The notes below the pieces were generated by a model, which saw only the letters and a list, made by a program, of their open reading frames with translations, made no database searches and was not told the origin of the DNA. A stretch of 52,246 nucleotides of DNA from Clostridia bacterium. Lineage in GTDB: Bacteria > Bacillota > Clostridia > Christensenellales > UBA1242. Shown here piece by piece: positions 1-52,246 of the stretch (within the stretch, counting starts at the first letter, position 1; each line of letters begins with the position of its first letter). Both the position numbers and the translations under genes were made by a program. Location of the stretch: the NCBI GenBank assembly GCA_963930145.1, contig CAWVLM010000065.1, positions 1 through 52,246 of the forward strand, in the 5' to 3' direction.

Positions 1-417
1 TATGTTTATACTGCTGGGTTTGCATACACACAATATTCAGGAGCGATAGCAGGCTATGCCACAAATACAACGATATCAAATTGTGCGGTAGAAATAGGTG
101 CGTACCCATTAGAAACATCAAATTCATCAACTTGCGGGGCAATAGTAGGCTACGGCACAAGCAGTGTAACGATAAAAGAATGTGCGGTATTTGAAGCTTC
201 AGCATTAACAGGCGATTTAAAATTATCAGGCGGCTCATCAAAAATTCAAAACTGCGTATATATTATGAATGGCAAGAAGGGCTACACAGGCACAGATTTT
301 AGCAATTTCACCTATATTCAAGGCATGTTAATACCATTGCCAAAGGGAATCTCATGGCTTGCACAAGGTGGCAGTCCAGCAACTCTTGCAATAATCCAAG
401 CTTGGGCAAAAAGCTAA
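1..417 (+). CDS. 3' end of an ORF truncated by the window edge; repeat-bearing, probably secreted or surface protein with GLUG-like repeats (G-x-I-[AV]-G-Y ... I-x-[NE]-C)
   Basis: Frame 1 is open from base 1 to TAA at 415-417. My translation reads ...YSGAIAGYATNTTISNCAVE...CGAIVGYGTSSVTIKECAVF...KIQNCVYI.... A hairpin terminator follows downstream. Confidence 0.5.
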   Translation, partial: YVYTAGFAYTQYSGAIAGYATNTTISNCAVEIGAYPLETSNSSTCGAIVGYGTSSVTIKECAVFEASALTGDLKLSGGSSKIQNCVYIMNGKKGYTGTDFSNFTYIQGMLIPLPKGISWLAQGGSPATLAIIQAWAKS

Positions 418-508
418 ATTCTTAAAAACAAACAGCATTAAAACACAATACAAACCAACATTAAAAAACATTAACACACAATATCATTAAAACACAACAA
501 CATAAAAC

Positions 509-546
509 AAAAATCCATATAGATTTTGCTCTATATGGATTTTTAA
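509..546. terminator. bidirectional intrinsic terminator between convergent genes
   Basis: AAATCCATATAG (511-522) pairs with CTATATGGATTT (531-542). A-run upstream and T-run downstream. Confidence 0.6.
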
Positions 547-550
547 ATGT

Positions 551-1732
551 CTATTCGTCAGCGTAGTTATTAAAATAGCCTGTTATCAAAACAATAGGGG
601 TACCCTTATCGCCACTACCACTTGTAAGGTCTGCAAGCGAGCCAAGCAGGTCAGTGTAGCGTCTTGGAGTAGTTCCAAGTGAAACATTTTGATTTTTAAG
701 GTCTTTATTCTTTTTAGTGATGATATCTTTTATTGCTTCTTCTGCAGCCCTGCCTTTAAGGTCGCCAATTTGGTTGTCAGCCACATACTTAAGTTTAATT
801 TCGTTTGGCGTTCCTGTAAGCCCACTAGTGAACGCAGGAGAAACAACAGGGTCAGCAAGCTCCCAAATGCCGCCAACAGGGTCTTTAAAAGCTCCATCTC
901 CATACACCATACATTCCATTTCAACGCCATTCACTTCGCGTAGCCTTTTTTGTAATTTTTTCACAAATGTTTTGGTATCTCGTGGGAAAAGTTTTAATTT
1001 TTCGTCTGTTGAAAGGTTAGAACCAAGCACGCCAAACTCTTCATTATAACCGCTTCCGTCAACTGAGTGATTGAGTATTTCGTCAAGTGTAATAACAGTT
1101 TTGGCGCCACGTTTTAAAAGCAAATCTTTGTTTCTGTGACGTGAGTGGATGTCTGCAGAAATAACCTTTTTTGTGTATTTTAAAATAGTTGTTGGGTCAT
1201 TTGATAGAATAATTTTGCAGTTTTCTCCACAAATTTTTTTATAAAAATCAATGTAATCAAGCCCAGTGAAAGGGTGTTCAATCTTTCCAACAAGTTTATA
1301 AAATTGTTTTTCAGTATAAGTTTTATTGAAATTTGTGATGCCAATTTCATATAATTTGTCTATTGTTACAAGTGGATTTCCAACTTCGTCAAAAGGGTAA
1401 GAAAGTTGAATAACCAAATTGTCACAGCCTCTTGCAATACCTTTTAGAATATTTGAAAAACGATTTCTTGAAAGTATAGGGAATATCACGCCAACAGTGC
1501 CGCTTCCCATTTTTGCACGCACGTCTTTTGCAATGTTGTCAACAGTGGCAAAATTCCCTTGACTTTTTGCAACCACAGCTTCAGTAACAGCTACAATATC
1601 TCTGTCTTTTAATTTAATTTTTCCTTCTTTAACAGCTCTCATAACGCTTTCGCATGTTATTTCAACAAGATCATCACCTGGGCGAATAATCGGTGCTTTA
1701 ATACCCCAGGAAATAGTACCTATATTTTTCAT
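551..1732 (-). CDS. F420-0:gamma-glutamyl ligase (CofE)-like family protein, long form
   Basis: 393-aa ORF. The N-terminus (APIIRPGDDLVEI ... IVAVTEAVVAKSQG) resembles the CofE-family fold as I recall it. No search was run. Confidence 0.5.
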   Translation of the reverse strand: MKNIGTISWGIKAPIIRPGDDLVEITCESVMRAVKEGKIKLKDRDIVAVTEAVVAKSQGNFATVDNIAKDVRAKMGSGTVGVIFPILSRNRFSNILKGIARGCDNLVIQLSYPFDEVGNPLVTIDKLYEIGITNFNKTYTEKQFYKLVGKIEHPFTGLDYIDFYKKICGENCKIILSNDPTTILKYTKKVISADIHSRHRNKDLLLKRGAKTVITLDEILNHSVDGSGYNEEFGVLGSNLSTDEKLKLFPRDTKTFVKKLQKRLREVNGVEMECMVYGDGAFKDPVGGIWELADPVVSPAFTSGLTGTPNEIKLKYVADNQIGDLKGRAAEEAIKDIITKKNKDLKNQNVSLGTTPRRYTDLLGSLADLTSGSGDKGTPIVLITGYFNNYADE

Positions 1733-1894
1733 AAAATCTCCTTATGAAAATATGATAGCATAAAAGAATTAAAAATAAAAATAAATTAATAAAATAAAAA
1801 TTTTATTTATAAAATAAATAAAAAGATATTGAAAAAAATAAATAATAATGTTATAATAAAACTAAGTTAATAAAGTAAATAAAAAGGAGTAATT

Positions 1895-2374
1895 ATGTGG
1901 CCATTTACAAGAAAGAAAAAAGATAAAATAAAAGAGAATAAAAAAGAAGAGCAAACCAAGCAAGAAAAGCAAGAAGCCATAAAAGAAACTGAGACAAAAG
2001 CCGCAAGACAAACAAAGCAAACACAACCAAAAACTGAAGAAAGGGCAGTTTCTGAAGAGCTAAAAACTGAGACAAAGAAAACATCACCAAAAACGAAAGA
2101 AGAACAAAAAGTTGAAGAAAAGGGGAAGAAAGTGGAAGAAAAAACTAAAAAATCAGTTTATAGAGTTGTTTTTGATAAAGAAGATAAGCTTTGGAAGATA
2201 AAGAAAGATGGTGCCGCAAGAGTTATTGACAGCAAGAAGACCAAAGAAGAAGCTCTTGCAAGAGTTCAAGAACTCAGCAAAAATCAAGATACAAAATTTG
2301 TTGTCTATAAAAAAGATGGAAAATTCCAAAAGAAAGCTAATTTAAAATTAAAAAATGATAGTGATAAAGAATAA
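1895..2374 (+). CDS. DUF2188-like small protein with a Lys/Glu-rich N-terminal extension
   Basis: RBS AAAGGAG lies upstream. The C-terminal part (YRVVFDKEDKLWKIKKDGAARVIDSKKTKEEALARVQELSKNQDTKFVVYKKDGKFQ) fits the DUF2188 pattern. The first ~85 aa are K/E/T low complexity. Confidence 0.55.
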   Translation: MWPFTRKKKDKIKENKKEEQTKQEKQEAIKETETKAARQTKQTQPKTEERAVSEELKTETKKTSPKTKEEQKVEEKGKKVEEKTKKSVYRVVFDKEDKLWKIKKDGAARVIDSKKTKEEALARVQELSKNQDTKFVVYKKDGKFQKKANLKLKNDSDKE

Positions 2375-2399
2375 ATTATATAAAAGATAAAAAAATAAG

Positions 2400-2424
2400 T
2401 CACAAGATTTATCTTGTGATTTTT
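2400..2424 (+). terminator. intrinsic terminator
   Basis: TCACAAGA (2400-2407) pairs with TCTTGTGA (2412-2419), followed by TTTTT. Confidence 0.6.
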
Positions 2425-2443
2425 CTAGCTAGTAAGGAGAATT

Positions 2444-3772
2444 ATGGAACAAAAAATTTTTAAAAGTAAAGATGGAATCACTGTGTTATATGAGTTTGTC
2501 CCTGACATAAAGGGCGTTGTTATTGAGTTGCATTTTGGGGCAGGAGCAAATAATGACCCCATCGGCAAAGCAGGGCTTGCACATTTTTGCGAACATGTTT
2601 TAATGGGTTTTTCAACTAAAAGGCATACAAGAGATGAGCGTACAGAACTTCGTAGAAAATATCAGTATTTTAATGCTTTCACATCTTTTTCAGAGATGAC
2701 CTTTGTCACAAGTGCCACAAACAAAGACATAGAAGCTGCATTGGACCTTTTGACAGACCCATTTGATAAAATTATATATTCACAAAAGCAGTTTGAATCG
2801 GAATTTAAAATCATTAGTGATGAAATAAGCACAAGACGTCTTACAAATAGCGGACTTTCGGCATTGATTTTAGATAAAAATCAAGCAAGAAACAAAGAGA
2901 TAAAAAATCATGAATATTCGCCAGCAGGTAGTCTTGAGAGCATAGCGAATATATCTTTAAATGACATCAAAAAATTTATTTATACATTTATAAATAAAGA
3001 AAATTTGACAATAAACATTGTCGGAAACATTGCACAAGAAGACGCAGAAAAGCTGATTGATAAGTATGTTTCATCAAGAGTAAAGCCATTTGGCAAAAAA
3101 GGCTTTTCACGCCTTGATAATTTGGGTGATAGGGGACCGCATTACTATTACTCAAAACCTTATGAAAATGGTAAAGGTTTAATAAGCCTAGATTATAAAA
3201 TTGAAAAACAAGAGAAAACAGCTTATTATGATAGACGCACTTCTGCCGTTAATGGTGTTGTATCAGGTTTACTTAATGAAGTTGCATACAATTTTTTTAG
3301 ACAAAAGCAAGAGCTTTGCTATAGTTGCTTTGCAAGAATATCACAATATATAGATACAACATATTTTTCATTTGGCGTGCAGTGTGCTGAGAAAAATATA
3401 GATAAGATATTGGATGTATATAACGAGTTTATTTCTTCAATTTTGGATGAAGTCACAGAAGAGCGTTTTGTCAATCGGATAAATAAAAGTATTAGTGGAA
3501 TAAAATTTGACCAACTTGGCATTTTTGACCAAGCTGATAAAAATTATAGTAATTATGATAGATTTGGGGACCTTTTAGGTTATCAAGAATACGATTATTA
3601 TGAAAAACTTTATAAATCAATAACCTATCAAGAAGTTGTTAGCAAATTAAAACTTATAGCAAACAAAAAACCCAATATTGTTATAATTACAGAAGATGAA
3701 AAATATCAAGATTTTGATTATAATGGTTATTGCAATAAAATTAAGTTAAAATTAAAAGAAAAAACGCATTAA
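2444..3772 (+). CDS. M16 (insulinase/pitrilysin) family zinc peptidase
   Basis: HxxEH motif (GLAHFCEHVLMG) near the N-terminus. 442 aa. RBS AAGGAG. Confidence 0.75.
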   Translation: MEQKIFKSKDGITVLYEFVPDIKGVVIELHFGAGANNDPIGKAGLAHFCEHVLMGFSTKRHTRDERTELRRKYQYFNAFTSFSEMTFVTSATNKDIEAALDLLTDPFDKIIYSQKQFESEFKIISDEISTRRLTNSGLSALILDKNQARNKEIKNHEYSPAGSLESIANISLNDIKKFIYTFINKENLTINIVGNIAQEDAEKLIDKYVSSRVKPFGKKGFSRLDNLGDRGPHYYYSKPYENGKGLISLDYKIEKQEKTAYYDRRTSAVNGVVSGLLNEVAYNFFRQKQELCYSCFARISQYIDTTYFSFGVQCAEKNIDKILDVYNEFISSILDEVTEERFVNRINKSISGIKFDQLGIFDQADKNYSNYDRFGDLLGYQEYDYYEKLYKSITYQEVVSKLKLIANKKPNIVIITEDEKYQDFDYNGYCNKIKLKLKEKTH

Positions 3773-3796
3773 ATTTGATTTTAATGCGTTTTTTGC
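3761..3796. terminator. bidirectional terminator shared by the M16 peptidase gene and tmk
   Basis: AAAACGCATTAA pairs with TTAATGCGTTTT, overlapping the stop codon. T-run follows. Confidence 0.6.
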
Positions 3797-3798
3797 TG

Positions 3799-4446
3799 TT
3801 ATTTTAAATAATTTCCTATTTTTTTCTTTAATACTGTGATTATTTCACTAAAAATCTCTTCTGGCGACTTGCATGCATCAAGCACATAAAATCTCTCTTT
3901 TTCTATTGATGAAATATAATCATAGCCCTTTGCCACCGCCTTATGAAAGGCTAAACCTTCTTGCTCTATTCTATCAAGCCCTTCACCCATCTTAGACTTT
4001 CTCTTAAAAGCTTCTTTTGGCGAGATTTTAAAATAAAAGGTTAAGTCCGGCTTGACATCTCCAATAATTTTTTTAGTCAAAGAAAGTATATCTCCGCTGC
4101 TCATAATTTTTCTTGCCATTCCTTGGTATGCAATTGTTGAATCATAAAACCTGTCTGCAATAACAACTTTCCCTTGCAATAGGGCAGGCTTTATGCATTT
4201 TTCAACATCTTCAACTCTTGCTGCACAGAAAAGTAAAAGTTCTGTCATAGGAAGCGGCTTATCAATTTCATAGTTTAAAATAAGCTTTCTTATCTCTTCC
4301 GTAAGCGGCGTTCCGCCTGGCTCTCTTACAAAAAGAAAATTATCTTTTTGAGTTAGAGTGGAAATATATTCTTTAAGTTTTTTGATTTGAGTGCTTTTCC
4401 CACACGCTTCTCCACCTTCAAATGATATAAAATATCCGTTGTCCAT
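3799..4446 (-). CDS. tmk: thymidylate kinase
   Basis: P-loop FISFEGGEACGKSTQ, DRF motif (VIADRFYDST), typical 215-aa length. Confidence 0.9.
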   Translation of the reverse strand: MDNGYFISFEGGEACGKSTQIKKLKEYISTLTQKDNFLFVREPGGTPLTEEIRKLILNYEIDKPLPMTELLLFCAARVEDVEKCIKPALLQGKVVIADRFYDSTIAYQGMARKIMSSGDILSLTKKIIGDVKPDLTFYFKISPKEAFKRKSKMGEGLDRIEQEGLAFHKAVAKGYDYISSIEKERFYVLDACKSPEEIFSEIITVLKKKIGNYLK

Positions 4447-4463
4447 TTTTTCTCCTTTGAAAA

Positions 4464-4553
4464 GGCGATTGAAAGTAAAATTTTAAAAATACTTTAAAAT
4501 TTTAAAAAAGCTTTGCTTTTTTCGCACGCCTTTTGCGTGCACTTTCAATCGCC
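4464..4553. repeat. four-way-junction (cloverleaf-like) palindromic element, copy I
   Basis: Perfect 13-bp closing stem GGCGATTGAAAGT (4464-4476) / ACTTTCAATCGCC (4541-4553). It encloses three hairpins: 4477-4503 (11 bp), 4504-4522 (8 bp) and 4524-4540 (6 bp). Confidence 0.6.
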
Positions 4554-4645
4554 ATTATCTCACGCTCCAATTTTCCCAAAATAAAGGTTTGGTTTCCCGC
4601 TCAAATATCTACTTTTCACGCTGATTTATTAAAAATTAACGTTTA

Positions 4646-5791
4646 TTAGTCCTCGCATCTGCAGTCATGATGTCCACAATGCCCATCACAATGCTCATCT
4701 ACGCAGAAATCAACGATTTCAATGTATTTGTTAAGACTATGTGCCTTATAGATATTTTCTGGCATTTGGTCGGTAGTGGTGTAGCCAGGTTCAGCAACAA
4801 GCACTTCAACAATGCGGTTTATAACAGTCGCACAAGTAAGCTCAGCGGTCGAAGGTCTTTCAATCACAACTCGAGTTGTAGGCTCGCCTTCAATTGTCCA
4901 GTCGTTGCAGTCGTAATCATTTGGACCATAGACCTTGCCAATGCATTCGCTGACTATGGTAGTGCCTTCTTTTGTCTCAGTCGTAACAACGGCACTAAGT
5001 CCCGAGCAATGTCCCTTAGGAATTGTCATGCCAAGAGTGTCAGAATGTAAATCTTCTTCTGCAATTTGTGGCACAGAACGCTGAGTTTGTTTTGTCACAT
5101 GAAGCCCAAGCTTAGCACAAAGCCAGCCGTTAACGTTCCACATATAACTTGGGGCGAACTTTCCCGCACTAATAAGTTTTTTAAGCTCTTCATCAGAAAT
5201 ATTTTCAGGGTCAGCGATTTGCTTTTTAAATTCTTCTTTTGTCAGTCCCGCACCGTGAACTTTAGCAAGGCTCACACCATAGTCTTCAACATTATAGCTT
5301 GACCTTCCTTTAATTTTTATAATCTTGTGTGTGGCTCCACCAATAACACTTATAAGGTTGCCCCAGAAAACGTCTTGGTAGCCGCTTCCGCATATTGTAC
5401 AGCCTGTTTCTTTTGCAAGTTTATCAAGTTTTTTTGCAAGTTTTGGGTTTGAATTTTGTGCGTAGAAGGCCTCTTCGCAGGTAGAAATAGCGTTTACGCC
5501 GTTTTTTGCACAAATTTCATAGATAGGGTAGTTTTCTGCAAAGACACTAGTTGTAGTGATAATTGCGATATCCACATCATGAGTCTTTAAAAATTCATCA
5601 AACTCACTTGCCTTTTGCACTTTAACATTTAATTTTTTGTCACTTTCAATAATTTCGGAAATGTCCTTTCCGATGACGTCAGGGTTGATATCAAAAGCAC
5701 CTACAATTTTAACACCTTTTTCAAGTGCATATTTCATAGTGAATTTGCTCATCTTTCCGCAGCCATATTGAACCATAGTAATTTTTCTCAT
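4646..5791 (-). CDS. NAD(P)-binding DapB-like / amine dehydrogenase (2,4-diaminopentanoate dehydrogenase-like) family oxidoreductase with a Cys/His-rich C-terminal tail
   Basis: Rossmann-type N-terminus MRKITMVQYGCGKMSK...IVGAFDINPDVIGKDI. The likely start is ATG at 5791, preceded by GGAGGT, rather than the ORF-track start at 5818. Confidence 0.5.
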   Translation of the reverse strand: MRKITMVQYGCGKMSKFTMKYALEKGVKIVGAFDINPDVIGKDISEIIESDKKLNVKVQKASEFDEFLKTHDVDIAIITTTSVFAENYPIYEICAKNGVNAISTCEEAFYAQNSNPKLAKKLDKLAKETGCTICGSGYQDVFWGNLISVIGGATHKIIKIKGRSSYNVEDYGVSLAKVHGAGLTKEEFKKQIADPENISDEELKKLISAGKFAPSYMWNVNGWLCAKLGLHVTKQTQRSVPQIAEEDLHSDTLGMTIPKGHCSGLSAVVTTETKEGTTIVSECIGKVYGPNDYDCNDWTIEGEPTTRVVIERPSTAELTCATVINRIVEVLVAEPGYTTTDQMPENIYKAHSLNKYIEIVDFCVDEHCDGHCGHHDCRCED

Positions 5792-5954
5792 ATTTTTACC
5801 TCCGATTTTAGTATACAAATTTTTAAAATTTTTACAAACAAATTTTAAACTATTTTTAAAATAAAAAAGTGACTAAATTGTTAAAAATAGCCACTTGTTA
5901 TAATTTTTTTTGATAAATAACATTGATAAATATGTTTTTATAATTTAAAAATTA

Positions 5955-7793
5955 TTACTCTTCCACTTTGTATTCAATAGGATGTTCTTGAAAATAGTTA
6001 TAGATTGTGCTTGCAAGGGCGGGCGATATTTCAGGCACTGTCTGCAAAAGCTCAACACTCGCTTTTGCAATTTCTTCACTTGTACCAAATGCTTTAAGCA
6101 GTGCGTCGCGTTTTTTAGGACCAACGCCAGGCACTTCGTCAAGAATAGACTTTGTCATTTTTGCCGTTCTGATATTTCTATGATAGGTGATTGCAAACCT
6201 GTGTGCTTCATCTCGAATACGCTGAATAAGCTTAAGTTCAACACTTCCTGGTTTTAAAAGCATAGGCTCAGAGCGATTTGGGAAGAATACCTCTTCTTGT
6301 TTCTTTGCAAGACCAATCATGTCAATTTTGTTTTCAAGCTCAAATTCTTGTAAAATTTCATAGCAGGAAGAGATTTGTCCTTTGCCACCATCAATAATAA
6401 TAAGGTCGGGTTTTTCTTTAAAGCTCTCACCATTTAGTTCAACAAGCCTTTTCAGCCTTCTTGTCAAAGCCTCTTTAAGCGAAGCAAAATCGTTTGAGCC
6501 TTTAACCGTCTTTATCTTAAATTTTCGATAATCTTTTTTGCTTGCTTCTCCATTTTTAAACACCACCATTGAACAAACCTTGTTTGTTCCGCTGATGTTT
6601 GAGATATCATAGCATTCCATACGCTCAGGCAGATTTTTTAGATGTAACTTCTCTTGCAAACTTTTTATAGCACCAATAGTATTGTTGTATTTAAGTTTTT
6701 CTTTTTCAATATATTTATTTAGATATTCTTTGGCATTTACAAGAGCCATATCAAGCAAATTTTTATTTATTCCGTGTGGATTTGTGATAATATTGACTTT
6801 TTTGTTGAAAAATTCATATAAAAGTTCTTTATCTTCAATGTTGTGCGATAAAATTATCTCGTTTGGCACAAGCAAATTTTGATAATACTGCACAATAAAG
6901 TTGAAGAGAGTTTGCCCTTCTTCAAGTTCTGCATCAAGACAAGGGTAGGATATAATACCAAGTATCTTTCCGCCACGCACAACCATATTTGTGATAACAC
7001 CGCTTAAGCCGTCAGTAAAGTAGGCAAAAACATCTTTGCTGACATCTTTAGGAAGATTTGCAACCACACGCTCTTTAAGTTTTGTTATCATTTTAAGTCT
7101 ATCGCGAAGAAGAATGGCATTTTCAAAATTTTCGTTTTCTGCTGCTTGCTGCATTTTTTTAGTTAAAATTTCTTCAATTTCTTCGTCATTTCCGTTTAAA
7201 AAGTTGATAACCCTGTCAATTTCCTTGCGATAGTCATCTTTTGAAATACGTTTTGTGCAGGGTGCAGAACAAAGACCAAGCGAGTAGTTCAAGCACTCAC
7301 GCTTCGCCATAGATGTTTCTGTGATTATAAGATTGCAAGTTCTAATTTTAAAAGCTGAATTGATGGTTTTAAGTATTTCTCTAGCATCAATTCCTGCAAA
7401 ATATGGACCAAAATATCTTGCCCCGTCTTTTTTGACTTTTCTCACAATTTCAAGCTTTGGAAAGGGGACTTTAATATCAATTTTGATATATGGGAATTGC
7501 TTGCCGTCCTTAAGAAGAATGTTATAAAAAGGTTGATATTTTTTGATTAGATTGCTCTCAAGTGCAAGAGCATCCATCTCACTCATAGTGATAAAATAGT
7601 CAAATATGTCAACATTATCAACCATTGCTTGAACTTTAGATGGCTTCGGTGAGTTTCTAAAATATTGGCTTACTCTGTTTTTAAGGTTTTTAGCCTTGCC
7701 CACATAAATAACATTGCCGTCTTTATCTCTCATTATATAGACGCCGGGCTGAGTAGTCAAAAGTTTCAACTTTTCGCGAATTTTATTATTCAT
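5955..7793 (-). CDS. uvrC: excinuclease ABC subunit C
   Basis: GIY-YIG N-terminus (GVYIMRDKDGNVIYVGKAKNLKNRVSQYF), UvrC-length 612 aa, C-terminal HhH region. Confidence 0.95.
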   Translation of the reverse strand: MNNKIREKLKLLTTQPGVYIMRDKDGNVIYVGKAKNLKNRVSQYFRNSPKPSKVQAMVDNVDIFDYFITMSEMDALALESNLIKKYQPFYNILLKDGKQFPYIKIDIKVPFPKLEIVRKVKKDGARYFGPYFAGIDAREILKTINSAFKIRTCNLIITETSMAKRECLNYSLGLCSAPCTKRISKDDYRKEIDRVINFLNGNDEEIEEILTKKMQQAAENENFENAILLRDRLKMITKLKERVVANLPKDVSKDVFAYFTDGLSGVITNMVVRGGKILGIISYPCLDAELEEGQTLFNFIVQYYQNLLVPNEIILSHNIEDKELLYEFFNKKVNIITNPHGINKNLLDMALVNAKEYLNKYIEKEKLKYNNTIGAIKSLQEKLHLKNLPERMECYDISNISGTNKVCSMVVFKNGEASKKDYRKFKIKTVKGSNDFASLKEALTRRLKRLVELNGESFKEKPDLIIIDGGKGQISSCYEILQEFELENKIDMIGLAKKQEEVFFPNRSEPMLLKPGSVELKLIQRIRDEAHRFAITYHRNIRTAKMTKSILDEVPGVGPKKRDALLKAFGTSEEIAKASVELLQTVPEISPALASTIYNYFQEHPIEYKVEE

Positions 7794-7979
7794 ATAGATA
7801 TTATAAACAAAAACTCCTTATTTTACAAGCAAAAGAGTTGCGAGCGATGGGTTTAATAAAAAATAAACTGTAAAGATAATTTAATATACAAATTTTTGTG
7901 TTAACTTTTATTTAAACCAAAAATTTTTCCAATCATGTAAAAAAAATTAAAAAATTTTTAAAAAATTTGTTAAAAATGC

Positions 7980-8010
7980 TTGACATGGGTTGCGGGGGGG
8001 GCGGTATACT
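7980..8010 (+). promoter_or_regulatory. sigma-A type promoter with a G8 tract in the spacer (P1)
   Basis: TTGACA 7980-7985 and TATACT 8005-8010. The 19-bp spacer contains GGGGGGGG at 7994-8001. An A/T-rich UP-like region lies upstream. The cassette is duplicated at 13676-13728. Confidence 0.6.
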
Positions 8011-8061
8011 AGTAGCGTAAAGATAGCCGCCATAGGCGGCTATCGCGAGCAGCTTATGCCG

Positions 8062-8153
8062 CGAGAGCGAATGTACAAACTCCAACGGAGTTTGTAAAAG
8101 GCTGACGCCTTTGGTAAATTTTTGCAGGGCAAAAATTTACACATTCGCTCTCG
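8062..8153 (+). repeat. four-way-junction (cloverleaf-like) palindromic element, copy II, in the 5' UTR of the 8219 gene
   Basis: Perfect 13-bp closing stem 8062-8074/8141-8153. Arms at 8075-8095 (9 bp), 8097-8112 (6 bp) and 8115-8139 (10 bp), with linkers of 0-2 nt. Confidence 0.6.
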
Positions 8154-8218
8154 GGCATAGGCCCGCTCGCCGAGTTAAAAAATTTTGGGGTTACCCCAGT
8201 AATAAAAGGAGAAAAATT

Positions 8219-9217
8219 ATGAGTTTTAAAATTAAGTTAATTTCAACAGTATCAGCATTTATTTTAGTATTTAGCATGCTTTTAGTAGGCGTGTTGGCTA
8301 CAACATCAGGGTTTACTATAAAATTAAAAGGCGATATTCAATTCAATATAGCAAATTCAACACTATATATAAAAGATATAAGAATATCAAATGGTTTAAC
8401 AGAAGGCGAAACAATAGATAATTTTTTGCCAAGCTTTGTTAATGAAAATTTTGAACTTGATTTAGGCACAGTTTTATCTGATAGTGGAACAGTATCCATT
8501 GAAATTGATGTTATTAACACAACGGAGACAGTATATAGTGCGAGTAGTAAGTCAAGTATAGCAGGTGCAGTTTTATCTGTCAGCGGGACTATTGCAGGTG
8601 ATAATGTGCCTCAAGAGAATGTTTTATCATACACAGGAATTTCTGGGACAGTGCACATTAGTATAAGTGCTGCTAGTTCTACAACGATAAACTTAAATGA
8701 GATAGTTGTAGATATGGCAGAAACAACAGAGCCCATTGGCTACACATTGACACTTAATAACAATGATAGTGACATAGAAGTATGGTATAAAACAGATATA
8801 AATAGTTTAAATTATAGCATACTTGACTCAAATAGCAGTGTCGAGATAAATACAAACAATTCAGATAGCTTTTACCTATATCTCACACTTAACGATGACC
8901 CTTATCCTTTTAAAGATAAAACAGAGTCTAGTTCTGAGGCTGCTTCAATAGAACCGCGTAAGTATGTTCTTAATTACCCTGTAAGTGTAAACGATGTTTT
9001 AATAGGTACATTATTATATGTGCAATCTAGTGTATTGCCGAGTACACAATATGAAGCAAACGAAGGAAGTGCAGAAGTTGGAAAGCCTGGAATTAATGTG
9101 GCGATGGAAGTTTCAGTTTCGGCAGCAGAAAATGATGTGGTGGAGACATCGGTGGACGAGTCGGGAACTATTTTAATTTGCAAAATAACAAAATCTTTAG
9201 TTATAGATATTAGATAA
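8219..9217 (+). CDS. secreted or surface protein of unknown function, paralog group with 13809..14378
   Basis: ATG at 8219 follows AAAAGGAGAAAAATT. N-terminal signal peptide MSFKIKLISTVSAFILVFSMLLVGVLA. The part of the ORF-track entry upstream of 8219 (TTG at 8111) overlaps the structured leader and is probably not translated. Confidence 0.75.
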   Translation: MSFKIKLISTVSAFILVFSMLLVGVLATTSGFTIKLKGDIQFNIANSTLYIKDIRISNGLTEGETIDNFLPSFVNENFELDLGTVLSDSGTVSIEIDVINTTETVYSASSKSSIAGAVLSVSGTIAGDNVPQENVLSYTGISGTVHISISAASSTTINLNEIVVDMAETTEPIGYTLTLNNNDSDIEVWYKTDINSLNYSILDSNSSVEINTNNSDSFYLYLTLNDDPYPFKDKTESSSEAASIEPRKYVLNYPVSVNDVLIGTLLYVQSSVLPSTQYEANEGSAEVGKPGINVAMEVSVSAAENDVVETSVDESGTILICKITKSLVIDIR

Positions 9218-9260
9218 TCATTTGCTAAATAGATAACTATTTTCATAATTATTTTAATCA

Positions 9261-9311
9261 AAAAAGCACTATTTTAAATGGGTTGCACCCCAAAATAAAA
9301 TAGTGCTTTTT
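9261..9311. terminator. bidirectional terminator (14-bp stem)
   Basis: AAAAGCACTATTTT pairs with AAAATAGTGCTTTT, flanked by A- and T-runs. It lies between convergent genes. Confidence 0.7.
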
Positions 9312-9312
9312 G

Positions 9313-10650
9313 TTATATGGTTGTATTCAATATAATTTTATTGCTGCTTACCATTTTTAAACAGTCTTCTTTTGACAGGCTCCATTGCTCGCCACTATTC
9401 ATATCTTTTAGGGCGTATAAGCCGCTTTCAATTTCATTTTCGCCAACAATTAAAATAAATGGAATTTGTTTGCGGTTTGCCTCCTTCAACTTAGCTTTGA
9501 AGGAGCGGTTTTCATAGTTGACATCGCATACAAGAGAACCAGAAAAGAACTTTTGAAGCTTTAAACATTCACACAATGTATCGCCCATAGGAATTATTTG
9601 AAGGTCGATGTTAGTTATCGAATATTCAGGAAGCATTCCTGCTTGGTCGAGAAGGTCAAAAAGTCGCGTAAGCCCAATACTTAACCCCACGCCGGGCATT
9701 TTTTTATCAGTATAGTAGCCCGCAAGATTGTCGTATCTTCCGCCGCCGCAGACTGTTAAGAACTCAGGATGCTCTGGCATCATGGCTTCAAAAACTGTGC
9801 CTGTGTAGTAATTTTGACCACGAATAATCCCAATGTCGAGAATATAGCAACTTTCGTCAACGCCTAAAGCAGACATATATTTATAAACTTCACTTAACTC
9901 TTGCACACCTTTTTGATAGGTTTCATTGTCGGTTAAATTCTTGATTTCATCTAAAATGTCAGCAAATTTGCCGCTTTTTAAGGTGAGATTTATAAGTTTT
10001 TCGCAATCTTTGTCTGTTATGCCAATCCTGGCAAGCTCAAACACTGCATTTTCTTTGCCAATTTTGTTTAATTTATCAAGTATTGTCAAGATATCTTGCG
10101 TTTTATCTTTATAGCCCAAAGCTTCACAATACCCAAAAAGGATGTTTCGGTTTGATATGTGGTTGAGAATTTTAAGCTCAAGTGCCTTAAAAACCTTGTC
10201 AACGATTGCAAGACATTCAGCGTCAGCCACAATAGGCAGTTCGTCTAACCCCACAATATCAGCATCGCATTGAATAAACTCGCGAAATCTCCCTTTTTGA
10301 GCTTTTTCGCCGCGATAGACCTTGCCTATCTGATATCTTTTGAAGGGGAAGGCAATCTCATTTGCATTCATTGCAACATATCTTGCAAGTGGAACTGTCA
10401 AGTCATAACGCATACAAATATCGGTATCACCTTTTTTGAAGGCATAGACTTCCTTATCAATAGCTCCACCGCTCTTAGCCATTAAGATTTCGCTATACTC
10501 AAGCACAGGTGTATCAAGCGGCATGAAAGCTGCACTTTGATAGACTTTTTTAATTTTATCAATCATTATATCAAAAACCACTTGCTTGTAGGGTGGAAGT
10601 TCCATAAAACCCGACAATTTTCGCGGGGTTATAAGTTTTTTATCATTCAT
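9313..10650 (-). CDS. hisS: histidine--tRNA ligase
   Basis: Class II motifs (RYDLTVPLARY; FKRYQIGKVYRGEKAQKGRFREFIQCD) and a C-terminal anticodon-binding domain. The likely start is ATG at 10650 after AAAGGAG, not 10719. Confidence 0.9.
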   Translation of the reverse strand: MNDKKLITPRKLSGFMELPPYKQVVFDIMIDKIKKVYQSAAFMPLDTPVLEYSEILMAKSGGAIDKEVYAFKKGDTDICMRYDLTVPLARYVAMNANEIAFPFKRYQIGKVYRGEKAQKGRFREFIQCDADIVGLDELPIVADAECLAIVDKVFKALELKILNHISNRNILFGYCEALGYKDKTQDILTILDKLNKIGKENAVFELARIGITDKDCEKLINLTLKSGKFADILDEIKNLTDNETYQKGVQELSEVYKYMSALGVDESCYILDIGIIRGQNYYTGTVFEAMMPEHPEFLTVCGGGRYDNLAGYYTDKKMPGVGLSIGLTRLFDLLDQAGMLPEYSITNIDLQIIPMGDTLCECLKLQKFFSGSLVCDVNYENRSFKAKLKEANRKQIPFILIVGENEIESGLYALKDMNSGEQWSLSKEDCLKMVSSNKIILNTTI

Positions 10651-10810
10651 AAATGCTCCTTTAAGGTTGTAAATTATAGAGAAGATACAAAAAACATTGT
10701 TTGCCACACTTTTATACAAATAAATAATAAAACAAAGCTATAAAAAGTCAAAATAAAATGAAATAGTTTTTACAAAATTGCCATATTTTTATGAAAAAAG
10801 CAGTGAAGGG

Positions 10811-11150
10811 TTATACAGTTATCCACAAAAAGTTATCCACATATCCACATGTAAATATTTATACATAAGTGTTAATTTTTATGCAAAATCGGGTATTTTG
10901 ACGATTTTGGGGGTTATCCATGGCAAGTTATCCACATTTCCACATTGATTTTTCATGAATTTGGCTTAAAACAAGCAAATTTCAAAATAATTTTTAAAGA
11001 TTGTTTTAAAAACTTTGATAATTTTCTTGACTTTTTTAAATTGATTTTTTTGTCAAAATTTAAAAGTTTGAGATAGTTATTATTTAATATATAATTTAAA
11101 AGGTTTTTTGCATAATTATAAACAAACTTTAATAAGTTATCCACATTTTT
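10811..11150 (+). promoter_or_regulatory. DnaA-box cluster with adjacent AT-rich tract (oriC-like region)
   Basis: Perfect TTATCCACA at 10819-10827, 10833-10841, 10928-10936 and 11137-11145, all in the same orientation. Near-matches at 10811, 10841, 10914 and 10936. The interval 10950-11130 is almost pure A/T. Confidence 0.6.
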
Positions 11151-11214
11151 GTCCATATCCTAGACAAAAACATGGCAAAATTTGTAATTTTTTTTGTTTT
11201 TATAGAAGAGTTTT

Positions 11215-13290
11215 TTAAATTTTTTCTTCAATAATGTTAATATCTTTAAGTAGCATGCTCCTATCTTTTTCACACACAAAGAAAAGTTTATGAAGAGCTC
11301 TTGTTGCTGAAACATAGATGATATTTTTGTCTATAGTATTTTTATAGTTTTCACTATCAGCGTTTGGAATGATTACGGCATCAAATTCAATGCCCTTAGC
11401 TGTTGCACAGGATGAGATAAGTATTCTGTTATTATAGTCTTCTGGTTCGTTTAAAAGAGTGCATTTTGTAAATTTGGAAAGCTGTTTTTGCAGGGCAGAA
11501 GCTTCTTTATTGCATTTACAGATGATCGCAATATGGTCAAAACTTTGACATTCTGTTTCGATAATTTTCAAAATTGTGGCAATTTGGTTGTTAGTTTGAT
11601 ATAACGCTGGCTCTTTGCCACTTCTATTTACAAACTCAATATCATTAAGCCCTATAAGATTATTTGCAAACTTGGCAATTTCTTTTGTTGAGCGGTAGGT
11701 TTTCTTAAGTTCAAGCAACTTGCAGCCCAAGAAATCGGCAGTTATTTGCAGATACTCAGGTGATGGATTTTTTTCAATGCATTGATGCACATCTCCCACC
11801 ACAATGCAAGGGCAAGACCATAGCTTTCTAAAAAGATAGATATCAACTGGGGTGAAGTCTTGCATTTCATCTATAATAAGGTATTTTGCAGAGAAGTCGT
11901 GGTCAAAACCATATAAAAAGTATTTAATTGCAAGGTATGTGCCTTTATCAATATAGTCTATAGTTGGTTTATTGCTTACCTTGAAGCCTTCTCTTGCCAT
12001 AAAAATCTCAAATATCTTATTGACGTCACGTATTGGCAAAAATTTATAAAGTATGCGTTTAAATCTATCACGTAAGGCTTTATTTTGTTCTCTAGTGTAG
12101 TGGCGTTCTTCGGTGAAGACCATAGCGTATTGCCAAGCAATCTTGTTTATACGCTCATATAGGTCAAGCCCTTTGAATGTTTTGAAGAAAAGCTCCTTAG
12201 TCTTTTCAGCAGGGAAGTCGACAGTCTCAACAGTGTTGTCTAGGTTTTCTTTGACCACATAAGAGAGATTTTGCGGCGTAAAAGTTTCAAGGAAAGGTCC
12301 CTTCAAAAATCTAAGCAAGCTATCAAGATATTCATAAGAAGATTTATATGATATTTCATCAAGAACGCTTTGTTTAGGACTTGTTGCTATGTCGTCAAGC
12401 ATGCTCTCTCTTGACTGAATAGGGCGTTTAAGTTCAGCTCTAGCAATCTGTGCAAAGGTGGTTTCAACAAGGTTGTCTTCGCCAAGTTGCGGCAAAACTT
12501 CAGAGATATAACTTGAAAACACGTTGTTAGGGGATATAATCAAAATATCTTTACTTTTTATCTGTCCGCGATGCTTATATAGAAGATATGCAGCTCTGTG
12601 AAGAGCTATTGATGTCTTGCCCGAACCAGCCACGCCTTGAATAAGCATGCTGTCGGCAATATCTTTTCTCATAATTTCATTTTGTTCTTTTTGAATTGAA
12701 GAAACAATCTGTTTCATCTTCACGGAAACATTTTTAGAAAGAATCTCTTGCAAGATTTCATCATTGATTGTCATGTCAGTGTCAAAGTACGATAAAAGCT
12801 GACCATCTTCTATTTTGTATTGTCTTTTAAGCTGAAGCGTTCCGCTATACTCTTCTTTGCCAATTTTGAAACTAGCAGGTCCAAGATTATAGTCATAATA
12901 CATTGAAGAGATAGGTGCTCGCCAGTCTGCAACATACAGTTTGTTGTCATCCACGATATTGCCAATGCCAATATATACCTTTTGTACTGTCTTGCGATTC
13001 TTAGGAAGAAAGTCTATACGAGCAAAATATGGATGGTCTTTTTGTAGGTATAAACGCTTTGTCTCTTTAACAATCTCGCCTTCCACAGATTCAATATCTG
13101 CAAGATTTGAATATGTCTCAGATAAGTCCAGCCCGTCTTCTTTTGCTATTTCATGGAAATTTTCAGAAAGGTCTGATACGCCAAGTTTTAACTTGTTTTT
13201 TATGCTTTTAACTCTTTCTTGGCTCTCGTTTATTTTTTTATCAATAATTTTTAATGTTTTTTCAAGATATTCTTTTTCTTTTATATCCAA
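11215..13290 (-). CDS. helD: UvrD/HelD-like superfamily 1 helicase (RNA polymerase recycling ATPase HelD-like)
   Basis: Walker A GVAGSGKTSIALHRAAYLLY, DEMQD motif (IIDEMQDFT), C-terminal VSATRALHKL. The ORF track starts at GTG 13308; TTG at 13290, preceded by AAGGGGG, is the more likely start. Confidence 0.75.
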   Translation of the reverse strand: MDIKEKEYLEKTLKIIDKKINESQERVKSIKNKLKLGVSDLSENFHEIAKEDGLDLSETYSNLADIESVEGEIVKETKRLYLQKDHPYFARIDFLPKNRKTVQKVYIGIGNIVDDNKLYVADWRAPISSMYYDYNLGPASFKIGKEEYSGTLQLKRQYKIEDGQLLSYFDTDMTINDEILQEILSKNVSVKMKQIVSSIQKEQNEIMRKDIADSMLIQGVAGSGKTSIALHRAAYLLYKHRGQIKSKDILIISPNNVFSSYISEVLPQLGEDNLVETTFAQIARAELKRPIQSRESMLDDIATSPKQSVLDEISYKSSYEYLDSLLRFLKGPFLETFTPQNLSYVVKENLDNTVETVDFPAEKTKELFFKTFKGLDLYERINKIAWQYAMVFTEERHYTREQNKALRDRFKRILYKFLPIRDVNKIFEIFMAREGFKVSNKPTIDYIDKGTYLAIKYFLYGFDHDFSAKYLIIDEMQDFTPVDIYLFRKLWSCPCIVVGDVHQCIEKNPSPEYLQITADFLGCKLLELKKTYRSTKEIAKFANNLIGLNDIEFVNRSGKEPALYQTNNQIATILKIIETECQSFDHIAIICKCNKEASALQKQLSKFTKCTLLNEPEDYNNRILISSCATAKGIEFDAVIIPNADSENYKNTIDKNIIYVSATRALHKLFFVCEKDRSMLLKDINIIEEKI

Positions 13291-13382
13291 TTTTTCCCCC
13301 TTTGTCACACAACATTTATGCGGCTTGTCTATCTAAGTTTGTTTTTTATAGATAAACCAATATAGCGTGCTAGCATGAGCGC

Positions 13383-13475
13383 GGGCTGTGAAGCTAAGAA
13401 GCCTTGCGGCTTCTTACAAAACAACAAGTTGTTTTGCCAATTTTTAAAATACTTTAAAAATCAGCTTCACAGCCC
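13383..13475. repeat. four-way-junction (cloverleaf-like) palindromic element, copy III
   Basis: Perfect 13-bp closing stem GGGCTGTGAAGCT (13383-13395) / AGCTTCACAGCCC (13463-13475). Arms at 13396-13415 (8 bp), 13417-13436 (8-9 bp) and 13440-13461 (9 bp). Confidence 0.6.
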
Positions 13476-13700
13476 ATTTGCTTAGAAAACTAACCCTAAA
13501 TCGCATCAAAAACTTTTTTTGCTTGCAAAATGTTGTTTTGATTTAAAATTATATCATATTCACTGACAAAAGTCAAGAAAGAAGCCGCCCTAGAGAGAAT
13601 ATAATAAGCCGCTTAGGAAAGAGTCATCTCAAATACAACATATAAGATAATAATATGAAAAATAAAAAATAAAAAAATTTAAAAAAATTGTTAAAAATGC

Positions 13701-13728
13701 TTGACAAACGTTGCGGGGGGGGTATAAT
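13701..13728 (+). promoter_or_regulatory. sigma-A type promoter with a G8 tract in the spacer (P2)
   Basis: TTGACA 13701-13706 and TATAAT 13723-13728. The 16-bp spacer ends in GGGGGGGG (13715-13722). The upstream 25 nt are near-identical to P1. Confidence 0.65.
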
Positions 13729-13808
13729 AGGGTAACTTAAAAATATAATATCATTTTTATTGCCCGAAAATGATATGAATATATTTTAAGTTTAAAAGGA
13801 GAAAAAAT

Positions 13809-14378
13809 ATGAGTTTAAAATTAAAATTAGCAACAAGTATCAGTGCCTTTTTTCTAGTTCTTGCAATGCTTGTCACAGGCGTGTTTGCTGCAAGAAACTT
13901 AGAATTTAACTTTGGCGGCACAGTAAACTTTGAAGCTCTCAGCGGCGAAATCGACGCACTTGTTACTGGTGAAGTAACAGGCACAGCCACACCAATAACA
14001 CTTGAAGATATATCAATAGAGCAAGGGACAGAAACTGTAACTGTTCCACTTTCATGGCAAAACATGGACTTAACTTATGCAAAAGATGGAAAACAAATAG
14101 TTTTAACAATATCTGTGCAAAATAGACGTTCTGATAGAGATTTAGAAGCTATTATATCTATGGAAGGCCTTGCAGCTAGCGAAGAACAGGCTGGAGAAGA
14201 CAATGTATATGGGTTTTTTGGCAATGTACCACCATCTAGTAGTGAAACTTTATCTATTAAACCAAATCAATCAGGTGAAGTTGACTTTAGAATAAACATA
14301 GTAGATAAATTCGCACCTGTTGATAATGTCAACGTAACATTCACAATTTCGCTGCAAGACAGAGAGCCAACAGCATAA
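13809..14378 (+). CDS. secreted or surface protein of unknown function, paralog of 8219..9217
   Basis: Same RBS context (AAAAGGAGAAAAAAT ATG). Signal peptide MSLKLKLATSISAFFLVLAMLVTGVFA aligns with that of the 8219 gene. Confidence 0.75.
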   Translation: MSLKLKLATSISAFFLVLAMLVTGVFAARNLEFNFGGTVNFEALSGEIDALVTGEVTGTATPITLEDISIEQGTETVTVPLSWQNMDLTYAKDGKQIVLTISVQNRRSDRDLEAIISMEGLAASEEQAGEDNVYGFFGNVPPSSSETLSIKPNQSGEVDFRINIVDKFAPVDNVNVTFTISLQDREPTA

Positions 14379-14402
14379 ACCTTTTTAATGACATAATTTT
14401 TT

Positions 14403-14431
14403 AAAGACAGAAAGGGCAATCTGTCTTTTTT
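14403..14431 (+). terminator. intrinsic terminator
   Basis: AAAGACAG pairs with CTGTCTTT, followed by a T-run. Confidence 0.6.
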
Positions 14432-14474
14432 AATATGCGGTTTTTAATATTAAACATCATCAAAAAACTTCATT

Positions 14475-14511
14475 AAAAAACTCTTACACCTAAATTAGTG
14501 TAAGAGTTTTT
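14475..14511 (-). terminator. intrinsic terminator of gyrA
   Basis: AAAAACTCTTACAC pairs with GTGTAAGAGTTTTT (14-bp stem), with a T-run on the minus strand. Confidence 0.65.
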
Positions 14512-14517
14512 ATTCAT

Positions 14518-17139
14518 CTATTCATTATTCGTATCATCTGTTGTAACATCACTTTCTTGGCTGTTGATTGAATTTTCTTCTTCAGAAATTTTTGCTGCAA
14601 CATTATTTTCTGAGCTTTCAATATTGATATCATTTTCGCTTTTTGTTATTTCTTGATTTTGAGCATTTTCATCAATACTTTCACTTTCTTCTTCCTTCTT
14701 GGCAAGTGCCACACCCACAATCTTGCTGCCTTCTCTAAGCTTCATCACTCTCACGCCTTGACTTACCCTTGAGAGTGAACTAATTTGCTCTACAGGTGTT
14801 CTGATAATCACACCATTGTCAGCAATAAGCATGATGTCGTCGTCAGCGATAGATTGCTTTAATGCTACAAGTTTGCCTGTTTTTTCGTTGAATACGCCAG
14901 CTTTAACACCTTTTCCGCCACGGCTTTGAAGCCTATATTCTTCAACGTCACTGCGTTTTCCATAGCCATTTTCAGAAATAGTAACAATTTGAGAATTTTT
15001 CTTAACAATTGCCATGTCAACAATATAGTCACTTTCGCTTAGCCTTAAGCTTCTTACGCCTTGACTTTCTCGTCCCATATTACGCACATCTTTTTCATTG
15101 AATCGGATGGCTTTTCCGTCATGAGATGCAATTAAAATATCATCTTTACCAGAAGAAACTTCCACGCCAATAAGCTCGTCGTCATCGAGTAGATGAATAG
15201 CCTTCTTTCCAACTTTGCGAATAGACGCAAATTCTTCAAGTCGCGTTTTCTTGATAAGTCCGCGTTTTGTCGCCATGATAAGGTTGCCTTCTGCATCATC
15301 TTTTCGCGGTATAACGGTTGTAACCTTCTCGCCTTCGCTTAGCATAAGCAGGTTGATTATAGCTCGACCTTTTGCAGTTTTTTGAGCTTCAGGCACTTCA
15401 TAAGCTTTAATAGAGTAAACGCGTCCTAGATTTGTGAAGAACAAAAGGTCATCATGGGTATTTGTGATAAACATGTTTTCAACGTAGTCTTCTTCTTTGG
15501 TCTTGTGTGCGGTCACACCCACGCCGCCACGATTTTGAGCTTTATATTCACTTGTCGACATTCTTTTGATATAACCTTGATGAGTCATAGAGACCACAAC
15601 ATCTTCCTTTTCAATAAGGTCAGCAATATCAATTCCGCCAGCATCAAGGCTGATTTCAGTTTTTCTTGCGTCACCAAACTTATTTTTAATCTCTTCAAAA
15701 TTGTCACGCAAGATTTTAAGAACGCGGGCAGGAGTTGCAAGTATATCTTCAAGGTCAATGATAAGAGCGTCAAGTTGACGCAGCTCTTCATTAAGTTTTT
15801 CAACCTCAAGAGAAGTGAGTCTTGAAAGTTTCATTTCAAGGATTGCGTTGGCTTGAATATCGTCAAGTTCAAAATTTTCGGTAAGTTTTATTGCAGCGTC
15901 TTGTTTATCGTCAGACGATTTGATTATAGCAATCACTTCGTCAATGTTTGCAAGAGCAATAACAAGCCCTTTAACAATATGTTCACGCTCTTTTGCCTTT
16001 TCAAGTTCATATTGAGTTTTTCTTGTCAAAACTTCCTTTTGGTGTTCAAGATAATAATAGAGCATTTCCTTAAGGTTTAAAATGCGTGGAGTGCCATTTA
16101 CAAGGGCAAGGAAGATTATTCCGCTGCTTTTTTGTAGCTGTGTTTGTTTATAGAGAGAGTTAAGCACAACTTGAGCGTTAAAGTCTTTTTTAATGTCAAT
16201 AACAATTCTCATACCTTTGCGGTCAGATTCTTCTTTTATGTCGCTAATTCCGTCAAGCCTCTTGTTCTTAACAAGGTCAGCCATTTGCACAATAAGCTGC
16301 GCTTTGTTGACTTGAAACGGAAGCTCTGTGATAATAATTCTGCTTCTTCCACTTGCAGTCTCTTCAATTTCAGCTTTGCCACGCACAACAATTCCGCCAC
16401 GACCTGTCTTATATGCATGTTTAACAGCAGCTCTTCCCATGATAATGCCGCCAGTTGGAAAATCTGGGGCAGGAATGATTTTTATAAGCTCGTCTATATC
16501 AATCTCAGGATTGTCAATCAGTGCTTGCAATCCGTTTAAAACTTCGGTAAGGTTGTGCGGTGGGATATTTGTTGCCATACCAACGGCAATACCATCAGAA
16601 CCATTGATAAGAAGGTTAGGAATTTTTGCAGGAAGAACGGCTGGCTGCAACAGGGTGTTATCGAAATTAGGGTAGAAGTCGACTGTGCTCTTATCTATAT
16701 CTTCAAGCATAAGCCCAGCAATCTTAGAAAGCCTTGCTTCTGTGTAACGCATAGCGGCAGGTGGGTCGCCATCAACAGAGCCAAAGTTACCTTGCCCGTC
16801 AACGAGAGGATATCTTATTGAGAAATCCTGTGCAAGACGCACCATAGCGTCATAGACCGAACTATCTCCGTGTGGATGATATTTACCCATAACATCGCCG
16901 ACAATTCTTGCACATTTTTTAGTAGGCTTGTCATAAAAGTTATTCATTTCGCCCATTGCATAGAGTATACGCCTATGCACAGGTTTAAGCCCGTCACGCA
17001 CATCAGGAATAGCACGCGACACGTTGACTGCCATTGCGTAAGAGATAAACGACCTTTTAAGGTTGTCTACTGTATCGACTTTTTCTACTTTAGTGTCTTG
17101 GAAAATTTCTTCCAAAGACTTTTTGCTTTCATGCTCCAT
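14518..17139 (-). CDS. gyrA: DNA gyrase subunit A with an acidic C-terminal tail
   Basis: AMRYTEARL active-site region, GKYHPHGD, C-terminal beta-pinwheel repeats; 873 aa. Confidence 0.97.
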
Positions 17140-17228
17140 TTTACGCTCCTATTTTTATTTTAAGCTGTTATTAGTTTTAATTGTTATTTAAAAGTTTAAG
17201 ATAAAATTATAAAATTTTTAAAAATATT

Positions 17229-17555
17229 TTAACGTTTTTTATTTTCATGTATTTTCTTTCGATATTCTTCAGCACGTTTTGCACCGCGTTTGATTTTATA
17301 CTCTATCATTTCATCAACTTTTTCGCTGCCAAACATAAGCCTTATCTGTTCTGCGCATATCAGCACATCAGCTGTCTCTTCTATGATGTTTTCTTTAACT
17401 TTTTCCATTTTTTCGTCATTTCCTATCGCACGAAAATACTTACAAAGTTCTTTGGTAAGCTCACTCATCTCTTCAATGCATATCATAATTTGTGCTTGCT
17501 CACCAAAGGTCTCATTATAATTTTTATAGCACTTTTCTCGCTCTTCTCTGTCCAT
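17229..17555 (-). CDS. MazG-like nucleotide pyrophosphohydrolase family small protein
   Basis: 108 aa. EExxE...EExxD signature (CIEEMSELTKEL ... IIEETADVLICAEQI). Confidence 0.65.
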   Translation of the reverse strand: MDREEREKCYKNYNETFGEQAQIMICIEEMSELTKELCKYFRAIGNDEKMEKVKENIIEETADVLICAEQIRLMFGSEKVDEMIEYKIKRGAKRAEEYRKKIHENKKR

Positions 17556-17596
17556 CTTTTCTTCCTTTTAATTAAGAAGTTTTAAGAATGATTTGT

Positions 17597-17917
17597 TCAA
17601 ATCCTAGTTTTTTTACTTTCCATGTTTTTCTTTTCAGCTCTTTTCAAGGCCCTGTCTAATTTATATTGTTTGATATCATTGATTTTGTCTTGACCAAACA
17701 TATATGAAAGCTGCCCCATATTTATTGACACATCTGCAAGCTCTTCTTGCAAGTTTTCTAGTGCCTTTTGAATTTCAAGTTCATCTCCTGTTGCAACTTT
17801 ACGCTTATATTTGCATATCGCTTGCAATAATTCGCCCATCTCTTCAATAGCACATTGAAATTGTGTTTCTTCGCCAAACGTATCTAAAAAAATCTTATAA
17901 TATTCTTCGTCTTTCAT
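17597..17917 (-). CDS. MazG-like nucleotide pyrophosphohydrolase family small protein (tandem paralog)
   Basis: 106 aa. AIEEMGELLQAI ... LQEELADVSINMGQL. Clearly related to the adjacent 17229..17555 product. Confidence 0.65.
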   Translation of the reverse strand: MKDEEYYKIFLDTFGEETQFQCAIEEMGELLQAICKYKRKVATGDELEIQKALENLQEELADVSINMGQLSYMFGQDKINDIKQYKLDRALKRAEKKNMESKKTRI

Positions 17918-17935
17918 AATTTCCCCCTTATATCT

Positions 17936-20017
17936 TTAAATATCAAGGTCATCAACAAGGGTGGCATTTTCTTCAATGAATTTGCGTCTAAGCTCGCTAT
18001 CTTCACCCATAAGGTCGTTGAAATATTTTTCAGCTTCAATGGCATCTTCCATAGTCAGCTGTATAAGAATACGGTGCTCAGGGTCCATGGTGGTCTCCCA
18101 AAGCTGGTCGGCACTCATTTCACCAAGACCTTTGTATCGTTGTTGCGGATAACCGCGGTCATTGCCGTTTGCTTTCCAAGCATTAAGCTCTTCATCAGAA
18201 TAGAAATAGTATTCTTCTTTGCCCTTTGTCACCTTATAAAGTGGTGGTTTTGCCGCATACACGTGACCATGCTCAATAAGTGGACGCATATAGCGAAAGA
18301 AGAAGGTCAGAAGAAGTATTCTAATATGAGCACCATCGACATCGGCATCGGTCATGCAGATAATCTTGTCATATCGGAGCTTATCCTCATTAAACTCGCT
18401 TCCAATGCCGCAGCCAAAGGCGGTTATCATAGATTTTATTTCGTTATTTTCAAGGATTTTATTTAATCGAGCTTTTTCTACATTTAAAATTTTGCCCCTA
18501 AGCGGCAAGATAGCTTGAAAACGTCTATCTCTACCAGTCTTAGCAGTACCACCAGCGGAATCGCCTTCTACGATGTAAATTTCGCAGAATTTACGATTTT
18601 TTTCGCTACAATCGGCAAGTTTTCCAGGCAAGGTTGTGTTTTCAAGCACACTTTTACGCCTTGTAAGCTCTCTTGCATTTCTTGCTGCGTCTCTAGCACG
18701 TTGAGCTGTGATAGATTTCATTATAAGGTTTTTGGCTTCGTTAGGGTGATTGTCGAGATAGTCACCAAACTCTTCAACCATAGCCTTATAAACGATATTT
18801 CTCATTTCACTATTACCAAGCTTGGTTTTTGTTTGACCTTCAAATTGCGGATTTCTAAGTTTAACACTTATAACTGCCGTTATGCCTTCTCGGCAATCTT
18901 CACCTGAGAGTTTTTCATTTTCTTTGATAATTTTGTTGGTAAGGGCATAGTCGTTTATAACCTTAGTAAGCCCAGCTTTAAATCCGTCAAGATGCGTTCC
19001 GCCTTCTTCGGTGTTAATGTTGTTTGCGTATGCGTTTATAACCTCGCTATAGCCGTCATTATATTGAAAACAAACCTCAATTTCGTTTTCAAGTTCGCCT
19101 TTAGAATTTCTATTGAATTTATTGAAATACACAGGTGCAGAAAGCAGTGTCTCACGGTTTTTGTTAAGATAGTCAACAAATTCAACAATTCCGCCTTTAA
19201 ATTCAAAAGTTTCCTTTCGCTCTTGACCTTCGCGTTTATCTTCAAGAGAAATCACAAGTCCTTTATTTAAAAAGGCAATTTCACGGAAGCGGTTTTTCAT
19301 GGTGTCGAAGTTGAATACTGTCGTTTCAAAAATCTCATCATCAGGCAGGAAAGTGATGGTTGTGCCGCGTCTTTCGGTTGCACCTACAATTTCAAGCGGG
19401 GTGATAACCCTTCCGCGAGAGAACTCAATTTTGTAGTGTTGTCCATTTTGATAAACGTCAGCTCTCATGTATTTTGAAAGGGCATTGACGCAGGATACAC
19501 CCACGCCGTGAAGTCCACCAGAGATTTTATAGCCTTCTCCGCCGAATTTTCCACCAGCATGAAGTTTTGTCAAAACCACTTCCACCGCACTTTTTCCTTC
19601 TTTTGGAATTATGCCCGTAGGAATACCACGACCATTATCTACAACAGAGCAAGAGCCGTCAAAGTTGATAATAACATCAATTTGAGTGCAGTAGCCAGCA
19701 AGAGCTTCGTCGATAGAGTTGTCCACAACTTCTGTTACAAGGTGATGAAGCCCATGCTCATCCGTTGAGCCGATATACATACCTGGGCGTTTTCTAACAG
19801 GCTCCAGTCCTTCAAGAACCTGAATGTCACCAGCATCGTATTTATCTGAGTGTCCTATTTCCTTACTTTCTTTGTCTGCATTCTCTTGTGCGGCAATGTT
19901 TGACTTGTCATTAGACGCATTTTCACTTAAGTTATCATTTTCATCAAGACGTTTGCTATCTTCTAAAACTTCGCCGCTGCCAGCCTTTTGCTCGTCAATA
20001 TTTTTTTCAAGACTCAT
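17936..20017 (-). CDS. gyrB: DNA gyrase subunit B with a ~55-aa acidic N-terminal extension
   Basis: IQVLEGLEPVRKRPGMYIG, the GHKL ATPase region, Toprim EGDSAGG, and PLRGKILNVE. Confidence 0.97.
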   Translation of the reverse strand: MSLEKNIDEQKAGSGEVLEDSKRLDENDNLSENASNDKSNIAAQENADKESKEIGHSDKYDAGDIQVLEGLEPVRKRPGMYIGSTDEHGLHHLVTEVVDNSIDEALAGYCTQIDVIINFDGSCSVVDNGRGIPTGIIPKEGKSAVEVVLTKLHAGGKFGGEGYKISGGLHGVGVSCVNALSKYMRADVYQNGQHYKIEFSRGRVITPLEIVGATERRGTTITFLPDDEIFETTVFNFDTMKNRFREIAFLNKGLVISLEDKREGQERKETFEFKGGIVEFVDYLNKNRETLLSAPVYFNKFNRNSKGELENEIEVCFQYNDGYSEVINAYANNINTEEGGTHLDGFKAGLTKVINDYALTNKIIKENEKLSGEDCREGITAVISVKLRNPQFEGQTKTKLGNSEMRNIVYKAMVEEFGDYLDNHPNEAKNLIMKSITAQRARDAARNARELTRRKSVLENTTLPGKLADCSEKNRKFCEIYIVEGDSAGGTAKTGRDRRFQAILPLRGKILNVEKARLNKILENNEIKSMITAFGCGIGSEFNEDKLRYDKIICMTDADVDGAHIRILLLTFFFRYMRPLIEHGHVYAAKPPLYKVTKGKEEYYFYSDEELNAWKANGNDRGYPQQRYKGLGEMSADQLWETTMDPEHRILIQLTMEDAIEAEKYFNDLMGEDSELRRKFIEENATLVDDLDI

Positions 20018-20224
20018 AATATCTCCTTAAACTAAAAAAAGAGCAATTTCACTCTATATATGTTATATATAATATATTATATATAAATATAAGGAAAAAA
20101 GCAAGTGATTTGACAAATTAGCCGTTTTTCTGAAAAAAAATAAAATGCAAATATTATCAAAGGTTGTCAAAAAACAGAATATATGTTATAATCAAACCTA
20201 GTTTTACATATTTAAGGAATAACT

Positions 20225-20836
20225 ATGGAAGAAAATAATTCAAAACCAAGTCAAGAGCTAATAAAAAATCAAAACAATAATGATGATTTAACTGAAAACT
20301 TAACCACTGAATGCACAACATCTACAGAGAGTGCAGATAGCGAAGTTCAGTCAGTCGATATACCAGCCGATATAATAGAAGAGAAGGGTGAAAACAAGCT
20401 CTCAAAGAAACAACAATTTATTCAATTTTTAAAGTTTCTTGCTTTTTCGTTGTCAGCGGGCGTTATTCAGTTGTTGTCATTTGAGCTTTTATATACTTGG
20501 ACAGCTTGCCTTGCATGGTGGCCATCATATCTTATAAGTATAATTTTGTCAGTGCTTTGGAATTTCACCTTCAATCGAAAATTTACATTCAAATCGGCAA
20601 GCAATGTCCCGCTGGCTATGACGCTAGTGCTAATATTTTATTGTGCCTTCGTGCCACTTTCAGTCTTTGGTGGCGATGCACTTGAAGGAGCGGGTTGGAA
20701 TGGCACTCTTGTCACATTTTTGATGATGGTGATAAATTTTATAACAGAATTTTTTTGGGATAAATACATTGTATTTAATGATAAGGTTATAAGCAAAATA
20801 TTAAGAAAAAATAAAAATTCAAAAATAACAAAATGA
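20225..20836 (+). CDS. GtrA-family membrane protein with an acidic N-terminal extension
   Basis: Four predicted TM segments and the WNFTFNRKFTFKS motif typical of GtrA-like proteins. Confidence 0.6.
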   Translation: MEENNSKPSQELIKNQNNNDDLTENLTTECTTSTESADSEVQSVDIPADIIEEKGENKLSKKQQFIQFLKFLAFSLSAGVIQLLSFELLYTWTACLAWWPSYLISIILSVLWNFTFNRKFTFKSASNVPLAMTLVLIFYCAFVPLSVFGGDALEGAGWNGTLVTFLMMVINFITEFFWDKYIVFNDKVISKILRKNKNSKITK

Positions 20837-20867
20837 AAAATAAGAGTAAAACGAAAAGTTTTCGCTC

Positions 20868-21428
20868 TTATTTTTTCTTATCAATAAAAGCAATATTGTT
20901 ATTTTTGAATTTCACAAGATAGTTTTGATTGATATTGATTTCGCCTTTAAAAAAGATTTTGCCTTGTTTTTGTTTTTTACTTTCAACTTCTAAATATTCA
21001 ATCTCATAGAAATTATATCCCAATATGTTCAAAAGGGGATTGATATAGAAAAGAGCGTTGTTGATATAAACTATTCCAATTAAAACAAGAATTATAATAA
21101 AAAGCACAAAGTCACAAACATAAGTCACGTCAAGCTGCAGGGCGAAAAGCACAAATAGAGAAAAATAGCCAAGAAAATGCCTGTCTGTAATATTCTCTTT
21201 TTTTAATATGATAATTTCTTTCGTCATGTCCTTGCAATGATAGATATTTATGATAAGCCCGACTATGCCAAGCACAATAAGCGTTAAGAGCAAAATAATA
21301 TTTAACGTGTTAAGCACATTGAAAGAGTGGTTATCATTTATTATATCAATGATAAGCCGAATTAAGATTAAAAAATACATCGGAACAAAGGCACTTAAAT
21401 ATAAAAATATATCTTTTATAGCATTCAT
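20868..21428 (-). CDS. integral membrane protein, unknown function
   Basis: 186-aa ORF with about four hydrophobic segments and a basic C-terminal soluble part. I recognise no motif. Confidence 0.55.
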   Translation of the reverse strand: MNAIKDIFLYLSAFVPMYFLILIRLIIDIINDNHSFNVLNTLNIILLLTLIVLGIVGLIINIYHCKDMTKEIIILKKENITDRHFLGYFSLFVLFALQLDVTYVCDFVLFIIILVLIGIVYINNALFYINPLLNILGYNFYEIEYLEVESKKQKQGKIFFKGEININQNYLVKFKNNNIAFIDKKK

Positions 21429-21505
21429 AATAATTATTTTGGTTATTTTTTAAAAATTTATTTAAAATGTTTTGTTTTATTTTATTTTTAGGTTAAAATA
21501 TAATT

Positions 21506-22174
21506 ATGATAATTCTTCCAATAATTTTAATAGGTATAGTAACGCTTGCAATGTGCGTTCTATACGCAATTTTTCAAGATGTGGGTGAATGGCAGGGATT
21601 TGTTGTAAGGTCGCTCACAGGTCTATTTTTGCTCATTTACGCGGTAATAACAATAAACTTAACGTCAACTATAAATGCCTTCTCGCTTTTCATAGCAATA
21701 GCCGCTGCTATAACAATGTTTTATGAAGGCTTGCAAACAAGCAAAATCACAAGCGTGCAGGCAAAAACTATGCTCAGCGGAATAAGCAAAGCACTTATTT
21801 ATTTGACAGCAGCATTTGGTATCATGTCACTCGCAGAATTTAACGGGCTTGCTCTAGCGGGTGGATTACTTTTAGGGCTTGGGTTAGGTCTTGTGGTGTG
21901 GATTATAAAGAAATTTAAAAGTTTATCTGATATTCTTTCAATAATCTTTATATCTGTTGCCCTTGGACTTGGCGTGATGTTCGGCATAAACAGTATTGCC
22001 ACAACAAGACATCTAGCCAGTGCAATAACAGCCGCTATAGCCATATTACTATTGCTAATAGGCGAATTTATAGTTTATTTTTTAAAGGACAGCAAAGTCA
22101 ATTCAATAGCAATCTCAGCTCTAAGAAATTTTGCTTTAATAATGCTAATAATTTCAATATATCTATTCAGTTAA
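21506..22174 (+). CDS. polytopic integral membrane protein, unknown function
   Basis: 222-aa ORF, hydrophobic throughout (about 7-8 TM segments). Confidence 0.55.
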   Translation: MIILPIILIGIVTLAMCVLYAIFQDVGEWQGFVVRSLTGLFLLIYAVITINLTSTINAFSLFIAIAAAITMFYEGLQTSKITSVQAKTMLSGISKALIYLTAAFGIMSLAEFNGLALAGGLLLGLGLGLVVWIIKKFKSLSDILSIIFISVALGLGVMFGINSIATTRHLASAITAAIAILLLLIGEFIVYFLKDSKVNSIAISALRNFALIMLIISIYLFS

Positions 22175-22325
22175 TATAAAATCTCCTATATAATAGGAGT
22201 ATTTTTTTAGAAAAGTGCAATAGAATTTTTTTGGGGTAGTTTTTAAGAAAACACCAAAAAATAAGCAAAAAAAGACCATAAGTGCGGTAGCTGACAAAAA
22301 AATCTAAAATAAATACAAAAAAGTA

Positions 22326-22354
22326 TTGACAAAACGGGCAAAAGGACATATACT
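22326..22354 (+). promoter_or_regulatory. promoter of the initiator tRNA
   Basis: TTGACA 22326-22331, 17-bp spacer, TATACT 22349-22354, about 28 nt upstream of the tRNA 5' end. Confidence 0.55.
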
Positions 22355-22382
22355 AATATTGTGCTAAAAAAGGCAAAGATAT

Positions 22383-22459
22383 CGCGGGATGGAGCAGCTC
22401 GGAAGCTCGTCGGGCTCATAACCCGAAGGTCGTTGGTTCAAATCCAACTCCCGCAACCA
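22383..22459 (+). tRNA. initiator tRNA-fMet (anticodon CAT)
   Basis: 77 nt, very close to E. coli tRNA-fMet as I recall it. It has the C1xA72 mismatch, three G-C pairs in the anticodon stem (TCGGGCTCATAACCCGA) and an encoded CCA. Confidence 0.9.
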
Positions 22460-22466
22460 TAAAAAA

Positions 22467-22496
22467 AGTTGGGCATTTTTGCCCAACTTTTTTATT
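22467..22496 (+). terminator. intrinsic terminator after tRNA-fMet
   Basis: AGTTGGGCA pairs with TGCCCAACT, followed by TTTTTT. Confidence 0.7.
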
Positions 22497-22515
22497 GCGG
22501 GAATCAACTTTAGTT

Positions 22516-22596
22516 ATGACCTTCGGGCTATATCGAAACAAAGTGAAGATATAACCTTCGTATTCGGTTGTTAGTTAATAAAAACTCCCGCAACCA
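22516..22596 (+). repeat. tRNA-fMet-derived degenerate unit 1
   Basis: ATGACCTTCGGGCTATATCGAAACAAAGTGAAGATATAACCTTCGTATTCGG...ACTCCCGCAACCA. A complement to the 3' acceptor strand (TTGCGGGA) lies at 22495-22502. Terminator-like hairpin at 22606-22630. Confidence 0.7.
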
Positions 22597-22641
22597 AAAC
22601 GAAGGTTAGACATAAGTCTAATCTTTTTTATTTATCAACAT

Positions 22642-22719
22642 TTGACCTTTGGGCTATATCGAAACAAAGTGAAGATATAACCTTCGTATTCGGTTGTTAG
22701 TTCAGCACTCCCGCAACCA
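22642..22719 (+). repeat. tRNA-fMet-derived degenerate unit 2
   Basis: Same ~50-nt core as units 1 and 3 and the same ...ACTCCCGCAACCA end. A hairpin-rich tract follows, then a terminator at 22822-22846. Confidence 0.7.
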
Positions 22720-22856
22720 AGTCGCAAACTACGCTTAGGCAAGAATTGCACACGCAATTCGTTGCGGTGTCGCTGGTTTGCTCCTTTAACCCCACAAATC
22801 TTACGATTTGCGGGGAGCCTCACGGACTTCATAAGTCCGTTTTTTATTAAAAAATT

Positions 22857-22938
22857 ATGACCTTTGGGCTATATCGAAACAAAGTGAAGATATAACCTTC
22901 GTTTTCGGTCGTTGGTTCAATAAGAACTCCCGCAACCA
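22857..22938 (+). repeat. tRNA-fMet-derived degenerate unit 3
   Basis: Its 3' half (GGTCGTTGGTTCAATAAGAACTCCCGCAACCA) and the terminator after it (AGTTGGGCGATTTACCCAATTTTTTT) parallel the genuine tRNA 3' half and its terminator. Confidence 0.7.
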
Positions 22939-23114
22939 TGAAAAAGTTGGGCGATTTACCCAATTTTTTTATATTTCTTATATTTTCTTTTAGAATGTAA
23001 ATCTTTTTTGCCATATACAAAGTAAAACTCATTTAATCTATCTTTTGGTAAAATTAGCTAAGGGTTGACAAAAATTATAAAATATTATAAAATTAAGCAT
23101 AAAGTAGGTTATAT

Positions 23115-23648
23115 ATGATATTTAAAATAGTTGACAAAGATAATTATAAGCTTGATATTGATTTGCAGGCAGAGCTATTTCCAAAGGAAAAATCACCTAA
23201 GCAGGTATATGAAGGGTTACAAACAGGAAATCCTGTCAATTATATTGTCTATAAAAATGATACGCCTATAGGTATAACGGGTTATTATTTTGATGAAAAA
23301 CTGCCTGACCACGTGTTTATAAATTGGTTTGGGGTTTTAAGTGGATATAGGTGCCAAGGATACGGACATCAAATAATTGAGTGGTTAATTAAAGAGTGTA
23401 AGAAATTTTCTGTTAAATATTTAACAACATACACTGACAAGATTGTTAATGCAGCATCTGTAAGACTGTATAAAAGTCTTGGTTTTTCTGTTCGTGATTA
23501 TGACAATCAGGAAGATATAAATAAATTTACTAGTCTAGGCGTAGAAAACAACTATGTAGCATGTTGTTTAAAGCTTAAGGACTGCGAAGATATTGAATTT
23601 CAAAAGCTTTATTTAAAAATATCTGATGATTTGCTTGATATGGAATAA
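23115..23648 (+). CDS. GNAT-family N-acetyltransferase
   Basis: Acetyl-CoA binding motif region (FGVLSGYRCQGYGHQIIEWLIKECKK); 177 aa. Confidence 0.7.
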   Translation: MIFKIVDKDNYKLDIDLQAELFPKEKSPKQVYEGLQTGNPVNYIVYKNDTPIGITGYYFDEKLPDHVFINWFGVLSGYRCQGYGHQIIEWLIKECKKFSVKYLTTYTDKIVNAASVRLYKSLGFSVRDYDNQEDINKFTSLGVENNYVACCLKLKDCEDIEFQKLYLKISDDLLDME

Positions 23649-23668
23649 TAGCACAATTTTTAAAATTA

Positions 23669-23706
23669 AAAAACTTCTATAGCGTTAAACTATAGAAGCT
23701 TTTTTG
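23669..23706. terminator. bidirectional terminator
   Basis: CTTCTATAG pairs with CTATAGAAG, flanked by A- and T-runs. It lies between convergent genes. Confidence 0.6.
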
Positions 23707-23715
23707 TTTGCAAAA

Positions 23716-25533
23716 TTATTGTAAGTTTTCGGCATAGAACATATTTTTAAATTTAACATTGTTTTCAAATAGCTCGTCAAACGTGCCAATATCTTCAATC
23801 TTTCCGCCATCAAGGAAGAATATTTTATCTACGTTACGTATTGTTGAAAGTCTGTGTGCAACTATAACAATAGTGCTTTTACCTTTCATCTGGTCAATGC
23901 TGTGTTTAATATCTTCTTGTGCAAAGTTGTCAAGCGAGCTTGTTGATTCATCAAATATGATGATAGGTGAGTTTCTAAGGAAAGCCCTAGCAATCGCAAG
24001 ACGTTGTTTTTGCCCGCCTGAAAGTTTGATGCCGCTTTCGCCAACTTTAGTATCAAGTTTTTTAGGCAGCGAATCAATAAATTCTTTTAAAGAAGCCTTT
24101 TCAATAGCCTGATAGATTTCTTCGTCAGTCGCGTCATTCTTAGCAAGAAGCAAGTTTTCCTTTATTGTCATATCAAATATGTAAGGGAATTGATTGACAA
24201 GTGAGATATTGCTTCTTAAAGATTCTTTGTCAAGGTCATTGATATTTATTCCATCAATAAGCACTTCGCCATCACTGACAACATACATTTTGCTCATCAA
24301 ATTTAAAATTGTAGACTTGCCAGAGCCCGATTTACCAACAAATGCCACAGTAGTATTAGGTTGAATTTTAAAAGAGAGATTATCAAAAATTTTATTGACA
24401 GAAAGCACCTTTTTCTTAAGTTTTAATCTGTCTTTTTTCTTTAATTTTAAGTTATTTTCGTCGTTATAAGGGTTGTCATATTCCACATAGCTATAGCCGA
24501 CATTTCTAAATTCAATTTCGCCTTTAACATTTTCTAGTTTCACATTGCCAAACTTTTCACATTCAAAGATGTCGTCATTGAATATTGAGAACATACGCTC
24601 AGAGCAAACCCTAATTTCAACAAATGTAGACGAAATTTCGCCAAATCCCCAGATAAGAGAATAGAGATTGCCGTTGTTAGAGTATATAATCATAAAGGTT
24701 GCAAGCGTGATTGTTCCAATATCAATGAAGTATACACCCAAGATAAGAATAAGCACACCAAAAACCTCAATGATGAAGTTACGTGAAGAATAGAAATTCA
24801 TGTTCACAAGGTCACGCTTTGCGTTAGCCTTTTTATAGTCAACATAATATTCTTTTGAAACCTTGCTTAAAGACTTTTCAAGCCCAAGTGCTTTGATATC
24901 TTTTTCACTTCTCACAATTTCTGTGGTTAAAGAGTGTATTTTGTCACTTTTTTGCCTTGTTATTTTTTTGTTCTTTCGTAGTGTTTTTGTTCGGAAATAT
25001 TCGATAACAGAGCACACAAGCACAATGCCAAGCAGTGCAAGCCCGATATATAGGTTGAGCGTTGCGATATAAATAACCATGATGAGCGAAGATACAATAT
25101 CAGTCAAAAGGTCAACAACGTCTGATAGGGTAGATACAATTCGCTCAGGATCATTCACAATTCTTTGCACAAAAGTGCCCGTGTCATTATCTGAATAGGT
25201 CTTCGAGTTGAGTTTAAACGCCTGTTCAGCAAGGTCAACATTCAAATCAGCCATAATTTGATTTGCATACTTGTTATATATGATGCCAGATAGATACCAA
25301 GACAGTCGTCTGGCGATGTAAAGCCCACCAACTATTGCAAGGGTAATCATAGCGTTTTGATATAAGCCTAGTGTTATTTGCTCAACAGCTCTTGCAAGCA
25401 GTATGGTCATAAGTATATTGGCAGCAGAAGCCACAATATAGACAAGTATATACATTGAAATGCCAAATTTGTAGTTCTTCAGATAGTGCCAAATATTTAT
25501 TTTATTTTTGTTTTCATTTTTAATTTTTTTCAT
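23716..25533 (-). CDS. ABC exporter, fused permease and ATP-binding protein (MsbA/type I exporter-like)
   Basis: Six N-terminal TM segments. Walker A GKSGSGKST, signature LSGGQKQR, Walker B IIIFDEST. The likely start is ATG at 25533 after GGAGG. Confidence 0.9.
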   Translation of the reverse strand: MKKIKNENKNKINIWHYLKNYKFGISMYILVYIVASAANILMTILLARAVEQITLGLYQNAMITLAIVGGLYIARRLSWYLSGIIYNKYANQIMADLNVDLAEQAFKLNSKTYSDNDTGTFVQRIVNDPERIVSTLSDVVDLLTDIVSSLIMVIYIATLNLYIGLALLGIVLVCSVIEYFRTKTLRKNKKITRQKSDKIHSLTTEIVRSEKDIKALGLEKSLSKVSKEYYVDYKKANAKRDLVNMNFYSSRNFIIEVFGVLILILGVYFIDIGTITLATFMIIYSNNGNLYSLIWGFGEISSTFVEIRVCSERMFSIFNDDIFECEKFGNVKLENVKGEIEFRNVGYSYVEYDNPYNDENNLKLKKKDRLKLKKKVLSVNKIFDNLSFKIQPNTTVAFVGKSGSGKSTILNLMSKMYVVSDGEVLIDGININDLDKESLRSNISLVNQFPYIFDMTIKENLLLAKNDATDEEIYQAIEKASLKEFIDSLPKKLDTKVGESGIKLSGGQKQRLAIARAFLRNSPIIIFDESTSSLDNFAQEDIKHSIDQMKGKSTIVIVAHRLSTIRNVDKIFFLDGGKIEDIGTFDELFENNVKFKNMFYAENLQ

Positions 25534-25837
25534 AAAAAACCTCCGTATTATAGTTTGCATGCGAAGGCTTTTATTTTTGAAGCGATTTTTGAAATTATGC
25601 TATCAAACAAGAACCATTCGCATGGCTAACATTATCATTGAATTTGTTTGTATAAACTAGAATATTCCTTATTATCATGTGAATAGTTCTCCTTTTGTTA
25701 AAATATTTTTTTTCAATCGACGGTTTAATAATAAAACATTTTTATGATGCTGTCAATACTTTTTTTTAAAAAAATATAAAAAATTTAAAAGATATAATTT
25801 TTATTTTAATTTAATATAAAAAATTCATTATTTTTAA

Positions 25838-25870
25838 AACAAAAAAGAAAAGACAAAAAATTATCTTTTC
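25838..25870 (-). terminator. intrinsic terminator of metG
   Basis: GAAAAGA pairs with TCTTTTC, with a T-run on the minus strand. Confidence 0.5.
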
Positions 25871-25879
25871 ATTTGAATT

Positions 25880-27892
25880 TTATTCTTCCATATTTTTCTT
25901 TGCCATTTCGTCAAGTTGAGATTGATGACGTTTAAAGAAATCTTCTCTTGGCTTTAACGCTTTAATTTTCCTATTTTTTGTTTTGTCAAGCACGTCTTCA
26001 AAATTGCCAAAGATATAGTTCCAATCAAAGCACTTAGTTTTGTCAAAACCAATATAATCAGCAACATTTTCACATCCGCTTGGTGCAATAGGATGAAGAA
26101 GGGTATTTGCCACAAAAATCATTTGCAGCGTGTTGATAGTCAAGTGTGCAAGTTTTTCTTCAGTCACGCAGTTATTTATATCCTTAACCCAATATTTGTT
26201 GATATTTCTGACAAACACATCAAGAGCGTTATACACTTGGTGGAACTTTTTGTCATACATAAATTTTTCAACGTTAAGTGCCACTTTTTTGCATTCTTCC
26301 ATCGTACTCGCGTCAATCACAGCTTCGGGCAGAATGTTGTCAAAGTGACTTTGCGTTGAGTAAAAAACTGTTCTTAAAATTCTGTTATAAACGTTTGTAA
26401 GAAGGTTGCCTTCCTTGACAACAGGGTCAATTTCGTCATCATTTGCGTCAGGGTCAAACGCTTTAGGTGAAAGTGAGACGTTGTTGTTGACAAGATTCAT
26501 TGCAAGAAAATGCATACGTATTTGTTCGGCAGTGTAATGCTCTAAAAATTCACTTGCCATAGGCGGCTTTATGGCACCAGACGAACTTGCTTTTTTGTTC
26601 ATATAGAGAATGGATTTGATAGGGTTGATTTTTGTAAGACGAAGCTGACCGTTTTCAGGGTCAAGCACAGGGTTTTTACCTTGCGTATATAGCCACATCG
26701 CTTGCTGAGCAGGTCCATAGAAATAGATATTGTCTTCGCCTAAGAACTGATAAACCTGTCCATCGCGGTCACACCAATATTTTTTCCATTCATTTTCATC
26801 TTTATCAATACTTTCAAGATAGGTCTTTGTAAAAGTTATAGGAGCCCACAAACTTTCAGGCCAAACATAGAAAGTTTGGTTCTTCACGCCATCAATTTCA
26901 GGGCATGGCACGCCCCAAGAGATGTTGCCTGTAAGACGGAAAGGAGTAAGGGTTTTGCCTGTTCTATATCTAATATTATTTTCAGCCAAAACCTCACAAG
27001 CTTTTTCGCGGTCTTCAAGCTTATCAAATACGATGGTCATAGAAGGTGCTTTTTCATTTCTATCAAGTTCAACAAAGTGTGGAAGATTATTCTTTATTTT
27101 ATTAAAATGCTCAAAGAATTCACGCTTGATATAAATCTCTGGCTTTTTGAAAAACTCTCGAATTTCTTTAACCATAAATGGAGCCGTATCGCTCTTTCTA
27201 TCGATAGAGTCAATCCATGCGTTAAGAATATCAGTGCATTTTTCAAGGTCAAAATAAAGGTTTTCAATCTTGACAAGCTTAGGTTTTTTGCCACTAAGCG
27301 TGCTGATAGGGTCGATTAAGTCCTGAGGAAGATATTGATGTCCAAGGTCGCATTCATCAGCGTAGCCTTTTTCGCCTTGACAATTTTCAATAGGGCATTT
27401 TCCAACAACCTGTCGTCCATTAAGCAAACATCCATTTTCTTCATCATAGAATTGAAGCGAAGAGTGCTTTGATACCATTCCATTTTCATATAGCTTTTCA
27501 ATAAACCATTTGCTAGTTTCCTTGTGTAGCTCCCCAGCTCTTCCAAGAGCAGAAGCGGCATAAAGATTAAACCCAATCTCAAACTTTTCCAATATGTCCT
27601 TTTGTTTGTTGTGATTTTCTGTGATAAAGTCCACAAGGGTTTTGTTCTTCCACTGTCCATTTTCTTGAAGTTTACGGAAGGCTTCCACAGCAGGTGAGCC
27701 ATAGCAGTCTGTGCCTGAAACAAAGATAACATTATCCTTGCCAATTCGGTCACGCATGAAACGTGCAAAAACGTCAGCACGAAGTATCATGCCAAGATGT
27801 CCAAAATGAATAAGTTTATTCCCATAAGGCATACCTGATGTAATAACAGCACGCTTAGGAAATTCTGGTCTAGGTCTAACAAAATCGTTCAT
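25880..27892 (-). CDS. metG: methionine--tRNA ligase
   Basis: Class I HIGH-type motif (PYGNKLIHFGHL), MetRS-like connective peptide region, 670 aa, RBS AGGAGA. Confidence 0.85.
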   Translation of the reverse strand: MNDFVRPRPEFPKRAVITSGMPYGNKLIHFGHLGMILRADVFARFMRDRIGKDNVIFVSGTDCYGSPAVEAFRKLQENGQWKNKTLVDFITENHNKQKDILEKFEIGFNLYAASALGRAGELHKETSKWFIEKLYENGMVSKHSSLQFYDEENGCLLNGRQVVGKCPIENCQGEKGYADECDLGHQYLPQDLIDPISTLSGKKPKLVKIENLYFDLEKCTDILNAWIDSIDRKSDTAPFMVKEIREFFKKPEIYIKREFFEHFNKIKNNLPHFVELDRNEKAPSMTIVFDKLEDREKACEVLAENNIRYRTGKTLTPFRLTGNISWGVPCPEIDGVKNQTFYVWPESLWAPITFTKTYLESIDKDENEWKKYWCDRDGQVYQFLGEDNIYFYGPAQQAMWLYTQGKNPVLDPENGQLRLTKINPIKSILYMNKKASSSGAIKPPMASEFLEHYTAEQIRMHFLAMNLVNNNVSLSPKAFDPDANDDEIDPVVKEGNLLTNVYNRILRTVFYSTQSHFDNILPEAVIDASTMEECKKVALNVEKFMYDKKFHQVYNALDVFVRNINKYWVKDINNCVTEEKLAHLTINTLQMIFVANTLLHPIAPSGCENVADYIGFDKTKCFDWNYIFGNFEDVLDKTKNRKIKALKPREDFFKRHQSQLDEMAKKNMEE

Positions 27893-28097
27893 AATATTTC
27901 TCCTAAAATTTTTAAATAATTATTTTTTAATTTAATTATTTAAAATTTATCGTTTATTTTTTATTTTAATTATTTTTATCGTTTATTTTAGCTTAAATAT
28001 TTATAATAATTAAAAAATTTTAATACCTATCTATGATTTTTGATATTTTTAAATTTATTGTATTTTTATTATTTTTAAATTTATTTATAAAAATATT

Positions 28098-28715
28098 TTA
28101 ATTGTTGTCATATAAATAATCATTTTTTAAAAAAGCGAGTTTATTTTTTATTCGTGTCAGGGCATTGTCAATGCTTTTCTTTGAAAGATTGCCTATTTTT
28201 GAAATTTCATCATAGTTATAACCTTTTAGATATAAACTTAACACCTTAAACTCCATTGAAGAAAGTGTTTTTTTGATTTTATCAATAATTTCTGCAACTC
28301 GCTCTTTTTCTATAACTCTATCATCTGGTGAAGGCAGAGCAGAAGGAAAGACTATTTCAGAACTATCTTCATCATCTTCGCTGCTTAGCTGTTCAATAAT
28401 TGGCAGTGCAGATGATAGCACTTTATTTTTCTCAGAGCTTGCAACTCGCACCGCACTTTGAATTTGATGTTTGATGCAAGTGCTAGCAAAAGTTTTAAAA
28501 GACGCTGATTTATCGCCTTTGTAGTGCATGATTGCCTTGTACAGACCTATCATACCTTCTTGAACTATATCTTCAATGTCGCCGCCTGTAAGGAAATAGC
28601 TTCTTGCAATTTGGTTTACAAGCGATTTGTATTTTGTAAGCAGGGTGTTGACTGCATTTTCATCACCTTGACGTGCTTTAAAAGCAAGTTCTTCATCTGT
28701 TATTTTTTCTTCCAT
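28098..28715 (-). CDS. sigH: RNA polymerase sigma factor, SigH-like
   Basis: Close to B. subtilis SigH as I recall it (ARSYFLTGGDIEDIVQEGMIGLYKAI...; C-terminal KSIDNALTRIKNKL). Also has the conserved mrnC-rlmB-sigH neighbourhood. Confidence 0.8.
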   Translation of the reverse strand: MEEKITDEELAFKARQGDENAVNTLLTKYKSLVNQIARSYFLTGGDIEDIVQEGMIGLYKAIMHYKGDKSASFKTFASTCIKHQIQSAVRVASSEKNKVLSSALPIIEQLSSEDDEDSSEIVFPSALPSPDDRVIEKERVAEIIDKIKKTLSSMEFKVLSLYLKGYNYDEISKIGNLSKKSIDNALTRIKNKLAFLKNDYLYDNN

Positions 28716-28718
28716 TTA

Positions 28719-29441
28719 TCACCCTTGCCTTTGTCTTAAAATTTCAAATATCATCACGCCACAAGCAACAGACGCATTAAGCGAATTTACCTTTCCCATC
28801 ATAGGAAGAGAAATAATTCCGTCAACATAGCTAAGCAGTGATTTTTTTACGCCAAATCCTTCAGAGCCAATGATAATCGCAACGTTTTCTGTTAATTTTT
28901 TATTGTAAATATTCTCGCCGCCAGCTTCGCACGCATATACCCAAACATCATTTTCTTTAAGAAAATTGATTGCGTCTTTAAGATTTGTGACGCGTGCAAT
29001 AAGCATATTTGAGATGGCACCCGTGCTTGTTCTTATAACCGTTTCATTGACTTGAACAGCTCTATTTTTAGGTATGATTATTCCATGCACCCCAGCACAT
29101 TCGCAGGAACGTATGATAGCTCCAAAATTATGCGGGTCTTCTATTCCGTCAAGCAGCACTAAGAACGGCTTTTGACCAAGTTTTTTAGCCTTTTGCAAAA
29201 TATCTTCAACTTGACAATATTCAAAGTCTACCGCATCTGCAATATAACCTTGATGATGAGCCGTTTTAGATTTTTTATCTAAAAAAACTCTTGGCACAAA
29301 CTCAAATTTAATTTTGTTTTGCACGGCAAGGTTGATGATTTCATCTTTGCGACCTTGATAATTTTTATCAACATATATTTTATTGATGGTAAGTTTAGCC
29401 TCCATTGCCTGCCTAATAGCATTTTTACCTTCTATAAGCAT
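28719..29441 (-). CDS. rlmB: SpoU/TrmH-family 23S rRNA (guanosine-2'-O)-methyltransferase RlmB
   Basis: SpoU motifs (LLDGIEDPHNFGAIIRS; IIIGSEGFG; LPMMGKVNSLNASVA) and the synteny. Confidence 0.85.
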   Translation of the reverse strand: MLIEGKNAIRQAMEAKLTINKIYVDKNYQGRKDEIINLAVQNKIKFEFVPRVFLDKKSKTAHHQGYIADAVDFEYCQVEDILQKAKKLGQKPFLVLLDGIEDPHNFGAIIRSCECAGVHGIIIPKNRAVQVNETVIRTSTGAISNMLIARVTNLKDAINFLKENDVWVYACEAGGENIYNKKLTENVAIIIGSEGFGVKKSLLSYVDGIISLPMMGKVNSLNASVACGVMIFEILRQRQG

Positions 29442-29660
29442 AATATCTTCTCCATAGATAAGATTTTATCACAAAACAAATAAAAATACAACACAATTTA
29501 AAAACAATATAAATAAACAAATCTAGCATTATAATGTTAAATAAACTTAAAAAATATTTAGAAATTATTAAATTATTTAAAAACATTTTAATTGTATATA
29601 ATTTAGTGTAATTTAGTTTTTTAACATTTATTTAATATTTATTTAATATTTATTGAATAT

Positions 29661-30074
29661 TTATTTAATATTTATTGAATAATTTAAAATTTCGTTTAAC
29701 CTAGTTTTATCATCTTTTAAATAAAGATAGCCCACCAAAACTTCAAAAGCGGTAGCATAAGAATAGTCAGACTGGCTTGCGTTTTTTGCCGAGTGCTTAG
29801 GCTTTGCATTACGACCGCGTCTTATGATTTCATTTTCTTCTTCGCTTAGACTAGGCAAAAGCTCTTTCAAAACTCTTGCTTGCGATTGAGCTTTACAAAA
29901 TTTGGCAGCTTCAGTGTGATAGTTTTCCATTTTTCCATCATATAATTTTAAACAAAATTCTCGCACAAAAAGGGTATGCACACTGTCACCGATAAAAGCA
30001 AGCGGCAAAAGGTTTGTTTTAAGCAGCTTTTCAAGAAGTTCTTTATTATTGTTAGTGTGATTTATAACATCCAT
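29661..30074 (-). CDS. mrnC: mini-ribonuclease III
   Basis: LAFIGDSVHTLFVREF signature; ~137 aa. ATG at 30074 has better RBS spacing (AAAGGA) than 30080. Confidence 0.8.
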   Translation of the reverse strand: MDVINHTNNNKELLEKLLKTNLLPLAFIGDSVHTLFVREFCLKLYDGKMENYHTEAAKFCKAQSQARVLKELLPSLSEEENEIIRRGRNAKPKHSAKNASQSDYSYATAFEVLVGYLYLKDDKTRLNEILNYSINIK

Positions 30075-30284
30075 AAACATCCTTTAAAAATATGATTATA
30101 ACAATAAATAAGGCACTTGTGAATGGGCGGATTATCCGCTCTCCTTTATATACCTTAGTTTGTTCCAAGAGAGCGGAGACAAAACTTATCTTTTTATTCA
30201 CTCTATCGGACAGTCGTCAAACATTTGGTTCGCGAATAGTGATGCAAACTAAGTTTGCTCATCGAACATTTGACTTATAAAATT

Positions 30285-30523
30285 TACCCCTTGTGGGGTC
30301 TTACTTTAGCCCACAAAATCAGAGATTTTGTGGGTGCCCATGTCGGAAAACCAAAATTTTGTCTGTTAGGTTAGAGAGCGGAGATATAACCTGAAATTCG
30401 GATGCACTTAATCAGACAGTCGCCAAGCATAAGGCTTGTGCCCGCGTTCTCCGTAAGGAGTTCAAAAAAATAAAAGTTTAAACCTTTTAATTTTTTTGAA
30501 AATGCTTTGGTGTCGCCCCAATA
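30285..30523 (-). repeat. modular structured intergenic repeat, copy A (inverted relative to copy B)
   Basis: Aligns by eye, in reverse complement, with 43575-43818. Shared blocks are CCCACAAAATC..GAGATTTTG, GTCGGAAAACC, TTAGAGAGCGGA, GACAGTC, AGGCTTGTG, CCGCGTTCTC, GTAAGGAGTT and TTTTGGTGT..CCCCAATA. Confidence 0.7.
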
Positions 30524-31618
30524 CTATACATTAAATCGGAATAGCATAACATCGCCGTCTTGCACAACGTATTCCTTACCTTCCATGCGGACTTTACCTT
30601 TTTCTTTTGCCTTTACAAATGAACCTGCTTCCACAAGGTCATTATAAGATACAACCTCAGCCTTAATAAAGCCTTTTTCAAAATCAGTATGGATTTTTCC
30701 TGCAGCCTGCGGTGCCTTTGTTCCTTTTTTAATCGTCCAAGCTCTAACTTCTTTTTCGCCAGCCGTTAAGAAAGACATCAGCCCAAGCAAATCATAGCTA
30801 GTTGCAACAAGCTTTTCAAGTCCGCTTTCTCTGATGCCAAGTTCTTCTTTAAAAACCTCTCGCTCTTCAGGCTCAAGCCCTGCAAGTTCTTCTTCAATTT
30901 TGGCAGAAAGCACAATAACTTTCGCTTCTTCATTGTCCGCCTGCCTTTTCACTTGCTTAACAAAGTCGTTGTCTTCTTTTCCAACATCGTCTTCACTGAT
31001 GTTAGCAACGTAGATAACAGGTTTTGCAGTCAAAAGTTGCAAGTTTTTCATAATTTTTTGCTCTTCTTCGCCGTTAATTTCCACGCTTCTAGCTGGTTTA
31101 TTATTTTCAAGTGCCGAGTTAATTCTTTCAAGAAGATTGACAGTCGCAATCAAACTTTTGTCACCAGTTTTCACAAGTTTAGCATCTTTTTCAAGCAATT
31201 TGCTCACTTGCTCAAGGTCAGAAAGTGCAAGCTCAAGGTTTATTATTTCAATGTCACGAAGGGGGTCAATGGAGCCATTAACATGGATGATTTTATCATT
31301 TTCAAAACATCTTACAACATGCACGATTGCATCGACTTCACGAATATGGCTTAAAAATTTGTTTCCAAGCCCTTCACCTTTGCTTGCTCCAGCAACTAGC
31401 CCTGCAATATCAACAAACTCAATGGAAGCAGGGGTGATTTTTTGCGTATTATAAAGTTTTCCAAGCACCTGTAATCTCTCGTCAGGCACATCAACAATAC
31501 CAATATTTGGCTCAATAGTGCAGAAAGGGTAGTTTGCACTTTCTGCTCCCGCATTTGTTATTGCATTAAATAAAGTACTTTTACCAACGTTAGGCAATCC
31601 CACAACACCAATTTTCAT
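30524..31618 (-). CDS. ychF: redox-regulated ATPase YchF
   Basis: MKIGVVGLPNVGKSTLFNA, a TGS-like C-terminus, 364 aa. Confidence 0.95.
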   Translation of the reverse strand: MKIGVVGLPNVGKSTLFNAITNAGAESANYPFCTIEPNIGIVDVPDERLQVLGKLYNTQKITPASIEFVDIAGLVAGASKGEGLGNKFLSHIREVDAIVHVVRCFENDKIIHVNGSIDPLRDIEIINLELALSDLEQVSKLLEKDAKLVKTGDKSLIATVNLLERINSALENNKPARSVEINGEEEQKIMKNLQLLTAKPVIYVANISEDDVGKEDNDFVKQVKRQADNEEAKVIVLSAKIEEELAGLEPEEREVFKEELGIRESGLEKLVATSYDLLGLMSFLTAGEKEVRAWTIKKGTKAPQAAGKIHTDFEKGFIKAEVVSYNDLVEAGSFVKAKEKGKVRMEGKEYVVQDGDVMLFRFNV

Positions 31619-31868
31619 ATTTAATTCCTTTTAATTATTATAATTTTCTCTTGCATATTATAGCATTTAATTGCTCTTTAGTAAAGTTAAAAATGTGATT
31701 TAGTAAATATAGCGTAAAAATAAAAATTTTTCATATTTTATTCAGTAAAAATTTATGCGTTCTAAGCGGTCTAAGCATAAGAAACAAATAATAGCAAAAA
31801 ACTGAAAGAATAAAGGTTAATAATATGGTTCTATAATATTTATGGGGGCGAGAAGGGAAAAAGTCGAA

Positions 31869-31907
31869 TAAAAAAGAACATATTGATTATAATTTTCAAT
31901 ATGTTCT
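31869..31907 (-). terminator. intrinsic terminator downstream of the 1975-aa gene
   Basis: AGAACATATTGA (31875-31886) pairs with TCAATATGTTCT (31896-31907), with a T-run on the minus strand. Confidence 0.65.
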
Positions 31908-31963
31908 CTTGTTTGCTTGTTGCCCGTTCCAGTAAAACAGCTTCAACTTTCTCATTTTTGTTA

Positions 31964-34900
31964 TTATGCTTCGGGTACTTCTTGTGCGACACCTTCCGCT
32001 TCTTCAGCTTCAGCTTCAGGTGCCGCTTCAGTTCTTTCAGGCGTTCTAGCCCTCTCTTCTTCCGCTCTTCTAGCCGCCTCTGCTTCTCTATCTGCCTTTT
32101 TCTTAGAAAGGAAGCTAAAAATTCCTCGAGCTTTAGCTAAAGTCTCAGAGCGTTGTCCGCCAAGTTCGGCAGCCGAGCTTCTTGTAGTGGCAAGGATTGA
32201 AGTATTATAAGCAGCCTCAGCATCGATTTTTAATCCTACATATTTTTCTCTAATTTTAGCTATAAGTTTTTTCTTTTGACCTTTGATTTTTGCAAGAAGA
32301 GCAGCATTTGCCTTTTTATTTTTTTCGGCTATAATGCGTGCTTTTTCTGGCGAAAGACCTTTAGTGTCAATTTTTTTGCTTGAGCTTTGTCTAAGTTTTT
32401 TAATATCTTTTTCAATTCCGAGCTTCTCAAATAGATAAAGGTCAAGATTGCCAAAGTTCAATCCTTCAGGATTAAATTCGCTTGCATGAGCTTCAAAGAA
32501 TGCCGAATCTCCATCTATAAAAGCATTGATAAGGTCGTTTGCGTATTGATATTCAGGATGCTCAGCGATGTAGCCTTCAATTGCTTTCATCTTTTTTTCA
32601 AATTCCTTCCAGTCAGCCTCACATCTTTCAAGGTCGTCTTTGGCTGCATTAGCTTTGCGTTCGGCAGGAGAGTTTCCGTCTCTTGCTGCATCTGTGTGGT
32701 GTTGTTTATCTTCAAGACGCTTTTCTTGGATTTCAATCTGTTTTTGCAATTTTTTAGCCTTTTTCAAACTTTCTTCAAGTCGACCTTGCCTAATTTTTGC
32801 CAAGCCTTCTGGGGTAAATTTATCATCAATCGTTTGATTTATTTGTTTATCAATTTCTTTTATGTCGCCGTTGATGCCAAGAATTTCAAACATGTAAAGG
32901 TCATTGTTGCCAATTTCAATACCTTCAGGCATAGCCTCAGGATTTTCGATAAAGTATGAAATATCGCCATTTATAAAGCCATTTAAAATTTCAATGCCAT
33001 AAGGGTAGTCAGGATTTTTAGCAAGGTAAGAATCAATAGCCGCTAATGTTGTATCATACTTTGCTTTAGCTTCTTGAAATTTTTGAAGGTCATATTTCTC
33101 AGCATTAGCCTTGCGGTCGTCTTCTGTTTCGCCTTCTCTAGCAGCATCTGCACGACCCTTGTTATTTTCAAGACGAAGTTTTTGAATATCTAATTCTTTG
33201 CCAATGCCTTTTTTAAGTTCTTCAATCTTCGCATTTTTTTCATTTGCATCTAAAGATGTGTCTTCTAAAAGTTTAATTAGTTTATCGATTGATTTTTCAT
33301 TTATACCAGTTGCAACAAGACCTTTGTTGACCTTGTCCACGGCTTTAGCTAGGTCATCAGCCTCGAGATTTCCAGAAAGGATAGCCTCAATTTCAGTTTC
33401 GTATTTGGCTCTATTTATATCAAATACTCGAACATCTCTGTTTGCCTTGAAATATTCAATATTTTCTTCAGATGGCAATTCATCTAAAACATGCTTCTTA
33501 GCTTGCCTATATTCTTCTTGATAGCTTTTAGGTAGCAAAGACATAATATAATTTTCTCTATCTTTCGGCTTGGTGTCATTAAGTTTAATTGCAAGTTTTT
33601 CCATAAATTCTTCTTTGCTTGCAGCCTTGATTTTAGGTGAACGAGAAGCCATTGCCTCTTCATCGTAAAGTATTTCAGCAAGAAGATCAACAGTTGTAGG
33701 GTATTTGATATCTTTTTCTAGAGCTTCTTTTCTAGCTCTATATTCACTATCAACATAAGCTTTGCCATATCTTGCTCTAGCCGCAGTAAGATTTATAGAT
33801 GTTCGTCTGTCAATGGCTTGATTTTTATCCCTGCAAAATTCAGTAAATCCAGCGGCTTTTTTTGCTTTTTCTTGATTATTTGCAGAAGGTGATTCGATAT
33901 CAGAGTACCTTGCTATAATATCATAAATTTTTTCGCCATCAACTTTCTCGCGTTCCATGAAAGGCTTGATTTGCTCAATAAGAGCTTTATTAAAATCAAG
34001 ATTAGGGTCGAGCGAATGGGCTTTATCAGGTTCTGTTTTAATGCCTTGTCTTTCTTCTTCAGAGATAGGAAGATTTTCAAGAATTTCACATAAGTTACCA
34101 TACTTTCCGATATTTTCAGAAAGATTTTTCCCCGCATTTTCGACAGCGTCAAGATTTCTTGTAATTTTATGTTCTGGGTCTAGCACGCTTTCAAAAGCTC
34201 GCTGGTCATAGGCTACAGAGAATGAGCCGTCAAGGATTGCAATCGTCAGTTTTTCAGCACTATCATAAACTTTAAATTTAGCGTCATATTTTGCTGAATC
34301 GAACGCTTTTCCTTCTTTTTTAGCTTCATTGATTGCTTTTTCTCTTTCATCCTCAAGCCTAGCCCTTTGTCCTTCAATTCCAAGTCTAGTTATAATAATT
34401 TCTCTTTGCATATCAGGGGAAAGAGTTGCAAAATAAGGGTATTTTTTTGTATATTCCTTAACAATATCTTCTTCGCTATGAACAAAGAATGCATCTTTAT
34501 CATCTTTTTTTGCTTTTATATCATAATTAGCAACCAGATAAACTTTCTTGTCTGGGTCATATTGAACAAGAGGCGTACCCTTTTCTTTTTTAGCAAATGG
34601 AGATGAAAGTTGTGATAAAGCCTTAGAAATTTGTTCTTGTTTGGCATTTTGATAATTTACTCTGCCTATTGAATATTTAGCAGCGGAAATAGCGGTTGCA
34701 TCGGCTGTAGCCGTGACAGAGAGCTTGCCGATGGTCATTGAAATTTTACCATCATCACCAATAGCCACTTTATAGTCATTTACAAGAGCGGAAAGCGACC
34801 TTTTATTCAAAACAGCTCTAAAGGCTTCAGGTTCAATACCATCAATATTTTTTGCTTGGTCAACCATGAATGTTATAAGGTCATTTTTTGCAAATGTATC

Positions 34901-37891
34901 TGCAACAGCATATATAGTGTGGCTTTTTTCAAGTTTTCTTGAAGAAGGGTCTGCAAGCAAACCGCCGCTTGCGAGTATACTTGAGCCTGTTTCAGAGGTA
35001 GCCGTATAGAGAGAAGCAACTCTTCTAAAATAGCCACTTCCATTTAAAGCACCATCAATAGCCGCCATTTCGCTGCTTGGCTTATTAGGCTTAAGCATTG
35101 ACAAAGTTTCATTTACACTTGCAAGAACATTCTTTTCAACCACTCCAGTAACAGAAGCAGGGGTGTCCTTAGCAACATTATCTTCAAGTTTTTCAGCGTA
35201 ACCATCGTAGTAGGTAAGGCTATAGGTTTTCAAATAATCTTCGCTTGCATTGACACAGGCGTTAAAGGATGTGACTTTATCTTTGCTAGCAACAATGTCA
35301 TCTACGGAAGCTTTAAATTCTTGAAGAAGGTCAACTTTCTTATGCTCTTCAACGTTTGCTTTAGCTTCTTTATCAATAATTTCTATGTCTGAGTTAATTT
35401 GAGCTGCCGCATCATTTAAAATTGCAACAACTTGGTCTCTGCTTTCTTCTGGCACATTTTCAATCATTTGATTTAGAACTTCAGTTGATCCGCCATGTGT
35501 AAGGATAGCGTTTTGGATGATATCAGTGCCATATCTTTCAAAGAATTTGATTCTTTGTTCTTCTGACATCTTATCAGTGCCAGCAAGATATTTCAGTCTA
35601 TAAACGTCTGCATTTTTTACGAATTCACTTTGTTCTTCATGAAGAGTTCGTTCTTTAATTTGTGCAGAGTTTGCTTCATTTAAGGCTGCAACATAATTAC
35701 GTAGATTTTCATTGTTTTCAGGTGTAAATAGCCCTTCAACACTTGCCCTTTGGTTGGCACTAAGATTTGTAAAATAACTTATAGTAAAATCTTCAACAAG
35801 AGCCTGTCTAGTCTTAGGGTCGTCAGTTTTGGCGATTTGGTCAAGACTCATTGCCATAGCAAGGCGGGTATCAAGGTTTTCAAGGTTGCATAGATTGTGA
35901 ATGTTACTGCTGCCATCAGCTGACTCAGTAACACCAATCCCGTTTGCGTTATAAAGAGCTGCAAAATCTCTAGCAAATGCATTATCAGACAATTCTTTGT
36001 TATGCATCTTGTCAAGAACAGCTATTCTATCAGCAGAAGCGTTTTCAAGATTGTCAAGTTCTCTTTCATTTTCAAGGAAATTCTCTCTACCATCAAACTC
36101 TGCAGACTGTTCTTTTTCATAACCGTCAAGTTTATGTTTGATTCTTCTAAATGGGCTAAACACAAGTTTATCAGCGAAGGTAGATTGCAAAAGCCCAATG
36201 CCTGCCATAATTGCACCAGGAATCATTGCAAGCAGACCAACACCTGGGATAAGCGAGCAAACCATCAGCCAAATACCAATAGTTGAGAGCGTTTCGCCCA
36301 TAACATTATTGACTGTTTTCAGGGTGTCTTTAAAGGCTTTGTTTTTTTCATCATTGCGAGCCTTTTGTTCGGCAATATAGTTTTCAAGACTTTTATCTTC
36401 TTCGTCTTGTTCTGCTTTTTTGTCTTCATTAGGCTTTGGCTTAGTATCGTTGCCGCCACCCGAGCCGCCATTGTCGCTACTTTCGCCGCCATCGCCACCT
36501 TCTTCTGCTGGCTCATCTTTGTCGCCTTCAGGTTGACTATCGCTTCCAGTATTGCTCTCACCAAGATTTGTATTGTCGCCAGCTTCAGGCGTGTCGCCAT
36601 CTTGAGCTCTTGAGTCGCCGCTAGGAGTCTCATCGCCGCCATCGGAAGAATCGCCATCCCCAGACGCATCAGAGTCGTCGGGAGCGTCGCCTTGCTGCAC
36701 GGCAGACACTATTCCGTCACCATTTTTGCGTGAATGGTATAGCTCAGGGCTTATGGTTTCTGTAACCGTCAAATTTCTTTCATTTATAGAAAACACAACT
36801 GGGTTAGAAGACCTGCCGTCATGTTGTTTTGCGGCAATAGTTATCTTTTCATCAGCAATAGGTATATCAAATTGTTTTAATCCTTCACTTTTACCAGTAG
36901 TCTCTGGCATAAAATTCAGCCCACTATTATTTGTTAAAAGTTCATAAGCTTGAGCAAATTCTGGTGATGTGACGCCTGCACTAGAAATAGGGATAGGAAT
37001 TTGATAGTTATAACTAGGCTTAGAAGATGTTTCTATGTGCATAGAGTAGTGATATTTGCCATTTTCATCTTTTTCGTATAAGAAAGTAAGGTCGCTTTTA
37101 CAATTAACCATTTTGCCTTCAACGTAAAGATAACGCACTTCTTCGCCTTTAGAGTTTCTTTGTTTAACAAAGCAGCAAGGTGGGATGTCTGCACCAAAAT
37201 TAAGCTTAGTAAAAGTTATATCCTTCAAATCAACACTGCTATTGTCTTTCATGCCACAGAAATATTCACCAATTATGTTGGCTGGCAGGGTATTTACACT
37301 AGAGACAGGGCTGAATATACTTGCACCTTCTTTGCTTGAAAGCATATCTTTAACAACCCGTCTATTAACTGTTATGTCAATACAACTTTCATTGTTTGTA
37401 GAGTAGGTATATTTTGTTTTGTCGTCGCCGTCTCCATATTCTAGCGATATAGAAGTTGGCGAAGCCACAATGGTATAAGGTTTTTTATCTTTCGCACTAA
37501 CTGTGATAACAATTTGGTCGTTATTTCTTTTCATAGAAATTGCGTTACTATCAGGACCAATTTCAAGACCATTTTCACTAAATATTGCCTTTAAAGTTTG
37601 GTCAGCTTCAATGGACTGTTCTTCTTCATTTAAAAATTTGCCAAGATTTTTAAGCTTAACAAAATGTTTTTTTTCTGTTGGCTTTGCAGGGTCAGCAATA
37701 GAGTAAACAGACATAATTGACTGTTGATTATTTTCAGCCGTATTAGTTGTCAGGTCAAATAAAGTTTGCACGCCACCGCTTGCACGTGTGTTAACCATAG
37801 AAACCTTTTGCGTAAGTCTAGATTGAGTTTTGCCTTCACTAGACTTAACTCTCACATTTTGAATAGAAACCATTGGATAAGTTTTAGCCAT
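31964..37891 (-). CDS. giant orphan protein (~1975 aa) with a central TM hairpin
   Basis: Uninterrupted ORF. The likely start is ATG at 37891 after GAGG. There is no N-terminal signal peptide. From N to C: a ~440-aa domain, a D/G/S/E low-complexity acidic linker (~36400-36700), two adjacent hydrophobic segments (~36190-36300), a ~1400-aa charged helical region and two ~110-150-aa tandem repeats (32390-33175). Confidence 0.8.
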   Translation of the reverse strand: MAKTYPMVSIQNVRVKSSEGKTQSRLTQKVSMVNTRASGGVQTLFDLTTNTAENNQQSIMSVYSIADPAKPTEKKHFVKLKNLGKFLNEEEQSIEADQTLKAIFSENGLEIGPDSNAISMKRNNDQIVITVSAKDKKPYTIVASPTSISLEYGDGDDKTKYTYSTNNESCIDITVNRRVVKDMLSSKEGASIFSPVSSVNTLPANIIGEYFCGMKDNSSVDLKDITFTKLNFGADIPPCCFVKQRNSKGEEVRYLYVEGKMVNCKSDLTFLYEKDENGKYHYSMHIETSSKPSYNYQIPIPISSAGVTSPEFAQAYELLTNNSGLNFMPETTGKSEGLKQFDIPIADEKITIAAKQHDGRSSNPVVFSINERNLTVTETISPELYHSRKNGDGIVSAVQQGDAPDDSDASGDGDSSDGGDETPSGDSRAQDGDTPEAGDNTNLGESNTGSDSQPEGDKDEPAEEGGDGGESSDNGGSGGGNDTKPKPNEDKKAEQDEEDKSLENYIAEQKARNDEKNKAFKDTLKTVNNVMGETLSTIGIWLMVCSLIPGVGLLAMIPGAIMAGIGLLQSTFADKLVFSPFRRIKHKLDGYEKEQSAEFDGRENFLENERELDNLENASADRIAVLDKMHNKELSDNAFARDFAALYNANGIGVTESADGSSNIHNLCNLENLDTRLAMAMSLDQIAKTDDPKTRQALVEDFTISYFTNLSANQRASVEGLFTPENNENLRNYVAALNEANSAQIKERTLHEEQSEFVKNADVYRLKYLAGTDKMSEEQRIKFFERYGTDIIQNAILTHGGSTEVLNQMIENVPEESRDQVVAILNDAAAQINSDIEIIDKEAKANVEEHKKVDLLQEFKASVDDIVASKDKVTSFNACVNASEDYLKTYSLTYYDGYAEKLEDNVAKDTPASVTGVVEKNVLASVNETLSMLKPNKPSSEMAAIDGALNGSGYFRRVASLYTATSETGSSILASGGLLADPSSRKLEKSHTIYAVADTFAKNDLITFMVDQAKNIDGIEPEAFRAVLNKRSLSALVNDYKVAIGDDGKISMTIGKLSVTATADATAISAAKYSIGRVNYQNAKQEQISKALSQLSSPFAKKEKGTPLVQYDPDKKVYLVANYDIKAKKDDKDAFFVHSEEDIVKEYTKKYPYFATLSPDMQREIIITRLGIEGQRARLEDEREKAINEAKKEGKAFDSAKYDAKFKVYDSAEKLTIAILDGSFSVAYDQRAFESVLDPEHKITRNLDAVENAGKNLSENIGKYGNLCEILENLPISEEERQGIKTEPDKAHSLDPNLDFNKALIEQIKPFMEREKVDGEKIYDIIARYSDIESPSANNQEKAKKAAGFTEFCRDKNQAIDRRTSINLTAARARYGKAYVDSEYRARKEALEKDIKYPTTVDLLAEILYDEEAMASRSPKIKAASKEEFMEKLAIKLNDTKPKDRENYIMSLLPKSYQEEYRQAKKHVLDELPSEENIEYFKANRDVRVFDINRAKYETEIEAILSGNLEADDLAKAVDKVNKGLVATGINEKSIDKLIKLLEDTSLDANEKNAKIEELKKGIGKELDIQKLRLENNKGRADAAREGETEDDRKANAEKYDLQKFQEAKAKYDTTLAAIDSYLAKNPDYPYGIEILNGFINGDISYFIENPEAMPEGIEIGNNDLYMFEILGINGDIKEIDKQINQTIDDKFTPEGLAKIRQGRLEESLKKAKKLQKQIEIQEKRLEDKQHHTDAARDGNSPAERKANAAKDDLERCEADWKEFEKKMKAIEGYIAEHPEYQYANDLINAFIDGDSAFFEAHASEFNPEGLNFGNLDLYLFEKLGIEKDIKKLRQSSSKKIDTKGLSPEKARIIAEKNKKANAALLAKIKGQKKKLIAKIREKYVGLKIDAEAAYNTSILATTRSSAAELGGQRSETLAKARGIFSFLSKKKADREAEAARRAEEERARTPERTEAAPEAEAEEAEGVAQEVPEA

Positions 37892-38121
37892 AAAAACCTC
37901 ACATATATAAACTATAATTACATATATAATAATACCATTATAAAAGCATTTTGTCAAGAATTTAAAGGTTTATGTTGCTCTCAAGGCAAAAGATAATAGA
38001 TATTTTTAAAAAACTATTTATTATTTTGCCGCAAAATGCAATCAAGCAAAACAATCAAAAAAACATATAAATGTTTTTTGTCAAAGACTAAGCATTGCAA
38101 AAAGGCAGGGGATTAAATTCA

Positions 38122-38151
38122 ACAAAAAAGCATGAATTTTCATCCATGCTT
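38122..38151 (-). terminator. intrinsic terminator after the 753-aa gene
   Basis: AAGCATG pairs with CATGCTT, with a T-run on the minus strand. Confidence 0.55.
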
Positions 38152-38157
38152 AAATGT

Positions 38158-40419
38158 TTATTCAGCTTCATATTCTTCAACAGGGGCATTTTGAGCTGCT
38201 TTAATTTTATCTATTACGCTTTCAATGTCTGCCATATATTTGCCCACTTTCTCGCTATCTTCTTGAGTGAAATATTGTCTATAATAATCAGCTCTTGTTT
38301 CAATTGAGTTGCCAGGTCTTGCAATATTGCTTTGCTCGCCAAGTCTTGCACCAGCAACGTTTTCAGCTTCATCGGTAATTCTCGCCATTTCATCGACATA
38401 AGAAATTGTGGATGTAACTTTTTGTCCGTTTTGTTTCTTTGTACGCCTAATTTTAAGGTTTCCGATTTTCTTAGCTTTAGCATCAACTGCTTCTTTATCT
38501 TCAGGCAATTTTATCTTTGAGAGAATTGTGCCTATTCGTTTTGCAAGTTGTTCGCGAACGCCATCAGTATTCTTAGCGACAACGCTATCACCGGCAGTTA
38601 AGCGTTCTCTTTCAAGCTGGCGTTTGATTTCATCTAGTTTTTCAAGCCCTTCGCTAGCTTTTTGGTAGTTATCATCTCTAGCGGTCACATGCTCGTCTTT
38701 ATCATCTTGTAAGCTTACAGTTTGTTCTTCAACTCTTGAAATAGTGCTATCAATAGCCTCTCTTTGCATTGCATTCATAACCGCAGAAAGTTTCAAGTCC
38801 TTTTTATCTGCAACCTCAGGATTGAGAGCGTCAAGAAGGCGGCTATCAATTTCAAAGTCACGTATGTCTTTATTGCTTTCAATAAAAGCTTTAACAGCTT
38901 CGTTTGTTCTTATAAAGTTGAATAGCGTCTCAAGTTGGTCAACAGAAAGGTTTTCAAAGGCGGTATCAAGATTAGCACCTTTTTCAACATTGCTTCCAAA
39001 GATTATTTCGGCAACCATTTTAAGGTCTCCAGGGTTCGGCGAGTGTCTAACATTTTTATATTTGAAATCTTTAAGAAGGTTATCTCCAACATTATATTCA
39101 CTGCCATTTACAATAGCTTGAGCATGAGCCTTCATAATATCAAATATATCTTTCATAACTTTTTCTTGTCTAGTCGTGTAAAGATAGGATTTTCTCTTGC
39201 CATCAGAGCCCACTTCAATTTTGGCTTTAAATATATCGTTTGAGTGGTCAACAGTGTCATCATTATTATAAGCAGCAATAGCGTCAACAAGTGCGTCATA
39301 ATCAGACAAGTTTTTATCAAATACCACTTGGAAATTGCCGTTTTCAGCACTTGCCAAGTCCTGGCCAAGTGTGTTTCTATCAAATATGAAAGAGAACCCT
39401 TTTGTTTTGCCATCTTTAACAGTATCGTCATAATAAGCAACAGGGAAATCTCTTGCTATAGCACGGAAAGCGTCCATAAATTCATCTCTTCGCTCAGCAG
39501 CAGGCTTAACGATATCTTTACCTTTAACCCAGTTGCGAAGAATAGCATGTTCATCTTCATTTTCGTCATACTCTTCTTTAAGAGCGGCAAGTTTTTCAGA
39601 AATGATAGCGGCTTGACCAAGTTTTTCATCTATATCTTTAATAGCGGCATTGTTTGCTGCCACTTCTATAATGCTTGCATCATATTCTTTAATGATAGCT
39701 GTTGCATTTTTGCCAGCTTCGGCAGTTTCGTTAGCTCTTTCAACTTCGGCATCAACTCTTTCAGCAAGAAGGGCGTCACAACGTTTTTGAGCGTAAGATG
39801 CACCTTTAATATAGATGTCGGCATTATTATATGTTTCGTCATTTACAATTTCAGGGTTGAATTCAGGCAATGTATAGCCATTGATATCAGGATCAGCATA
39901 TTCTTTAACAACTTTCATAAGTTCTTCAAATGCCTTTTCTCCTTCTTCACCATAAATGTCTCTCATATTGCAAATACCAATGTAGTTTGCTTTGATATAA
40001 GCAAGTGCTCTAGCTTTTGCTTGAGTCTGTTTTGCAATAAGAGCATAAGCTTTTTTGTCCTGTTCAGAAAGATTTGTTCCACCTGCGAAATATTTAAATA
40101 GCCCATCAGCGGTAAGTTTTGTAGCATCGTTAGACGCTTGCTTTCTTTGATAGTTTAAAACGTCCATTCTGTCTTGAAATTCAGAAACATCCACAAAATT
40201 TCCTAAATTTTTAACATAATCAACGACTTCTTGAAGTGTTTTTCCTGTTGCAATTTTATCGAAATGTTTAACAGCAGCAACTTCAAACTCTCCAGCTTCC
40301 TTTACGCTAGCACTCTTTTTAAGGTTTGCCATTTTTAAGACTTTAGGGCTTTTAATCTCTCCTGCCTTTCCAGAGAAAACGCTAGCGATTTTTGAAATGA
40401 TATTTTTAAATAATCCCAT
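38158..40419 (-). CDS. orphan 753-aa charged, predicted alpha-helical protein
   Basis: RBS AAAAGGAG. No TM segment and no recognisable motif. The N-terminus MGLFKNIISKIASVF could form an amphipathic helix. Confidence 0.75.
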   Translation of the reverse strand: MGLFKNIISKIASVFSGKAGEIKSPKVLKMANLKKSASVKEAGEFEVAAVKHFDKIATGKTLQEVVDYVKNLGNFVDVSEFQDRMDVLNYQRKQASNDATKLTADGLFKYFAGGTNLSEQDKKAYALIAKQTQAKARALAYIKANYIGICNMRDIYGEEGEKAFEELMKVVKEYADPDINGYTLPEFNPEIVNDETYNNADIYIKGASYAQKRCDALLAERVDAEVERANETAEAGKNATAIIKEYDASIIEVAANNAAIKDIDEKLGQAAIISEKLAALKEEYDENEDEHAILRNWVKGKDIVKPAAERRDEFMDAFRAIARDFPVAYYDDTVKDGKTKGFSFIFDRNTLGQDLASAENGNFQVVFDKNLSDYDALVDAIAAYNNDDTVDHSNDIFKAKIEVGSDGKRKSYLYTTRQEKVMKDIFDIMKAHAQAIVNGSEYNVGDNLLKDFKYKNVRHSPNPGDLKMVAEIIFGSNVEKGANLDTAFENLSVDQLETLFNFIRTNEAVKAFIESNKDIRDFEIDSRLLDALNPEVADKKDLKLSAVMNAMQREAIDSTISRVEEQTVSLQDDKDEHVTARDDNYQKASEGLEKLDEIKRQLERERLTAGDSVVAKNTDGVREQLAKRIGTILSKIKLPEDKEAVDAKAKKIGNLKIRRTKKQNGQKVTSTISYVDEMARITDEAENVAGARLGEQSNIARPGNSIETRADYYRQYFTQEDSEKVGKYMADIESVIDKIKAAQNAPVEEYEAE

Positions 40420-40670
40420 ATTAAACTCCTTTTTATCAAGTTAAAGCAATTTGGCTTTTTCTATGCTTAATTTTATAACAATTTGCTTGAAAAGTCAATA
40501 CAAATATTTAAAAAAATGTCAAAAATCATATAACGGCAAGTTTTGACAGCATTTTAAATATATTTTTCTATCGTCGCAAACTTATTATAGCAAATATCTT
40601 TCAAATAGTTTGACATTTCTTAAAAAATCATTAAAATTATATCAGCAATTATTGTATTTAAGGAGAACAC

Positions 40671-43403
40671 ATGGGACTTTTTGGTAATGAAAACAAATCA
40701 CAGATAAAGAAATTAAGGAAGATAGCAGACAAGGTTATAGCACTTGAAGATAAATATAAAGGCTATTCAAACGAGCAGCTTCGTGCCTGCACTGATGAGT
40801 TTAAAAATAGATACAAGACGGGCGAAACTTTAAACGACCTTCTTCCAGATGCATACGCAGTTGTAAGGGAAGCGGCATCAAGAGTGCTAAATATGAGACA
40901 TTTTTATGTGCAGATTCTTGGCGGCATCGCACTTCATCAAGGCAGAATTGCAGAGATGGCAACAGGTGAAGGCAAAACTCTTGTAGCAACTCTTCCTGCA
41001 TATTTAAATGCAATCACGGGCAAGGGTGTGCATGTTGTCACTGTCAATGAATACCTTGCAAAGCGTGACGCTGATTGGATGGGAAAGGTATATAAATTTT
41101 TAGGGCTCACAGTCGGCGTTTCACTAAACAGGCAGAATAACGAGCAGAAGAAACAGGCATATCTTGCCGACATCACATATACCACAAATAACGAGCTTGG
41201 TTTTGACTACTTAAGAGATAACATGGCAAGGTCGAAAAACGAACGTGTGCAAAGGGGACTCAACTTTGCAATCGTCGATGAAGTTGATAGCATCTTGATT
41301 GACGAGGCAAGAACGCCACTTATCATAAGCGGCCGTGGCAGCAAGTCAACTGATGGCTATATGATTGCACAAAAGTTTGTAAAGACTTTAAGGCAAGATA
41401 GCGATATTGATATAGATATCAAAACCAAACAAATCAACCTTACAGATAAGGGTATTAGGAAGGCTGAAAGCTTTTATCATATAGATAATCTGTCAGATAT
41501 TGAGAATATAGAGCTAAGTCACTACATCAACAACGCCTTAAAGGCAAACTTTATCATGCATAGAGATGAAAACTATATTGTAAAGGATGGCGAAGTGATT
41601 ATAGTTGATGAGTTTACTGGTCGTCTTTCACCAGGCAGACGCTTTAGCTCTGGTCTTCATCAAGCTATTGAAGCGAAGGAAGGCGTTGATATCCGCGATG
41701 AAAATCAAACTTTTGCAACTATAACCTTCCAAAATTTCTTCCGTCTATATAAAAAATTATCAGGTATGACAGGTACAGCTAAGACAGAAGAAGGTGAATT
41801 TAGAACAATCTATAACCTTGACGTTGTCACAATTCCGTCAAATAAACCAAAGCAGAGAATAGACTATCCTGACAAGATGTACGTCACTGAAAAGGGTAAG
41901 ATTGCCGCCATTATTGAAGAGATAAAAGAGTGCGTGGAAAGTGGGCAGCCTGTGCTTGTCGGCACAATCAATATTGATAAGTCAGAGCAGCTTTCAAACG
42001 CTCTTCGACATGCAGGCATTAAGCATCAGGTATTGAACGCTAAAAATAATGAAAAAGAAAGCGAAATTGTCGCTCAAGCGGGCAGAAAGGGCACGGTGAC
42101 TATTGCAACCAATATGGCTGGTCGTGGAACTGATATCTTGCTTGGCGGTAACCCTGAGTTTATGGCAACAAAGGAAATGAGAGATAAAGGCTTTAGTGAA
42201 GAAGAAATCTTATATGCCACAGCTTTCAACTATATTGATGACGAAGCATTAAATAAGGCAAGAGAAGAATATAATAAGTTTTATTCTAAGTTCAAAGAAA
42301 TAACAGACAAAGAAAAACAAGAAGTTATCTCACTTGGTGGACTTAAGATTATAGGTACTGAGCGACATGAGTCACGCCGTATTGATAATCAGCTCCGCGG
42401 ACGTTCTGGTCGTCAAGGTGACCCAGGCTCAAGCATATTCTTCCTTTCTCTTGATGATGATTTATTTAAGAGATTTGCAACTGATAAGCTTCGCAAACTT
42501 CTTGCCTTCTTTAAGGTTGATGACTCAACACCAATTCAGTTAAAGGCGATTTCAAAGCAGATAGAAGCCTCTCAACGAAAGATAGAGCTTCAAAATTTCA
42601 GTATAAGAAAAACTGTTTTGCAGTTTGACGATGTTATGAATAAACAAAGAGAGATTATCTATAAAGAGCGTAACGAAGTGCTAGATGGTCAACCTGTACA
42701 TGACCAAATTGTCAAGATGTTCCCAGATGTTGTCACAAAGAGTGTCACAAAGATAATCTCGGACGACCGCCCATATTATGAATGGGATTTGGAAGCACTT
42801 AATAAAGAGCTTGAAAATGGTCTTCTTGATAAGGATAGCGGTGCCATCACAGAAGATTTTGTTGAAGGATGCGATGTCAATGATGTGATAGAAAAAGTGC
42901 TTGATATAATCTATAAAAAGTATGACGAACGTCACAAGGAAGTGGCAGCTATAGGCGTCAATTTTGAAGATATAGAACGCAATGTTCTTCTAAGAATGGT
43001 TGATATAAATTGGATGAGCCAAATAGAGAACATGCAGATAATGAAAGATGAAATTCTTTCTCGCCAATTTGGGCAACAAGACCCTGTCATGGCATATAAG
43101 AAGGAAGGGTTTGACATGTTCGACTCAATGATAGACAAAATCAAAGAGACCACATGTAAGATTTTATTGAATGCAAGAATACAAGCTCGTCCTGCCATGC
43201 CTGAGCAGCCAGCGCCTGCCAAGATAATTTTCACAGGCAAGCAGCTCACACCAGAAGAGCGGGCAGCACAGCAACAAAAACGCAAGCTTCAAGTTCAAAA
43301 AACAGTATATAATGATAAGCCTAAAGCGGGCAGAAATGACCCTTGTCCATGCGGAAGCGGCAAAAAATACAAAAACTGCTGCTGGGATAAAGATCACCAA
43401 TAA
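40671..43403 (+). CDS. secA: preprotein translocase ATPase SecA
   Basis: MATGEGKTLVATLPAYLNA, DEVDSILIDEARTPLIISG, TNMAGRGTDI and the C-terminal zinc motif CPCGSGKKYKNCC. Confidence 0.97.
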   Translation: MGLFGNENKSQIKKLRKIADKVIALEDKYKGYSNEQLRACTDEFKNRYKTGETLNDLLPDAYAVVREAASRVLNMRHFYVQILGGIALHQGRIAEMATGEGKTLVATLPAYLNAITGKGVHVVTVNEYLAKRDADWMGKVYKFLGLTVGVSLNRQNNEQKKQAYLADITYTTNNELGFDYLRDNMARSKNERVQRGLNFAIVDEVDSILIDEARTPLIISGRGSKSTDGYMIAQKFVKTLRQDSDIDIDIKTKQINLTDKGIRKAESFYHIDNLSDIENIELSHYINNALKANFIMHRDENYIVKDGEVIIVDEFTGRLSPGRRFSSGLHQAIEAKEGVDIRDENQTFATITFQNFFRLYKKLSGMTGTAKTEEGEFRTIYNLDVVTIPSNKPKQRIDYPDKMYVTEKGKIAAIIEEIKECVESGQPVLVGTINIDKSEQLSNALRHAGIKHQVLNAKNNEKESEIVAQAGRKGTVTIATNMAGRGTDILLGGNPEFMATKEMRDKGFSEEEILYATAFNYIDDEALNKAREEYNKFYSKFKEITDKEKQEVISLGGLKIIGTERHESRRIDNQLRGRSGRQGDPGSSIFFLSLDDDLFKRFATDKLRKLLAFFKVDDSTPIQLKAISKQIEASQRKIELQNFSIRKTVLQFDDVMNKQREIIYKERNEVLDGQPVHDQIVKMFPDVVTKSVTKIISDDRPYYEWDLEALNKELENGLLDKDSGAITEDFVEGCDVNDVIEKVLDIIYKKYDERHKEVAAIGVNFEDIERNVLLRMVDINWMSQIENMQIMKDEILSRQFGQQDPVMAYKKEGFDMFDSMIDKIKETTCKILLNARIQARPAMPEQPAPAKIIFTGKQLTPEERAAQQQKRKLQVQKTVYNDKPKAGRNDPCPCGSGKKYKNCCWDKDHQ

Positions 43404-43574
43404 CTGGTGAGACACCAAAGCCATAACGCTGACACGCTGAAAAATTCAGCTAACAGCTATGGCACGCAATTTTAACGATAGGACATTAAAATTGCTTTCG
43501 GTTTCTCTCCCAAGCCTCTTCCACCCCAGACAAAAATTTTCTAAATTTTTGTCTTAATAAGGACCCGCAAGGGG

Positions 43575-43818
43575 TGAATTATATTGGGGTAACACCAAAA
43601 TTTTTTAGACTAAAAGTTGCAGGGTTTAAGCCTGCAACTTTTAGTCTAACTCCTTACAGAGAACGCGGACACAAGCCTAACGCTTGGTGACTGTCAGACT
43701 AAGTATAATCTAAATTATAAGAGTTTTATTTCCGCTCTCTAACTAAAATTTCGGTTTTCCGACTTGGGCTCCCGCAAAATCTCCGATTTTGTGGGTAAAA
43801 GTAAGGACCCATAAGGGT
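43575..43818 (+). repeat. modular structured intergenic repeat, copy B
   Basis: Reverse-complement homolog of 30285-30523. It includes an 18-bp perfect hairpin (43605-43622/43630-43647). It is bounded by direct copies of AAGGACCC..AAGGG(G)T at 43557-43575 and 43802-43818. Confidence 0.7.
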
Positions 43819-43914
43819 AGATATAAGTGAAAAGAGAAAAGTGAAGAGTGAAACGTGAAAAGCTTATCAATAAGGCTTTCTGCTATCAAAAAATCAAAAT
43901 CAAATCAAAACCTG

Positions 43915-43946
43915 CAAAATCTCAGGGCAGAAGCTTTGAGATTTTT
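43915..43946 (+). terminator. intrinsic terminator ~540 nt downstream of secA
   Basis: AAAATCTCA pairs with TGAGATTTT, followed by a T-run. Confidence 0.55.
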
Positions 43947-44099
43947 TAATTGTTCTTAATAAAAATTGTATTTTTTGTTTTGAAAAACAAGTTTTTTATG
44001 ATACTATTAGAGTAGGAATGTTTATTTTCAAATAAAAAGGCGATAAAAAGCTTTAAAGTCCACGCAGAAACATTCATTTTAGTATTTAAGGAGCTTTTT

Positions 44100-44384
44100 A
44101 TGAAAACTTATGTTTATCCAGCAGTATTTATCAAAGACGAAGAAGAAAATGTTTATCGTGTGCTTTTCCCAGACCTTGAACTTACAACTGATGGAACGAT
44201 TGTTGAAGAAGCATATCTTTATGCAAGAGAGTGTTTGAAAGCATATTTTAAATATATTGAAAAGTATGATTTAGATTTCAACTTGCCAACGGATTTTGAA
44301 TATGTAAAAAAGTCTGCAAGGGCTGAAGATTATGTGATGCTTATAGATGCGGTTATTGCAGACAATGATAAACAGAAAAAATAG
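44100..44384 (+). CDS. HicB-like (UPF0150) antitoxin-family small protein, no adjacent HicA
   Basis: 94 aa. YPAVFIKDEEENVYRVLFPDLELTTDGTIVEEAYLYARECL fits the HicB N-terminal fold pattern. Confidence 0.55.
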   Translation: MKTYVYPAVFIKDEEENVYRVLFPDLELTTDGTIVEEAYLYARECLKAYFKYIEKYDLDFNLPTDFEYVKKSARAEDYVMLIDAVIADNDKQKK

Positions 44385-44534
44385 AAATTTTAAGGCAATT
44401 GACAGAAAAAGATGATTTACGCAAAATAAAATAAAAAATACTTAATAAATTGTTGACAATAAAATTAAATTGTGATAATATAATGCTAGCACTTCTTCGA
44501 TGGGGGTGTTAGTTTTTTGTTAGGAGATAAGAAA

Positions 44535-44696
44535 ATGGCAACACCAAAACGTAAAAATATTATTCTTGCTTGCACAGAATGCCAAGAACGCAACTATGCA
44601 ACAAGCAAAAACACTTCTGCAAATCCTGAAAGAGTGGAAATAAAGAAGTTTTGTTCTCGTTGTGGAAAGAGAACTGTTCATAAAGAAACCAAATAA
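44535..44696 (+). CDS. rpmG: 50S ribosomal protein L33
   Basis: Not in the ORF track because it is under 60 aa. My translation is [53 protein letters not shown], preceded by AGGAG. The listed minus-strand ORF 44520..44702 is its antisense shadow. Confidence 0.9.
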
Positions 44697-44720
44697 AACC
44701 ACAATATATCAGGGGGTATT

Positions 44721-45179
44721 ATGCCAAAAAAGAAAAAGTCGCAGAAGAAAAATAGCAATAATAAAAATATAAGTGTTGCAGCTCAAGAAGATGCTGCAAT
44801 CCTTTCTTCAAACATAGAGCAAAGCGAAGTTCAAAGTGAAGAAACAGCAGAGACTACAACAGAAATCAGACAAGAAGAAAATCTATCAAAGAAAGACACA
44901 AAAACAGATAAAAATGTAAAAACTGACAAAAATGATAAGAAATCTGCTAAAAATGACAAAAATAACAAGAAAAAGAGCAATAAAAATGATAAAAAAGAAA
45001 AGGGCAAGGTGAAAAGAAAGGTGAAAGAAACTTTCTCAGAACTTAAAAAAGTCACTTGGCCATCTTTTGGTGATGTTTGCAAAAAAACAGGCGTAGTTCT
45101 CGTTGTTGTTCTTATTTTTGCAGTTGTAATCTTTGGTATAGACTATTGCTTGGGACTACTTATGGGATTATTGAGATAA
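44721..45179 (+). CDS. secE: preprotein translocase subunit SecE with a ~100-aa Lys-rich N-terminal extension
   Basis: The C-terminus (FSELKKVTWPSFGDVCKKTGVVLVVVLIFAVVIFGIDY) is the canonical SecE TM region. It sits in rpmG-secE-nusG synteny. Confidence 0.9.
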   Translation: MPKKKKSQKKNSNNKNISVAAQEDAAILSSNIEQSEVQSEETAETTTEIRQEENLSKKDTKTDKNVKTDKNDKKSAKNDKNNKKKSNKNDKKEKGKVKRKVKETFSELKKVTWPSFGDVCKKTGVVLVVVLIFAVVIFGIDYCLGLLMGLLR

Positions 45180-45188
45180 GGGGTTTGT

Positions 45189-45851
45189 ATGGAAGAAAAA
45201 GATATAGACTTAACGCAAAATGAAACAGTAGCTGAAGAAAAAGAAGTAAAAGAAACACCTTCTCAAGAGAGCACTGTGGCTGCTAAAGAAGAATATGATG
45301 ACGAAAAAGGCTACAAAGAATTTGTAGACAGCTTGCCAGCAAAATGGTATGCTCTTCACACTTTTTCAGGCTATGAAAATGTGGCAAAAGAAAATCTTGA
45401 AACAGTTATTGAAAAATTTAATCTTCAAGACCGAATCTTTGACATAGTAATTCCAATGGAAGACGTTGTTGAAGAGAAAAACGGCAAGAAAAGACTTGTT
45501 CAACGTAAATCAATGCCTTGCTACATCTTGGTTAAAATCAAATATGCTGATGACCTATGGCACAATATCACAAGAACGCGTGGTATCACTGGCTTTGTAG
45601 GGCCAAATGGCAGACCGCTTCCTTTGACCGATGATGATATCAGACGTCTTCATCTTGAAAAGATTAAGGTTGATGTAGACTTGAAGGTGGGCGATAAAGT
45701 TGAAATAGTTGATGGTCCATTCAGTAGTCAAGTTGGGGATGTAACATCTATCGACACTGAAACAGGCAAAGTATCTGTAAATATTGTCTTCTTAAATCGT
45801 GAAACGCCAGTAGAGCTTGAGCTTTCTCAGGTTCGCCGTATAAATCAGTAA
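45189..45851 (+). CDS. nusG: transcription termination/antitermination factor NusG with an acidic N-terminal extension
   Basis: KWYALHTFSGYENVAKENLE (NGN domain) and a C-terminal KOW domain (VGDKVEIVDGPFSSQVGDV). Confidence 0.95.
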   Translation: MEEKDIDLTQNETVAEEKEVKETPSQESTVAAKEEYDDEKGYKEFVDSLPAKWYALHTFSGYENVAKENLETVIEKFNLQDRIFDIVIPMEDVVEEKNGKKRLVQRKSMPCYILVKIKYADDLWHNITRTRGITGFVGPNGRPLPLTDDDIRRLHLEKIKVDVDLKVGDKVEIVDGPFSSQVGDVTSIDTETGKVSVNIVFLNRETPVELELSQVRRINQ

Positions 45852-45978
45852 TCAAAAGATATATTAAAGCGTAAAGCTTTTTAATATATTGTCCTTGACA
45901 TGACAGAAAACTATCAAATATAAAAATAGTGGGAGAGTGGAACTGCAACCGCTCAAAGCAACCACAAAGGAGGAAAAA

Positions 45979-46407
45979 ATGGCAGAAAAGAAGATTGCCG
46001 CAGTTGTAAAATTACAACTCGACGCAGGTAAAGCCACACCAGGACCTCCAGTAGGTTCAACTCTTGGACCTCATGGAATAAACCTAGGAGCCTTTACAAA
46101 AGAATTCAACGAGAAAACAGCATCACAGGCAGGACTTAAGATTCCTGTTGTTGTAACTATCTATGCAGATAGAAGTTTCTCATTCGTACTCAAAACCCCA
46201 CCAGCAGCCATTCTTATCATGAAGGCTATTGGAATTGAAAAGGGTTCTGCAGTGCCAAACAAAACAAAAGTCGGAAGTATCACAAAAGCACAAATCAGAC
46301 AGATTGCTGAAACAAAGATGCCAGACCTTAACTGTACATCAATAGAATCTGCAATGTCAATGGTTGAAGGTGCCGCTCGTTCTATGGGCGTAACTGTTGT
46401 AGACTAA
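45979..46407 (+). CDS. rplK: 50S ribosomal protein L11
   Basis: [38 protein letters not shown] at 45979 follows AAAGGAGG; the ORF-track start at 45937 is upstream of the RBS. Confidence 0.95.
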
Positions 46408-46417
46408 GGAGGCAGAG

Positions 46418-47098
46418 ATGAAAGTAAGTAAAAAATATGCACAAGCATCTCAAGCAATCACACAAAAAGCTTATGATGCTGCTGAAGGAATTGACACACT
46501 TTTATCACTTCCAAAGGCTAAGTTTGATGAAACTGTTGAACTTCATGTAAGACTTGGCGTTGATGGAAGAAATGCTGACCAACAAGTTCGTGGCGTATGT
46601 ATCCTTCCACATGGAACAGGTAAGTCACTCAGAGTTCTTGTAATTGCAAAGGGTGACAAGGCAGATGAAGCAACAAAAGCAGGTGCTGATTATGTGGGTG
46701 CTGAAGAAATAGTAAGCAAAATTCAAGGCGGCTGGCTTGATTTTGACGTTGCAATCACAACTCCAGATATGATGGGTGTTGTAGGACGCGTAGCTAGAGT
46801 TCTTGGACCTAAAGGTTTAATGCCAAACCCGAAGAGTGGTACGGTTACTATGGATGTAGCTAAAGCTATCCGTGACGCTAAAGCTGGTAAAGTTGAATAT
46901 AGACTTGATAAAACAAACAATGTTCACGTTATCATTGGTAAGGTAAGCTTCGGCAAAGACAAGCTTCTTGATAATTTCAACACAGTTATCGAAGCTCTCA
47001 CAAAAGCAAAACCAGCAGCCGCAAAAGGTCAATATTTTAAGAACGTTACAATCGCCTCTACTATGGGACCAGGAATTAAAATCAACGTAACAATGTAA
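46418..47098 (+). CDS. rplA: 50S ribosomal protein L1
   Basis: [24 protein letters not shown]...; 226 aa; RBS AAGGAGG. Confidence 0.95.
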
Positions 47099-47113
47099 TA
47101 AATATCCATATAC

Positions 47114-47148
47114 AAAAAAGATAAGTTGAAAAATACTTATCTTTTTTC
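47114..47148 (+). terminator. intrinsic terminator after rplA
   Basis: AAAAAGATAAGT pairs with ACTTATCTTTTT (12-bp stem), followed by a T-run. Confidence 0.7.
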
Positions 47149-47299
47149 TTTAACAACTTTCAGCTAATCTAGGTTTTGTTATTTTTATAAGGTCTATGGG
47201 TTTGCCTATAGTTCTTATAAAGGTCTATCTATAAAATAACTTGTAGAAGTTCTATGGGTTTTATATAGAAACTTTCAACCAATCTAGTGAGATAATATA

Positions 47300-47340
47300 T
47301 AAAAATGCACCTCTAAAAGTATTCAACTTTTGGGGTGCAT
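47300..47340 (-). terminator. intrinsic terminator of the giant surface-protein gene
   Basis: ATGCACCTCTAAAAGT pairs with ACTTTTGGGGTGCAT (one irregularity), with a T-run on the minus strand. Confidence 0.6.
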
Positions 47341-47365
47341 TTCAATTTGTAAAGCTTTTTTGTTG

Positions 47366-50300
47366 TTATTTAACCTTTTGTCTCTTTCTAAGAGCTATAG
47401 TTATACCAATTATTGCGGCTACTGCAATAACTCCAATAACGATTGCAATGATAGCAAATGTGTTGAGTGGCTCAGATCTTATAACTTTATATGAGTAGAG
47501 CAAGTTGTTGGACATTGTGTAAACTTGAATGAAGTATGTGCCAGTATTCTCAATTGTTATTGTGTAGGTTTCACCATAATTTGCAAGAGTATCTGCCGTG
47601 AAATAATGGTATCGAGAGCCAATTCTTATGTAGCAGTCACCCATAGCGTTATAGAAATTTTTTATATTAAAGGTTATTGTGATTGTGCCAGTTGTGCTGT
47701 CGCCTTCGGCAAGAGATATATTGAGTGGTGGTTTTTGCATATTAAGCCAAAGCTCAAAGGTATACTTGCTGCTTGAAGTGCTTGCATAGGCACTATCATT
47801 TGTGTTTACAGTGATTTGATATCTTCCGCTACCTGTTTTTTCATCAAGATAATTTATCAAAAGCTGAGAAAGATAAGCTTTTCCGTCAATCCTAATTATG
47901 TCATAATTTCCTATATCAATAAGGTCTTGAGTGATATCAACTCCGTCTTTGATAACGCTTTCAATGTAATAGTTCTTGTATTGAATAAATTCATAAGCGT
48001 ATCTAGATTCATTTTCATTGATGATAGTGAAATTATATTCATCCTGTCTTACAGGCACACCTGTTGTGCTAGTTGCGGCAAATACAACTGAGTAGTAACC
48101 AGGCTGAGAGAATGTATAGTTGTAGTTGCTTGCGGTGAAGCCTGTGTAGGCAATTCCGTTTAGTTTCACAGAAATTGAAGGGTAACCAGAAGCTTGATAG
48201 TAAGAAGAAAGGTTGTAAAGGGAAAGTGTAACATTGCTGTTGTAGACTGCATTGTCAACTCTCTCTGAAACCACTTGCTCACCGCTTAACGTATCATTAT
48301 ATGTAACTATAAACGGAACGGAATTTAGAAATACAATATCTATGTAAGTGCTATTGCCAAAAAGATGGACATTTGCAGGCGAGCATGAGTCATAAAGTCT
48401 AACTCTATAAGAACCAGCCTTTTCAAGATATATGTAAGACATATTTCCTGTTGAGGATATTGTAGGAGTGATTGTAGCAAAAGAGCCGTTAAAGAATTTT
48501 AAGACTTCCACTTTAATCTTGTTTTGTTCAATGCCGTAATACGAGTTGAAATTGAGTTTCAACCTGTCAAACGAGCTTTCAGTTTCATTATTTGCAACGA
48601 TAACAACTGAAGGTGATGACCTTATTGATTCAGTCGTGCCAGAGGTCGTTTCATAGGTGAATTGTGTAAGAATATTATCTGTTTCATTGATATAAATAAT
48701 GGTGAAGTCGCCTCTAGATTCAGCACATTCATAATGATAGATTTCAACATAAACATTAGTTCCTGTTGTTTCAACTCTTGGCGTTCCAATTTGCACATTG
48801 AGTTCTTCATTAGGAACGATTTGCAATCTGTTGTTTCGGTCTGCGTAGTCCACACTCACAATATAGTTGACATCATATTCATAACCATAATTGTCAGTAT
48901 ATTTCATATCTCCACGCTCAATAGGCATTCCGTCAACTGTGATATAGTAGTATGAGGTTGAAGAATCCAAGATGGAGAGAGTGAAAATTCTGCAAATATT
49001 GGTAAACACATCATCAGCGTCATATTTAATAAAGATGATATATTCGCCTGTTCCAGAAATAGTGTAACCGCTTGACGCCGAATAGTCATCATTGATATTT
49101 TGCCAAGTGTTACCATTGTCTGCCGAGAGATATACGCTATAGCCATAGCCGTCTTGATAAGCATTAGCACCTTCATTATTCAATCGCTGCCCATCTCTGA
49201 AATGAACTCTAACTGTTTGAGAGTAGGTTGTTGCAGCTCGGGCAGTTGCGGTATAAGGTGTTCCATTGAAGGAAATTGTATAGTTTGGTATTGTTGCAAA
49301 ATCGCCACTTTCCAAAGGTTCAAGATTTCGGTCAACAAACACAATTGCTCCGCCGTTAACATCACTCAAAGAATACGATAGATATGGAAGCTGATTGTAT
49401 ATTCTTATATGAAGAGTTTTGATTTCGTCATTTGTCTCACTATCAGTAACAATAATTTTATAGTAAATATCATAGATATTATTGTTTTGAGCAGGTGAGA
49501 AGGTATAGGAATAGATGTTGTTTCCAAGATTTGTATAATTGAACGAAGATGTTACATCTGCGTTGTCTACGTTGTAGATATTGATTGTATAGAGCAGAAT
49601 GTTATAAGCAAAATTGATGGCATTATCAGAAAGATATGTCTCATCTCCATTGCTTTCAGTGATTTTGTAGATATCAGAGCTGCCACTTATCTCATTGTAG
49701 GCAACTTCATTTGCAAGTTGGATGATTGTGGTCTCGTTGCCAAAGTTATCAAGTATTTCAAAACGCACTTTTTGTGATGCATTTGCACCAAGATTTATAA
49801 CAATTTGAAGGGTAGAACCATTATTGATAGTTGTAAAACTTATGTACGAAAGAGCGGTTTCAAATTCTTCAGTAGGAGTCCAAGTCCCATAAGGGTTTTG
49901 ATTTGCAATCATCAAAAGGTCATATTCGCCAGTAATTGTATTGTACTGAGAAATATTTATACGAGTAGGGAAGACAAAACTTGTAGTTGTGCTTTCATAC
50001 TGAGACTTGGTTGGAACAGAAATGTTAAGAATAGCCGATGTTCTATTAGGGTCTTCCACCTTTTGAGTTGCAATAGTCGCATCCATTATAGAAAGGTATG
50101 TGTTATAAGAAGAACCATTTATTCTATTAGTGAAGGTCAGCGTATGCTTATTTGACGAGGACTCAACACTATCAAATATAGACGCCAAAGTCACCTGTTC
50201 AAAGCTTACGCCTGTAGAACTGATTGTAATTCTGTAGATATATCCATCTTCAAGCCAAGGCGAGGTCATATAACGAACAGAGCTTTGCCCTGCTATTTGA

Positions 50301-52246
50301 ATATAAACAAGACTCCACGGGTCGGATATGTAACTTAAACTTTTAAGTTCAAAACCGCTATTAGAGTAAATATTGAAGCCTTCAGTAATCTCTTGTGAAA
50401 GCACAGCAATTTCTTCGCTATGCTGAGCGTTGGTGTAGGTCAAGGCATTTTTATTTACATTTTCATCGTCATCAAAAGACGAGTCAATAAGATAAACAAG
50501 GTATACAGCCATATTGCCAGCATAGTCCATTTCAACTATTTCATAATAGCCGCAACTTAAATCATTGACGCCGCTTGTAGTCAGCTGATAATAGTTGTTA
50601 GCCGAGAAAGAATTTTTATCCACTTGAGTGTAAGAGTCAATAGATGGCAAGTTTTCATAATAGATATATTGAGTGTCATATCTAAAGCTCGATGCATTTT
50701 TTAAAGTGTCCACAAGGGTGGTGTTAAAGAAATCTGTTGTAACGTTATAGCTATAGTATTGGAAATATCCAGTAGAAGCAGAGAAGGAATAACTCATATT
50801 TTGAATTTGGTCATAGTTTGCAGCGGTGATAGCCACATCTTGACCTTGATAATCCTGATAAGTTCTCATGTTGATTTCTTGGTAATTTTTAGTAAATACC
50901 TTTGTTGCCTGTTCTGTGCTTGTCATCAATTTTTGCAAATTCGCAAGCGGAGCGGACCTATCAAAGTAGATAGTTTTTGTTGTTCTATTATAATAGTTGT
51001 CGTTATGACCTTCATATTCCATAGTGATTGTAAGAGATGAATTTATGGCGGTGATTAAGCTTGAACAATCAACCGTGAAATATCTTGTATTGCCATTAGC
51101 CGTAATTTCCGAGTGAGTCACTGGCTGCGTGCCGTTTATGGTAATATGAGAGAAATCTTCATTGATTCTTGCTTCATAATTGCTTGTCGGAACTTCCCAT
51201 TGAATAGTAAGTAAATTTGAGTTTGCGTAATAGGTATTTGCCGAAGTTTCTGATAGTTCATAGCCGTCAGCATTTATAATGCTAAATGCAGGCTGCTGAG
51301 ATATGATTTCAAAGCCAAATTTATAGAATGAATAGAAAGTGCTTTGCGGGTCGTTGCTTGATTGGTAGATTGTAACAACATAGCTTCCTTGCAGATAGAA
51401 GAAATCTACAGGTGTAGTGCTAGTAATTATACCATTGGACAGTCCTTCATAAAGGTTAAGGAATCCGCCATTTGTTGTACCGTCAGAGAAATAGTATTTA
51501 GTAACACTTTTGCCATACTCAATAACCTCAGCCACCACTTTAGCATAGATTTCATATTCGGTGATGGAAGCAAGGCTATTGATATATTCCTGTGCTTCTG
51601 CCTCAGTGTTAAAAGGCTCGGCTATCTCAACGCCTTCAGAATAAACATGCCATAGATTGTCTGATTCTTGCTGATAGAAGGAATTTCCATAGTGAGAAAG
51701 GTTATTATTGAAATCAACGCTATAAGAATTAGAATTTTCATCATAGCTAGTTGTTGTGGTAAATTTATATTTAGGAATATATAGCGTCATTGGGAGTTTA
51801 TTCCCTTCCACCGAGAAAGTAGGTATTTCATCTTCACTAGAGAATGATTCTTTGGTATAGAATGAACCGCTATTAAGCCCAGTATCAGTATTATAGCTAG
51901 GGAAAGAAACTTGAATAGAAGAATTGCCTTCACTGCTATACATGCTGAGTATGATGTCGCCACCAACAAGACTTTCAAGAGAAGAGTTTCCGTCTTCACT
52001 GCTCACAGCTTCAAGGCCTGAAATAAGTCCAAAATCATCAACATCAAAGGTGATTATACGCTTAAAGTAGTCATATTGGTCGGTGTTATTGCCTTCAATA
52101 TATTGTCTTTCAATTATATATCTTCCAGCACCAGGCAAGTTGCCGCTACCAAGTGCGACAGTATAAGTCAAGGTCTGTCCAGGTTCATATGAAACAGATG
52201 TATCATACTCATAGATAATAACTTGTTGATATTCATCAGAGATATC
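47366..52246 (-). CDS. giant surface-anchored protein (more than 1626 aa, N-terminus outside the window), S/T/N/Y-rich with a C-terminal TM anchor
   Basis: The frame stays open from 52171 to the window edge by my manual translation (...DISDEYQQVIIYEYDTSVSYEPGQT-L-TYTVALGSG). The M at 52171 in the track is an internal TTG. The C-terminus is FAIIAIVIGVIAVAAIIGITIALRKRQKVK, a TM segment plus basic tail. There is no LPXTG motif. Confidence 0.8.
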   Translation of the reverse strand, partial: DISDEYQQVIIYEYDTSVSYEPGQTLTYTVALGSGNLPGAGRYIIERQYIEGNNTDQYDYFKRIITFDVDDFGLISGLEAVSSEDGNSSLESLVGGDIILSMYSSEGNSSIQVSFPSYNTDTGLNSGSFYTKESFSSEDEIPTFSVEGNKLPMTLYIPKYKFTTTTSYDENSNSYSVDFNNNLSHYGNSFYQQESDNLWHVYSEGVEIAEPFNTEAEAQEYINSLASITEYEIYAKVVAEVIEYGKSVTKYYFSDGTTNGGFLNLYEGLSNGIITSTTPVDFFYLQGSYVVTIYQSSNDPQSTFYSFYKFGFEIISQQPAFSIINADGYELSETSANTYYANSNLLTIQWEVPTSNYEARINEDFSHITINGTQPVTHSEITANGNTRYFTVDCSSLITAINSSLTITMEYEGHNDNYYNRTTKTIYFDRSAPLANLQKLMTSTEQATKVFTKNYQEINMRTYQDYQGQDVAITAANYDQIQNMSYSFSASTGYFQYYSYNVTTDFFNTTLVDTLKNASSFRYDTQYIYYENLPSIDSYTQVDKNSFSANNYYQLTTSGVNDLSCGYYEIVEMDYAGNMAVYLVYLIDSSFDDDENVNKNALTYTNAQHSEEIAVLSQEITEGFNIYSNSGFELKSLSYISDPWSLVYIQIAGQSSVRYMTSPWLEDGYIYRITISSTGVSFEQVTLASIFDSVESSSNKHTLTFTNRINGSSYNTYLSIMDATIATQKVEDPNRTSAILNISVPTKSQYESTTTSFVFPTRINISQYNTITGEYDLLMIANQNPYGTWTPTEEFETALSYISFTTINNGSTLQIVINLGANASQKVRFEILDNFGNETTIIQLANEVAYNEISGSSDIYKITESNGDETYLSDNAINFAYNILLYTINIYNVDNADVTSSFNYTNLGNNIYSYTFSPAQNNNIYDIYYKIIVTDSETNDEIKTLHIRIYNQLPYLSYSLSDVNGGAIVFVDRNLEPLESGDFATIPNYTISFNGTPYTATARAATTYSQTVRVHFRDGQRLNNEGANAYQDGYGYSVYLSADNGNTWQNINDDYSASSGYTISGTGEYIIFIKYDADDVFTNICRIFTLSILDSSTSYYYITVDGMPIERGDMKYTDNYGYEYDVNYIVSVDYADRNNRLQIVPNEELNVQIGTPRVETTGTNVYVEIYHYECAESRGDFTIIYINETDNILTQFTYETTSGTTESIRSSPSVVIVANNETESSFDRLKLNFNSYYGIEQNKIKVEVLKFFNGSFATITPTISSTGNMSYIYLEKAGSYRVRLYDSCSPANVHLFGNSTYIDIVFLNSVPFIVTYNDTLSGEQVVSERVDNAVYNSNVTLSLYNLSSYYQASGYPSISVKLNGIAYTGFTASNYNYTFSQPGYYSVVFAATSTTGVPVRQDEYNFTIINENESRYAYEFIQYKNYYIESVIKDGVDITQDLIDIGNYDIIRIDGKAYLSQLLINYLDEKTGSGRYQITVNTNDSAYASTSSSKYTFELWLNMQKPPLNISLAEGDSTTGTITITFNIKNFYNAMGDCYIRIGSRYHYFTADTLANYGETYTITIENTGTYFIQVYTMSNNLLYSYKVIRSEPLNTFAIIAIVIGVIAVAAIIGITIALRKRQKVK

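Follow-up and report, generated by a model that had tools for sequence, protein, structure and literature searches.

Spacers of 17 bp between the -35 and -10 hexamers are optimal for promoter activity, those of 16 and 18 bp are usable, and those of 15 and 19-20 bp are poor. At porA, a single locus of a Gram-negative pathogen, slippage alters this spacing and hence the volume of transcription, and variation from strain to strain and within strains is documented over 9-11 G. In Mycoplasma hyorhinis, the promoter, 5' region and signal peptide of the vlp paralogs are highly conserved and the mature proteins diverge; each copy, with a homopolymer of its own between -35 and -10, is switched independently. 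Promoter geometry also depends on repeat length at the fimbrial subunit genes fim2/fim3 of B. pertussis (poly-C) and hifA/B of H. influenzae (TA repeats). For T. pallidum, passages of a study on these promoters describe poly-G tracts of 7-12 nt in the promoters of paralogous surface-protein genes, namely tp0126 and the tpr genes tprE/G/J/F/I/L (PMC7864442). The same passages place the tp0126 tract between the -35 and -10 elements, give 8 G or fewer as permissive for the tpr genes, put optimal expression from the poly-G spacers of N. meningitidis porA and T. pallidum tp0126 at 17 bp, and state that a single length dominates at most promoters within a population (PMC7864442). The literature on phase variation in gut commensals was found to be dominated by invertons; that on gut commensals and Clostridia yielded invertons and coding-region tracts, and no promoter-spacer homopolymer family in Clostridia was found in it. 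To our knowledge, nearly all known cases of phase variation in gut commensals involve invertible promoters.

The window, by which we mean the whole stretch of 52,246 nt that was analysed, has a GC content of ∼35% and the gene content of an ordinary chromosome (uvrC, hisS, a UvrD-like helicase, gyrA/gyrB, metG, a sigma factor and secE-nusG-rplKA). Three very large ORFs on the minus strand (31964-37957, 1,997 aa; 47366-52171, 1,601 aa; 38158-40419, 753 aa) had no Pfam match at E <= 1e-5. The initial annotation had described a G8 run at 7994-8001 between TTGACA and TATACT in a 19-bp spacer, and reading of the sequence confirmed all of these coordinates. The second copy of the cassette that it reported was also recovered, with the correction that the -35 hexamer and the GTTGC motif are separated by 3 nt in both copies and not by 3-4 nt. 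At both loci the G run does separate the two hexamers of a very good sigma-A-type promoter, ahead of a gene for a protein with a signal peptide. The putative elements of the two copies are as follows.

7939..7979, + strand: copy 1 upstream region, A/T-rich and UP-element-like, ending in TTGTTAAAAATGC (read from the sequence)
7980..7985, + strand: copy 1 -35 hexamer TTGACA (read from the sequence)
7986..8004, + strand: copy 1 spacer of 19 bp, tgggttgc followed by G8 and cgg
7994..8001, + strand: copy 1 G8, unbroken, candidate slippage site
8005..8010, + strand: copy 1 -10 hexamer TATACT, in the register of TATACT in L081 and TAAACT in L015
8011..8218, + strand: copy 1 leader of ∼200 nt, hairpin-rich; a 5' hairpin (8022-8044) is followed by three hairpins closed by a long stem (8045-8170), a further hairpin (8185-8199) and the RBS AAAGGAGA (8205-8212)
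8219..9217, + strand: copy 1 gene, encoding a secreted or surface protein of 332 aa in which a signal peptide and a conserved N-terminal beta domain precede a variable C-terminus
13681..13700, + strand: copy 2 upstream element, an A-tract plus TTGTTAAAAATGC
13701..13706, + strand: copy 2 -35 hexamer TTGACA
13707..13722, + strand: copy 2 spacer of 16 bp, aacgttgc followed by G8
13715..13722, + strand: copy 2 G8, unbroken, directly adjoining the -10 hexamer
13723..13728, + strand: copy 2 -10 hexamer TATAAT
13729..13808, + strand: copy 2 leader of 80 nt; a 5'-proximal hairpin (13734-13792) is followed by the RBS AAAGGAGA (13795-13802)
13809..14378, + strand: copy 2 gene for a 189-aa secreted protein that has just the signal peptide in common with copy 1

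The two cassettes have the same order of phased A-tracts, -35, TGC, G run, -10, strong RBS and signal peptide. The A-tracts of copy 1 start at 7939, 7949, 7960 and 7972, which corresponds to a phasing of ∼10-12 bp, and this upstream region was also kept in copy 2 and in related loci. The cassettes are identical across ∼45 nt, both loci have the RBS and start sequence TAAAAGGAGAAAAAnTATGAGTTT as well as the signal peptide in common, and the 19-mer TTGTTAAAAATGCTTGACA has just two sites in the window, one in each copy. A promoter scan with spacers of 16-18 bp ranked copy 2 first in the region, with 12/12 hexamer matches; copy 1 is absent from its list because a 19-bp spacer exceeds the scanned range. 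In both copies a homopolymer of at least ∼7 nt is located between recognisable hexamers, and these two tracts are the only G/C runs of at least 7 nt in the 52-kb window (4 overlapping matches observed against 0.34 expected, with none of 100 shuffles reaching 4). The copy 2 G8 recurred in L098 and L099, which are independent assemblies from the same species, and is therefore not an assembly artefact of the window. A poly-G read artefact of two-colour chemistry was likewise rejected, because the position of the tract is the same in numerous independent assemblies.

Conservation of the hexamers, the UP-like A-tracts and the 5' hairpin of the leader lends indirect support to the hexamers being a functional promoter, which they probably are. 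The G's beside the -10 hexamer could instead belong to the motif of an alternative sigma factor, for example one of sporulation, and the spacing to TTGACA would then be irrelevant. Forespore sigma-F-type -10 elements start with GG, and GGGTATAATA would fit a GGnnAnAnT-type -10, which we take to be the B. subtilis consensus. The organisms are also spore formers: related contigs, which come from gut metagenomes, carry GerA, SpoIIR, SpoVG and YpeB as neighbours of the family genes, and the hosts are therefore spore-forming Clostridia. However, any GG followed by TATAAT fits the sigma-F motif trivially, almost every lineage has kept TTGAC(A/G), and copy 2 matches the sigma-A consensus 12/12, at 16-bp spacing and together with an array of UP-like A-tracts. 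As the Sec-type signal peptides and the very strong RBSs moreover suggest vegetative surface proteins, recognition by such a sigma factor appears scarcely credible. Three further candidates were discarded: reiterative transcription of the B. subtilis pyrG type, because the tract precedes the -10 instead of coinciding with the start site; an intramolecular G-quadruplex, because four G tracts cannot come from a single run; and a MerR-type long-spacer promoter, because the spacer contains no dyad.

Folding of the copy 1 leader gave an MFE of -103 kcal/mol (z = -11), and its architecture was kept, with different sequence, in the leaders of L081, L015, L084 and L089. The copy 2 leader has the 5'-proximal hairpin only, which is conserved in L081 and L093. 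Across lineages the 5' hairpin begins 5-11 nt past the -10 hexamer, and such hairpins fit stabilised, highly expressed mRNAs. At the Rfam gathering score, no match was obtained for the leaders in the window, L015, L084, L086, L089 and L090; the Rfam matches elsewhere in the searched sequences were tRNA, OLE RNA and SRP RNA only. The gene for OLE (ornate large extremophilic) RNA was located at 2942-3519 of L090 (371 bits), directly 3' of a family gene.

The architecture of a stem enclosing three hairpins was also observed outside leaders, at 4464-4553 and 13383-13475 of the window, and L081/L082 carried two such elements upstream of the copy 2 promoter that are absent from the window (∼12266-12375 and ∼12545-12675 in L081). 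These dispersed elements are 90-135 nt long and cloverleaf-like, with a closing stem and three hairpins. They share their architecture and are diverse in sequence, with a recurring AAACTC-GAAN-GAGTTT hairpin. Some are located in leaders, others in intergenic regions or ahead of promoters. Their presence or absence differed between strains, and both strands folded about equally well; no Rfam family matched them. A second type of intergenic repeat consists of the blocks GGTGAGACACCAAA ... GGTTTCTCTCCCAAGCCTCTTCC(A/G)CCCC ... GGACCCGCAAGGGGT. It was located at ∼43400-43650 of the window, between a 910-aa ORF and the secE-nusG region, at ∼9230-9420 of L089 and at ∼9050-9520 of L086, and in related genomes several copies are upstream of family promoters.

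BLAST detected no relationship between the mature proteins of the two copies. Exact-protein look-ups gave no match for either window protein and homologues were used instead. The copy 1 protein has close relatives (93-97% identity) and ∼45 more distant ones, which share the signal peptide and an all-beta N-terminal domain of ∼150 aa and have unrelated C-termini. A profile search of 1.84 billion representative proteins returned 421 clusters in which the conserved domain was always N-terminal; total lengths within the family ranged from ∼100 to 1,466 aa, and some members contain BspA-type leucine-rich repeats. Neither window protein had a significant match in Pfam and NCBIfam, and a profile search of PDB sequences gave no significant match. 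Two AlphaFold models compared with the PDB by Foldseek had no significant match either, the best being FimA pilin with E = 0.014 and a TM of 0.3. The modelled fold is a beta-sandwich of no known affiliation. The signal peptides MSFKIKLISTVSAFILVFSMLLVGVLA-TT and MSLKLKLATSISAFFLVLAMLVTGVFA-AR contain no cysteine and hence no lipobox. We infer a surface location, and the family appears to consist of variable surface-type proteins. At 2993-3139 of L015, a poly-G promoter and a structured leader are followed by a 48-aa ribbon-helix-helix protein (Pfam RHH_1, 21.2 bits), with a 504-aa BspA-LRR member of the family downstream of it. This RHH_1 protein is a possible locus-specific regulator.

A scan of a genome collection with the 19-mer of the upstream cassette returned 27 loci, 25 of which were generic strong promoters. 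The other two were a true relative, L015, and an unrelated small-RNA-like repeat with a G-rich spacer, L014. The latter (7600-7960, from an unrelated Clostridia MAG) contains TTGACAAATTGCGCGGGCGGGTATATAAT twice in tandem, with a GC-rich hairpin and terminators behind each copy; the repeats look like duplicated small-RNA genes whose spacer is G-rich and non-homopolymeric. A metagenome scan with the G-run-independent pattern AAAATGCTTGACANNNGTTGC returned 53 loci and no new G8 instance. In total, 11 distinct promoter lineages were recovered (window, L015, L081, L084, L086, L089, L090, L093 and L097). They follow one pattern, TTGAC(A/G) or TTGATA, then 7-8 nt ending in TGC, the G run, 0-4 nt and TAnAnT. 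The start of the G run is thus at a fixed distance of 7-8 nt from the -35 hexamer and its end at a variable distance of 0-4 nt from the -10 hexamer. The five bases after the -35 hexamer vary freely (tgggt, aacgt, aacat, cgcgt, aaaat, aaaaa). Within the tracts, by comparison, a single substitution was found over ∼88 positions of the 11 lineages, and the run was pure in 10 of them, across proteins that are just 36-60% identical. All ten G/C runs of at least 6 nt in 147.7 kb of non-redundant family loci (∼35% GC) were spacer tracts. As the tract remained pure while neighbouring spacer bases diverged, its purity is under selection, and as G runs are absent elsewhere from the family loci, the tract is family-specific. 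The cassette is characteristic of a multigene family of secreted proteins of spore-forming gut Clostridia.

This pattern of conservation bears on the reading that the tracts have no function, the G8s being identical by descent from a duplicated or gene-converted cassette and all other length differences being errors of sequencing or assembly. The ∼45 nt of identity between the window cassettes do suggest duplication or gene conversion, and one of the variant tracts, in L085, is only 16 nt from a contig end. However, descent leaves unexplained a tract that is pure across proteins of 36-60% identity when the other spacer bases have diverged, and the absence of any other G run of at least 6 nt from 148 kb. 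Errors are also a poor account of the length differences described below, because the same assemblies were error-free at dozens of A/T runs and the G10 variant is in the middle of a 281-kb scaffold. We consider a tract of no function very unlikely.

Differences in tract length were confined to two loci and amounted to 2 nt at each. These comparisons are between consensus assemblies, and assemblers collapse heterogeneity in tract length. At the first locus (P0010), L084 has G9 and a 17-bp spacer and L085 has G7 and a 15-bp spacer; over 4,146 aligned nt there were 0 substitutions and the tract was the sole difference. At the second locus (P0022), the tract was again the sole difference between L086 (G10) and L088 (G8), with 0 substitutions in 5,020 aligned nt. 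L086 and L087 (G8) likewise had 0 substitutions over 14,140 aligned nt and differed in the tract and in one 37-bp indel, which is intergenic (∼423-460 of L086) and upstream of a leucyl-tRNA-synthetase-like gene. All 43 A/T runs of at least 6 nt in the 14-kb stretch of L086/L087 were unchanged, and none of the dozens across the P0010 and P0022 comparisons differed, which argues against generic homopolymer error. Tract-only differences between otherwise identical assemblies carry what appears to be the signature of a hypermutable tract. Different settings were also found within single samples. In BRZ_CD the spacers were 16 bp (copy 2 of L081), 15 bp (L089), 20 bp (L015) and 17 bp with an interrupted tract (copy 1 of L081), and in ONAT22-1 they were 16 bp, 17 bp (G9, L084) and 17 bp interrupted. 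The differently set loci of one sample probably belong to one genome.

Copy 2, on the other hand, was strikingly constant. G8 and a 16-bp spacer were found in the window, L098, L099, L081=L082 and L093-L096 (plus 7 collapsed contigs), and also in L097, which is from another context. The locus thereby covers four lineages with proteins 59-99% identical: besides the window, L098/L099 at 99% identity, the L081=L082 lineage at 93% and the species of L093-L096 at 59%. The length was unchanged despite flanking substitutions (TTGATA, ATTGC, TACAAT, TAAAAT), and, between the window and L098/L099, despite single-base indels in A/T runs within 1.7 kb of it. In the UP-like region at 13670-13690 of the window, for instance, A7 corresponds to A6 and T7 to T8 in L098/L099, and the G8 is the same. 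For copy 1, the length comparison is with the sister lineage L081/L082 (93%), because the contigs of the nearest relatives, P0002 and P0003, end inside the leader. In L081/L082 the spacer reads tgggtt GGGGTGGG tgg, so that an interrupted tract is combined with a 17-bp spacer, a TGn extended -10 and an intact gene. This arrangement looks like a phase-locked ON derivative.

The initial annotation had taken the 19 and 16 bp of the two window copies as a sign of independent switching. This argument does not hold, since both tracts are G8 and the difference consists of three non-tract bases (CGG) before the -10 hexamer of copy 1. Extra bases at this position were found elsewhere, G8 being followed by tgg in L090 (19 bp) and by tgag in L015 (20 bp). 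Its expectation that tract length varies among related genomes was borne out at two family loci (G9/G7 and G10/G8/G8) and failed at copy 2, which was always G8. The initial annotation had itself named an invariant length as evidence against switching, and the recovery of G8 at copy 2 in every assembly accordingly counts against free switching there. The proposed phase-variation switch thus lost the contrast within the window as support and has the constant copy 2 against it. It retained the tract as a hallmark of the family together with the length differences at two paralogs, and on this family-level evidence the general idea seems to survive.

On balance, and with a slight lean only, we favour the explanation that the hypermutability of this family of strong sigma-A-type promoters resides in the G8 runs, which act as a slipped-strand switch, either for expression volume or on/off. 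[quoted passage not shown] Expression would be full at ∼17 bp, reduced at 16 or 18 bp, and low or off at 15 or 19-20 bp. Copy 2, at 16 bp, is predicted to be expressed, and copy 1, at 19 bp and with CGG in place of TGG and hence without the extended -10, to be weak or off, the loss of two G being required to reach the optimum. The constant G8 of copy 2 would then reflect steady selection for the expressed state, and second-order selection for switchability may be what keeps the tracts pure. Such a switch presupposes that spacer length controls expression at the family promoters, as is probable, and, likewise presumably, that populations switch often enough for it to be of use.

Several observations speak against the slippage switch. 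Variation is limited to two loci, by 2 nt at each, and one of the variants (G7 of L085) is close to a contig end. G8 is the modal length (8 of the 11 lineages) and is found even where it makes the spacer 19-20 bp long (copy 1 of the window, L015 and L090=L091), which means either that these loci are off in all sampled populations or that length is irrelevant. The copy 2 G8, moreover, did not change although indels occurred in nearby A/T runs. The modal G8 and the constant copy 2 would be expected of a fixed promoter element, in which TGC-G8, 8 nt after the -35 hexamer, is conserved and sequence-specific, be it as the operator of a family-wide regulator or as a G-rich structural or extended -10-like element, and in which G7, G9 and G10 are incidental slippage mutations or assembly noise. 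The invariance of copy 2 in four lineages and L097, the fixed distance of the tract from the -35 hexamer next to its variable distance from the -10 hexamer, and the fact that every tract has G on the sense strand agree with such an element. However, common descent of duplicated cassettes explains the constant strand and position equally well, no operator-like dyad or repeat was observed, and no candidate binding protein was identified. Length variation of 2 nt in clonal backgrounds is evidently tolerated at two loci, and the lineage with GGGGTGGG in place of the tract has a 17-bp spacer and an intact gene. We regard a fixed element as the main rival of the switch, possible but less likely. A more specific form of it, in which TGC-G8 is the family-specific element for a factor that coordinates surface-protein expression, perhaps mutually exclusively, with slippage being secondary, seems unlikely to us. 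The leaders with a stem and three hairpins could be part of the same TGC-G8 control system.

The mechanism of a slippage switch is already known from pathogens and is not new in itself. If the favoured explanation is true, uncultured spore-forming gut Clostridia use a pathogen-style homopolymer in the promoter spacer instead of invertons, and the switch covers a minimum of five surface-protein genes that are dispersed in each genome, where G runs are otherwise absent. The pattern TTGAC-N8-Gn-TAnAAT would then be a simple marker for contingency genes in metagenomes, and tract lengths would provide a read-countable proxy for the surface proteins that a population expresses.

When compared with the described systems, the cassette resembles porA in that a surface-protein gene has a sigma-70-type promoter whose spacer contains an unbroken G run. 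It differs in being multi-copy, in occurring in Gram-positive gut Clostridia, and in varying at two paralogs only, with copy 2 constant. T. pallidum is a GC-rich spirochaete with poly-G tracts over many genes, whereas here the GC content is ∼35% and G runs are found in one family only; its proteins are unrelated to those of the family. The vlp tract is poly-A, the vlp products are lipoproteins and the vlp genes are clustered, whereas the tract here is poly-G, the signal peptides have no lipobox cysteine and the genes are dispersed, so that the likeness is one of logic only. At fim2/fim3 the C stretch is between the site of an activator (BvgA) and the -10, and no activator site was recognised here; the hif repeat is a dinucleotide, unlike the G homopolymer. 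The family thus belongs to none of the porA, tp0126/tpr or vlp gene families and, by analogy, would work like all three.

What the first reader, a model, noticed from the sequence alone, without database searches (positions are those of the whole stretch)
8023..8172. Perfect four-way-junction (cloverleaf-like) element in the 5' UTR of the phase-variable gene
A GC-rich, densely nested palindromic block lies between the P1 -10 element and the RBS.
- Closing stem: 8062-8074/8141-8153, 13 bp with no mismatch.
- Arm 1: 8075-8095 (ACAAACTCC-AAC-GGAGTTTGT).
- Arm 2: 8097-8112 (AAAGGC-TGAC-GCCTTT).
- Arm 3: 8115-8139 (TAAATTTTTG-CAGGG-CAAAAATTTA).
- Linkers are only 0-2 nt.
- A further pairing, 8045-8050/8165-8170, wraps this block. 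Extra hairpins lie at 8023-8043 and 8153-8164.
The same architecture, a 13-bp perfect closing stem around three hairpins in ~90-93 nt, recurs at 4464-4553 and 13383-13475 with different stem sequences. Conserved shape without conserved sequence suggests a selected RNA or cruciform-DNA structure, not a simple sequence repeat. I cannot match it to tRNA, attC, REP/BIME or any riboswitch that I know.
Basis: seen in the sequence. Interest (0 to 1): 0.75.

Follow-up and report, generated by a model that had tools for sequence, protein, structure and literature searches.

The report
Perfect four-way-junction intergenic repeat family
The reported element is real: it is one of about 45 copies found here of a roughly 90-base, perfectly base-paired four-armed DNA/RNA structure scattered between the genes of a group of uncultured gut Clostridia, it matches no described family, and here it forms a conserved part of the leader of a phase-variable gene.

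Summary
Windows 8062-8153, 4464-4553 and 13383-13475 each fold, as RNA or DNA and on either strand, into a closing stem around exactly three perfect hairpins (z -7.6 to -13).

- **Not chance, not an artefact.** The same architecture occurs 24-26 times in 1.34 Mb of related Clostridia loci and 0 times in shuffles. Two-arm, four-arm and five-arm versions occur 2, 0 and 1 times.
- **One family.** A covariance model built only from 8062-8153 and its paralogues finds the other two window copies and more than 20 others (E 1e-15 to 1e-4). Nothing else in the window scores.
- **Watson-Crick pairing.** G-U makes up 1.2% of pairs, against 4.9% in ordinary terminators of the same genomes. Stem changes are compensated, and interiors flip in place.
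- **Conserved leader part.** Paralogues of the downstream gene at other loci carry the same cassette: poly-G promoter, 5' hairpin, four-way junction, ribosome-binding site.
- **Other contexts.** Other copies lie between co-directional genes, often followed by a T-tract.
- **No known family.** There is no match in Rfam, to tRNA, or in phage or plasmid collections.

Best reading: a clade-specific dispersed family of structured repeats, kept perfect by template switching. It probably acts on transcripts as a leader, stability or attenuator element. A DNA-level role is not excluded.

The parts
8062..8153 (.). E1 core: perfect four-way junction. It has a 13-bp closing stem and three hairpin arms (9 bp with loop AAC; 6 bp with loop TGAC; 12 bp with loop AGG).
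   Evidence: The model scores it at 94.6 bits. An orthologue with one compensated pair lies at L001:9645-9736 and in L090.
8045..8061 (+). 5' half of the outer, interrupted extension of the E1 closing stem. 8045-8050 pairs with 8165-8170, and 8052-8060 pairs with 8154-8162 with one G-U.
   Evidence: Minimum-energy fold. The paralogous leaders also have long composite closing stems.
8154..8170 (+). 3' half of the outer extension of the E1 closing stem.
8022..8044 (+). 10-bp perfect hairpin (GATAGCCGCC-ATA-GGCGGCTATC) at the predicted 5' end of the transcript.
   Evidence: The leaders in L091 and L096 have 5'-proximal hairpins at the equivalent place.
7980..8010 (+). Promoter TTGACA, 19-nt spacer with a G8 tract (7994-8001), TATACT. 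It is the putative phase-variable promoter that drives transcription through E1.
   Evidence: Sequence. Paralogues have the same promoter type, and G-tract length differs between L091 (G9) and L092 (G7).
8219..9217 (+). Downstream gene of 332 aa with an N-terminal hydrophobic segment and no Pfam family. It belongs to a small family of about 50 proteins.
4464..4553 (.). E2: second family member. It lies 92 nt after the stop of gene 4646-5818(-) and 17 nt before the start of tmk, 3799-4446(-). TTTTC follows it in the sense direction.
   Evidence: Model score 39 bits, E 1e-8. Orthologues in L001, L002, L007 and L090.
13383..13475 (.). E3: third family member, in the leader of the UvrD-like helicase gene 11215-13308(-). 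It starts about 66 nt after the predicted transcription start.
   Evidence: Model score 37 bits, E 3e-8. Orthologues in L002, L003, L004, L007, L010, L024, L053, L056, L081, L082 and L089.
13548..13576 (-). Promoter-like site TTGACT-17-TATAAT with TG, upstream of E3.

Best explanation
E1 belongs to a clade-specific, dispersed family of 75-135-nt intergenic elements.

**Architecture.** It is fixed: a closing stem of 9-13 bp (longer and interrupted in leaders), exactly three perfect hairpin arms, loops of 3-5 nt, and almost no unpaired junction bases. This makes a fully stacked four-way junction.

**Shown here.**
- The copies are homologous.
- They sit only in intergenic, transcribed positions.
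- Their pairing is maintained almost entirely as Watson-Crick pairs.

**Inferred.**
- Perfect pairing, whole-arm replacement and in-place inversion of the interior result from replication template switching between inverted-repeat arms.
- The working form is the transcript.
- In the phase-variable cassette, the 5' hairpin and the junction form a very stable leader. It protects or insulates the mRNA made when the poly-G promoter is ON, without blocking it, because no U-tract follows.
- Between co-directional genes, a copy with a G+C-rich stem base and a following U-tract acts as an intercistronic stability element or partial terminator (attenuator). This resembles the role of REP elements in enterobacteria.
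For: **Architecture is specific.** I counted 24 three-arm elements against 2 two-arm, 0 four-arm and 1 five-arm, with 0-1 in shuffles.

**Homology.**
- E1 aligns end to end with L001:3905-4036 and L001:4211-4309.
- Model R1, built from those sequences, finds E2, E3 and other copies at E 1e-15 to 1e-4, with a wide gap to noise.
- One element (closing stem GCTATGTGATG) lies at three different intergenic positions in L008, L032 and L021.

**Conserved leader part.** Four paralogous cassettes at unrelated loci keep the order poly-G promoter, hairpin, junction, ribosome-binding site. Their closing-stem sequences are completely different but fully paired.

**Transcript-level polarity.** In 22 co-directional contexts, the 8 nt after the element in the sense direction hold 5.0 T on average. 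The antisense-equivalent flank holds 2.5 A (Wilcoxon p = 8e-4). The T-tract stays on the sense 3' side even where the interior is inverted (L003, L004).

**Positional equivalence with terminators.** Relatives that lack the element have ordinary hairpin terminators at the same three gene ends: gyrA, the gene before tmk, and the F420 ligase gene.

**Template switching.**
- Stem differences between close relatives are almost all two-sided.
- Interiors are inverted between identical flanks.
- The literature shows that template switching homogenises inverted-repeat arms, inverts spacers and creates perfect stems (PMC5941160, PMC8794818, PMC8604942).
Against: - **No expression data.** I had no RNA-seq, end-mapping or probing data, so transcription and RNA folding are inferred.
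- **Near-absence of G-U.** 13 of 1072 pairs are G-U, against 146 of 2959 in ordinary terminators of the same loci, and the two strands fold equally well. A DNA-level constraint predicts this. RNA selection does not, unless both strands must fold.
- **The three-arm rule is unexplained.** A stability or terminator role does not require exactly three arms. Common descent or recognition of the junction itself would.
- **Termination cannot be efficient.** In L020 and L024 the element fills the whole spacer between gyrA and the helicase gene. E2 ends 17 nt before the tmk start. Termination there can only be partial.
- **T-tract is not universal.** E1, window E3, L029, L066, L080 and L091:13078 lack one.
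- **The test overstates independence.** The 22 contexts include orthologues.
Confidence: 0.45

Rival explanations
1. The working form is DNA. The element folds in single-stranded DNA, or is extruded from supercoiled duplex, as a hairpin-capped mimic of a Holliday junction. A junction-specific protein (recombinase, resolvase or architectural protein) binds or processes it. It serves as a recombination or mobility site for the small phase-variable cassettes, or as a supercoil sink next to spacer-sensitive promoters.
For: - Pairing is almost purely Watson-Crick, and the fold is the same on both strands with DNA parameters.
- G-U is four times rarer than in ordinary terminators.
- Loops of 3-5 nt and one A+T-rich arm in most copies favour extrusion.
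- Exactly four helices meet with no unpaired bases.
- Interiors invert in place.
- Several copies lie between divergent promoters, and L001:3905-4036 and L001:4211-4309 appear to lie outside any leader.
- The cassettes that carry E1-type elements occupy different chromosomal sites in different genomes.
Against: - No recombinase, transposase or HUH gene lies in the window or next to the copies.
- The T-tract follows transcription direction, not element orientation.
- All copies lie in transcribed intergenic positions.
- Template switching alone can explain Watson-Crick perfection.
- Extruding a closing stem around a 65-nt interior is kinetically demanding (general knowledge of cruciform extrusion).
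Confidence: 0.22
2. The elements are selfish, MITE-like or REP-like mobile DNA with no host function. The closing stem is the terminal inverted repeat. The constant shape reflects common descent plus homogenisation of palindromes. The intergenic location reflects where insertions are tolerated.
For: - Paralogous copies lie at different loci.
- Density is ten-fold higher in the closest relatives: 6.4 per 100 kb, against 0.6-1.1 in the rest.
- Gain and loss occur between genomes whose UvrC proteins are 95% identical: L001 lacks E3 but has two other copies nearby.
- Closing stems share a junction-proximal GAA(A)GT or GAAAAC motif.
Against: - No target-site duplication is visible.
- No near-identical copies occur within one genome. 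Paralogues score about as low as distant orthologues.
- No partner transposase is known.
- E3 and the leader elements stay perfectly paired across species whose proteins are only 51-90% identical, which argues for maintenance.
- A metagenome scan for the E3 closing stem found it only at the gyrA-helicase site.
Confidence: 0.2
3. E1 is a dedicated cis-regulatory RNA, such as a riboswitch or a protein-binding leader, specific to the phase-variable gene.
For: It is kept in the same place and orientation in four paralogous cassettes.
Against: - There are no conserved unpaired nucleotides. Loops and junction vary freely and only the stems are kept.
- The same architecture serves unrelated housekeeping contexts.
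- More distant paralogues (L094, L098) have poly-G promoters but no junction.
- One leader copy (L096:240-335) is in the opposite orientation.
- Rfam gives no match.
Confidence: 0.08
4. The element is an assembly, vector or chimeric artefact.
For: None was found.
Against: - The same elements occur at the same positions in independent assemblies from different projects.
- No phage or plasmid record matches.
Confidence: 0.01

Closest known systems
REP/BIME elements of enterobacteria and REPINs of Pseudomonas
   Same: They are short palindromic intergenic repeats. They lie mostly between co-directional or convergent genes, fold in mRNA, and are credited with stabilising upstream mRNA and attenuating transcription. 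They are clade-specific and abundant.
   Different: REPs are single hairpins of 20-40 nt with near-identical sequence, GTAG or CGTC heads and imperfect stems, and they are linked to a RAYT transposase. The elements here are about 90 nt. They form four-way junctions with perfect stems, show low sequence identity between copies, and have no known partner gene.
BOX elements of Streptococcus pneumoniae and structured MITEs (Correia/NEMIS, ERIC, Bacillus cereus bcr1)
   Same: The terminal segments pair into a closing stem around internal hairpin modules. The repeats are dispersed and intergenic, and their RNA structure is kept by compensatory changes (general knowledge; review PMC3184786 listed).
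   Different: BOX has a variable number of boxB modules and conserved sequence. MITEs have target-site duplications and near-identical copies. Here the arm number is fixed at three, the copies are diverged, and no duplication is seen.
Rho-independent (intrinsic) terminators
   Same: Many copies have a G+C-rich stem base followed by a T-tract in the sense direction. They occupy the places where relatives have ordinary terminators.
   Different: A terminator is a single hairpin. In the same loci, terminators have 4.9% G-U pairs and only 46% are perfect. E1 and several other copies have no U-tract, and some fill operon spacers where full termination would be lethal.
Integron attC sites
   Same: Structure is conserved and sequence is variable. 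The lengths are similar, and both are associated with small single-gene cassettes.
   Different: attC is an imperfect hairpin with extrahelical bases and R/L boxes (GTTRRRY core). It lies 3' of cassettes in arrays next to intI. Here the stems are perfect, there is no core site and no integrase, and the element lies 5' of the gene.
T-shaped inverted terminal repeats of parvoviruses (flip/flop)
   Same: A closing stem encloses small perfect palindromes, and two orientations of the interior occur.
   Different: Those repeats form three-way junctions at the ends of linear single-stranded DNA genomes and prime replication. The elements here are internal and chromosomal and have three arms.

Membership tests
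tRNA / tmRNA / tRNA-like | Cloverleaf with 7/4/5/5-bp stems, conserved D and T loops and an anticodon loop | tested here: not met
   ARAGORN finds only tRNA-Met at 22383-22459. Rfam finds tRNA only there. The elements have stems of 6-13 bp and loops of 3-5 nt.
Any Rfam 15 family | Score at or above the family's gathering threshold | tested here: not met
   No match in the whole window apart from the tRNA. The permissive scan of 7900-8300 gave only sub-threshold hits of 7-20 bits with E of 0.67 or more.
Intrinsic terminator | G+C-rich stem followed within 2 nt by a U-tract | tested here: inconclusive
   Not met for E1 (flank GGCATAGG) or for window E3. E2 is followed by TTTTC. The feature is met in most orthologues of E3 and E2.
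Intrinsic terminator | Single unbranched hairpin just downstream of a stop codon | tested here: not met
   The structure is branched with three arms. E1 lies downstream of a promoter, not of a gene end.
REP/BIME/REPIN | Many near-identical 20-40-nt imperfect palindromes with a GTAG or CGTC head | tested here: not met
   Copies are about 90 nt. All-against-all scores between families are close to background, except for a few paralogue pairs. No GTAG or CGTC head is visible.
REP/BIME/REPIN | Associated RAYT (TnpA-REP) gene | not testable with these tools
   No transposase lies in the window or in the fetched loci. Whole genomes were not available.
MITE | Terminal inverted repeats | tested here: met
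   The closing stem is a perfect inverted repeat of 9-13 bp at the element ends.
MITE | Target-site duplication | tested here: inconclusive
   No direct repeats flank the 29 elements listed. No alignable pair of an empty and a filled site was found.
MITE | Multiple near-identical copies and a matching autonomous element | tested here: not met
   Only diverged paralogues were found. No autonomous element was seen. The sampled sequence is a small part of each genome.
Integron attC | R''/L''-L'/R' boxes with a GTTRRRY core, extrahelical bases and an imperfect stem, 3' of cassettes near intI | tested here: not met
   The stems are perfect with no bulges. The element lies 5' of its gene. The neighbouring proteins include no integrase.
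Retron non-coding RNA (msr-msd) | Closing a1/a2 repeats around hairpins, next to a reverse transcriptase gene | tested here: not met
   The neighbours are uvrC, hisS, tmk, a helicase and gyrA. There is no reverse transcriptase. Three copies lie within 9 kb.

The most novel reading that the evidence does not exclude
The element is a DNA-level device: a genomically encoded, hairpin-capped four-way junction that mimics a Holliday junction. Host or mobile-element junction-specific proteins would recognise it. It would mediate movement or inversion of small phase-variable expression cassettes, or set the local supercoiling that spacer-sensitive poly-G promoters read. Its near-absolute Watson-Crick pairing would then reflect selection on DNA folding.
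Probability: 0.18. Interest if true: 0.9.

Novelty: new variant of a known kind. Interest (0 to 1): 0.66.

Why it matters
If the family is confirmed, it adds a new structural class to bacterial intergenic repeats.

- **A rule on shape, not sequence.** The elements obey a strict rule: exactly four helices, no unpaired junction bases, and essentially only Watson-Crick pairs. Their sequences drift freely.
- **A natural test case.** They offer a way to ask how perfect stems are created and kept, by template switching or by selection, and whether bacteria use four-way junctions in RNA or DNA as signals.
- **A possible regulatory part.** The link with poly-G phase-variable promoters in uncultured gut Clostridia suggests a reusable leader module for surface-protein switching.
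- **A practical use.** The covariance model gives a marker for annotating intergenic regions in these genomes, which are known only as metagenome-assembled genomes (MAGs).

Tried and rejected
- **RNALfold scans.** The scan of all loci timed out. On intergenic regions alone it did not report the known elements as closed components. I replaced it with seed-and-fold and hairpin-chain scans.
- **MAFFT alignments.** Alignments of diverged copies mis-register the arms. I used junction-anchored parsing and the covariance model instead.
- **Metagenome scan.** It therefore gave no evidence that E3 is mobile.
- **Exact-protein look-up.** The window's UvrC sequence is not on record.
- **Origin by inverted duplication.** A single inverted duplication of one hairpin would make arms 1 and 3 alike. 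They are not, so I rejected this origin.
- **Insertion into a terminator loop.** I considered a mobile three-hairpin module landing in a host terminator loop. I rejected it because closing stems travel with their arms (L008, L032, L021) and share a motif.
- **Promoter inside E2.** I looked by eye for a promoter reading towards tmk and found none that was convincing. No promoter scan settled this.
- **Literature.** Searches found no description of such elements.

Full report
**1. The observation**

The sequence at 8023-8172 is as described. RNAfold of 8015-8180 gives these parts:
- a 10-bp hairpin at 8022-8044;
- an interrupted outer stem (8045-8050/8165-8170 and 8052-8060/8154-8162, the latter with one G-U);
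- a 13-bp perfect closing stem (8062-8074/8141-8153);
- three perfect arms of 9, 6 and 12 bp, joined by linkers of 0-2 nt.

The energy is -96.6 kcal/mol with z = -11.2.

The two claimed recurrences, 4464-4553 and 13383-13475, fold the same way with z = -7.6 each. With DNA parameters all three give the same four-way junction on both strands, z -8.8 to -12.9. A sliding fold of the whole window ranks them among the most stable 100-nt windows. I call them E1, E2 and E3.

**2. The setting**

The window is a housekeeping region of a genome with about 35% G+C. It holds an F420-ligase-like gene, tmk, uvrC, hisS, a UvrD-like helicase, gyrA, gyrB, metG, secA, nusG and rplK/rplA. It holds no transposase or recombinase.

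A search with UvrC returned 80 syntenic loci, all from uncultured gut Clostridia MAGs. Some are labelled Christensenella or Christensenellaceae.

All three elements are intergenic:
- **E1** follows a TTGACA-19-TATACT promoter whose spacer holds a G8 tract. It precedes the ribosome-binding site of gene 8219-9217.
- **E2** lies 92 nt after one gene's stop and 17 nt before the tmk start.
- **E3** lies in the leader of the helicase gene, downstream of a TTGACT-17-TATAAT site.

**3. More than chance, and a specific shape**

- A seed-and-fold scan of the window plus 80 loci (1.34 Mb) gave 38 raw hits, against 2 in dinucleotide-preserving shuffles.
- An independent scan that chains perfect hairpins and then looks for a closing stem gave 26 hits, against 0 in shuffles.
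- With identical criteria, closing stems enclose three arms 24 times, two arms twice (one expected by chance), four arms never, and five arms once.
- Across copies the closing stem is 9-13 bp (up to 32), the arms 5-13 bp, the loops mostly 3-5 nt and the linkers mostly 0-1 nt.

The class is therefore defined by a fully paired four-way junction, not by a general excess of palindromes.

**4. One family**

The copies are related in sequence as well as in shape.
- E1 aligns over its whole length with two other elements in genome L001 (3905-4036 and 4211-4309). The closing stem and all three arms are recognisably similar, and 11 pairs are compensated.
- Their alignment scores equal those of distant E3 orthologues and lie above the 90th percentile of all pairs.
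- A covariance model built only from these four sequences found E2, E3 and their orthologues at E 1e-7 to 7e-5 in 1.36 Mb. Noise scored at most 16.5 bits.
- With filters off, the window holds exactly three hits.
- With filters off on other loci, the model recovered elements with unrelated-looking closing stems in L008, L009, L020, L029, L079 and L080 at E 5e-8 to 1.5e-4.
- One element (closing stem GCTATGTGATG, arms GTATGC, AAATTC and TAAAATTTTAT) occurs at three different intergenic positions in three genomes. The stems are the same, the loops differ, and the arm order is inverted.
- Closing stems tend to end in GAA(A)GT or GAAAAC at the junction. The middle arm usually starts with an A-run, and one outer arm is A+T-rich.
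- Density is 6.4 per 100 kb in loci whose UvrC is at least 83% identical, and 0.6-1.1 per 100 kb in more distant ones. New regions from close relatives hold 2-4 copies per 21 kb.

**5. How the elements evolve**

- **G-U pairs are rare.** They are 13 of 1072 pairs on the better strand and 2 of 1054 on the other. In junction-anchored family alignments they are 4 of 776. Ordinary hairpin-plus-T-tract terminators in the same loci have 146 of 2959 (4.9%), and only 46% of those are perfect.
- **Stem changes are two-sided.** Differences between close relatives are nearly always compensated. Sometimes the whole distal part of an arm is replaced while neighbouring arms stay identical, as in L020 against L023.
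- **Interiors invert in place.** The E3 interior is inverted in L003 and L004 relative to eight other species, between the same flanks.
- **Turnover can be fast.** L001, whose UvrC is 95% identical, lacks E3 but has two other copies a few hundred bases away.

These patterns match what replication template switching between inverted-repeat arms is reported to produce: homogenised arms, inverted spacers and new perfect stems (PMC5941160, PMC8794818, PMC8604942). That this process operates here is an inference.

**6. The phase-variable leader**

The protein encoded downstream of E1 has no Pfam family and about 50 relatives. Paralogues lie at unrelated chromosomal sites.
- **P0010** (51% identity; loci L091 and L092), **P0014** (L096) and a gene at the start of L096 carry the same cassette. 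It consists of a TTGAC(A/G) promoter with a G7-G9 tract, a 5' hairpin, a four-way junction with a long composite closing stem, and then the ribosome-binding site.
- **P0013** (L093) has a near-identical junction about 300 nt upstream of its start. Its promoter lay outside the stretch I read.
- **Arms and stems.** The first arm (A[C/G]AAACTC) is recognisably the same as in E1, while the closing stems are completely different but fully paired. The model scores these copies at 49-63 bits.
- **Phase variation.** The G-tract differs between two assemblies of one locus (G9 in L091, G7 in L092), which supports phase variation.
- **Exceptions.** More distant paralogues (L094, L098) keep the poly-G promoter and hairpin-rich leaders but have no junction. 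One leader copy is in the opposite orientation.

E1 is thus a conserved, structurally maintained part of this leader. The cassettes probably duplicated as units, so shared orientation alone proves little.

**7. Other contexts and polarity**

- **Location.** Most copies lie between co-directional genes, 6-100 nt after a stop codon and 17-40 nt before the next start. A few lie between convergent or divergent genes.
- **Polar T-tract.** In 22 co-directional cases, the 8 nt after the element in the sense direction hold 5.0 T on average. The opposite flank holds 2.5 A (p = 8e-4; orthologues are not independent). The T-tract keeps its side when the interior is inverted.
- **Terminators in the same places.** At three gene ends, relatives without the element have an ordinary terminator instead: gyrA in L041, L042, L043 and L048; the gene before tmk in L030, L031, L043 and L048; and the F420-ligase end, where the window has a simple hairpin at 509-544 and L008 and L009 have junctions.
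- **Limits on termination.** In L020 and L024 the element fills the whole gyrA-helicase spacer, and E2 abuts the tmk ribosome-binding site. Termination can therefore be only partial.

**8. Mechanism**

I commit to a transcript-level role as the most likely (0.45).
- In the leader, the 5' hairpin and the junction make a very stable, compact structure with no U-tract. It should protect or insulate the mRNA made in the ON phase.
- Between genes, copies with a G+C-rich stem base and a U-tract should act as stability elements and attenuators, as REP elements do.
- DNA-level template switching would keep the stems perfect.

Shown: the structure, its homology, its maintenance, its location and the polarity of the T-tract. 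Inferred: transcription, RNA folding in vivo, the effect on expression, and the mutational mechanism.

The main rival (0.22) is a DNA-level function. It is favoured by the near-absence of G-U, the strand symmetry and the strict four-helix rule. Purely selfish repeats (0.20) and a dedicated regulatory RNA (0.08) follow. An artefact is excluded by recurrence in independent assemblies and the absence of phage or plasmid matches.

**9. Comparison with known families and novelty**

No known family fits.
- Rfam and ARAGORN give nothing.
- The defining features of attC sites, REP/BIME, retron RNAs and simple terminators were tested and not met.
- MITE features are only partly met: the inverted termini are present, while a target duplication and near-identical copies are not.
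- Functionally the closest analogues are REP/BIME and pneumococcal BOX elements.
- Four literature searches found no description of such elements.

I rate this a new variant of a known kind (structured intergenic repeats), with a distinct and strictly kept architecture. It is of real interest because the shape rule is unexplained.

Noticed in passing
window 13701-14378 (+): A second cassette of the same type. A TTGACA-16-TATAAT promoter with a G8 tract in the spacer drives a 189-aa ORF (13809-14378) with no Pfam family. Its N-terminus (MSLKLKL...) resembles that of gene 8219-9217. It is present in L001 and L008 and absent from most relatives.
   Followed up: partly
L091:9750-9790 vs L092:1-30: Two assemblies of the same paralogous locus differ in the promoter G-tract (G9 against G7). 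The leader shown is otherwise identical. This is direct support for phase variation by tract length.
   Followed up: partly
window 22383-22527: tRNA-Met (22383-22459) is followed by a 14-bp terminator hairpin and then by inverted copies of parts of its own 3' end (TTGCGGGA and GACCTTCGGG). These give a 106-nt closed fold at 22422-22527. L014 and L060 show similar tRNA-linked folds. It may be a remnant of an integration site.
   Followed up: no
window 13531-13541 (-) and E3 middle arm; gyrA 3' ends of L002-L056: The motif ATCAAAAC(AAC) lies just after the helicase promoter, inside the gyrA 3' coding end in most relatives. It is the same sequence as the 5' half of the most conserved E3 arm in every species. 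It could be the donor of a template-switch copy or an alternative pairing partner.
   Followed up: partly
L093:9850-9900, L096:430-470, L098:9810-9850: Leaders of several paralogous cassettes share a second motif downstream of the junction: a TGACGCC...GCCGTCAC hairpin. The window's E1 leader lacks it.
   Followed up: no
window 20802-20912: Three inverted-repeat pairs overlap so that they cannot all form at once: 20802-20814/20868-20880, 20815-20834/20893-20912 and 20836-20851/20860-20875. They lie between convergent genes 20225-20836(+) and 20868-21428(-). They could form alternative structures.
   Followed up: no
window 4555-4610 (- strand), L001 and L002 equivalents: Just upstream of E2, in the sense direction, lies an imperfect direct repeat: GAGCGGGAAA, about 25 nt, then GGAGCGTGAGATA. 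It is kept in the window, L001 and L002.
   Followed up: no
window 43605-43649: A 22-bp, 95% complementary hairpin about 200 nt downstream of secA is among the most stable local folds in the window. It is a single hairpin and not a family member (model score 9.9 bits).
   Followed up: partly
window 9261-9311: A 16-bp perfect closing stem around a small GGGT-TGCA-CCCC hairpin lies between the convergent ends of gene 8219-9217 and hisS. It is a nested bidirectional terminator. A similar GGGGTTACCCC palindrome lies at 8188-8198 between E1 and the ribosome-binding site.
   Followed up: no
window 29661-30080 (-): A 139-aa protein consists of a Ribonuclease III domain only (Mini-III type). It is relevant only as a possible enzyme acting on double-stranded RNA in this organism.
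   Followed up: no

Follow-up and report, generated by a model that had tools for sequence, protein, structure and literature searches.

To our knowledge, phase variation in gut commensals has been mapped mostly through invertible promoters and methylation, and the switches known in Clostridia are DNA inversions, such as those of C. difficile cwpV and flgB. In Neisseria meningitidis, the promoter-spacer tracts of porA (poly-G) and opc (poly-C) give graded expression of outer-surface proteins, which may be high, intermediate or absent. The locus described here likewise has a G/C homopolymer in the −35/−10 spacer, but porA and opc are single genes without a common 5′ module, occur in Gram-negative pathogens and have longer tracts (9–14).

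In mycoplasmas, insertions and deletions in the spacer switch transcription of vlp, maa2 and vmm, as described in PMC2268961, which cites Citti & Wise 1995. The resemblance to Mycoplasma hyorhinis vlp (and also to M. arthritidis maa2 and M. mycoides vmm) is close in two respects: several genes per genome each possess their own spacer homopolymer, and a conserved 5′ region of promoter and signal peptide precedes diverged mature domains. In contrast to the mycoplasma systems, the tract is poly-G rather than poly-A/T, and the host is walled and belongs to a lineage of spore-forming Clostridia. The products lack a lipobox, have a predicted V-x-A↓A cleavage site and are thus not lipoproteins; their genes do not form clusters but lie dispersed among housekeeping genes, and switching is here deduced. 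In Bordetella, C-stretches in a conserved promoter element control fim2, fim3 and fimX, and the amount of transcript depends on tract length even for short tracts, as with C7 versus C8 (PMC1891110). Again there is a likeness, in that each of the paralogous genes for surface-structure subunits in B. pertussis has a C/G tract close upstream of the −10 box, within a conserved promoter element. The Bordetella tract, however, is placed between a BvgA activator site and the −10 box, whereas the one described here has a consensus −35 box upstream and the −10 box downstream, with no activator implied, and the proteins are unrelated.

The mechanism considered in this work is well known; the new points are that it is found in uncultured spore-forming Clostridia, that it is attached to a portable 5′ module and that the protein family is unannotated. 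The analysis concerns a 52,246-nucleotide stretch of DNA (contig CAWVLM010000065.1, hereafter the window) from a Clostridia bacterium, all of the features given below being on the forward strand.

Results

Promoter cassette upstream of the 189-residue protein

The unit at 13660–14438 is a self-contained transcription unit. It begins with an A/T-rich UP-like region (13660–13700), which ends in GTTAAAAATGC directly 5′ of the −35 hexamer, forms part of a 63-nt repeat and, on comparison of related loci, is also kept in L001–L006 and L123–L132. Reading of the sequence and a consensus scan place the −35 hexamer, TTGACA, at 13701–13706 and the −10 hexamer, TATAAT, at 13723–13728, which together give a 12/12 match with a 16-bp spacer (13707–13722). 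The spacer consists of AACGTTGC followed by a G8 homopolymer (13715–13722), which fills its −10-proximal half and adjoins the −10 box. The positions of the two hexamers and of the G8 agree exactly with those in a preliminary description of the locus. The promoter as a whole is of the sigma-A type, close to consensus and preceded by the A/T-rich element.

Downstream of the promoter, the 5′ UTR is predicted to form a hairpin (13735–13791; minimum free energy (MFE) −14.2 kcal/mol, z = −3.3) whose loop, TTGCCC(G/A)A, is conserved; five orthologous leaders keep this hairpin, with compensatory changes at 3 pairs. It is followed by the strong ribosome-binding site AAAGGAG (13795–13801, the GGAG being at 13798–13801), 7 nt upstream of the ATG. 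The open reading frame of 189 codons runs from the ATG at 13809 to the stop at 14378, and because a terminator-like hairpin and T run, detected by consensus scan, lie just after the stop codon (14403–14438; hairpin 14403–14428), the gene is monocistronic.

The only runs of seven or more G's in the 52-kb window are those at 13715–13722 and 7994–8001, two being observed where 0.34 would be expected, and none of 100 shuffles reached the observed count; in related loci, such runs are likewise confined to the cassettes. The G8 at 13715–13722, which is the proposed site of slippage, thus lies inside the −35/−10 spacer of a recognisable promoter, as in promoter-spacer contingency loci.

The gene sits between a UvrD-like helicase gene and gyrA/gyrB, with a cluster of DnaA-box-like repeats nearby, and the same position (uvrD-like helicase/gyrA) is occupied in relatives whose proteins are 55–99% identical. 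The 17 homologues of the 189-residue protein are all metagenomic and none has an annotated name, and no names for these proteins were found in the source annotation. The closest assembled genome is the MAG of the uncultured Clostridia bacterium BRZ_CD__bin5, and related contigs encode the sporulation and germination genes SpoIIR, GerA and YpeB.

The first copy and its structured leader

A first copy of the cassette occupies 7939–8010 and comprises the UP-like region, TTGACA (7980–7985), TGGGTTGC, G8 (7994–8001), CGG and TATACT (8005–8010); the CGG between the G8 and the −10 box gives a 19-bp spacer, unlike the 16 bp of the promoter at 13701–13728. The repeat finder pairs 7939–8001 with 13660–13722 (84% identical over 63 nt) and the ribosome-binding and start region at 8203–8239 with 13793–13829 (86% identical), and the signal peptides of the two proteins are 56% identical over 27 residues. 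These values substantiate both the description of the downstream cassette as the second copy of a real repeat and the claim that the UP-like region, the ribosome-binding context, including the AAAGGAG, and the signal peptides are common to the two loci. The reading frame behind this first copy (8219–9217) encodes a multi-domain beta protein of 332 residues with the same type of signal peptide.

Between promoter and reading frame lies a GC-rich, structured 5′ UTR of approximately 200 nt (8011–8218), predicted to fold into a hairpin and a long stem closing three hairpins, and followed by the ribosome-binding site. The fold has an MFE of −103 kcal/mol (z = −11) and is kept in seven related leaders with 15 compensatory pairs. 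A search of this leader against Rfam at E ≤ 10 gave only chance matches, and the whole window at the gathering threshold gave one tRNA and nothing else. The three-hairpin core is flanked by inverted repeats and, in the paralogous leader L123, it stands in the opposite orientation (alignment score 61 when reverse-complemented, against 29.5 forward). An invertible 5′ UTR switch of the type found at C. difficile cwpV was considered for this leader and rejected, the sequences from the same locus in L140 and L141 sharing the orientation of the window. No functional difference between the orientations is evident: the stem on the flanks is an inverted repeat in its own right, so that either way a hairpin precedes the same T-rich arm.

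The 189-residue protein and its family

Residues 1–27 of the 189-residue protein are a predicted signal or anchor peptide, with a V-F-A↓A site that fits the −3/−1 rule. The AlphaFold model (pLDDT 79, pTM 0.72) has an N-terminal helix (residues 3–23) followed by nine strands, so that the mature part is predicted to be an all-beta sandwich. Within the family, residues 1–85 are almost invariant and residues 110–170 are variable. Neither this protein nor the 332-residue protein matched any family in Pfam or NCBIfam, in keeping with the preliminary description, whose author did not recognise the family, and a sequence profile search of the PDB gave nothing relevant. The top Foldseek matches of the 189-residue model are self-complemented FimA pilins (E = 1e-4), with TM-scores of 0.34–0.39 and an rmsd above 10 Å, which amounts to the generic similarity of Ig-like beta sandwiches; a fold search with the 332-residue model gave no PDB match below E = 1e-3.

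A loose impression had been recorded that the signal peptides resemble the SipW/TasA type. On a TasA-like reading, the cassette would belong to a biofilm-matrix system, with the protein as a fibre subunit of the TasA/camelysin kind that is processed by SipW. There are points of similarity: the peptides have what we take to be a loosely TasA-like pattern (K-x-K-L ... A-L-V-x-G ... A-A), the signal peptide leads directly into a strand in which hydrophobic residues alternate around a central G, and the pilins that form the best fold matches are donor-strand-complemented. Nevertheless, neither protein matched Peptidase_M73 in Pfam at E ≤ 1, the SipW-type signal model of NCBIfam was matched neither by the two proteins (E ≤ 1) nor by 61 relatives (E ≤ 0.1), TasA was absent from the top 50 PDB fold matches, in which even the pilins had the low TM-scores given above, and the neighbouring genes are the uvrD-like helicase and gyrA, with no signal peptidase. 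Proteins of the TasA/SipW family have, behind the cleavage site, a motif of the type A-[YF]-F-[ST]-D, which is absent from the alignment of the 189-residue family. The impression failed in the Pfam, NCBIfam and PDB fold comparisons alike, and we rejected a TasA/SipW identity as highly improbable.

A profile search of 1.84 billion representative sequences recovered 490 clusters at E ≤ 1e-3, counted at 50% identity, and 192 at E ≤ 1e-10, so that the ‘small family’ first proposed is in fact a large one. The matches span essentially the whole of the 189-residue protein and lie at the N-terminus of proteins of 100–1500 residues. BspA-type leucine-rich repeats (LRR_5) occur in 27 of the 61 family members examined, and the repeat regions of those members match LRR adhesin models of NCBIfam; the 189-residue protein of the window has no such part. 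It thus represents, in its smallest form, an N-terminal module that is unannotated and heads probable cell-surface proteins. Because its relatives carry BspA-type LRR/HupY–LrrG adhesin domains C-terminal to the same module, a location at the cell surface can be argued for, and the signal peptide and the modelled beta sandwich give the product the look of an exported or membrane-anchored protein; exposure at the surface would be a further step. The secreted or surface nature originally proposed for the products therefore holds at the level of prediction.

Relation between the two proteins of the window

The two genes had been described as paralogous. Comparison of full-length profiles of the two families gives a probability of 98.6%, but the signal peptide drives this score: without the peptide, the probability falls to 3%, or to 17% with a superfamily profile of 161 sequences, neither of which is significant, and BLAST of the mature 332-residue protein against 148 superfamily representatives found no match. 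Paralogy is thus upheld for the promoter, ribosome-binding site and signal peptide, but not for the mature parts. The two sequence motifs reported for the mature parts are nevertheless present in both proteins and fall on invariant columns (G37/F41 and N105 in the 189-residue family; G38/F42 and N100 in the 332-residue family), with the correction that the first position is L, not F, in the 189-residue protein. Because these shared motifs lie on invariant columns with similar spacing, a distant homology of the first domain of the two proteins is possible, and the models of both are beta sandwiches. What the two proteins of the window certainly have in common, as judged from their sequences, is promoter, ribosome-binding site and signal peptide.

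The cassette is a repeated module of the lineage

A metagenome scan for the cassette found at least seven copies in one sample, ERZ1090861, on seven contigs, all of them listed from that sample, with broadly similar coverage (21–43×). Each has TTGACG-TGGGTTGC-G8 with TATACT or TATAAT immediately behind the tract; in one copy the sequence is TAGGTTGC. BRZ_CD__bin5 contains at least four cassettes (at least three intact and one degenerate, the latter upstream of the ortholog of the 332-residue protein gene), and a distant relative of 1051 residues with BspA-type repeats (LRR_5) is preceded by TTGACA-AAAAGTC-G9-T-TAAAAT, which has a 17-bp spacer and a long leader downstream. Where the contig is long enough and a reading frame is present, the proteins encoded behind the cassettes begin MSLK-x-KL-[IV]-S..SAF.L.L.ML..GV.A; no matching reading frame was found within the 420 nt scanned after the cassettes L011, L052, L060 and L129. 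A scan of a genome collection for the cassette gave many chance matches in GC-rich genomes among the matches listed. On the sequences compared, the promoter, ribosome-binding site and signal peptide appear as a conserved 5′ module that precedes many different surface-type proteins in this Clostridia lineage. None of the three outcomes that would have told against the preliminary description (no further family members, no tract-length polymorphism, unrelated folds) was observed: the cassettes above supply further members, both proteins are modelled as beta sandwiches, and the polymorphism is described below.

Tract-length variation

At the locus of the 189-residue protein gene, we compared 15 tracts from five species-level groups, 11 of which are G8: the window, the two other sequences available for its species, and eight sequences of two further species. 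In the fourth species (P0006, an ortholog of the 189-residue protein gene in the same uvrD-like/X/gyrA position), the tract is G6 in L133 and G7 in L135 and L136, the proteins being identical, and contig L134 starts exactly after the tract; in the fifth species it is G7. Two paralogous loci behave similarly, because identical proteins are preceded by G9 (L117), G7 (L118) and G8 (L128) at P0027 and by G10 (L121) and G8 (L122) at P0039. The upstream flanks at P0006, P0027 and P0039 are near-identical despite the different numbers of G's. Tract lengths across orthologous and paralogous loci span G6–G10, with unchanged flanks between samples as in contingency loci; the polymorphism first proposed is therefore borne out at these loci but not at the 189-residue protein locus within the window's own species, where the three tracts are all G8.

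Because some of the polymorphic contigs have only about 3× coverage (L134 and L135 of P0006), single calls of homopolymer length may be errors, and this raises the question of whether the length differences as a whole are artefacts of homopolymer sequencing or assembly, the cassette being a mere duplicated promoter. Homopolymers are error-prone, L133–L136 are short, low-coverage contigs, and L124, L126, L127, L134 and L106 break at the cassette, an effect that a multi-copy repeat of approximately 90 bp would have by itself. We nevertheless regard this explanation as improbable, because differences of 2 nt (G9/G7 and G10/G8) occur on long contigs of 86 and 281 kb, and because G8 was recovered in 11 independent assemblies of the 189-residue protein locus, indicating that assemblers treat the tract consistently.

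The tract lengths observed give spacers of 14–19 bp, the mode being G8 with 16 bp. Several cassettes, including the first copy in the window, have 2–4 extra bases between the G8 and the −10 box and hence spacers of 18–20 bp. In L140, the BRZ_CD__bin5 ortholog of the first copy, the tract is interrupted (TGGGTTGGGGTGGGTGG) and the spacer is exactly 17 bp; because the interrupted tract restores 17 bp, it is suggested that the promoter keeps the spacing rather than the G's themselves.

Discussion

We consider it probable that the poly-G promoter spacer brings about slipped-strand variation, in phase or in strength, of a repertoire of surface proteins. This reading builds on the observed anatomy of the promoter, the repetition of the module, its conserved geometry and the tract polymorphism between natural samples. 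In the proposed mechanism, slipped-strand mispairing in the G tract would add or remove single G's at replication, and the number of G's would set how far apart the −35 and −10 boxes lie, with G8 giving 16 bp, G9 giving 17 bp and G6–G7 giving 14–15 bp. Transcription of each gene could in this way be turned up, down or off, independently of the others and heritably, with G8–G9 (16–17 bp) being ‘on’ and G6–G7 weak or off; the first copy, with its 19-bp spacer, would likewise be weak or off. That changes in tract length would alter transcription is deduced here from promoter geometry, and switching that is both frequent and reversible would go one step beyond this. For the switch reading to cover the cassettes with 18–20-bp spacers, it must further be assumed that their genes are at present silent or weakly expressed.

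What counts against a switch is the striking constancy of G8, seen in 11 of the 15 tracts at the 189-residue protein locus and in all seven ERZ1090861 cassettes, because a freely drifting tract would spread more; G8 is also at the short end among tracts known to switch fast. This strong modal length favours the main rival, in which the G tract does not switch but is a constant element of a strong promoter peculiar to the lineage, serving ordinarily regulated, highly expressed envelope proteins. The tract would then hold the spacer at 16 bp, or a regulator or RNA polymerase would recognise it as a GC-rich, rigid, supercoiling-sensitive spacer, or both, and the length differences would be rare mutations or assembly errors. 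Such a role would explain why G8, with TTGC before it, keeps the same spacing from the −35 box in species with just 50–60% identity between their proteins, the presence of the same geometry in all seven cassettes of one genome, the G8 in 3/3 sequences of the window's own species and the very low coverage of some of the deviating contigs. It is harder to reconcile with G6, G7, G9 and G10 in independent samples at three loci with identical proteins and near-identical upstream flanks, with the tract of L140, which is broken by T's and yet keeps a 17-bp spacer, so that the G's are dispensable, or with promoters of the same design outside the lineage, where orthologous pairs differ as G7/G11, G6/G7, G9/G10 and G6/G8. 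On balance, we regard a fixed promoter element as rather unlikely, and retain slipped-strand variation as the preferred explanation.

In a broader form, which we offer tentatively as a possibility short of probable, the poly-G promoter, the ribosome-binding site and the ‘MSLKxKLIS..SAF.LVL’ peptide would constitute a portable module fused to hundreds of surface proteins across uncultured gut Clostridia, from 189-residue forms to LRR adhesins of 1500 residues, and mostly coupled to a structured leader RNA. The result would be combinatorial surface variation in commensal spore-formers, with a scope like that of the variable lipoproteins of mycoplasmas. The leader RNA concerned, which would act as a second layer of control not described before, is conserved, approximately 150 nt long and made up of a hairpin and a stem closing three hairpins; two types of sequence occur, and no Rfam family corresponds to it. 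In addition, poly-G promoters resembling these occur in Bacteroidota and other Firmicutes, a hint of an overlooked and common form of phase variation in the gut microbiome.

Because the tracts break assemblies and can be mis-called, tract length is best taken from reads rather than from consensus contigs. If the switch reading is correct, the signature TTGAC-N8-Gn-TAnnnT could be used to mine metagenomes for contingency loci, and the unannotated N-terminal domain family would be flagged as a probable surface-display module. For the organisms themselves, it would mean that there is a second widespread means of varying the cell surface, and this would bear on how they evade phages and the immune system.

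Structured leader RNAs downstream of the cassettes

The leader that follows the first cassette of the window (7939-8010) and precedes the 332-aa ORF (8219-9217) is predicted to form a very stable structured RNA, with a folding energy of -103 kcal/mol (z = -11); a hairpin at its 5' end is followed by a long-range stem that encloses three further hairpins. The structure is kept in seven related leaders, with changes on both sides at 15 pairs, and leaders of this type, which we call type A, were located at 8011-8190 of the window, in L140 (BRZ_CD__bin5, the closest MAG) and in the related loci L011, L052, L060, L125 and L129. No Rfam family was found for the copy 1 leader, which may act as a stabiliser, an antitermination platform or a riboregulator. 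Downstream of the type-A leaders of L011, L052 and L129, units of roughly 26 nt are repeated in tandem, each consisting of CGGACAnn and then a 5-6-bp hairpin.

A second leader type, type B, occurs after cassettes that end in TATAAT, namely in the P0027 paralogous locus (L117, 5786-5960, and L128) and in the related loci L119 (5699-5880) and L126. It differs from type A in sequence and has the same architecture, the stem CTTAAGAAAAC...GTTTTCTTAAG enclosing three hairpins. In a paralogous leader (L123, 5623-5720), the three-hairpin core is reversed between the same inverted repeats relative to window positions 8061-8156, the two cores aligning with a score of 61 when one is reverse-complemented, against 29.5 in the forward orientation. 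No inversion polymorphism was seen at the copy 1 locus, which in L140 and L141 is oriented as in the window.

Interruption of the G tract and contig ends

The BRZ_CD__bin5 ortholog of copy 1 (L140, approximately 1255-1290) carries a broken G tract, TTGACG-TGGGTTGGGGTGGGTGG-TATACT, with a spacer of 17 bp versus the 19 bp (G8 plus CGG) of the window. This interrupted tract looks like a 'locked' form of the proposed slipped-strand switch. In several metagenome contigs (L124, L126, L127, L134 and L106), one end coincides exactly with the cassette or with its G tract. A multi-copy repeat, length heterogeneity of the tract, or the two together would be compatible with such assembly breaks.

Genomic surroundings and other repeated elements

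Upstream of the second cassette (13660-13728), a promoter-like site on the minus strand (13548-13576; TTGACT, 17-bp spacer, TG-TATAAT; 11/12) diverges toward the UvrD-like helicase gene, and the intergenic region therefore has back-to-back promoters. Between this gene and hisS, near gyrA/gyrB, DnaA-box-like repeats of the GTTATCCACA type occupy positions 10778-10948, which probably mark the region of the replication origin. Similar boxes surround a G8 cassette in a further Clostridia MAG (L010/L106). The gyrA-gyrB interval of the window contains two small paralogous ORFs of 108 and 106 aa (17229-17917, minus strand), where related loci have a single called ORF of 52 aa (L001, L003 and L004) or none (L002).

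Another repeated element, GACCCGCAAGGGGTATATTTTTATGACGTTAAGT, is present in three copies in the P0039 locus (L121, 5000-5700) and once in L142 (480-760); this element and the CGGACAnn array may be REP/MITE-like or RNA elements. At 22383-22960 of the window, an element some 80 nt long occurs three times after a tRNA-Met gene (CAT), every copy terminating in a duplicated T-arm and 3' acceptor end of that tRNA (…ACTCCCGCAACCA). These copies could be integration remnants at tRNA-Met or tRNA-derived elements.

Poly-G promoters outside the lineage

Among the genome-scan matches listed (L007-L116; for example L012, L039, L049, L055, L056, L089, L099, L110, L113 and L114), TAnnnT directly follows 24 of the 102 sites outside the lineage that consist of TTGACA-N4-TTGC and at least six Gs, compared with 1.3 expected. 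Such sites among those listed come from Ruminococcus, Oscillospiraceae, Prevotella and Ligilactobacillus, among other hosts, and in many cases a signal-peptide protein is encoded downstream. The number of Gs varies within orthologous pairs outside the lineage (G7/G11, G6/G7, G9/G10 and G6/G8). Poly-G promoter spacers may be widespread among gut bacteria.

Follow-up and report, generated by a model that had tools for sequence, protein, structure and literature searches.

A tandem array of tRNA-fMet-derived units with a conserved hairpin behind the initiator tRNA gene of an uncultured chicken-gut Clostridium

The initiator tRNA gene and the array behind it

The window analysed here, a stretch of 52,246 nt, belongs to an uncultured chicken-gut Clostridium and carries an array of tRNA-like units (22460–22972) directly behind the initiator-tRNA gene. 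Both ARAGORN and Rfam recognise a single tRNA in the whole window, at 22383–22459. The flanking genes are gyrB, a GtrA-like gene, two unknown genes, a GNAT gene, an ABC transporter and metG; there is no recombinase or integrase among them, in agreement with a preliminary description of this DNA. The array is real in nature, as the same junctions recur in contigs from several chicken-gut metagenome runs. The locus is composed of the following features:

22326..22354, + strand: sigma-70-type promoter of tRNA-fMet, TTGACA-17-TATACT (11/12 matches; also kept in relatives)
22383..22459, + strand: genuine initiator tRNA-Met(CAT), CCA encoded (ARAGORN; Rfam RF00005, 61.3 bits)
22461..22494, + strand: T1, terminator hairpin of the tRNA, GTTGGGC/GCCCAAC plus T6 (read by eye)
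22495..22596, + strand: pseudo-tRNA 1, in whose fold an 8-bp acceptor-like stem closes; no tRNA score
22597..22632, + strand: T2, terminator hairpin GGTTAGAC/GTCTAATC plus T-run (scan: 22601–22626, 11 pairs)
22633..22719, + strand: pseudo-tRNA 2, 5′-truncated, with tail TATCAACATTTGACC, H2 (22648–22682), a decayed T arm and the acceptor 3′ strand with CCA
22720..22807, + strand: X3, a strongly structured spacer (fold of 22720–22846: −49 kcal/mol, z = −6.7)
22808..22938, + strand: pseudo-tRNA 3, with a four-way cloverleaf-like fold (z = −3.2)
22939..22972, + strand: T4, the terminator closing the array, a T1 homologue (scan: 22938–22972, 14 pairs)
22522..22556, 22648..22682 and 22863..22897, + strand: the three copies of hairpin H (exact 32-mer in all three; structure and covariation)

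The three units of the preliminary description proved real: each ends in ACTCCCGCAACCA, identical to the 3′ end of the tRNA, and the core starts at 22525, 22651 and 22866 reproduce the reported spacings of 126 and 215 nt. All three units lie on the + strand, in the same direction as the tRNA and downstream of the intact gene, and each reproduces the final 13 nt of the tRNA at its own end. The intervals between them (45–140 nt) have only hairpins inside; the spacers X1, X2 and X3 are unlike in length and content. X3 is not a copy of the repeat module at 30.3/43.7 kb, where blastn-short gave no match to it.

Pseudo-tRNA 1 comprises a 5′ acceptor-like strand (22495–22502), a weak D-like hairpin, H1 (22522–22556), a decayed T arm and the acceptor 3′ strand with CCA (22584–22596). 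The upstream complement TTGCGGGA that had been pointed out at 22495–22502 does close the 8-bp acceptor-like stem with the 3′ end of this unit, and the fold has a z of −2.4, or −4.2 with T2 included. Pseudo-tRNA 3 consists of a 5′ acceptor-like strand (22808–22814), H3 (22863–22897), a T-arm remnant and the acceptor 3′ strand with CCA, and it retains GGTCGTTGGTTCAA. The start of this unit had earlier been placed at 22857, but it begins at about 22808, where UUGCGGG (22808–22814) pairs with CCCGCAA in the fold. Its “D arm” position is taken by a hairpin/terminator (22822–22840) that was called in the terminator scan.

The shape of an intrinsic terminator, a G+C-containing hairpin with a direct U-run, was found by scan in T2, 22822–22840 and T4, and by eye in T1. 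The absence of T1 from the scan is probably due to pairing between its A-tract and T-tract, which would swallow the T-run; because the A-tract precedes the hairpin, T1 is bidirectional in shape. T2 is a diverged homologue of T1, the two being separated by two double compensatory differences, and T4 is the copy of the tRNA terminator that had been recognised behind unit 3. Identity to T1 is 78% for T4 and 59% for T2; the changes are paired and keep the hairpin. The repeat period takes in the terminator after each CCA (T1, T2 and T4 being diverged homologues), and two such periods, A and B, are homologous over their full length, diverged terminators included. A promoter scan found no promoter-like site before any unit, and a terminator stands ahead of each one.

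The units are tRNA-derived but are not tRNAs. Their expected failure as tRNAs was borne out: ARAGORN made no call on them, and RF00005, for which the functional-tRNA threshold is 29 bits, gave no match even at E ≤ 10. The same model was also silent on the units of four related loci (L022, L024, L027 and L031), and no Rfam 15 family matched the units near its gathering score. In all units the 7-nt anticodon loop is missing, and the CAU position holds a 19–21-nt hairpin extension. Descent from tRNA-fMet, with a hairpin substituted for the anticodon, had been proposed earlier and agrees with the GGG-N-U and AUAACC flanks of H, which match tRNA positions 29–33 and 35–40. In the related locus L024, the tRNA similarity continues across the 3′ strand of the anticodon stem and the variable loop (AACC-T-CGATGTC vs AACCCGAAGGTC).

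Structure and conservation of the hairpin H

H is built of a 10-bp outer stem, a 3×3 GNA/GNA loop, a 2-bp inner helix and a triloop. Its 32-mer core, GGGCTATATCGAAACAAAGTGAAGATATAACC, is repeated exactly in the three copies and had 0 occurrences in 100 shuffles. All three copies in 52 kb sit at this one locus, unlike those of a dispersed repeat, MITE or REP family. A comparison of periods A and B gave 45/46 identical positions in the core and 58/86 in the rest (p = 1.6e-5). The earlier claim that the core is better conserved than the tRNA-like parts is thereby upheld, and the core is also kept across family-level relatives. Within one genome, the cores could also owe their identity, without selection, to gene conversion confined to the longest identical tract.

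Between clades, H is 78–91% identical in a data set of about 10 distinct sequences from roughly four clades, whereas the neighbouring non-promoter intergenic DNA is 42–57% identical, the level of shuffles; the window H is 78–86% identical to the variants of five relatives. Pairing holds in 95% of the cells of the H alignment. Two changes in the inner helix are double and compensatory (GC to AU and CG to UA), and in a metagenome variant this helix measures 7 bp and is capped by a GAAA loop. The sequence of the outer stem is invariant, beyond the needs of a plain hairpin, which fits a sequence-specific partner. About 11 of the roughly 35 positions of H are tRNA-derived (GGG-N-U plus AUAACC), and the non-tRNA part (the UAUAUC/GAUAUA stem and GNA loops) is also kept across clades. 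Since the relatives keep H nearly as strictly as the tRNA itself, it is more than simple debris, and we infer purifying selection on its folded single-stranded form. In 8 of 10 variants, the + strand gives the better fold of H; in the window H, the − strand folds slightly better, which goes against a strand preference.

Two other identities for H were considered and rejected. A double-stranded operator palindrome is disfavoured because the 3×3 loop carries GNA on both arms of the same strand, that is, same-strand purines at positions that are not complementary. A promoter is also disfavoured, with no acceptable −35/−10 pair at any copy. The window H is followed by UUCGUAUUCGG with no U-run and lacks the shape of an intrinsic terminator; H is likewise without a U-run in L024 and L031. 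In the window, H no longer adjoins the CCA end, only a GACC remnant.

Related loci, copy number and mobile elements

In at least six other uncultured Clostridia MAGs, a unit lies directly behind the syntenic tRNA-fMet gene (gyrB ... tRNA-fMet ... metG), and a scan of 185,579 genomes with a strict H pattern returned one contig each in six Clostridia/Firmicutes MAGs. A metagenome contig, L018, apparently comes from the same species as L024 and adds a one-unit version. Wherever the tRNA gene lies on the fetched DNA, the unit is right behind tRNA-fMet, in the gyrB...tRNA...ABC/metG context; the fragment L025 has no tRNA on it. The window tRNA-fMet is 88–99% identical to the copies of L024, L031 and L022, and the MetRS proteins of the carriers are 61–88% identical. 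Each clade has its own variant of H, which is consistent with vertical descent. The exact core had 0 matches in the genome contig collection and the viral contigs, and H was never found in 2.9 million viral contigs. The 21-mer matches in JGI metagenomes turned out to be an unrelated AT-rich repeat. The GNAT gene downstream was rejected as a functional partner, as it is not beside the units in L018, L024 and L022.

In a sister clade (L022, L027 and L030), H abuts the CCA of the tRNA and is followed by T5–T7, with a ΔG of about −16 kcal/mol. No other terminator-shaped element was seen immediately behind the tRNA in this clade, where H with its U-run looks like the tRNA terminator. A simple terminator scan did not call H, the sister clade included; there the loop is too long and the G-C pairs too few for the scan rules.

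One member of the sister clade, L030, carries a 4.7-kb element inserted exactly at the tRNA/H junction (CCA/TTTGGG). The element ends in a 608-aa protein with Resolvase, Recombinase and Zn-ribbon domains, a large serine recombinase, and only GCAACCA is common to both of its junctions. The features of a large-serine-recombinase attB were found in L030 alone; the window has neither the element nor a CCA/H junction, and tblastn with the L030 recombinase against the window and the other loci gave no homologue.

In L022, L024 and L031, the 3′ part of the unit folds as a 9–12 bp acceptor/T-like minihelix (M; z −3.2 to −5.7), which ends in a CCA overhang in L022, in an ACCA overhang in L024 and bluntly, with the CCA end sequestered, in L031. 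An origin of the minihelix as a remnant of the L030 element end was dismissed: the alignment is no better than the common GCAACCA, and 500/500 shuffles scored as high. T-stem covariation (GC/GC in L022, GT/AC elsewhere) was likewise set aside as a sign of selection on the minihelix, as it merely follows the tRNA of each clade.

Loci contain about 1 to 3 units, a number that varies among close strains, with the qualification that MAG assemblies of tandem repeats can err. L018 has 1 unit vs 2 in L024, and L027 has 1 vs 2 in L022. Strain L007 lacks exactly 22460–22719 of the window, so that the CCA of the tRNA is joined to 22720 (CCA/AGTCGCAAAC) and X3 comes directly after it, with 1 difference in 137 nt between the strains. 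The DNA missing in L007 amounts to two further units and not to an element, and repeat recombination explains the difference as well as an empty and an occupied integration site would. In an X5 contig, position 22524 is joined to 22651. Within unit 3, the stretch 22908–22938 differs from L007 at 8/31 positions, vs 9/364 around it, resembling a conversion patch.

Origin and possible role of the units

We prefer, with moderate confidence, to read the locus as an ancient tandem array of tRNA-fMet paralogues that have degenerated, together with their terminators; in this reading the array is resized by recombination, and H is selected as a folded single strand. A single ancestral pseudo-tRNA, located behind the one syntenic tRNA-fMet gene, would have given rise to all three units, and this ancestor would predate the diversification of a family-level clade of uncultured gut Clostridia. 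About 20 nt may have replaced its anticodon, by which the anticodon arm would have become one long hairpin, H. For units 1 and 2, the tRNA terminator would have been duplicated together with the copy. The 5′ acceptor strand, D arm and T arm appear to decay freely or to be rebuilt as terminator hairpins, the 3′ acceptor strand with CCA stays tRNA-like, probably via gene conversion, and copy number may go up and down when repeated CCA ends or cores recombine. Selection on H most likely operates in read-through transcripts initiated at the very strong tRNA promoter, and H probably serves as a structural 3′-flank element in termination, insulation or 3′ processing. Because H is without a U-run in the window clade, L024 and L031, a terminator or processing role is extrapolated from one sister clade. 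The only runs labelled “RNA” in which the locus occurs proved to be metagenomic libraries stored as contigs, and their depth is flat; the chicken-gut metatranscriptome and small-RNA runs contained conserved tRNA words only and no sign of this organism.

Stacked att-site scars, one of the explanations offered in the preliminary description, come out as a weak reading with some points in its favour. Like displaced tDNA fragments (the Islander principle; PMC4383910, PMC9897764), of which tandem arrays at one tDNA are known, the units are partial copies of the same tRNA in direct orientation downstream of the intact gene, start in the anticodon arm, end at the 3′ end and vary between strains with repeat breakpoints. 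They could be attR-like displaced 3′ tDNA fragments, or gene-less modules (terminator, H and tRNA 3′-end mimic) inserted after CCA by a recombinase encoded elsewhere and accreting in tandem, with H as a folded recognition structure. The course of the units from anticodon stem to CCA is as expected of anticodon-centred att fragments (PMC4383910, PMC9897764), presence/absence polymorphisms have exact CCA boundaries (L007; L018 vs L024; L027 vs L022), the spacers X1, X2 and X3 differ, and a mobile element uses the locus in L030. However, neither island nor integrase lies between or beside the units, the gaps are merely 45–140 nt and filled with hairpins only, and the L030 recombinase lacks relatives in the window and other loci. 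Unlike displaced tDNA fragments, the units have a common derived hairpin for the anticodon and homology beyond the tRNA part, and they are kept across a bacterial family rather than being strain-specific. The one common hairpin and the end-to-end homology of A and B point to an ancestral module that was duplicated in situ long ago, rather than to integrations that occurred separately. The clade-specific variants of H, consistent with vertical descent, its single locus per genome and its absence from the 2.9 million viral contigs also speak against this rival; serine integrases make no att duplications, and the similarity of M to the L030 element end is not significant. On the preferred reading, the units are not a stack of independent integration scars, and we consider insertion of att fragments or modules unlikely overall.

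Tandem tRNA duplicates and bacterial pseudo-tRNAs are known from metZWV of E. coli and tRNA-Other of Bacillus cereus. The array resembles these in being a local copy of a tRNA and its flank, with one member intact and the others remodelled and non-decoding, but its copies have no anticodon loop, their D arm and 5′ strand are missing or rebuilt, terminators separate them, and they fail every tRNA model. The units might be neutral, decaying duplicates, with the identity of H coming from short-tract gene conversion or hairpin template switching and its cross-clade likeness from tRNA ancestry. The tRNA-like parts do plainly decay, at unequal rates, unit 3 has its conversion-like patch, and about 11 of roughly 35 H positions come from the tRNA. 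Neutral decay is nevertheless very unlikely in our view, given that the non-tRNA part of H is kept across clades whose intergenic DNA is at shuffle level, that the inner helix changes by paired substitutions, and that the unit has survived family-level divergence, at which MetRS identity is down to 61%.

Another possibility is that the units are tRNA-like small RNAs acting in trans. H-M RNAs of about 75–130 nt would arise from read-through, be cut by RNase P or 3′ trimming, mimic the acceptor end or anticodon stem of the initiator tRNA and titrate a tRNA-fMet-binding factor or nuclease. The tRNA-like conservation of H, the clean 9–12 bp minihelix of L022, L024 and L031, the tRNA-like unit length of 71–76 nt and the terminator behind every CCA end would suit such RNAs, as would the GNA/GNA purine loop and G.U pairs, which suit an RNA structure on the tRNA strand. 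The chance of this seems slim to us, as the units have no promoters and each has a terminator upstream. Decay of the minihelix is seen in the window, which has lost the 5′ strand, as well as in L007, L025 and unit 3 of L031, and therefore the tRNA-like end is not under steady selection; the 3′ overhang varies by clade (CCA, ACCA or blunt), and the anticodon, the main identity element for MetRS, is absent. A bolder variant, to which we give a small but real chance, sees in the unit an undescribed lineage-specific ncRNA family derived from the initiator tRNA. It would be a read-through product of the tRNA-fMet promoter, freed by tRNA-processing enzymes at the minihelix/CCA end, with H recognised by a specific partner, such as a processing nuclease, translation-initiation factor or folded-strand recombinase, and the locus serving also as a landing pad for serine-recombinase elements.

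The preferred reading, with H as a structural 3′-flank element, also invites comparison with Rho-independent terminators, including the tandem ones behind stable-RNA operons. T1, T2, 22822–22840 and T4 have the canonical shape, and H in the clade of L022, L027 and L030 abuts CCA and bears a U-run. In contrast, the window H combines the lack of a U-run with an AU-rich invariant stem and a conserved purine 3×3 loop, features that Rho-independent terminators neither need nor typically show. Should the array be only a recombination-prone termination zone, the finding would be an ordinary one. Partial tRNA copies that follow tRNA genes are commonly written off as integration scars; since this unit is kept family-wide and H is nearly as conserved as the tRNA, it is a candidate for a new structured element tied to the expression or processing of the initiator tRNA. 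With arms that became terminators, the array would also offer a tractable case for the exaptation of tRNA pseudogenes.

The insertion at CCA/TTTGGG in L030 resembles the use of an attB by large serine recombinases of the phiC31/Bxb1/TndX type; it was seen in one relative only, and the window has neither element nor recombinase gene. In L030, a large serine recombinase has targeted a tRNA gene at its 3′ boundary, in contrast to the 2014 Islander paper, according to which no serine integrases were known to use tRNA genes as targets (PMC4383910).

The array behind the initiator tRNA gene

The sole tRNA of the window, called by ARAGORN and matched in Rfam with 61.3 bits, shows initiator features that can be read from the sequence, namely mismatched C1xA72 and an anticodon stem with three G-C pairs. 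The genes neighbouring the array are gyrA, gyrB, a GtrA-like gene, two unknowns, a GNAT gene, an ABC transporter and metG; none of them is a recombinase gene, in line with the preliminary description, which had seen no integrase here. The source is an uncultured chicken-gut Clostridium, and identical unit-to-unit junctions were found on contigs from several independent metagenome runs.

Features of the array (forward-strand coordinates of the window)
22326-22354: near-consensus promoter of tRNA-fMet
22383-22459: tRNA-Met(CAT)
22460-22596: period A (terminator, tail, core, tRNA-like 3' part)
22597-22719: period B (terminator, tail, core, tRNA-like 3' part)
From 22495: unit 1, whose own 5' strand closes an acceptor-like stem
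From 22808: unit 3, whose own 5' strand closes an acceptor-like stem

Downstream of the tRNA there are three exact copies of the 32-mer GGGCTATATCGAAACAAAGTGAAGATATAACC, at 22525, 22651 and 22866 (0/100 shuffles), and every unit ends in ACTCCCGCAACCA, as does tRNA-fMet. ARAGORN called none of the units as a tRNA, and Rfam returned no match even at E<=10; no promoter-like site lies in front of any unit in the window. The feature is real and non-random, and the units are derived from tRNA-fMet but are not tRNAs, as initially proposed on the grounds of their common core and tRNA-like ends.

Re-parsing with the terminators included revealed a repeat period that exceeds the units as originally delimited. 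Periods A and B can be aligned over their full length with the same order of parts, with an identity of 45/46 in the core versus 58/86 in the remainder (Fisher p = 1.6e-5), confirming that the core is better conserved than the tRNA-like parts. The terminator hairpins after the tRNA (T1) and after unit 1 (T2) are 59% identical, and the substitutions between them are paired and leave the stem intact (GTTGGGC/GCCCAAC vs GTTAGAC/GTCTAAT); the hairpin after unit 3 (T4) is 78% identical to T1, so this unit does keep a copy of the tRNA terminator.

Since their 5' strands close acceptor-like stems, as already noticed upstream of unit 1, units 1 and 3 are predicted to adopt four-way, cloverleaf-like folds, in which the "D arm" of unit 3 is a terminator-like hairpin (22822-22840); unit 2 lacks a 5' strand. 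The spacer before unit 3 (X3) together with its terminator (22720-22846, 127 nt) gives a very stable three-hairpin fold of -49 kcal/mol (z = -6.7) and has no Rfam match; blastn lends no support to the idea that part of X3 is a copy of the repeats at 30.3 and 43.7 kb.

In place of the anticodon, each unit carries a hairpin, H, whose 5' side retains GGG-N-U and whose 3' side retains AUAACC, the counterparts of positions 29-33 and 35-40 in the tRNA. In L024, a contig from a relative, the similarity extends past H (AACC-T-CGATGTC vs the tRNA's AACCCGAAGGTC), and GGTCGTTGGTTCAA is retained in the window's unit 3. These matches support the initial view that the core is an anticodon arm in rebuilt form. 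The 3' part of the unit forms a 9-12-bp minihelix (M) in the relatives L022, L024 and L031 (fold z-scores of -3.2 to -5.7), composed of an acceptor-like 5' strand (G[U]CGGGAG), two T-stem pairs, a T-loop-like loop and the acceptor 3' strand; in L007, L025, unit 3 of L031 and the window itself, this helix has decayed. The one covarying pair of the minihelix was rejected as evidence of selection because it follows each clade's own tRNA. Units of four relatives (L022, L024, L027 and L031) were scanned as well, and none scores as a tRNA.

Copy number and integration in relatives

Contigs of relatives were obtained via homologues of two flanking genes and by one degenerate-pattern scan for H over 185,579 genomes, in which the strict pattern gave one contig per MAG; the other five matches, in unrelated phyla, were due to chance. 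The order gyrB ... tRNA-fMet ... (GNAT) ABC, metG is kept among the relatives.

In L007, which belongs to the same species (GNAT 98% identical), the tRNA CCA is joined straight to 22720: exactly 22460-22719 is missing, and unit 3 alone is retained. Because X3 directly follows the CCA in this strain, it would there be a 3' trailer RNA of tRNA-fMet. Window and L007 differ at 1 of 51 nt in the core, 1 of 137 nt in X3 and 8 of 31 nt in the tRNA-like 3' part of unit 3 (p = 9e-6), which looks like a patch of conversion or recombination. In a low-depth contig of metagenome run X5, the left flank of unit 1 (22524) is joined to the right flank of unit 2 (22651), suggesting a two-unit strain, and a contig of run X1 joins the tRNA end (22459) to 22558; both junctions are consistent with recombination between repeats, and either could be an assembly path choice.

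More distant loci vary further. L004 and L001, with neighbouring proteins 76-82% identical to those of the window, have just the 5' half of H (GACCTTTGGGTTATATC) after the tRNA and its terminator, followed by a promoter and an unrelated structured RNA. In L004:60-290, this promoter is strong (TTGACA-17-TGTAAAGT), and the RNA, of ~150 nt with its own terminator and no Rfam family match, occupies the same position before the GNAT gene. L018 and L024 (MetRS 88% identical) share the order tRNA, terminator, unit, terminator, with one unit in L018 versus two 121-nt copies in L024. L031 (MetRS 75% identical) has three units with a period of ~115 nt, and L025 has a single unit at the contig end. In L022 and L027 (MetRS 61%, GyrB 83-85% identical), H abuts the tRNA CCA without a spacer and is followed by T6-T7 and a minihelix with GCAACCA at its end. 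Repetition of this 75-76-nt unit gives L022 the arrangement tRNA,H,M,H,M,H and L027 the arrangement tRNA,H,M,H.

A relative of the latter two, L030, shares their downstream flank and carries a mobile element at this position.

Element in L030
L030:316-5063: 4.7-kb element, inserted exactly between the tRNA-fMet CCA and H
About L030:349 and L030:5064: element junctions

The element encodes two proteins, of 226 and 84 aa, that match no family clearly, as well as a T5orf172-domain protein and a small membrane protein. It also encodes a large serine recombinase of 608 aa, in which Resolvase, Recombinase and Zn_ribbon_recom domains are recognized. The recombinase ORF crosses the right junction (...GGGCAACCA|TTTGGGTTATATC...) and stops at a TAA within H. 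GCAACCA is the sole sequence common to both junctions, and such short identity is expected for a serine integrase. Given this position and this shared heptamer, the tRNA|H junction is an attB in the clade of L030. Homologues of the recombinase were found neither in the window nor in the other loci examined. According to the Islander paper of 2014 (PMC4383910), no serine integrase was then known to have a tRNA gene as its target.

Constraint on the hairpin and origin of the array

Between clades, H is 78-91% identical. Among the same-locus controls, the DNA before the promoter and that after the array are 42-57% identical, which is the shuffle level, the promoter and leader 49-67%, and the tRNA 88-99%. 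H is thus under constraint, which speaks against pure decay, as the preliminary description had argued. The outer stem of H, 10 bp long, hardly varies in sequence; beyond it lie a 3x3 internal loop, an inner helix of 2 bp with two double compensatory changes, and a tri- or tetraloop. Overall, 95% of cells pair, and the covariation score was reached by 1/500 shuffles. In a variant at a contig end of run X7, the inner helix reaches 7 bp and is closed by a GAAA loop, with unchanged flanks (GAA...GAAGATATAA). Both arms of the internal loop have the sequence GNA (GAA/GAA, GAA/GGA, GGA/GAA), and these purines on the same strand argue that H would act as a folded single strand rather than as a dsDNA operator. 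G.U pairs and the better energies of the + strand in 8/10 variants, the window's own copies being the exception, weakly point to an RNA on the tRNA strand.

That H is conserved shows the terminator plus pseudo-tRNA module to be functional in part. In the L022/L027 clade, H is built and placed like the terminator of the tRNA; in the window's clade it has no U-run and lies behind other terminators. Our best guess, held with low confidence, is that in read-through RNA H may serve as a back-up terminator or insulator, signal 3' processing or bind a specific factor.

The units are explained neither by simple decay nor by a plain stack of att scars. The latter had been put forward initially as one possibility; periods homologous throughout speak against it, and the L030 element, between the tRNA CCA and H, bears out integration at the locus. 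We propose instead an ancient module, a terminator plus an H-bearing pseudo-tRNA-fMet, that would have been amplified independently in each lineage, the array being resized through recombination between repeats. This reading draws on the derived hairpin common to all units, on periods that are homologous throughout, including diverged yet still pairing terminators, on clade-specific H variants at a syntenic locus, and on copy numbers that differ between close strains. The first copy of such a module could be a fragment displaced by anticodon-centred integration (PMC4383910; PMC9897764) and could equally be a whole-gene tandem duplication. Overall, the array belongs with the known kind of pseudo-tRNAs and tRNA-gene fragments found where integration is frequent, and it includes a strongly conserved hairpin.

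Other sequences encountered

The 21-mer TATCGAAACAAAGTGAAGATA lies within a ~60-nt dispersed and tandem repeat (CAATGAATTTATCGAAACAAAGTGAAGATAAAGAAC...) of L008-L015 and L017, very AT-rich contigs of the lake metagenomes Ga0114966 and Ga0315284; these matches were rejected as relatives of H, being an unrelated AT-rich repeat. The viral contig L033 (934-1046) holds an initiator-tRNA-like gene, without an ARAGORN call, whose anticodon loop is broken by ~39 nt containing two small hairpins (GGGCTCAT[...]ATAACCC); it surfaced solely because, by chance, GATAT closes this insert ahead of AACC.

For a 186-aa neighbour of the array (20868-21428, - strand), our own scan gave no Pfam match at E<=0.001; its homologues at L001:5367-5924 and L018:212-799 bear the precomputed Pfam label KwaA (Kiwa defence, PF28043). 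Finally, the Rfam family RF02896 ("Staphylococcus sRNA 774") matched just below its threshold of 48 bits at 22307-22402 of the window (39.5 bits) and at L024:6874-6969 (45.7 bits), covering the tRNA-fMet promoter, the leader and the first 20 nt, which suggests that what this family describes is in fact the region upstream of tRNA-fMet genes.

Follow-up and report, generated by a model that had tools for sequence, protein, structure and literature searches.

The window that we analysed is a stretch of 52,246 nucleotides from a Clostridia bacterium. It contains, next to secA, the two adjacent minus-strand genes singled out in the initial annotation, and ORF search and translation found both of them where they had been placed: positions 38158-40419 encode a protein of 753 aa (below, the partner) and positions 31964-37891 one of 1,975 aa (the giant). 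The mechanically defined open reading frame of the giant gene starts with a TTG at 37957; note that the same TTG belongs to the -35 hexamer of a near-consensus promoter. Taking this promoter into account, we set the start at the ATG at 37891 (stop codon at 31964-31966), since a GAGG ribosome-binding site precedes this ATG and the homologues begin with MAK, MAE or MTK; the product is thus 1,975 aa long.

The giant-gene promoter (37929-37957, minus strand), a candidate by consensus match only, is of the sigma-70 type, TTGACA-17-TATTAT with a TG extension (TGnTATTAT), and matches the consensus at 11 of 12 positions. The partner gene has an AAGGAG ribosome-binding site and a predicted sigma-70-type promoter (40470-40498, minus strand; 10/12), which diverges from the secA promoter (40610-40637, plus strand; 11/12). 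The earlier suggestion that each gene has its own terminator agrees with two predicted intrinsic-terminator-like hairpins on the minus strand, one after the partner gene (38118-38151, 10-bp stem and T-run) and one after the giant gene (31864-31910, 15-bp stem and U-run, -16 kcal/mol, z = -5.45); none of 200 shuffled sequences was as stable as the latter. The GC content of the pair (0.365-0.387) lies inside the range of the window, and both secE and sigH are found at a distance of 4 kb.

The giant begins with a globular domain (residues 1-395, 36707-37891; all features of both proteins are on the minus strand) that is rich in Ser/Thr and aromatic residues by composition. Its length had been given as ~440 aa and has to be corrected to about 395 aa. 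The domain is variable, with 26-62% identity in most relatives, and is missing from one lineage (L003), where the N-terminus consists of low-complexity sequence only. We were not able to find any Pfam or PDB sequence match for it. It is followed by an acidic D/E/G/S-rich linker (residues 396-515, 36347-36706), a composition already noticed in the initial annotation: residues 401-500 contain 33% D/E and 20% G and have a net charge of -26. Neither the length nor the sequence of the linker is kept in the homologue alignment, and it is probably disordered. HUWE1, the sole PDB match in the linker, was rejected as a homologue because the match is low-complexity only.

On the C-terminal side of the hydrophobic hairpin, residues 574-1975 (31967-36172) start with the juxtamembrane stretch DKLVFSPFRRIKHKL and continue as an all-alpha domain of ~1,400 aa, the conserved core of the family. 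This part had been predicted to be helical, and the AF2 model of residues 500-1699 (pLDDT 77.9) is indeed nearly all helix, with helices of 10-55 aa and three small beta hairpins. The domain is acidic in composition and kept by every homologue, including those of L003 and of L008, the latter being 24% identical. Comparing the sequence with itself, we found an internal module of ~127 aa (DAAR.G...NPDYPYG..ILN.FI.GD..FF) in two copies, at residues 1565-1691 (32819-33199) and 1717-1844 (32360-32743), which share 41% identity (E = 6e-34); L003 and L008 have one copy only. The last part of the protein (residues 1845-1975, 31967-32359) is by composition a K-rich basic stretch followed by the expected acidic E/A/R-rich tail, the net charge being +10 at residues 1801-1900 and -4 at residues 1901-1975, with D/E up to 23%. 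The tail is present in all homologues and is poorly conserved.

According to hydropathy, residues 530-573 are the sole hydrophobic segment of the giant. Within them, residues 534-573 (36173-36292) make up a charge-free hydrophobic hairpin of 40 residues, the only stretch with KD >1.4, with IPGVG at its centre and small residues every ~7 residues. The charge-free span measures 40 aa in seven of the nine homologues tested and 44 aa in two, and I548, P549, G550, G539 and G566 are invariant among the homologues tested. The hairpin and the region after it are the best-conserved stretch of the protein; the core of the giant family is a tightly length-constrained hairpin containing Gly and Pro together with the all-alpha domain that follows. 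AF2 confidence is low around the hairpin.

The giant has no signal peptide, as already noted; its homologues all share this, together with a single hydrophobic region and polar N-termini. Because a hairpin is combined with the lack of a signal peptide, the two large domains would be on one side of the membrane, and because the composition is acidic and the flanks of the hairpin are mostly positive, this side is probably the cytoplasm, the topology that had been proposed for the protein. The support from the positive-inside rule is modest: the flank charges range from 0 to +3, mostly net positive, except in P0006, where the two are negative. Export of the giant appears unlikely, given the strong acidity of its linker and the acidic composition of its C-terminal domain.

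The partner, described initially as soluble and helical, has no hydrophobic segment, and its AF2 model (pLDDT 81.4, pTM 0.62) is mostly helix. The model consists of small alpha/beta subdomains and two very long helices, which according to DSSP are continuous over 77 residues (211-287, 39559-39789, pLDDT 90-96) and 60 residues (544-603, 38611-38790, pLDDT 92-97). The best-conserved motif in the alignment, QAKARALAYIKANFVGICNM (residues 133-152, 39964-40023), also has the lowest dN, and R137, K143, N145, I149 and N151 are invariant in 14 sequences with identities down to 23%. Residues 1-17 (40369-40419) form a conserved cationic N-terminal helix, MG[LFI]F..I..K.., in which M1 is invariant and K10 nearly so across the 14 sequences; this segment carries a net charge between +2 and +4, with a hydrophobic moment of 0.24-0.64. 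In the model, residues 5-14 are a helix of low pLDDT that stands apart from the protein body. It is a candidate amphipathic helix, and we infer that it binds the membrane.

Next, we asked whether the two proteins belong to any known family. Neither had a match in Pfam, NCBIfam, PHROGs, PADLOC or the PDB sequence profiles, and for neither of the AlphaFold models (pLDDT 81 and 78) did Foldseek find a match in PDB or BFVD. The best-ranked non-significant rows, with E-values of 0.006-0.4 and TM-scores of 0.05-0.11, were of the SMC/MukB/JetC and colicin Ia types. Of the motifs of NTPases and other enzymes, Walker A, HExxH, HxH, CxxC and G1 were sought in both proteins and not found. The impression that the pair shows no recognisable motif is thus confirmed: the pair is without recognisable family or fold, and no adhesin or tape-measure family was assigned by the profile and structure searches.

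When 1.84 billion proteins were searched exhaustively with an HMM, only 14 relatives of the partner came up. All relatives of the pair come from a single clade of uncultured gut Clostridia in which SecA is at least 84% identical. The genes had been called orphans, which holds in so far as they match no annotation, but not in the strict sense, as they form small families inside this clade. In at least 12 distinct loci the genes follow the order secA, partner gene, giant gene, ychF, and wherever the partner gene is present, it and secA are divergent and have a 251-bp intergenic region in common. The pair is therefore co-conserved in relatives, together with secA and ychF; the break in synteny assumed at this position does not exist, since the arrangement is fixed throughout the clade. 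One sublineage keeps the giant gene, there adjoining secA, with no partner gene nearby, so the partner is not strictly needed at the locus.

Relatives in which SecA and YchF are 96-97% identical have a pair that is 52-82% identical, and at 84% SecA identity the pair falls to 24-31%; the two genes diverge about ten times faster than the adjoining housekeeping genes. The dN/dS is 0.20 for the partner gene and 0.27 for the giant gene (against the L012 orthologue), compared with 0.02-0.12 for the neighbours, and its maximum over 100-codon windows of the pair is at most 0.53. On these sequence comparisons, the pair is under relaxed purifying selection rather than in decay. Across loci that are not phylogenetically independent, the identity of the partner is correlated with that of the giant C-terminal domain (r = 0.99, n = 16) and with that of SecA (r = 0.89). 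The pair has been inherited vertically at a fixed position, the two genes diverging in lockstep, and the domain architecture of the giant is preserved down to 24% identity. The very fast divergence is the best explanation for the missing wider homologues, and the missing matches to known families are apparently due to rapid change as well.

What could be the function of such a pair? An accessory module that sits beside SecYEG and SecA and tethers or organises secretion would be in keeping with the divergent arrangement with secA, the proximity of secE, the acidic E-rich tails that end both proteins, for which the basic zinc-finger tail of SecA might be a binding site, and the short helix with which both the partner and SecA begin. 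However, the sequence resemblance of the two N-termini, mentioned in the initial annotation, comes down to four residues (MGLF). Since the loci all come from a shallow clade with SecA 84-97% identical, the adjacency is expected from descent alone and is weak evidence of a functional link. Furthermore, neither protein has a Sec-related Pfam domain, SecA evolves at a slow, normal rate while the pair is ~10 times faster, and secA stays beside the giant gene where the partner gene is absent; we regard a Sec-associated role as unlikely. Much the same low expectation applies to an exported or membrane-inserting protein, with the hairpin as insertion or translocation element, the N-terminal domain as cargo and antagonism as the cause of the fast evolution. 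Colicins, diphtheria toxin and the large clostridial toxins have helical-hairpin insertion elements and no signal peptides, and here, too, a ~40-residue hairpin lies inside a large, otherwise soluble protein without signal peptide, the N-terminal domain is variable or dispensable, the divergence is very fast relative to the neighbours and colicin Ia is among the non-significant fold matches of the partner. That match, however, has E = 0.33 and a TM-score of 0.10; neither the pair nor its neighbours showed a toxin, protease, glycosyltransferase, receptor-binding, holin or immunity domain; dN/dS is <0.55 throughout; the fixed chromosomal position and vertical descent show no polymorphic-toxin pattern; and it is the hairpin with the membrane-proximal domain, rather than a putative effector, that is best conserved.

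Morphogenetic coat proteins of spores are typically lineage-specific and fast-evolving and lack catalytic motifs, and some are targeted to membranes by amphipathic helices (SpoVM, SpoVID/SipL). The pair resembles them in its lineage specificity and fast evolution, its candidate amphipathic helix and its hairpin could bring it to the membrane, and sigH is close by. Against a role in sporulation or spore-envelope morphogenesis, both promoters are near-consensus sigma-70-type by consensus match, not of the forespore or mother-cell type, and no adjacent gene is a sporulation gene, which makes it improbable. The least credible reading sees in the pair what is left of a phage (tape-measure-like), of a defence system or of some other mobile element inserted beside secA. 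It is true that large size, helical make-up and an internal hydrophobic segment bring tape-measure proteins to mind, and that inverted repeats had been thought to bracket the segment (about 27.9-44.4 kb). The repeat (27912-27971 and 44424-44483) is, however, a weak 60-nt match of 73% in AT-rich intergenic DNA with no counterpart in four related loci. There is no significant PHROGs match, no PADLOC match and no relative of the pair in 2.9 million viral contigs; the best Foldseek hit in BFVD has E = 0.013 and a TM-score <0.1, the tape-measure and minor-tail entries having E = 0.015-0.44. Integrase and phage genes are absent nearby, the GC content resembles that of the flanks and descent is vertical. 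Readings based on phage, defence, mobile elements or the inverted repeat are thus not supported.

We tentatively prefer a different explanation, in which the pair forms a structural scaffold or hub that is specific to the clade, anchored in the membrane and turned towards the cytoplasm; the case for it is made from anatomy and by elimination of rivals, with no homology or fold match behind any function. Division or polarity, envelope growth and secretion are conceivable as the process that it would organise. The hairpin of the giant would either span the membrane in a tight double pass or form a re-entrant wedge in it, leaving the acidic linker, the variable N-terminal domain and the 1,400-residue helical domain in the cytoplasm. 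The partner might meet the same membrane surface via its cationic N-terminal helix and cooperate with the giant there, so that the pair would work as a scaffold, landmark or hub and not as an enzyme, the flexible linker with its terminal globular domain being a tether that catches a cytosolic partner. If it is a scaffold, constraint on architecture and biophysical properties could account for a sequence that changes fast while the domain plan stays the same. On the other hand, fast evolution at dN/dS 0.2-0.3 also fits proteins in antagonistic interactions.

Several known systems resemble the proposed scaffold. TipN and EzrA are polar or septal landmark or hub proteins that are anchored in the membrane and have large cytoplasmic domains; in TipN, a pair of neighbouring transmembrane segments precedes a large helical part in the cytoplasm. 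HubP/FimV belongs to the same class (PMC12918733). The giant is like these proteins in its size, membrane anchor and very long, probably cytoplasmic region, in its strongly acidic, poorly conserved segment there, in the lack of a catalytic domain and in its fast divergence under a conserved overall plan. It differs from them in that its anchor is a mid-protein hairpin with large domains on either side, it resembles none of them in sequence or fold, and the hosts are Clostridia, not Proteobacteria; it also lacks the LysM periplasmic domain and the FimV/TPR C-terminal domain of HubP/FimV.

Atlastin/mitofusin, reticulons and oleosin are eukaryotic proteins anchored by hairpins. In chlamydial Inc proteins, a hydrophobic domain of ~40 residues has two lobes and a turn between them, so that both flanks end up on one side of the membrane (PMC3048545). 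A ~40-residue hairpin with a Pro/Gly turn at its centre is common to all of these and the giant, as an analogy of topology only: Inc proteins are Chlamydiae-specific type III secretion substrates in the host vacuole, and atlastin/mitofusin carry GTPase domains, whereas the pair has no G1 motif. The very long helices, with a separate small domain in mid-chain, recall the long antiparallel helical proteins of the SMC/MukB/JetC and colicin Ia types, to which the fold matches are non-significant; the pair has neither Walker A/B ATPase heads nor a pore domain. Finally, the ESCRT-III-like PspA/IM30/Vipp1 proteins start with MGLFDR or MGIFSR and bind membranes with an N-terminal amphipathic helix. 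The partner has no PspA_IM30 Pfam match, is three times longer and has another predicted architecture, but its family likewise starts with MG[LFI]F and a cationic helix, a resemblance of about five residues.

Two long minus-strand open reading frames (ORFs) lie side by side in the window, one at 38158-40419 for a protein of 753 aa (the partner) and one at 31964-37957 in its mechanical form, for a much larger protein (the giant). At 37957 the mechanical ORF opens with a TTG which is in fact the -35 hexamer of a promoter close to consensus (TTGACA, 17 nt, TG-n-TATTAT); the ATG at 37891 is preceded by a GAGG ribosome-binding site, and the equivalent methionine is the start in all giant homologues. 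The giant is therefore 1,975 aa long (31964-37891, minus strand), the length given in the initial annotation. The partner gene has its own promoter-like site at 40498..40470 (minus strand) and the ribosome-binding site AAGGAG; judged from such sites, both genes appear to carry strong expression signals. Each gene does have a terminator of its own, as had been proposed: at 38151..38128 (minus strand) for the partner, and a 15-bp hairpin with a U-run at the 3' end of the giant gene (-16 kcal/mol, z = -5.45). The GC content of the pair (0.365-0.387) is inside the range of the window. Downstream of the giant we find the housekeeping genes ychF, mini-RNase III, rlmB, sigH and metG, and on the divergent side secA, a HicB-like ORF, rpmG, secE, nusG, rplK and rplA. 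The HicB-like ORF (44100-44384, plus strand, 94 aa), between secA and rpmG, keeps its position in relatives, with faint or weak HicB-family Pfam matches; no obvious HicA partner was seen for it.

The giant begins with a polar domain rich in Ser/Thr and aromatic residues (1-395), followed by an acidic Gly/Ser-rich linker (396-515, net charge -26 over 401-500), a short Lys-rich segment without net charge (516-533), the only hydrophobic element of the protein (534-573) and about 1,400 further residues (574-1975), which are almost entirely helical where modelled. The absence of a signal peptide and the presence of a hydrophobic hairpin, both noted earlier, hold up: there is no N-terminal transmembrane segment either, and the hairpin is kept in 9 homologues. 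In the nine homologues examined its charge-free span measures 40 residues (seven homologues) or 44 (two). The centre of the hairpin reads IPGV[GN] with invariant Gly and Pro residues, and it falls within the best-conserved stretch of an otherwise fast-changing protein. The length of the hairpin anchor is thus under tight constraint in the giant. Most flanks carry a net positive charge (range 0 to +3), and those of one lineage are weakly negative. With 40 residues the hairpin would have room to cross the membrane in a tight double pass or to enter it as a re-entrant wedge. Since there is a hairpin and no signal peptide, both large parts of the giant must be on one and the same membrane side, and from their very acidic composition we infer that it is the cytoplasmic one.

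An AlphaFold2 model of giant residues 500-1699, based on an alignment of six sequences (pLDDT 77.9, pTM 0.51), consists of helices, 10-55 residues long, and of three small beta hairpins, with low confidence only around the hydrophobic hairpin. The C-terminal domain is net acidic in most 100-residue blocks. Near its end a module of 127 residues is doubled (1565-1691 and 1717-1844, 41% identity, E = 6e-34), and past the second copy there is a Lys-rich stretch and then an acidic Glu/Ala tail. One orthologue (locus L003, 12804-17357, 1,517 aa) has no globular N-terminal domain; about 200 low-complexity residues rich in Asn, Ser, Asp and Glu lead directly into the hairpin, and the core of the family is therefore the hairpin with the C-terminal domain. 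At another locus (L014, 12479-18165) the orthologue is found as two ORFs, of 617 and 1,296 aa, which overlap and differ in frame; the cause may be a frameshift or assembly error, or else the gene may really be split near its middle.

A sequence scan found no hydrophobic segment in the partner. Its AlphaFold2 model (14 sequences, pLDDT 81.4, pTM 0.62) has a detached N-terminal helix of low confidence (residues 5-14), a helical region (39-209), a continuous helix of 77 residues (211-287), a middle part of mixed helices and two beta hairpins (300-540), a helix of 60 residues (544-603) and a helical C-terminal part with one further beta hairpin and an acidic tail at the end. The best-conserved motif is QAKARALAYIKANFVGICNM (residues 133-152). 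Within the first 17 residues, all 14 family members have MG[LFI]F..I..K, a net charge of +2 to +4 and a moderate hydrophobic moment; this fits, and does not prove, a candidate membrane-binding amphipathic helix. The resemblance of this N-terminus to the start of SecA, which had been pointed out before, comes down to four residues in common, and we give it no weight.

A word-indexed search found 6 clusters of giant homologues and 7 of partner homologues, and its repetition with the giant-family profile gave no further sequences. An exhaustive search of 1.84 billion representatives with the partner-family HMM gave 14 proteins, ten of them full length. The genome records of the relatives are labelled as uncultured Clostridia or Firmicutes MAGs. 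The closest relative of the window is L012, followed by a group of three loci (L001, L004 and L018); L006 and L014 form a pair, and L005, L003, L020, L024, L025, L010, L008 and L021, the last a human-gut contig, stand separately. At every readable locus with a partner homologue, secA is on one strand and the partner, the giant and ychF are on the other; a fragment (L016) carries secA and the partner homologue only before the contig ends. The co-conservation with secA, for which a check had been suggested, is seen as a recurrent order, and it fails for the partner in one sublineage (L013, L022 and L023). There the giant (P0006, 2,056 aa, from the cluster richest in metagenomic members) is directly beside secA (2703-3106 in L013, 8044 to about 8800 in L022 and L023), and even a profile search found no partner homologue within 10 kb.

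Next to the conservation of gene order we see a very fast divergence of the two proteins. Compared with the window, identities in L012 are 97% for SecA, 96% for YchF, 82% for the partner and 69% for the giant (SigH is 100% identical). The respective values are 96%, 96%, 56% and 52-55% for the group of L001, L004 and L018, 91%, 89%, 36% and 36% for L003, and 84-87%, 84-90%, 24-32% and 24-34% for the most distant loci. From these values it follows that the whole family lies within a shallow clade and that the pair diverges at roughly ten times the rate of its neighbours. Measured against L012 (Nei-Gojobori), dN/dS is 0.20 for the partner and 0.27 for the giant, and 0.02-0.12 for SecA, YchF, RlmB and mini-III. 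Positive selection was considered and rejected, as no 100-codon window exceeds 0.53 in this pairwise comparison. The pair is under relaxed purifying selection, with no decay and no diversifying selection detectable in the pairwise test; the genes are real, constrained and co-inherited. Over loci that are not independent, the identity of the partner correlates with that of the giant C-terminal domain (r = 0.99, n = 16) and with that of SecA (r = 0.89), which fits vertical descent with a common high rate. As a separate observation, dS between the window and L012 is uneven among adjacent housekeeping genes (28098-31618 and 40671-42404): 0.016 for sigH, 0.12 for rlmB, 0.32 for ychF, 0.45 for mrnC and 0.77 for secA, which suggests a recombination mosaic.

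The rate accounts for the orphan status of the pair, which is explained most simply if homology is no longer detected beyond the clade: at 84% SecA identity the proteins have already drifted to 24%, so that sequence searches would miss relatives outside it. It also weakens the argument from secA linkage, since in a shallow clade with vertical descent a conserved adjacency to secA is to be expected and says little about function.

The pair had also been placed within a segment bracketed by inverted repeats, at a break in synteny. The longest inverted repeat of the window (27912-27971 and 44424-44483, AT-rich intergenic DNA) does bracket the segment from sigH to secA and the HicB-like ORF (27.9-44.4 kb), but with 60 nt at 73% it scores 21, slightly above the shuffle maximum of 19.5, and it has no equivalent in four related loci; we do not consider it meaningful. 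All of the clade shares the same fixed arrangement, and this gives no sign that the pair was inserted. Inverting the segment would restore the Bacillus-type order sigH-rpmG-secE-nusG of the B. subtilis map, and an old inversion is thus possible. No match of the pair was found in viral contigs, and the reading as a mobile element was rejected together with the weak, non-conserved repeat.

Neither protein has a match above noise in Pfam, NCBIfam, PHROGs or PADLOC. The best PHROGs value is E = 0.29, to families of unknown function, PADLOC gives no family at E up to 1, and the sole match of the family alignments to PDB sequence profiles is a low-complexity one, between the acidic linker and HUWE1. 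With Foldseek, the best E in the PDB is 0.31 for the partner and 6e-3 for giant residues 500-1699 (TM <= 0.09), and for the latter 1.3e-2 in BFVD; all are above the threshold of 0.001. The top rows (MukB, SMC5/6, dynein stalk, colicin Ia, nucleoporins, phage minor tail proteins; TM 0.05-0.11) are generic long-helix similarities. Walker A, HExxH, HxH and CxxC motifs are absent from both proteins in a motif scan, and no source checked has a name for a family member. The two families are not paralogous to each other (hhalign probability 0.7%). The initial annotation had recognised no family for either protein, and had considered that profile or structure searches might reveal one, for example phage tape-measure proteins; these searches place the pair in no known family. 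What we see are two new, well-delimited protein families whose architecture is distinctive and whose rate of evolution is unusual.

Comparison with the defining features of individual systems leads to the same result, and the pair belongs to none of those tested. HubP/FimV proteins have an N-terminal periplasmic LysM-like domain and a single transmembrane segment, whereas the giant has neither (no LysM match), nor does it have their C-terminal FimV/TPR domain by Pfam or NCBIfam; their extensive acidic cytoplasmic region does recall its acidic linker and C-terminal blocks. Tape-measure proteins are known by family similarity and a module of tail genes, whereas the pair has neither and is flanked by secA and ychF; tape-measure and minor-tail entries in BFVD match the giant at E = 0.015-0.44 with TM < 0.1. 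The Walker A/B ATPase head that SMC, MukB and JetC form from their N- and C-termini is lacking (no Walker A, no SMC_N match in Pfam, Foldseek TM 0.05-0.11), and so are the G1 P-loop GxxxxGK[ST] and any Pfam match of dynamin-like proteins, mitofusins and atlastins (BDLP against the partner model, E = 2.7). The helical-hairpin core of PspA/IM30 (bacterial ESCRT-III) has no PspA_IM30 Pfam match at E up to 1. The glucosyltransferase, peptidase C80, CROP and colicin/diphtheria T domains of large clostridial and pore-forming toxins are missing in Pfam and NCBIfam searches (colicin Ia against the partner model, E = 0.33, TM 0.10), and no PADLOC model of a known anti-phage defence system matches. On the other hand, chlamydial Inc proteins share with the giant a bilobed hydrophobic domain of about 40 residues, in the giant with a central IPGVG and conserved in 9 homologues. 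Incs are type III secretion substrates in the host vacuole membrane, whereas the giant is found in Clostridia MAGs, and no type III secretion genes were seen in the window; the likeness would be an analogy of topology only. The nearest analogues of the anchor may be these bilobed hairpins (PMC3048545) and those of atlastin/reticulon type, and the nearest functional analogues of the pair may be membrane-anchored landmark or hub proteins.

Both proteins are largely helical and fast-evolving, with a stable architecture and no catalytic signature. The combination of a conserved plan and a fast-changing sequence is typical of TipN and of cytoskeletal proteins with coiled coils. It has also been described for scaffold and landmark proteins of the HubP/FimV type (PMC12918733). 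We tentatively propose that both proteins work at the cytoplasmic membrane face and have a structural role there, as a scaffold or hub. The giant would then form a helical platform close to the membrane and also carry a flexible acidic tether with a variable globular domain at its end, and the partner would be recruited via its N-terminal helix. It is rather doubtful, and we offer it as speculation, that the pair is the core of a bacterial organising apparatus that is anchored in the membrane and has not been described before. Its components would be a giant cytoplasmic scaffold, held by the hairpin, and a long-helix protein at the periphery, with folds that have no PDB counterpart. In this clade of Clostridia from the gut, human-gut members included, it would determine cell polarity, cell division or where the secretion machinery is placed, and between secA and ychF in neighbouring clades there may be positional counterparts that have diverged too far for their sequences to be recognised.

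A role associated with Sec is unlikely, as adjacency to secA is its only basis. The hairpin and the evolutionary rate would fit an exported or membrane-inserting, toxin-like protein, yet toxin, export and immunity features are lacking and descent is vertical, which makes this reading improbable as well; if true, it would mean a new kind of giant membrane-inserting protein without a signal peptide. That the two are a sporulation morphogenetic pair we hold to be very unlikely, given their promoters of sigma-70 type, and an origin from phages, defence systems or mobile elements, for which several kinds of test gave no support, is hardly credible. If the scaffold reading is true, a new architecture, with a central 40-residue hairpin, large cytoplasmic domains on both sides and a peripheral partner, would join the small set of membrane-anchored organisers described in bacteria, few of which are known from the phylum of the hosts. 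The conserved hairpin and the N-terminal helix of the partner are clear handles for experiments. At 8.2 kb per genome of the clade, the pair is substantial, yet it is undescribed in libraries, annotation sources and solved structures; the clade consists of uncultured gut Clostridia, at least one of which is represented by a contig from the human gut (L021), and the pair is an example of how orphans originate.

There are further features of the window that we note in passing. A third giant ORF (47366-52171, minus strand, at least 1,601 aa), which adjoins rplA and runs past the window end, shows no similarity to the giant, so that a relationship between them was rejected. It is beta-rich and rich in Ser, Thr, Asn and Tyr, with a transmembrane segment and RKRQKVK at the C-terminus, features that probably make it a very large protein of the cell surface, anchored in the membrane at its C-terminal end. 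Pfam, PADLOC and PHROGs give no match for it, and NCBIfam only noise far below the cut-offs. Counterparts of 2,813-2,818 aa are found in relatives, at the same position (L003 1-1994, L014 1-3299, L024 1-2854).

The region between the partner gene and secA (about 40.4-40.7 kb) combines a minimum of the cumulative GC skew with the switch in gene orientation. A replication origin at this divergence, which these two features had suggested, was rejected: there are no DnaA boxes in this region, and the skew minimum probably reflects gene orientation. Four perfect DnaA boxes (TTATCCACA) and one box with a single mismatch cluster instead within 330 bp at 10819-11145, with hisS on one side and the gene of a UvrD-like helicase on the other. 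This stretch is a candidate for an oriC or for a region regulated by DnaA, although the window has no dnaA gene. The only Rfam match in the window at the gathering threshold is a tRNA gene (22383-22456, plus strand).
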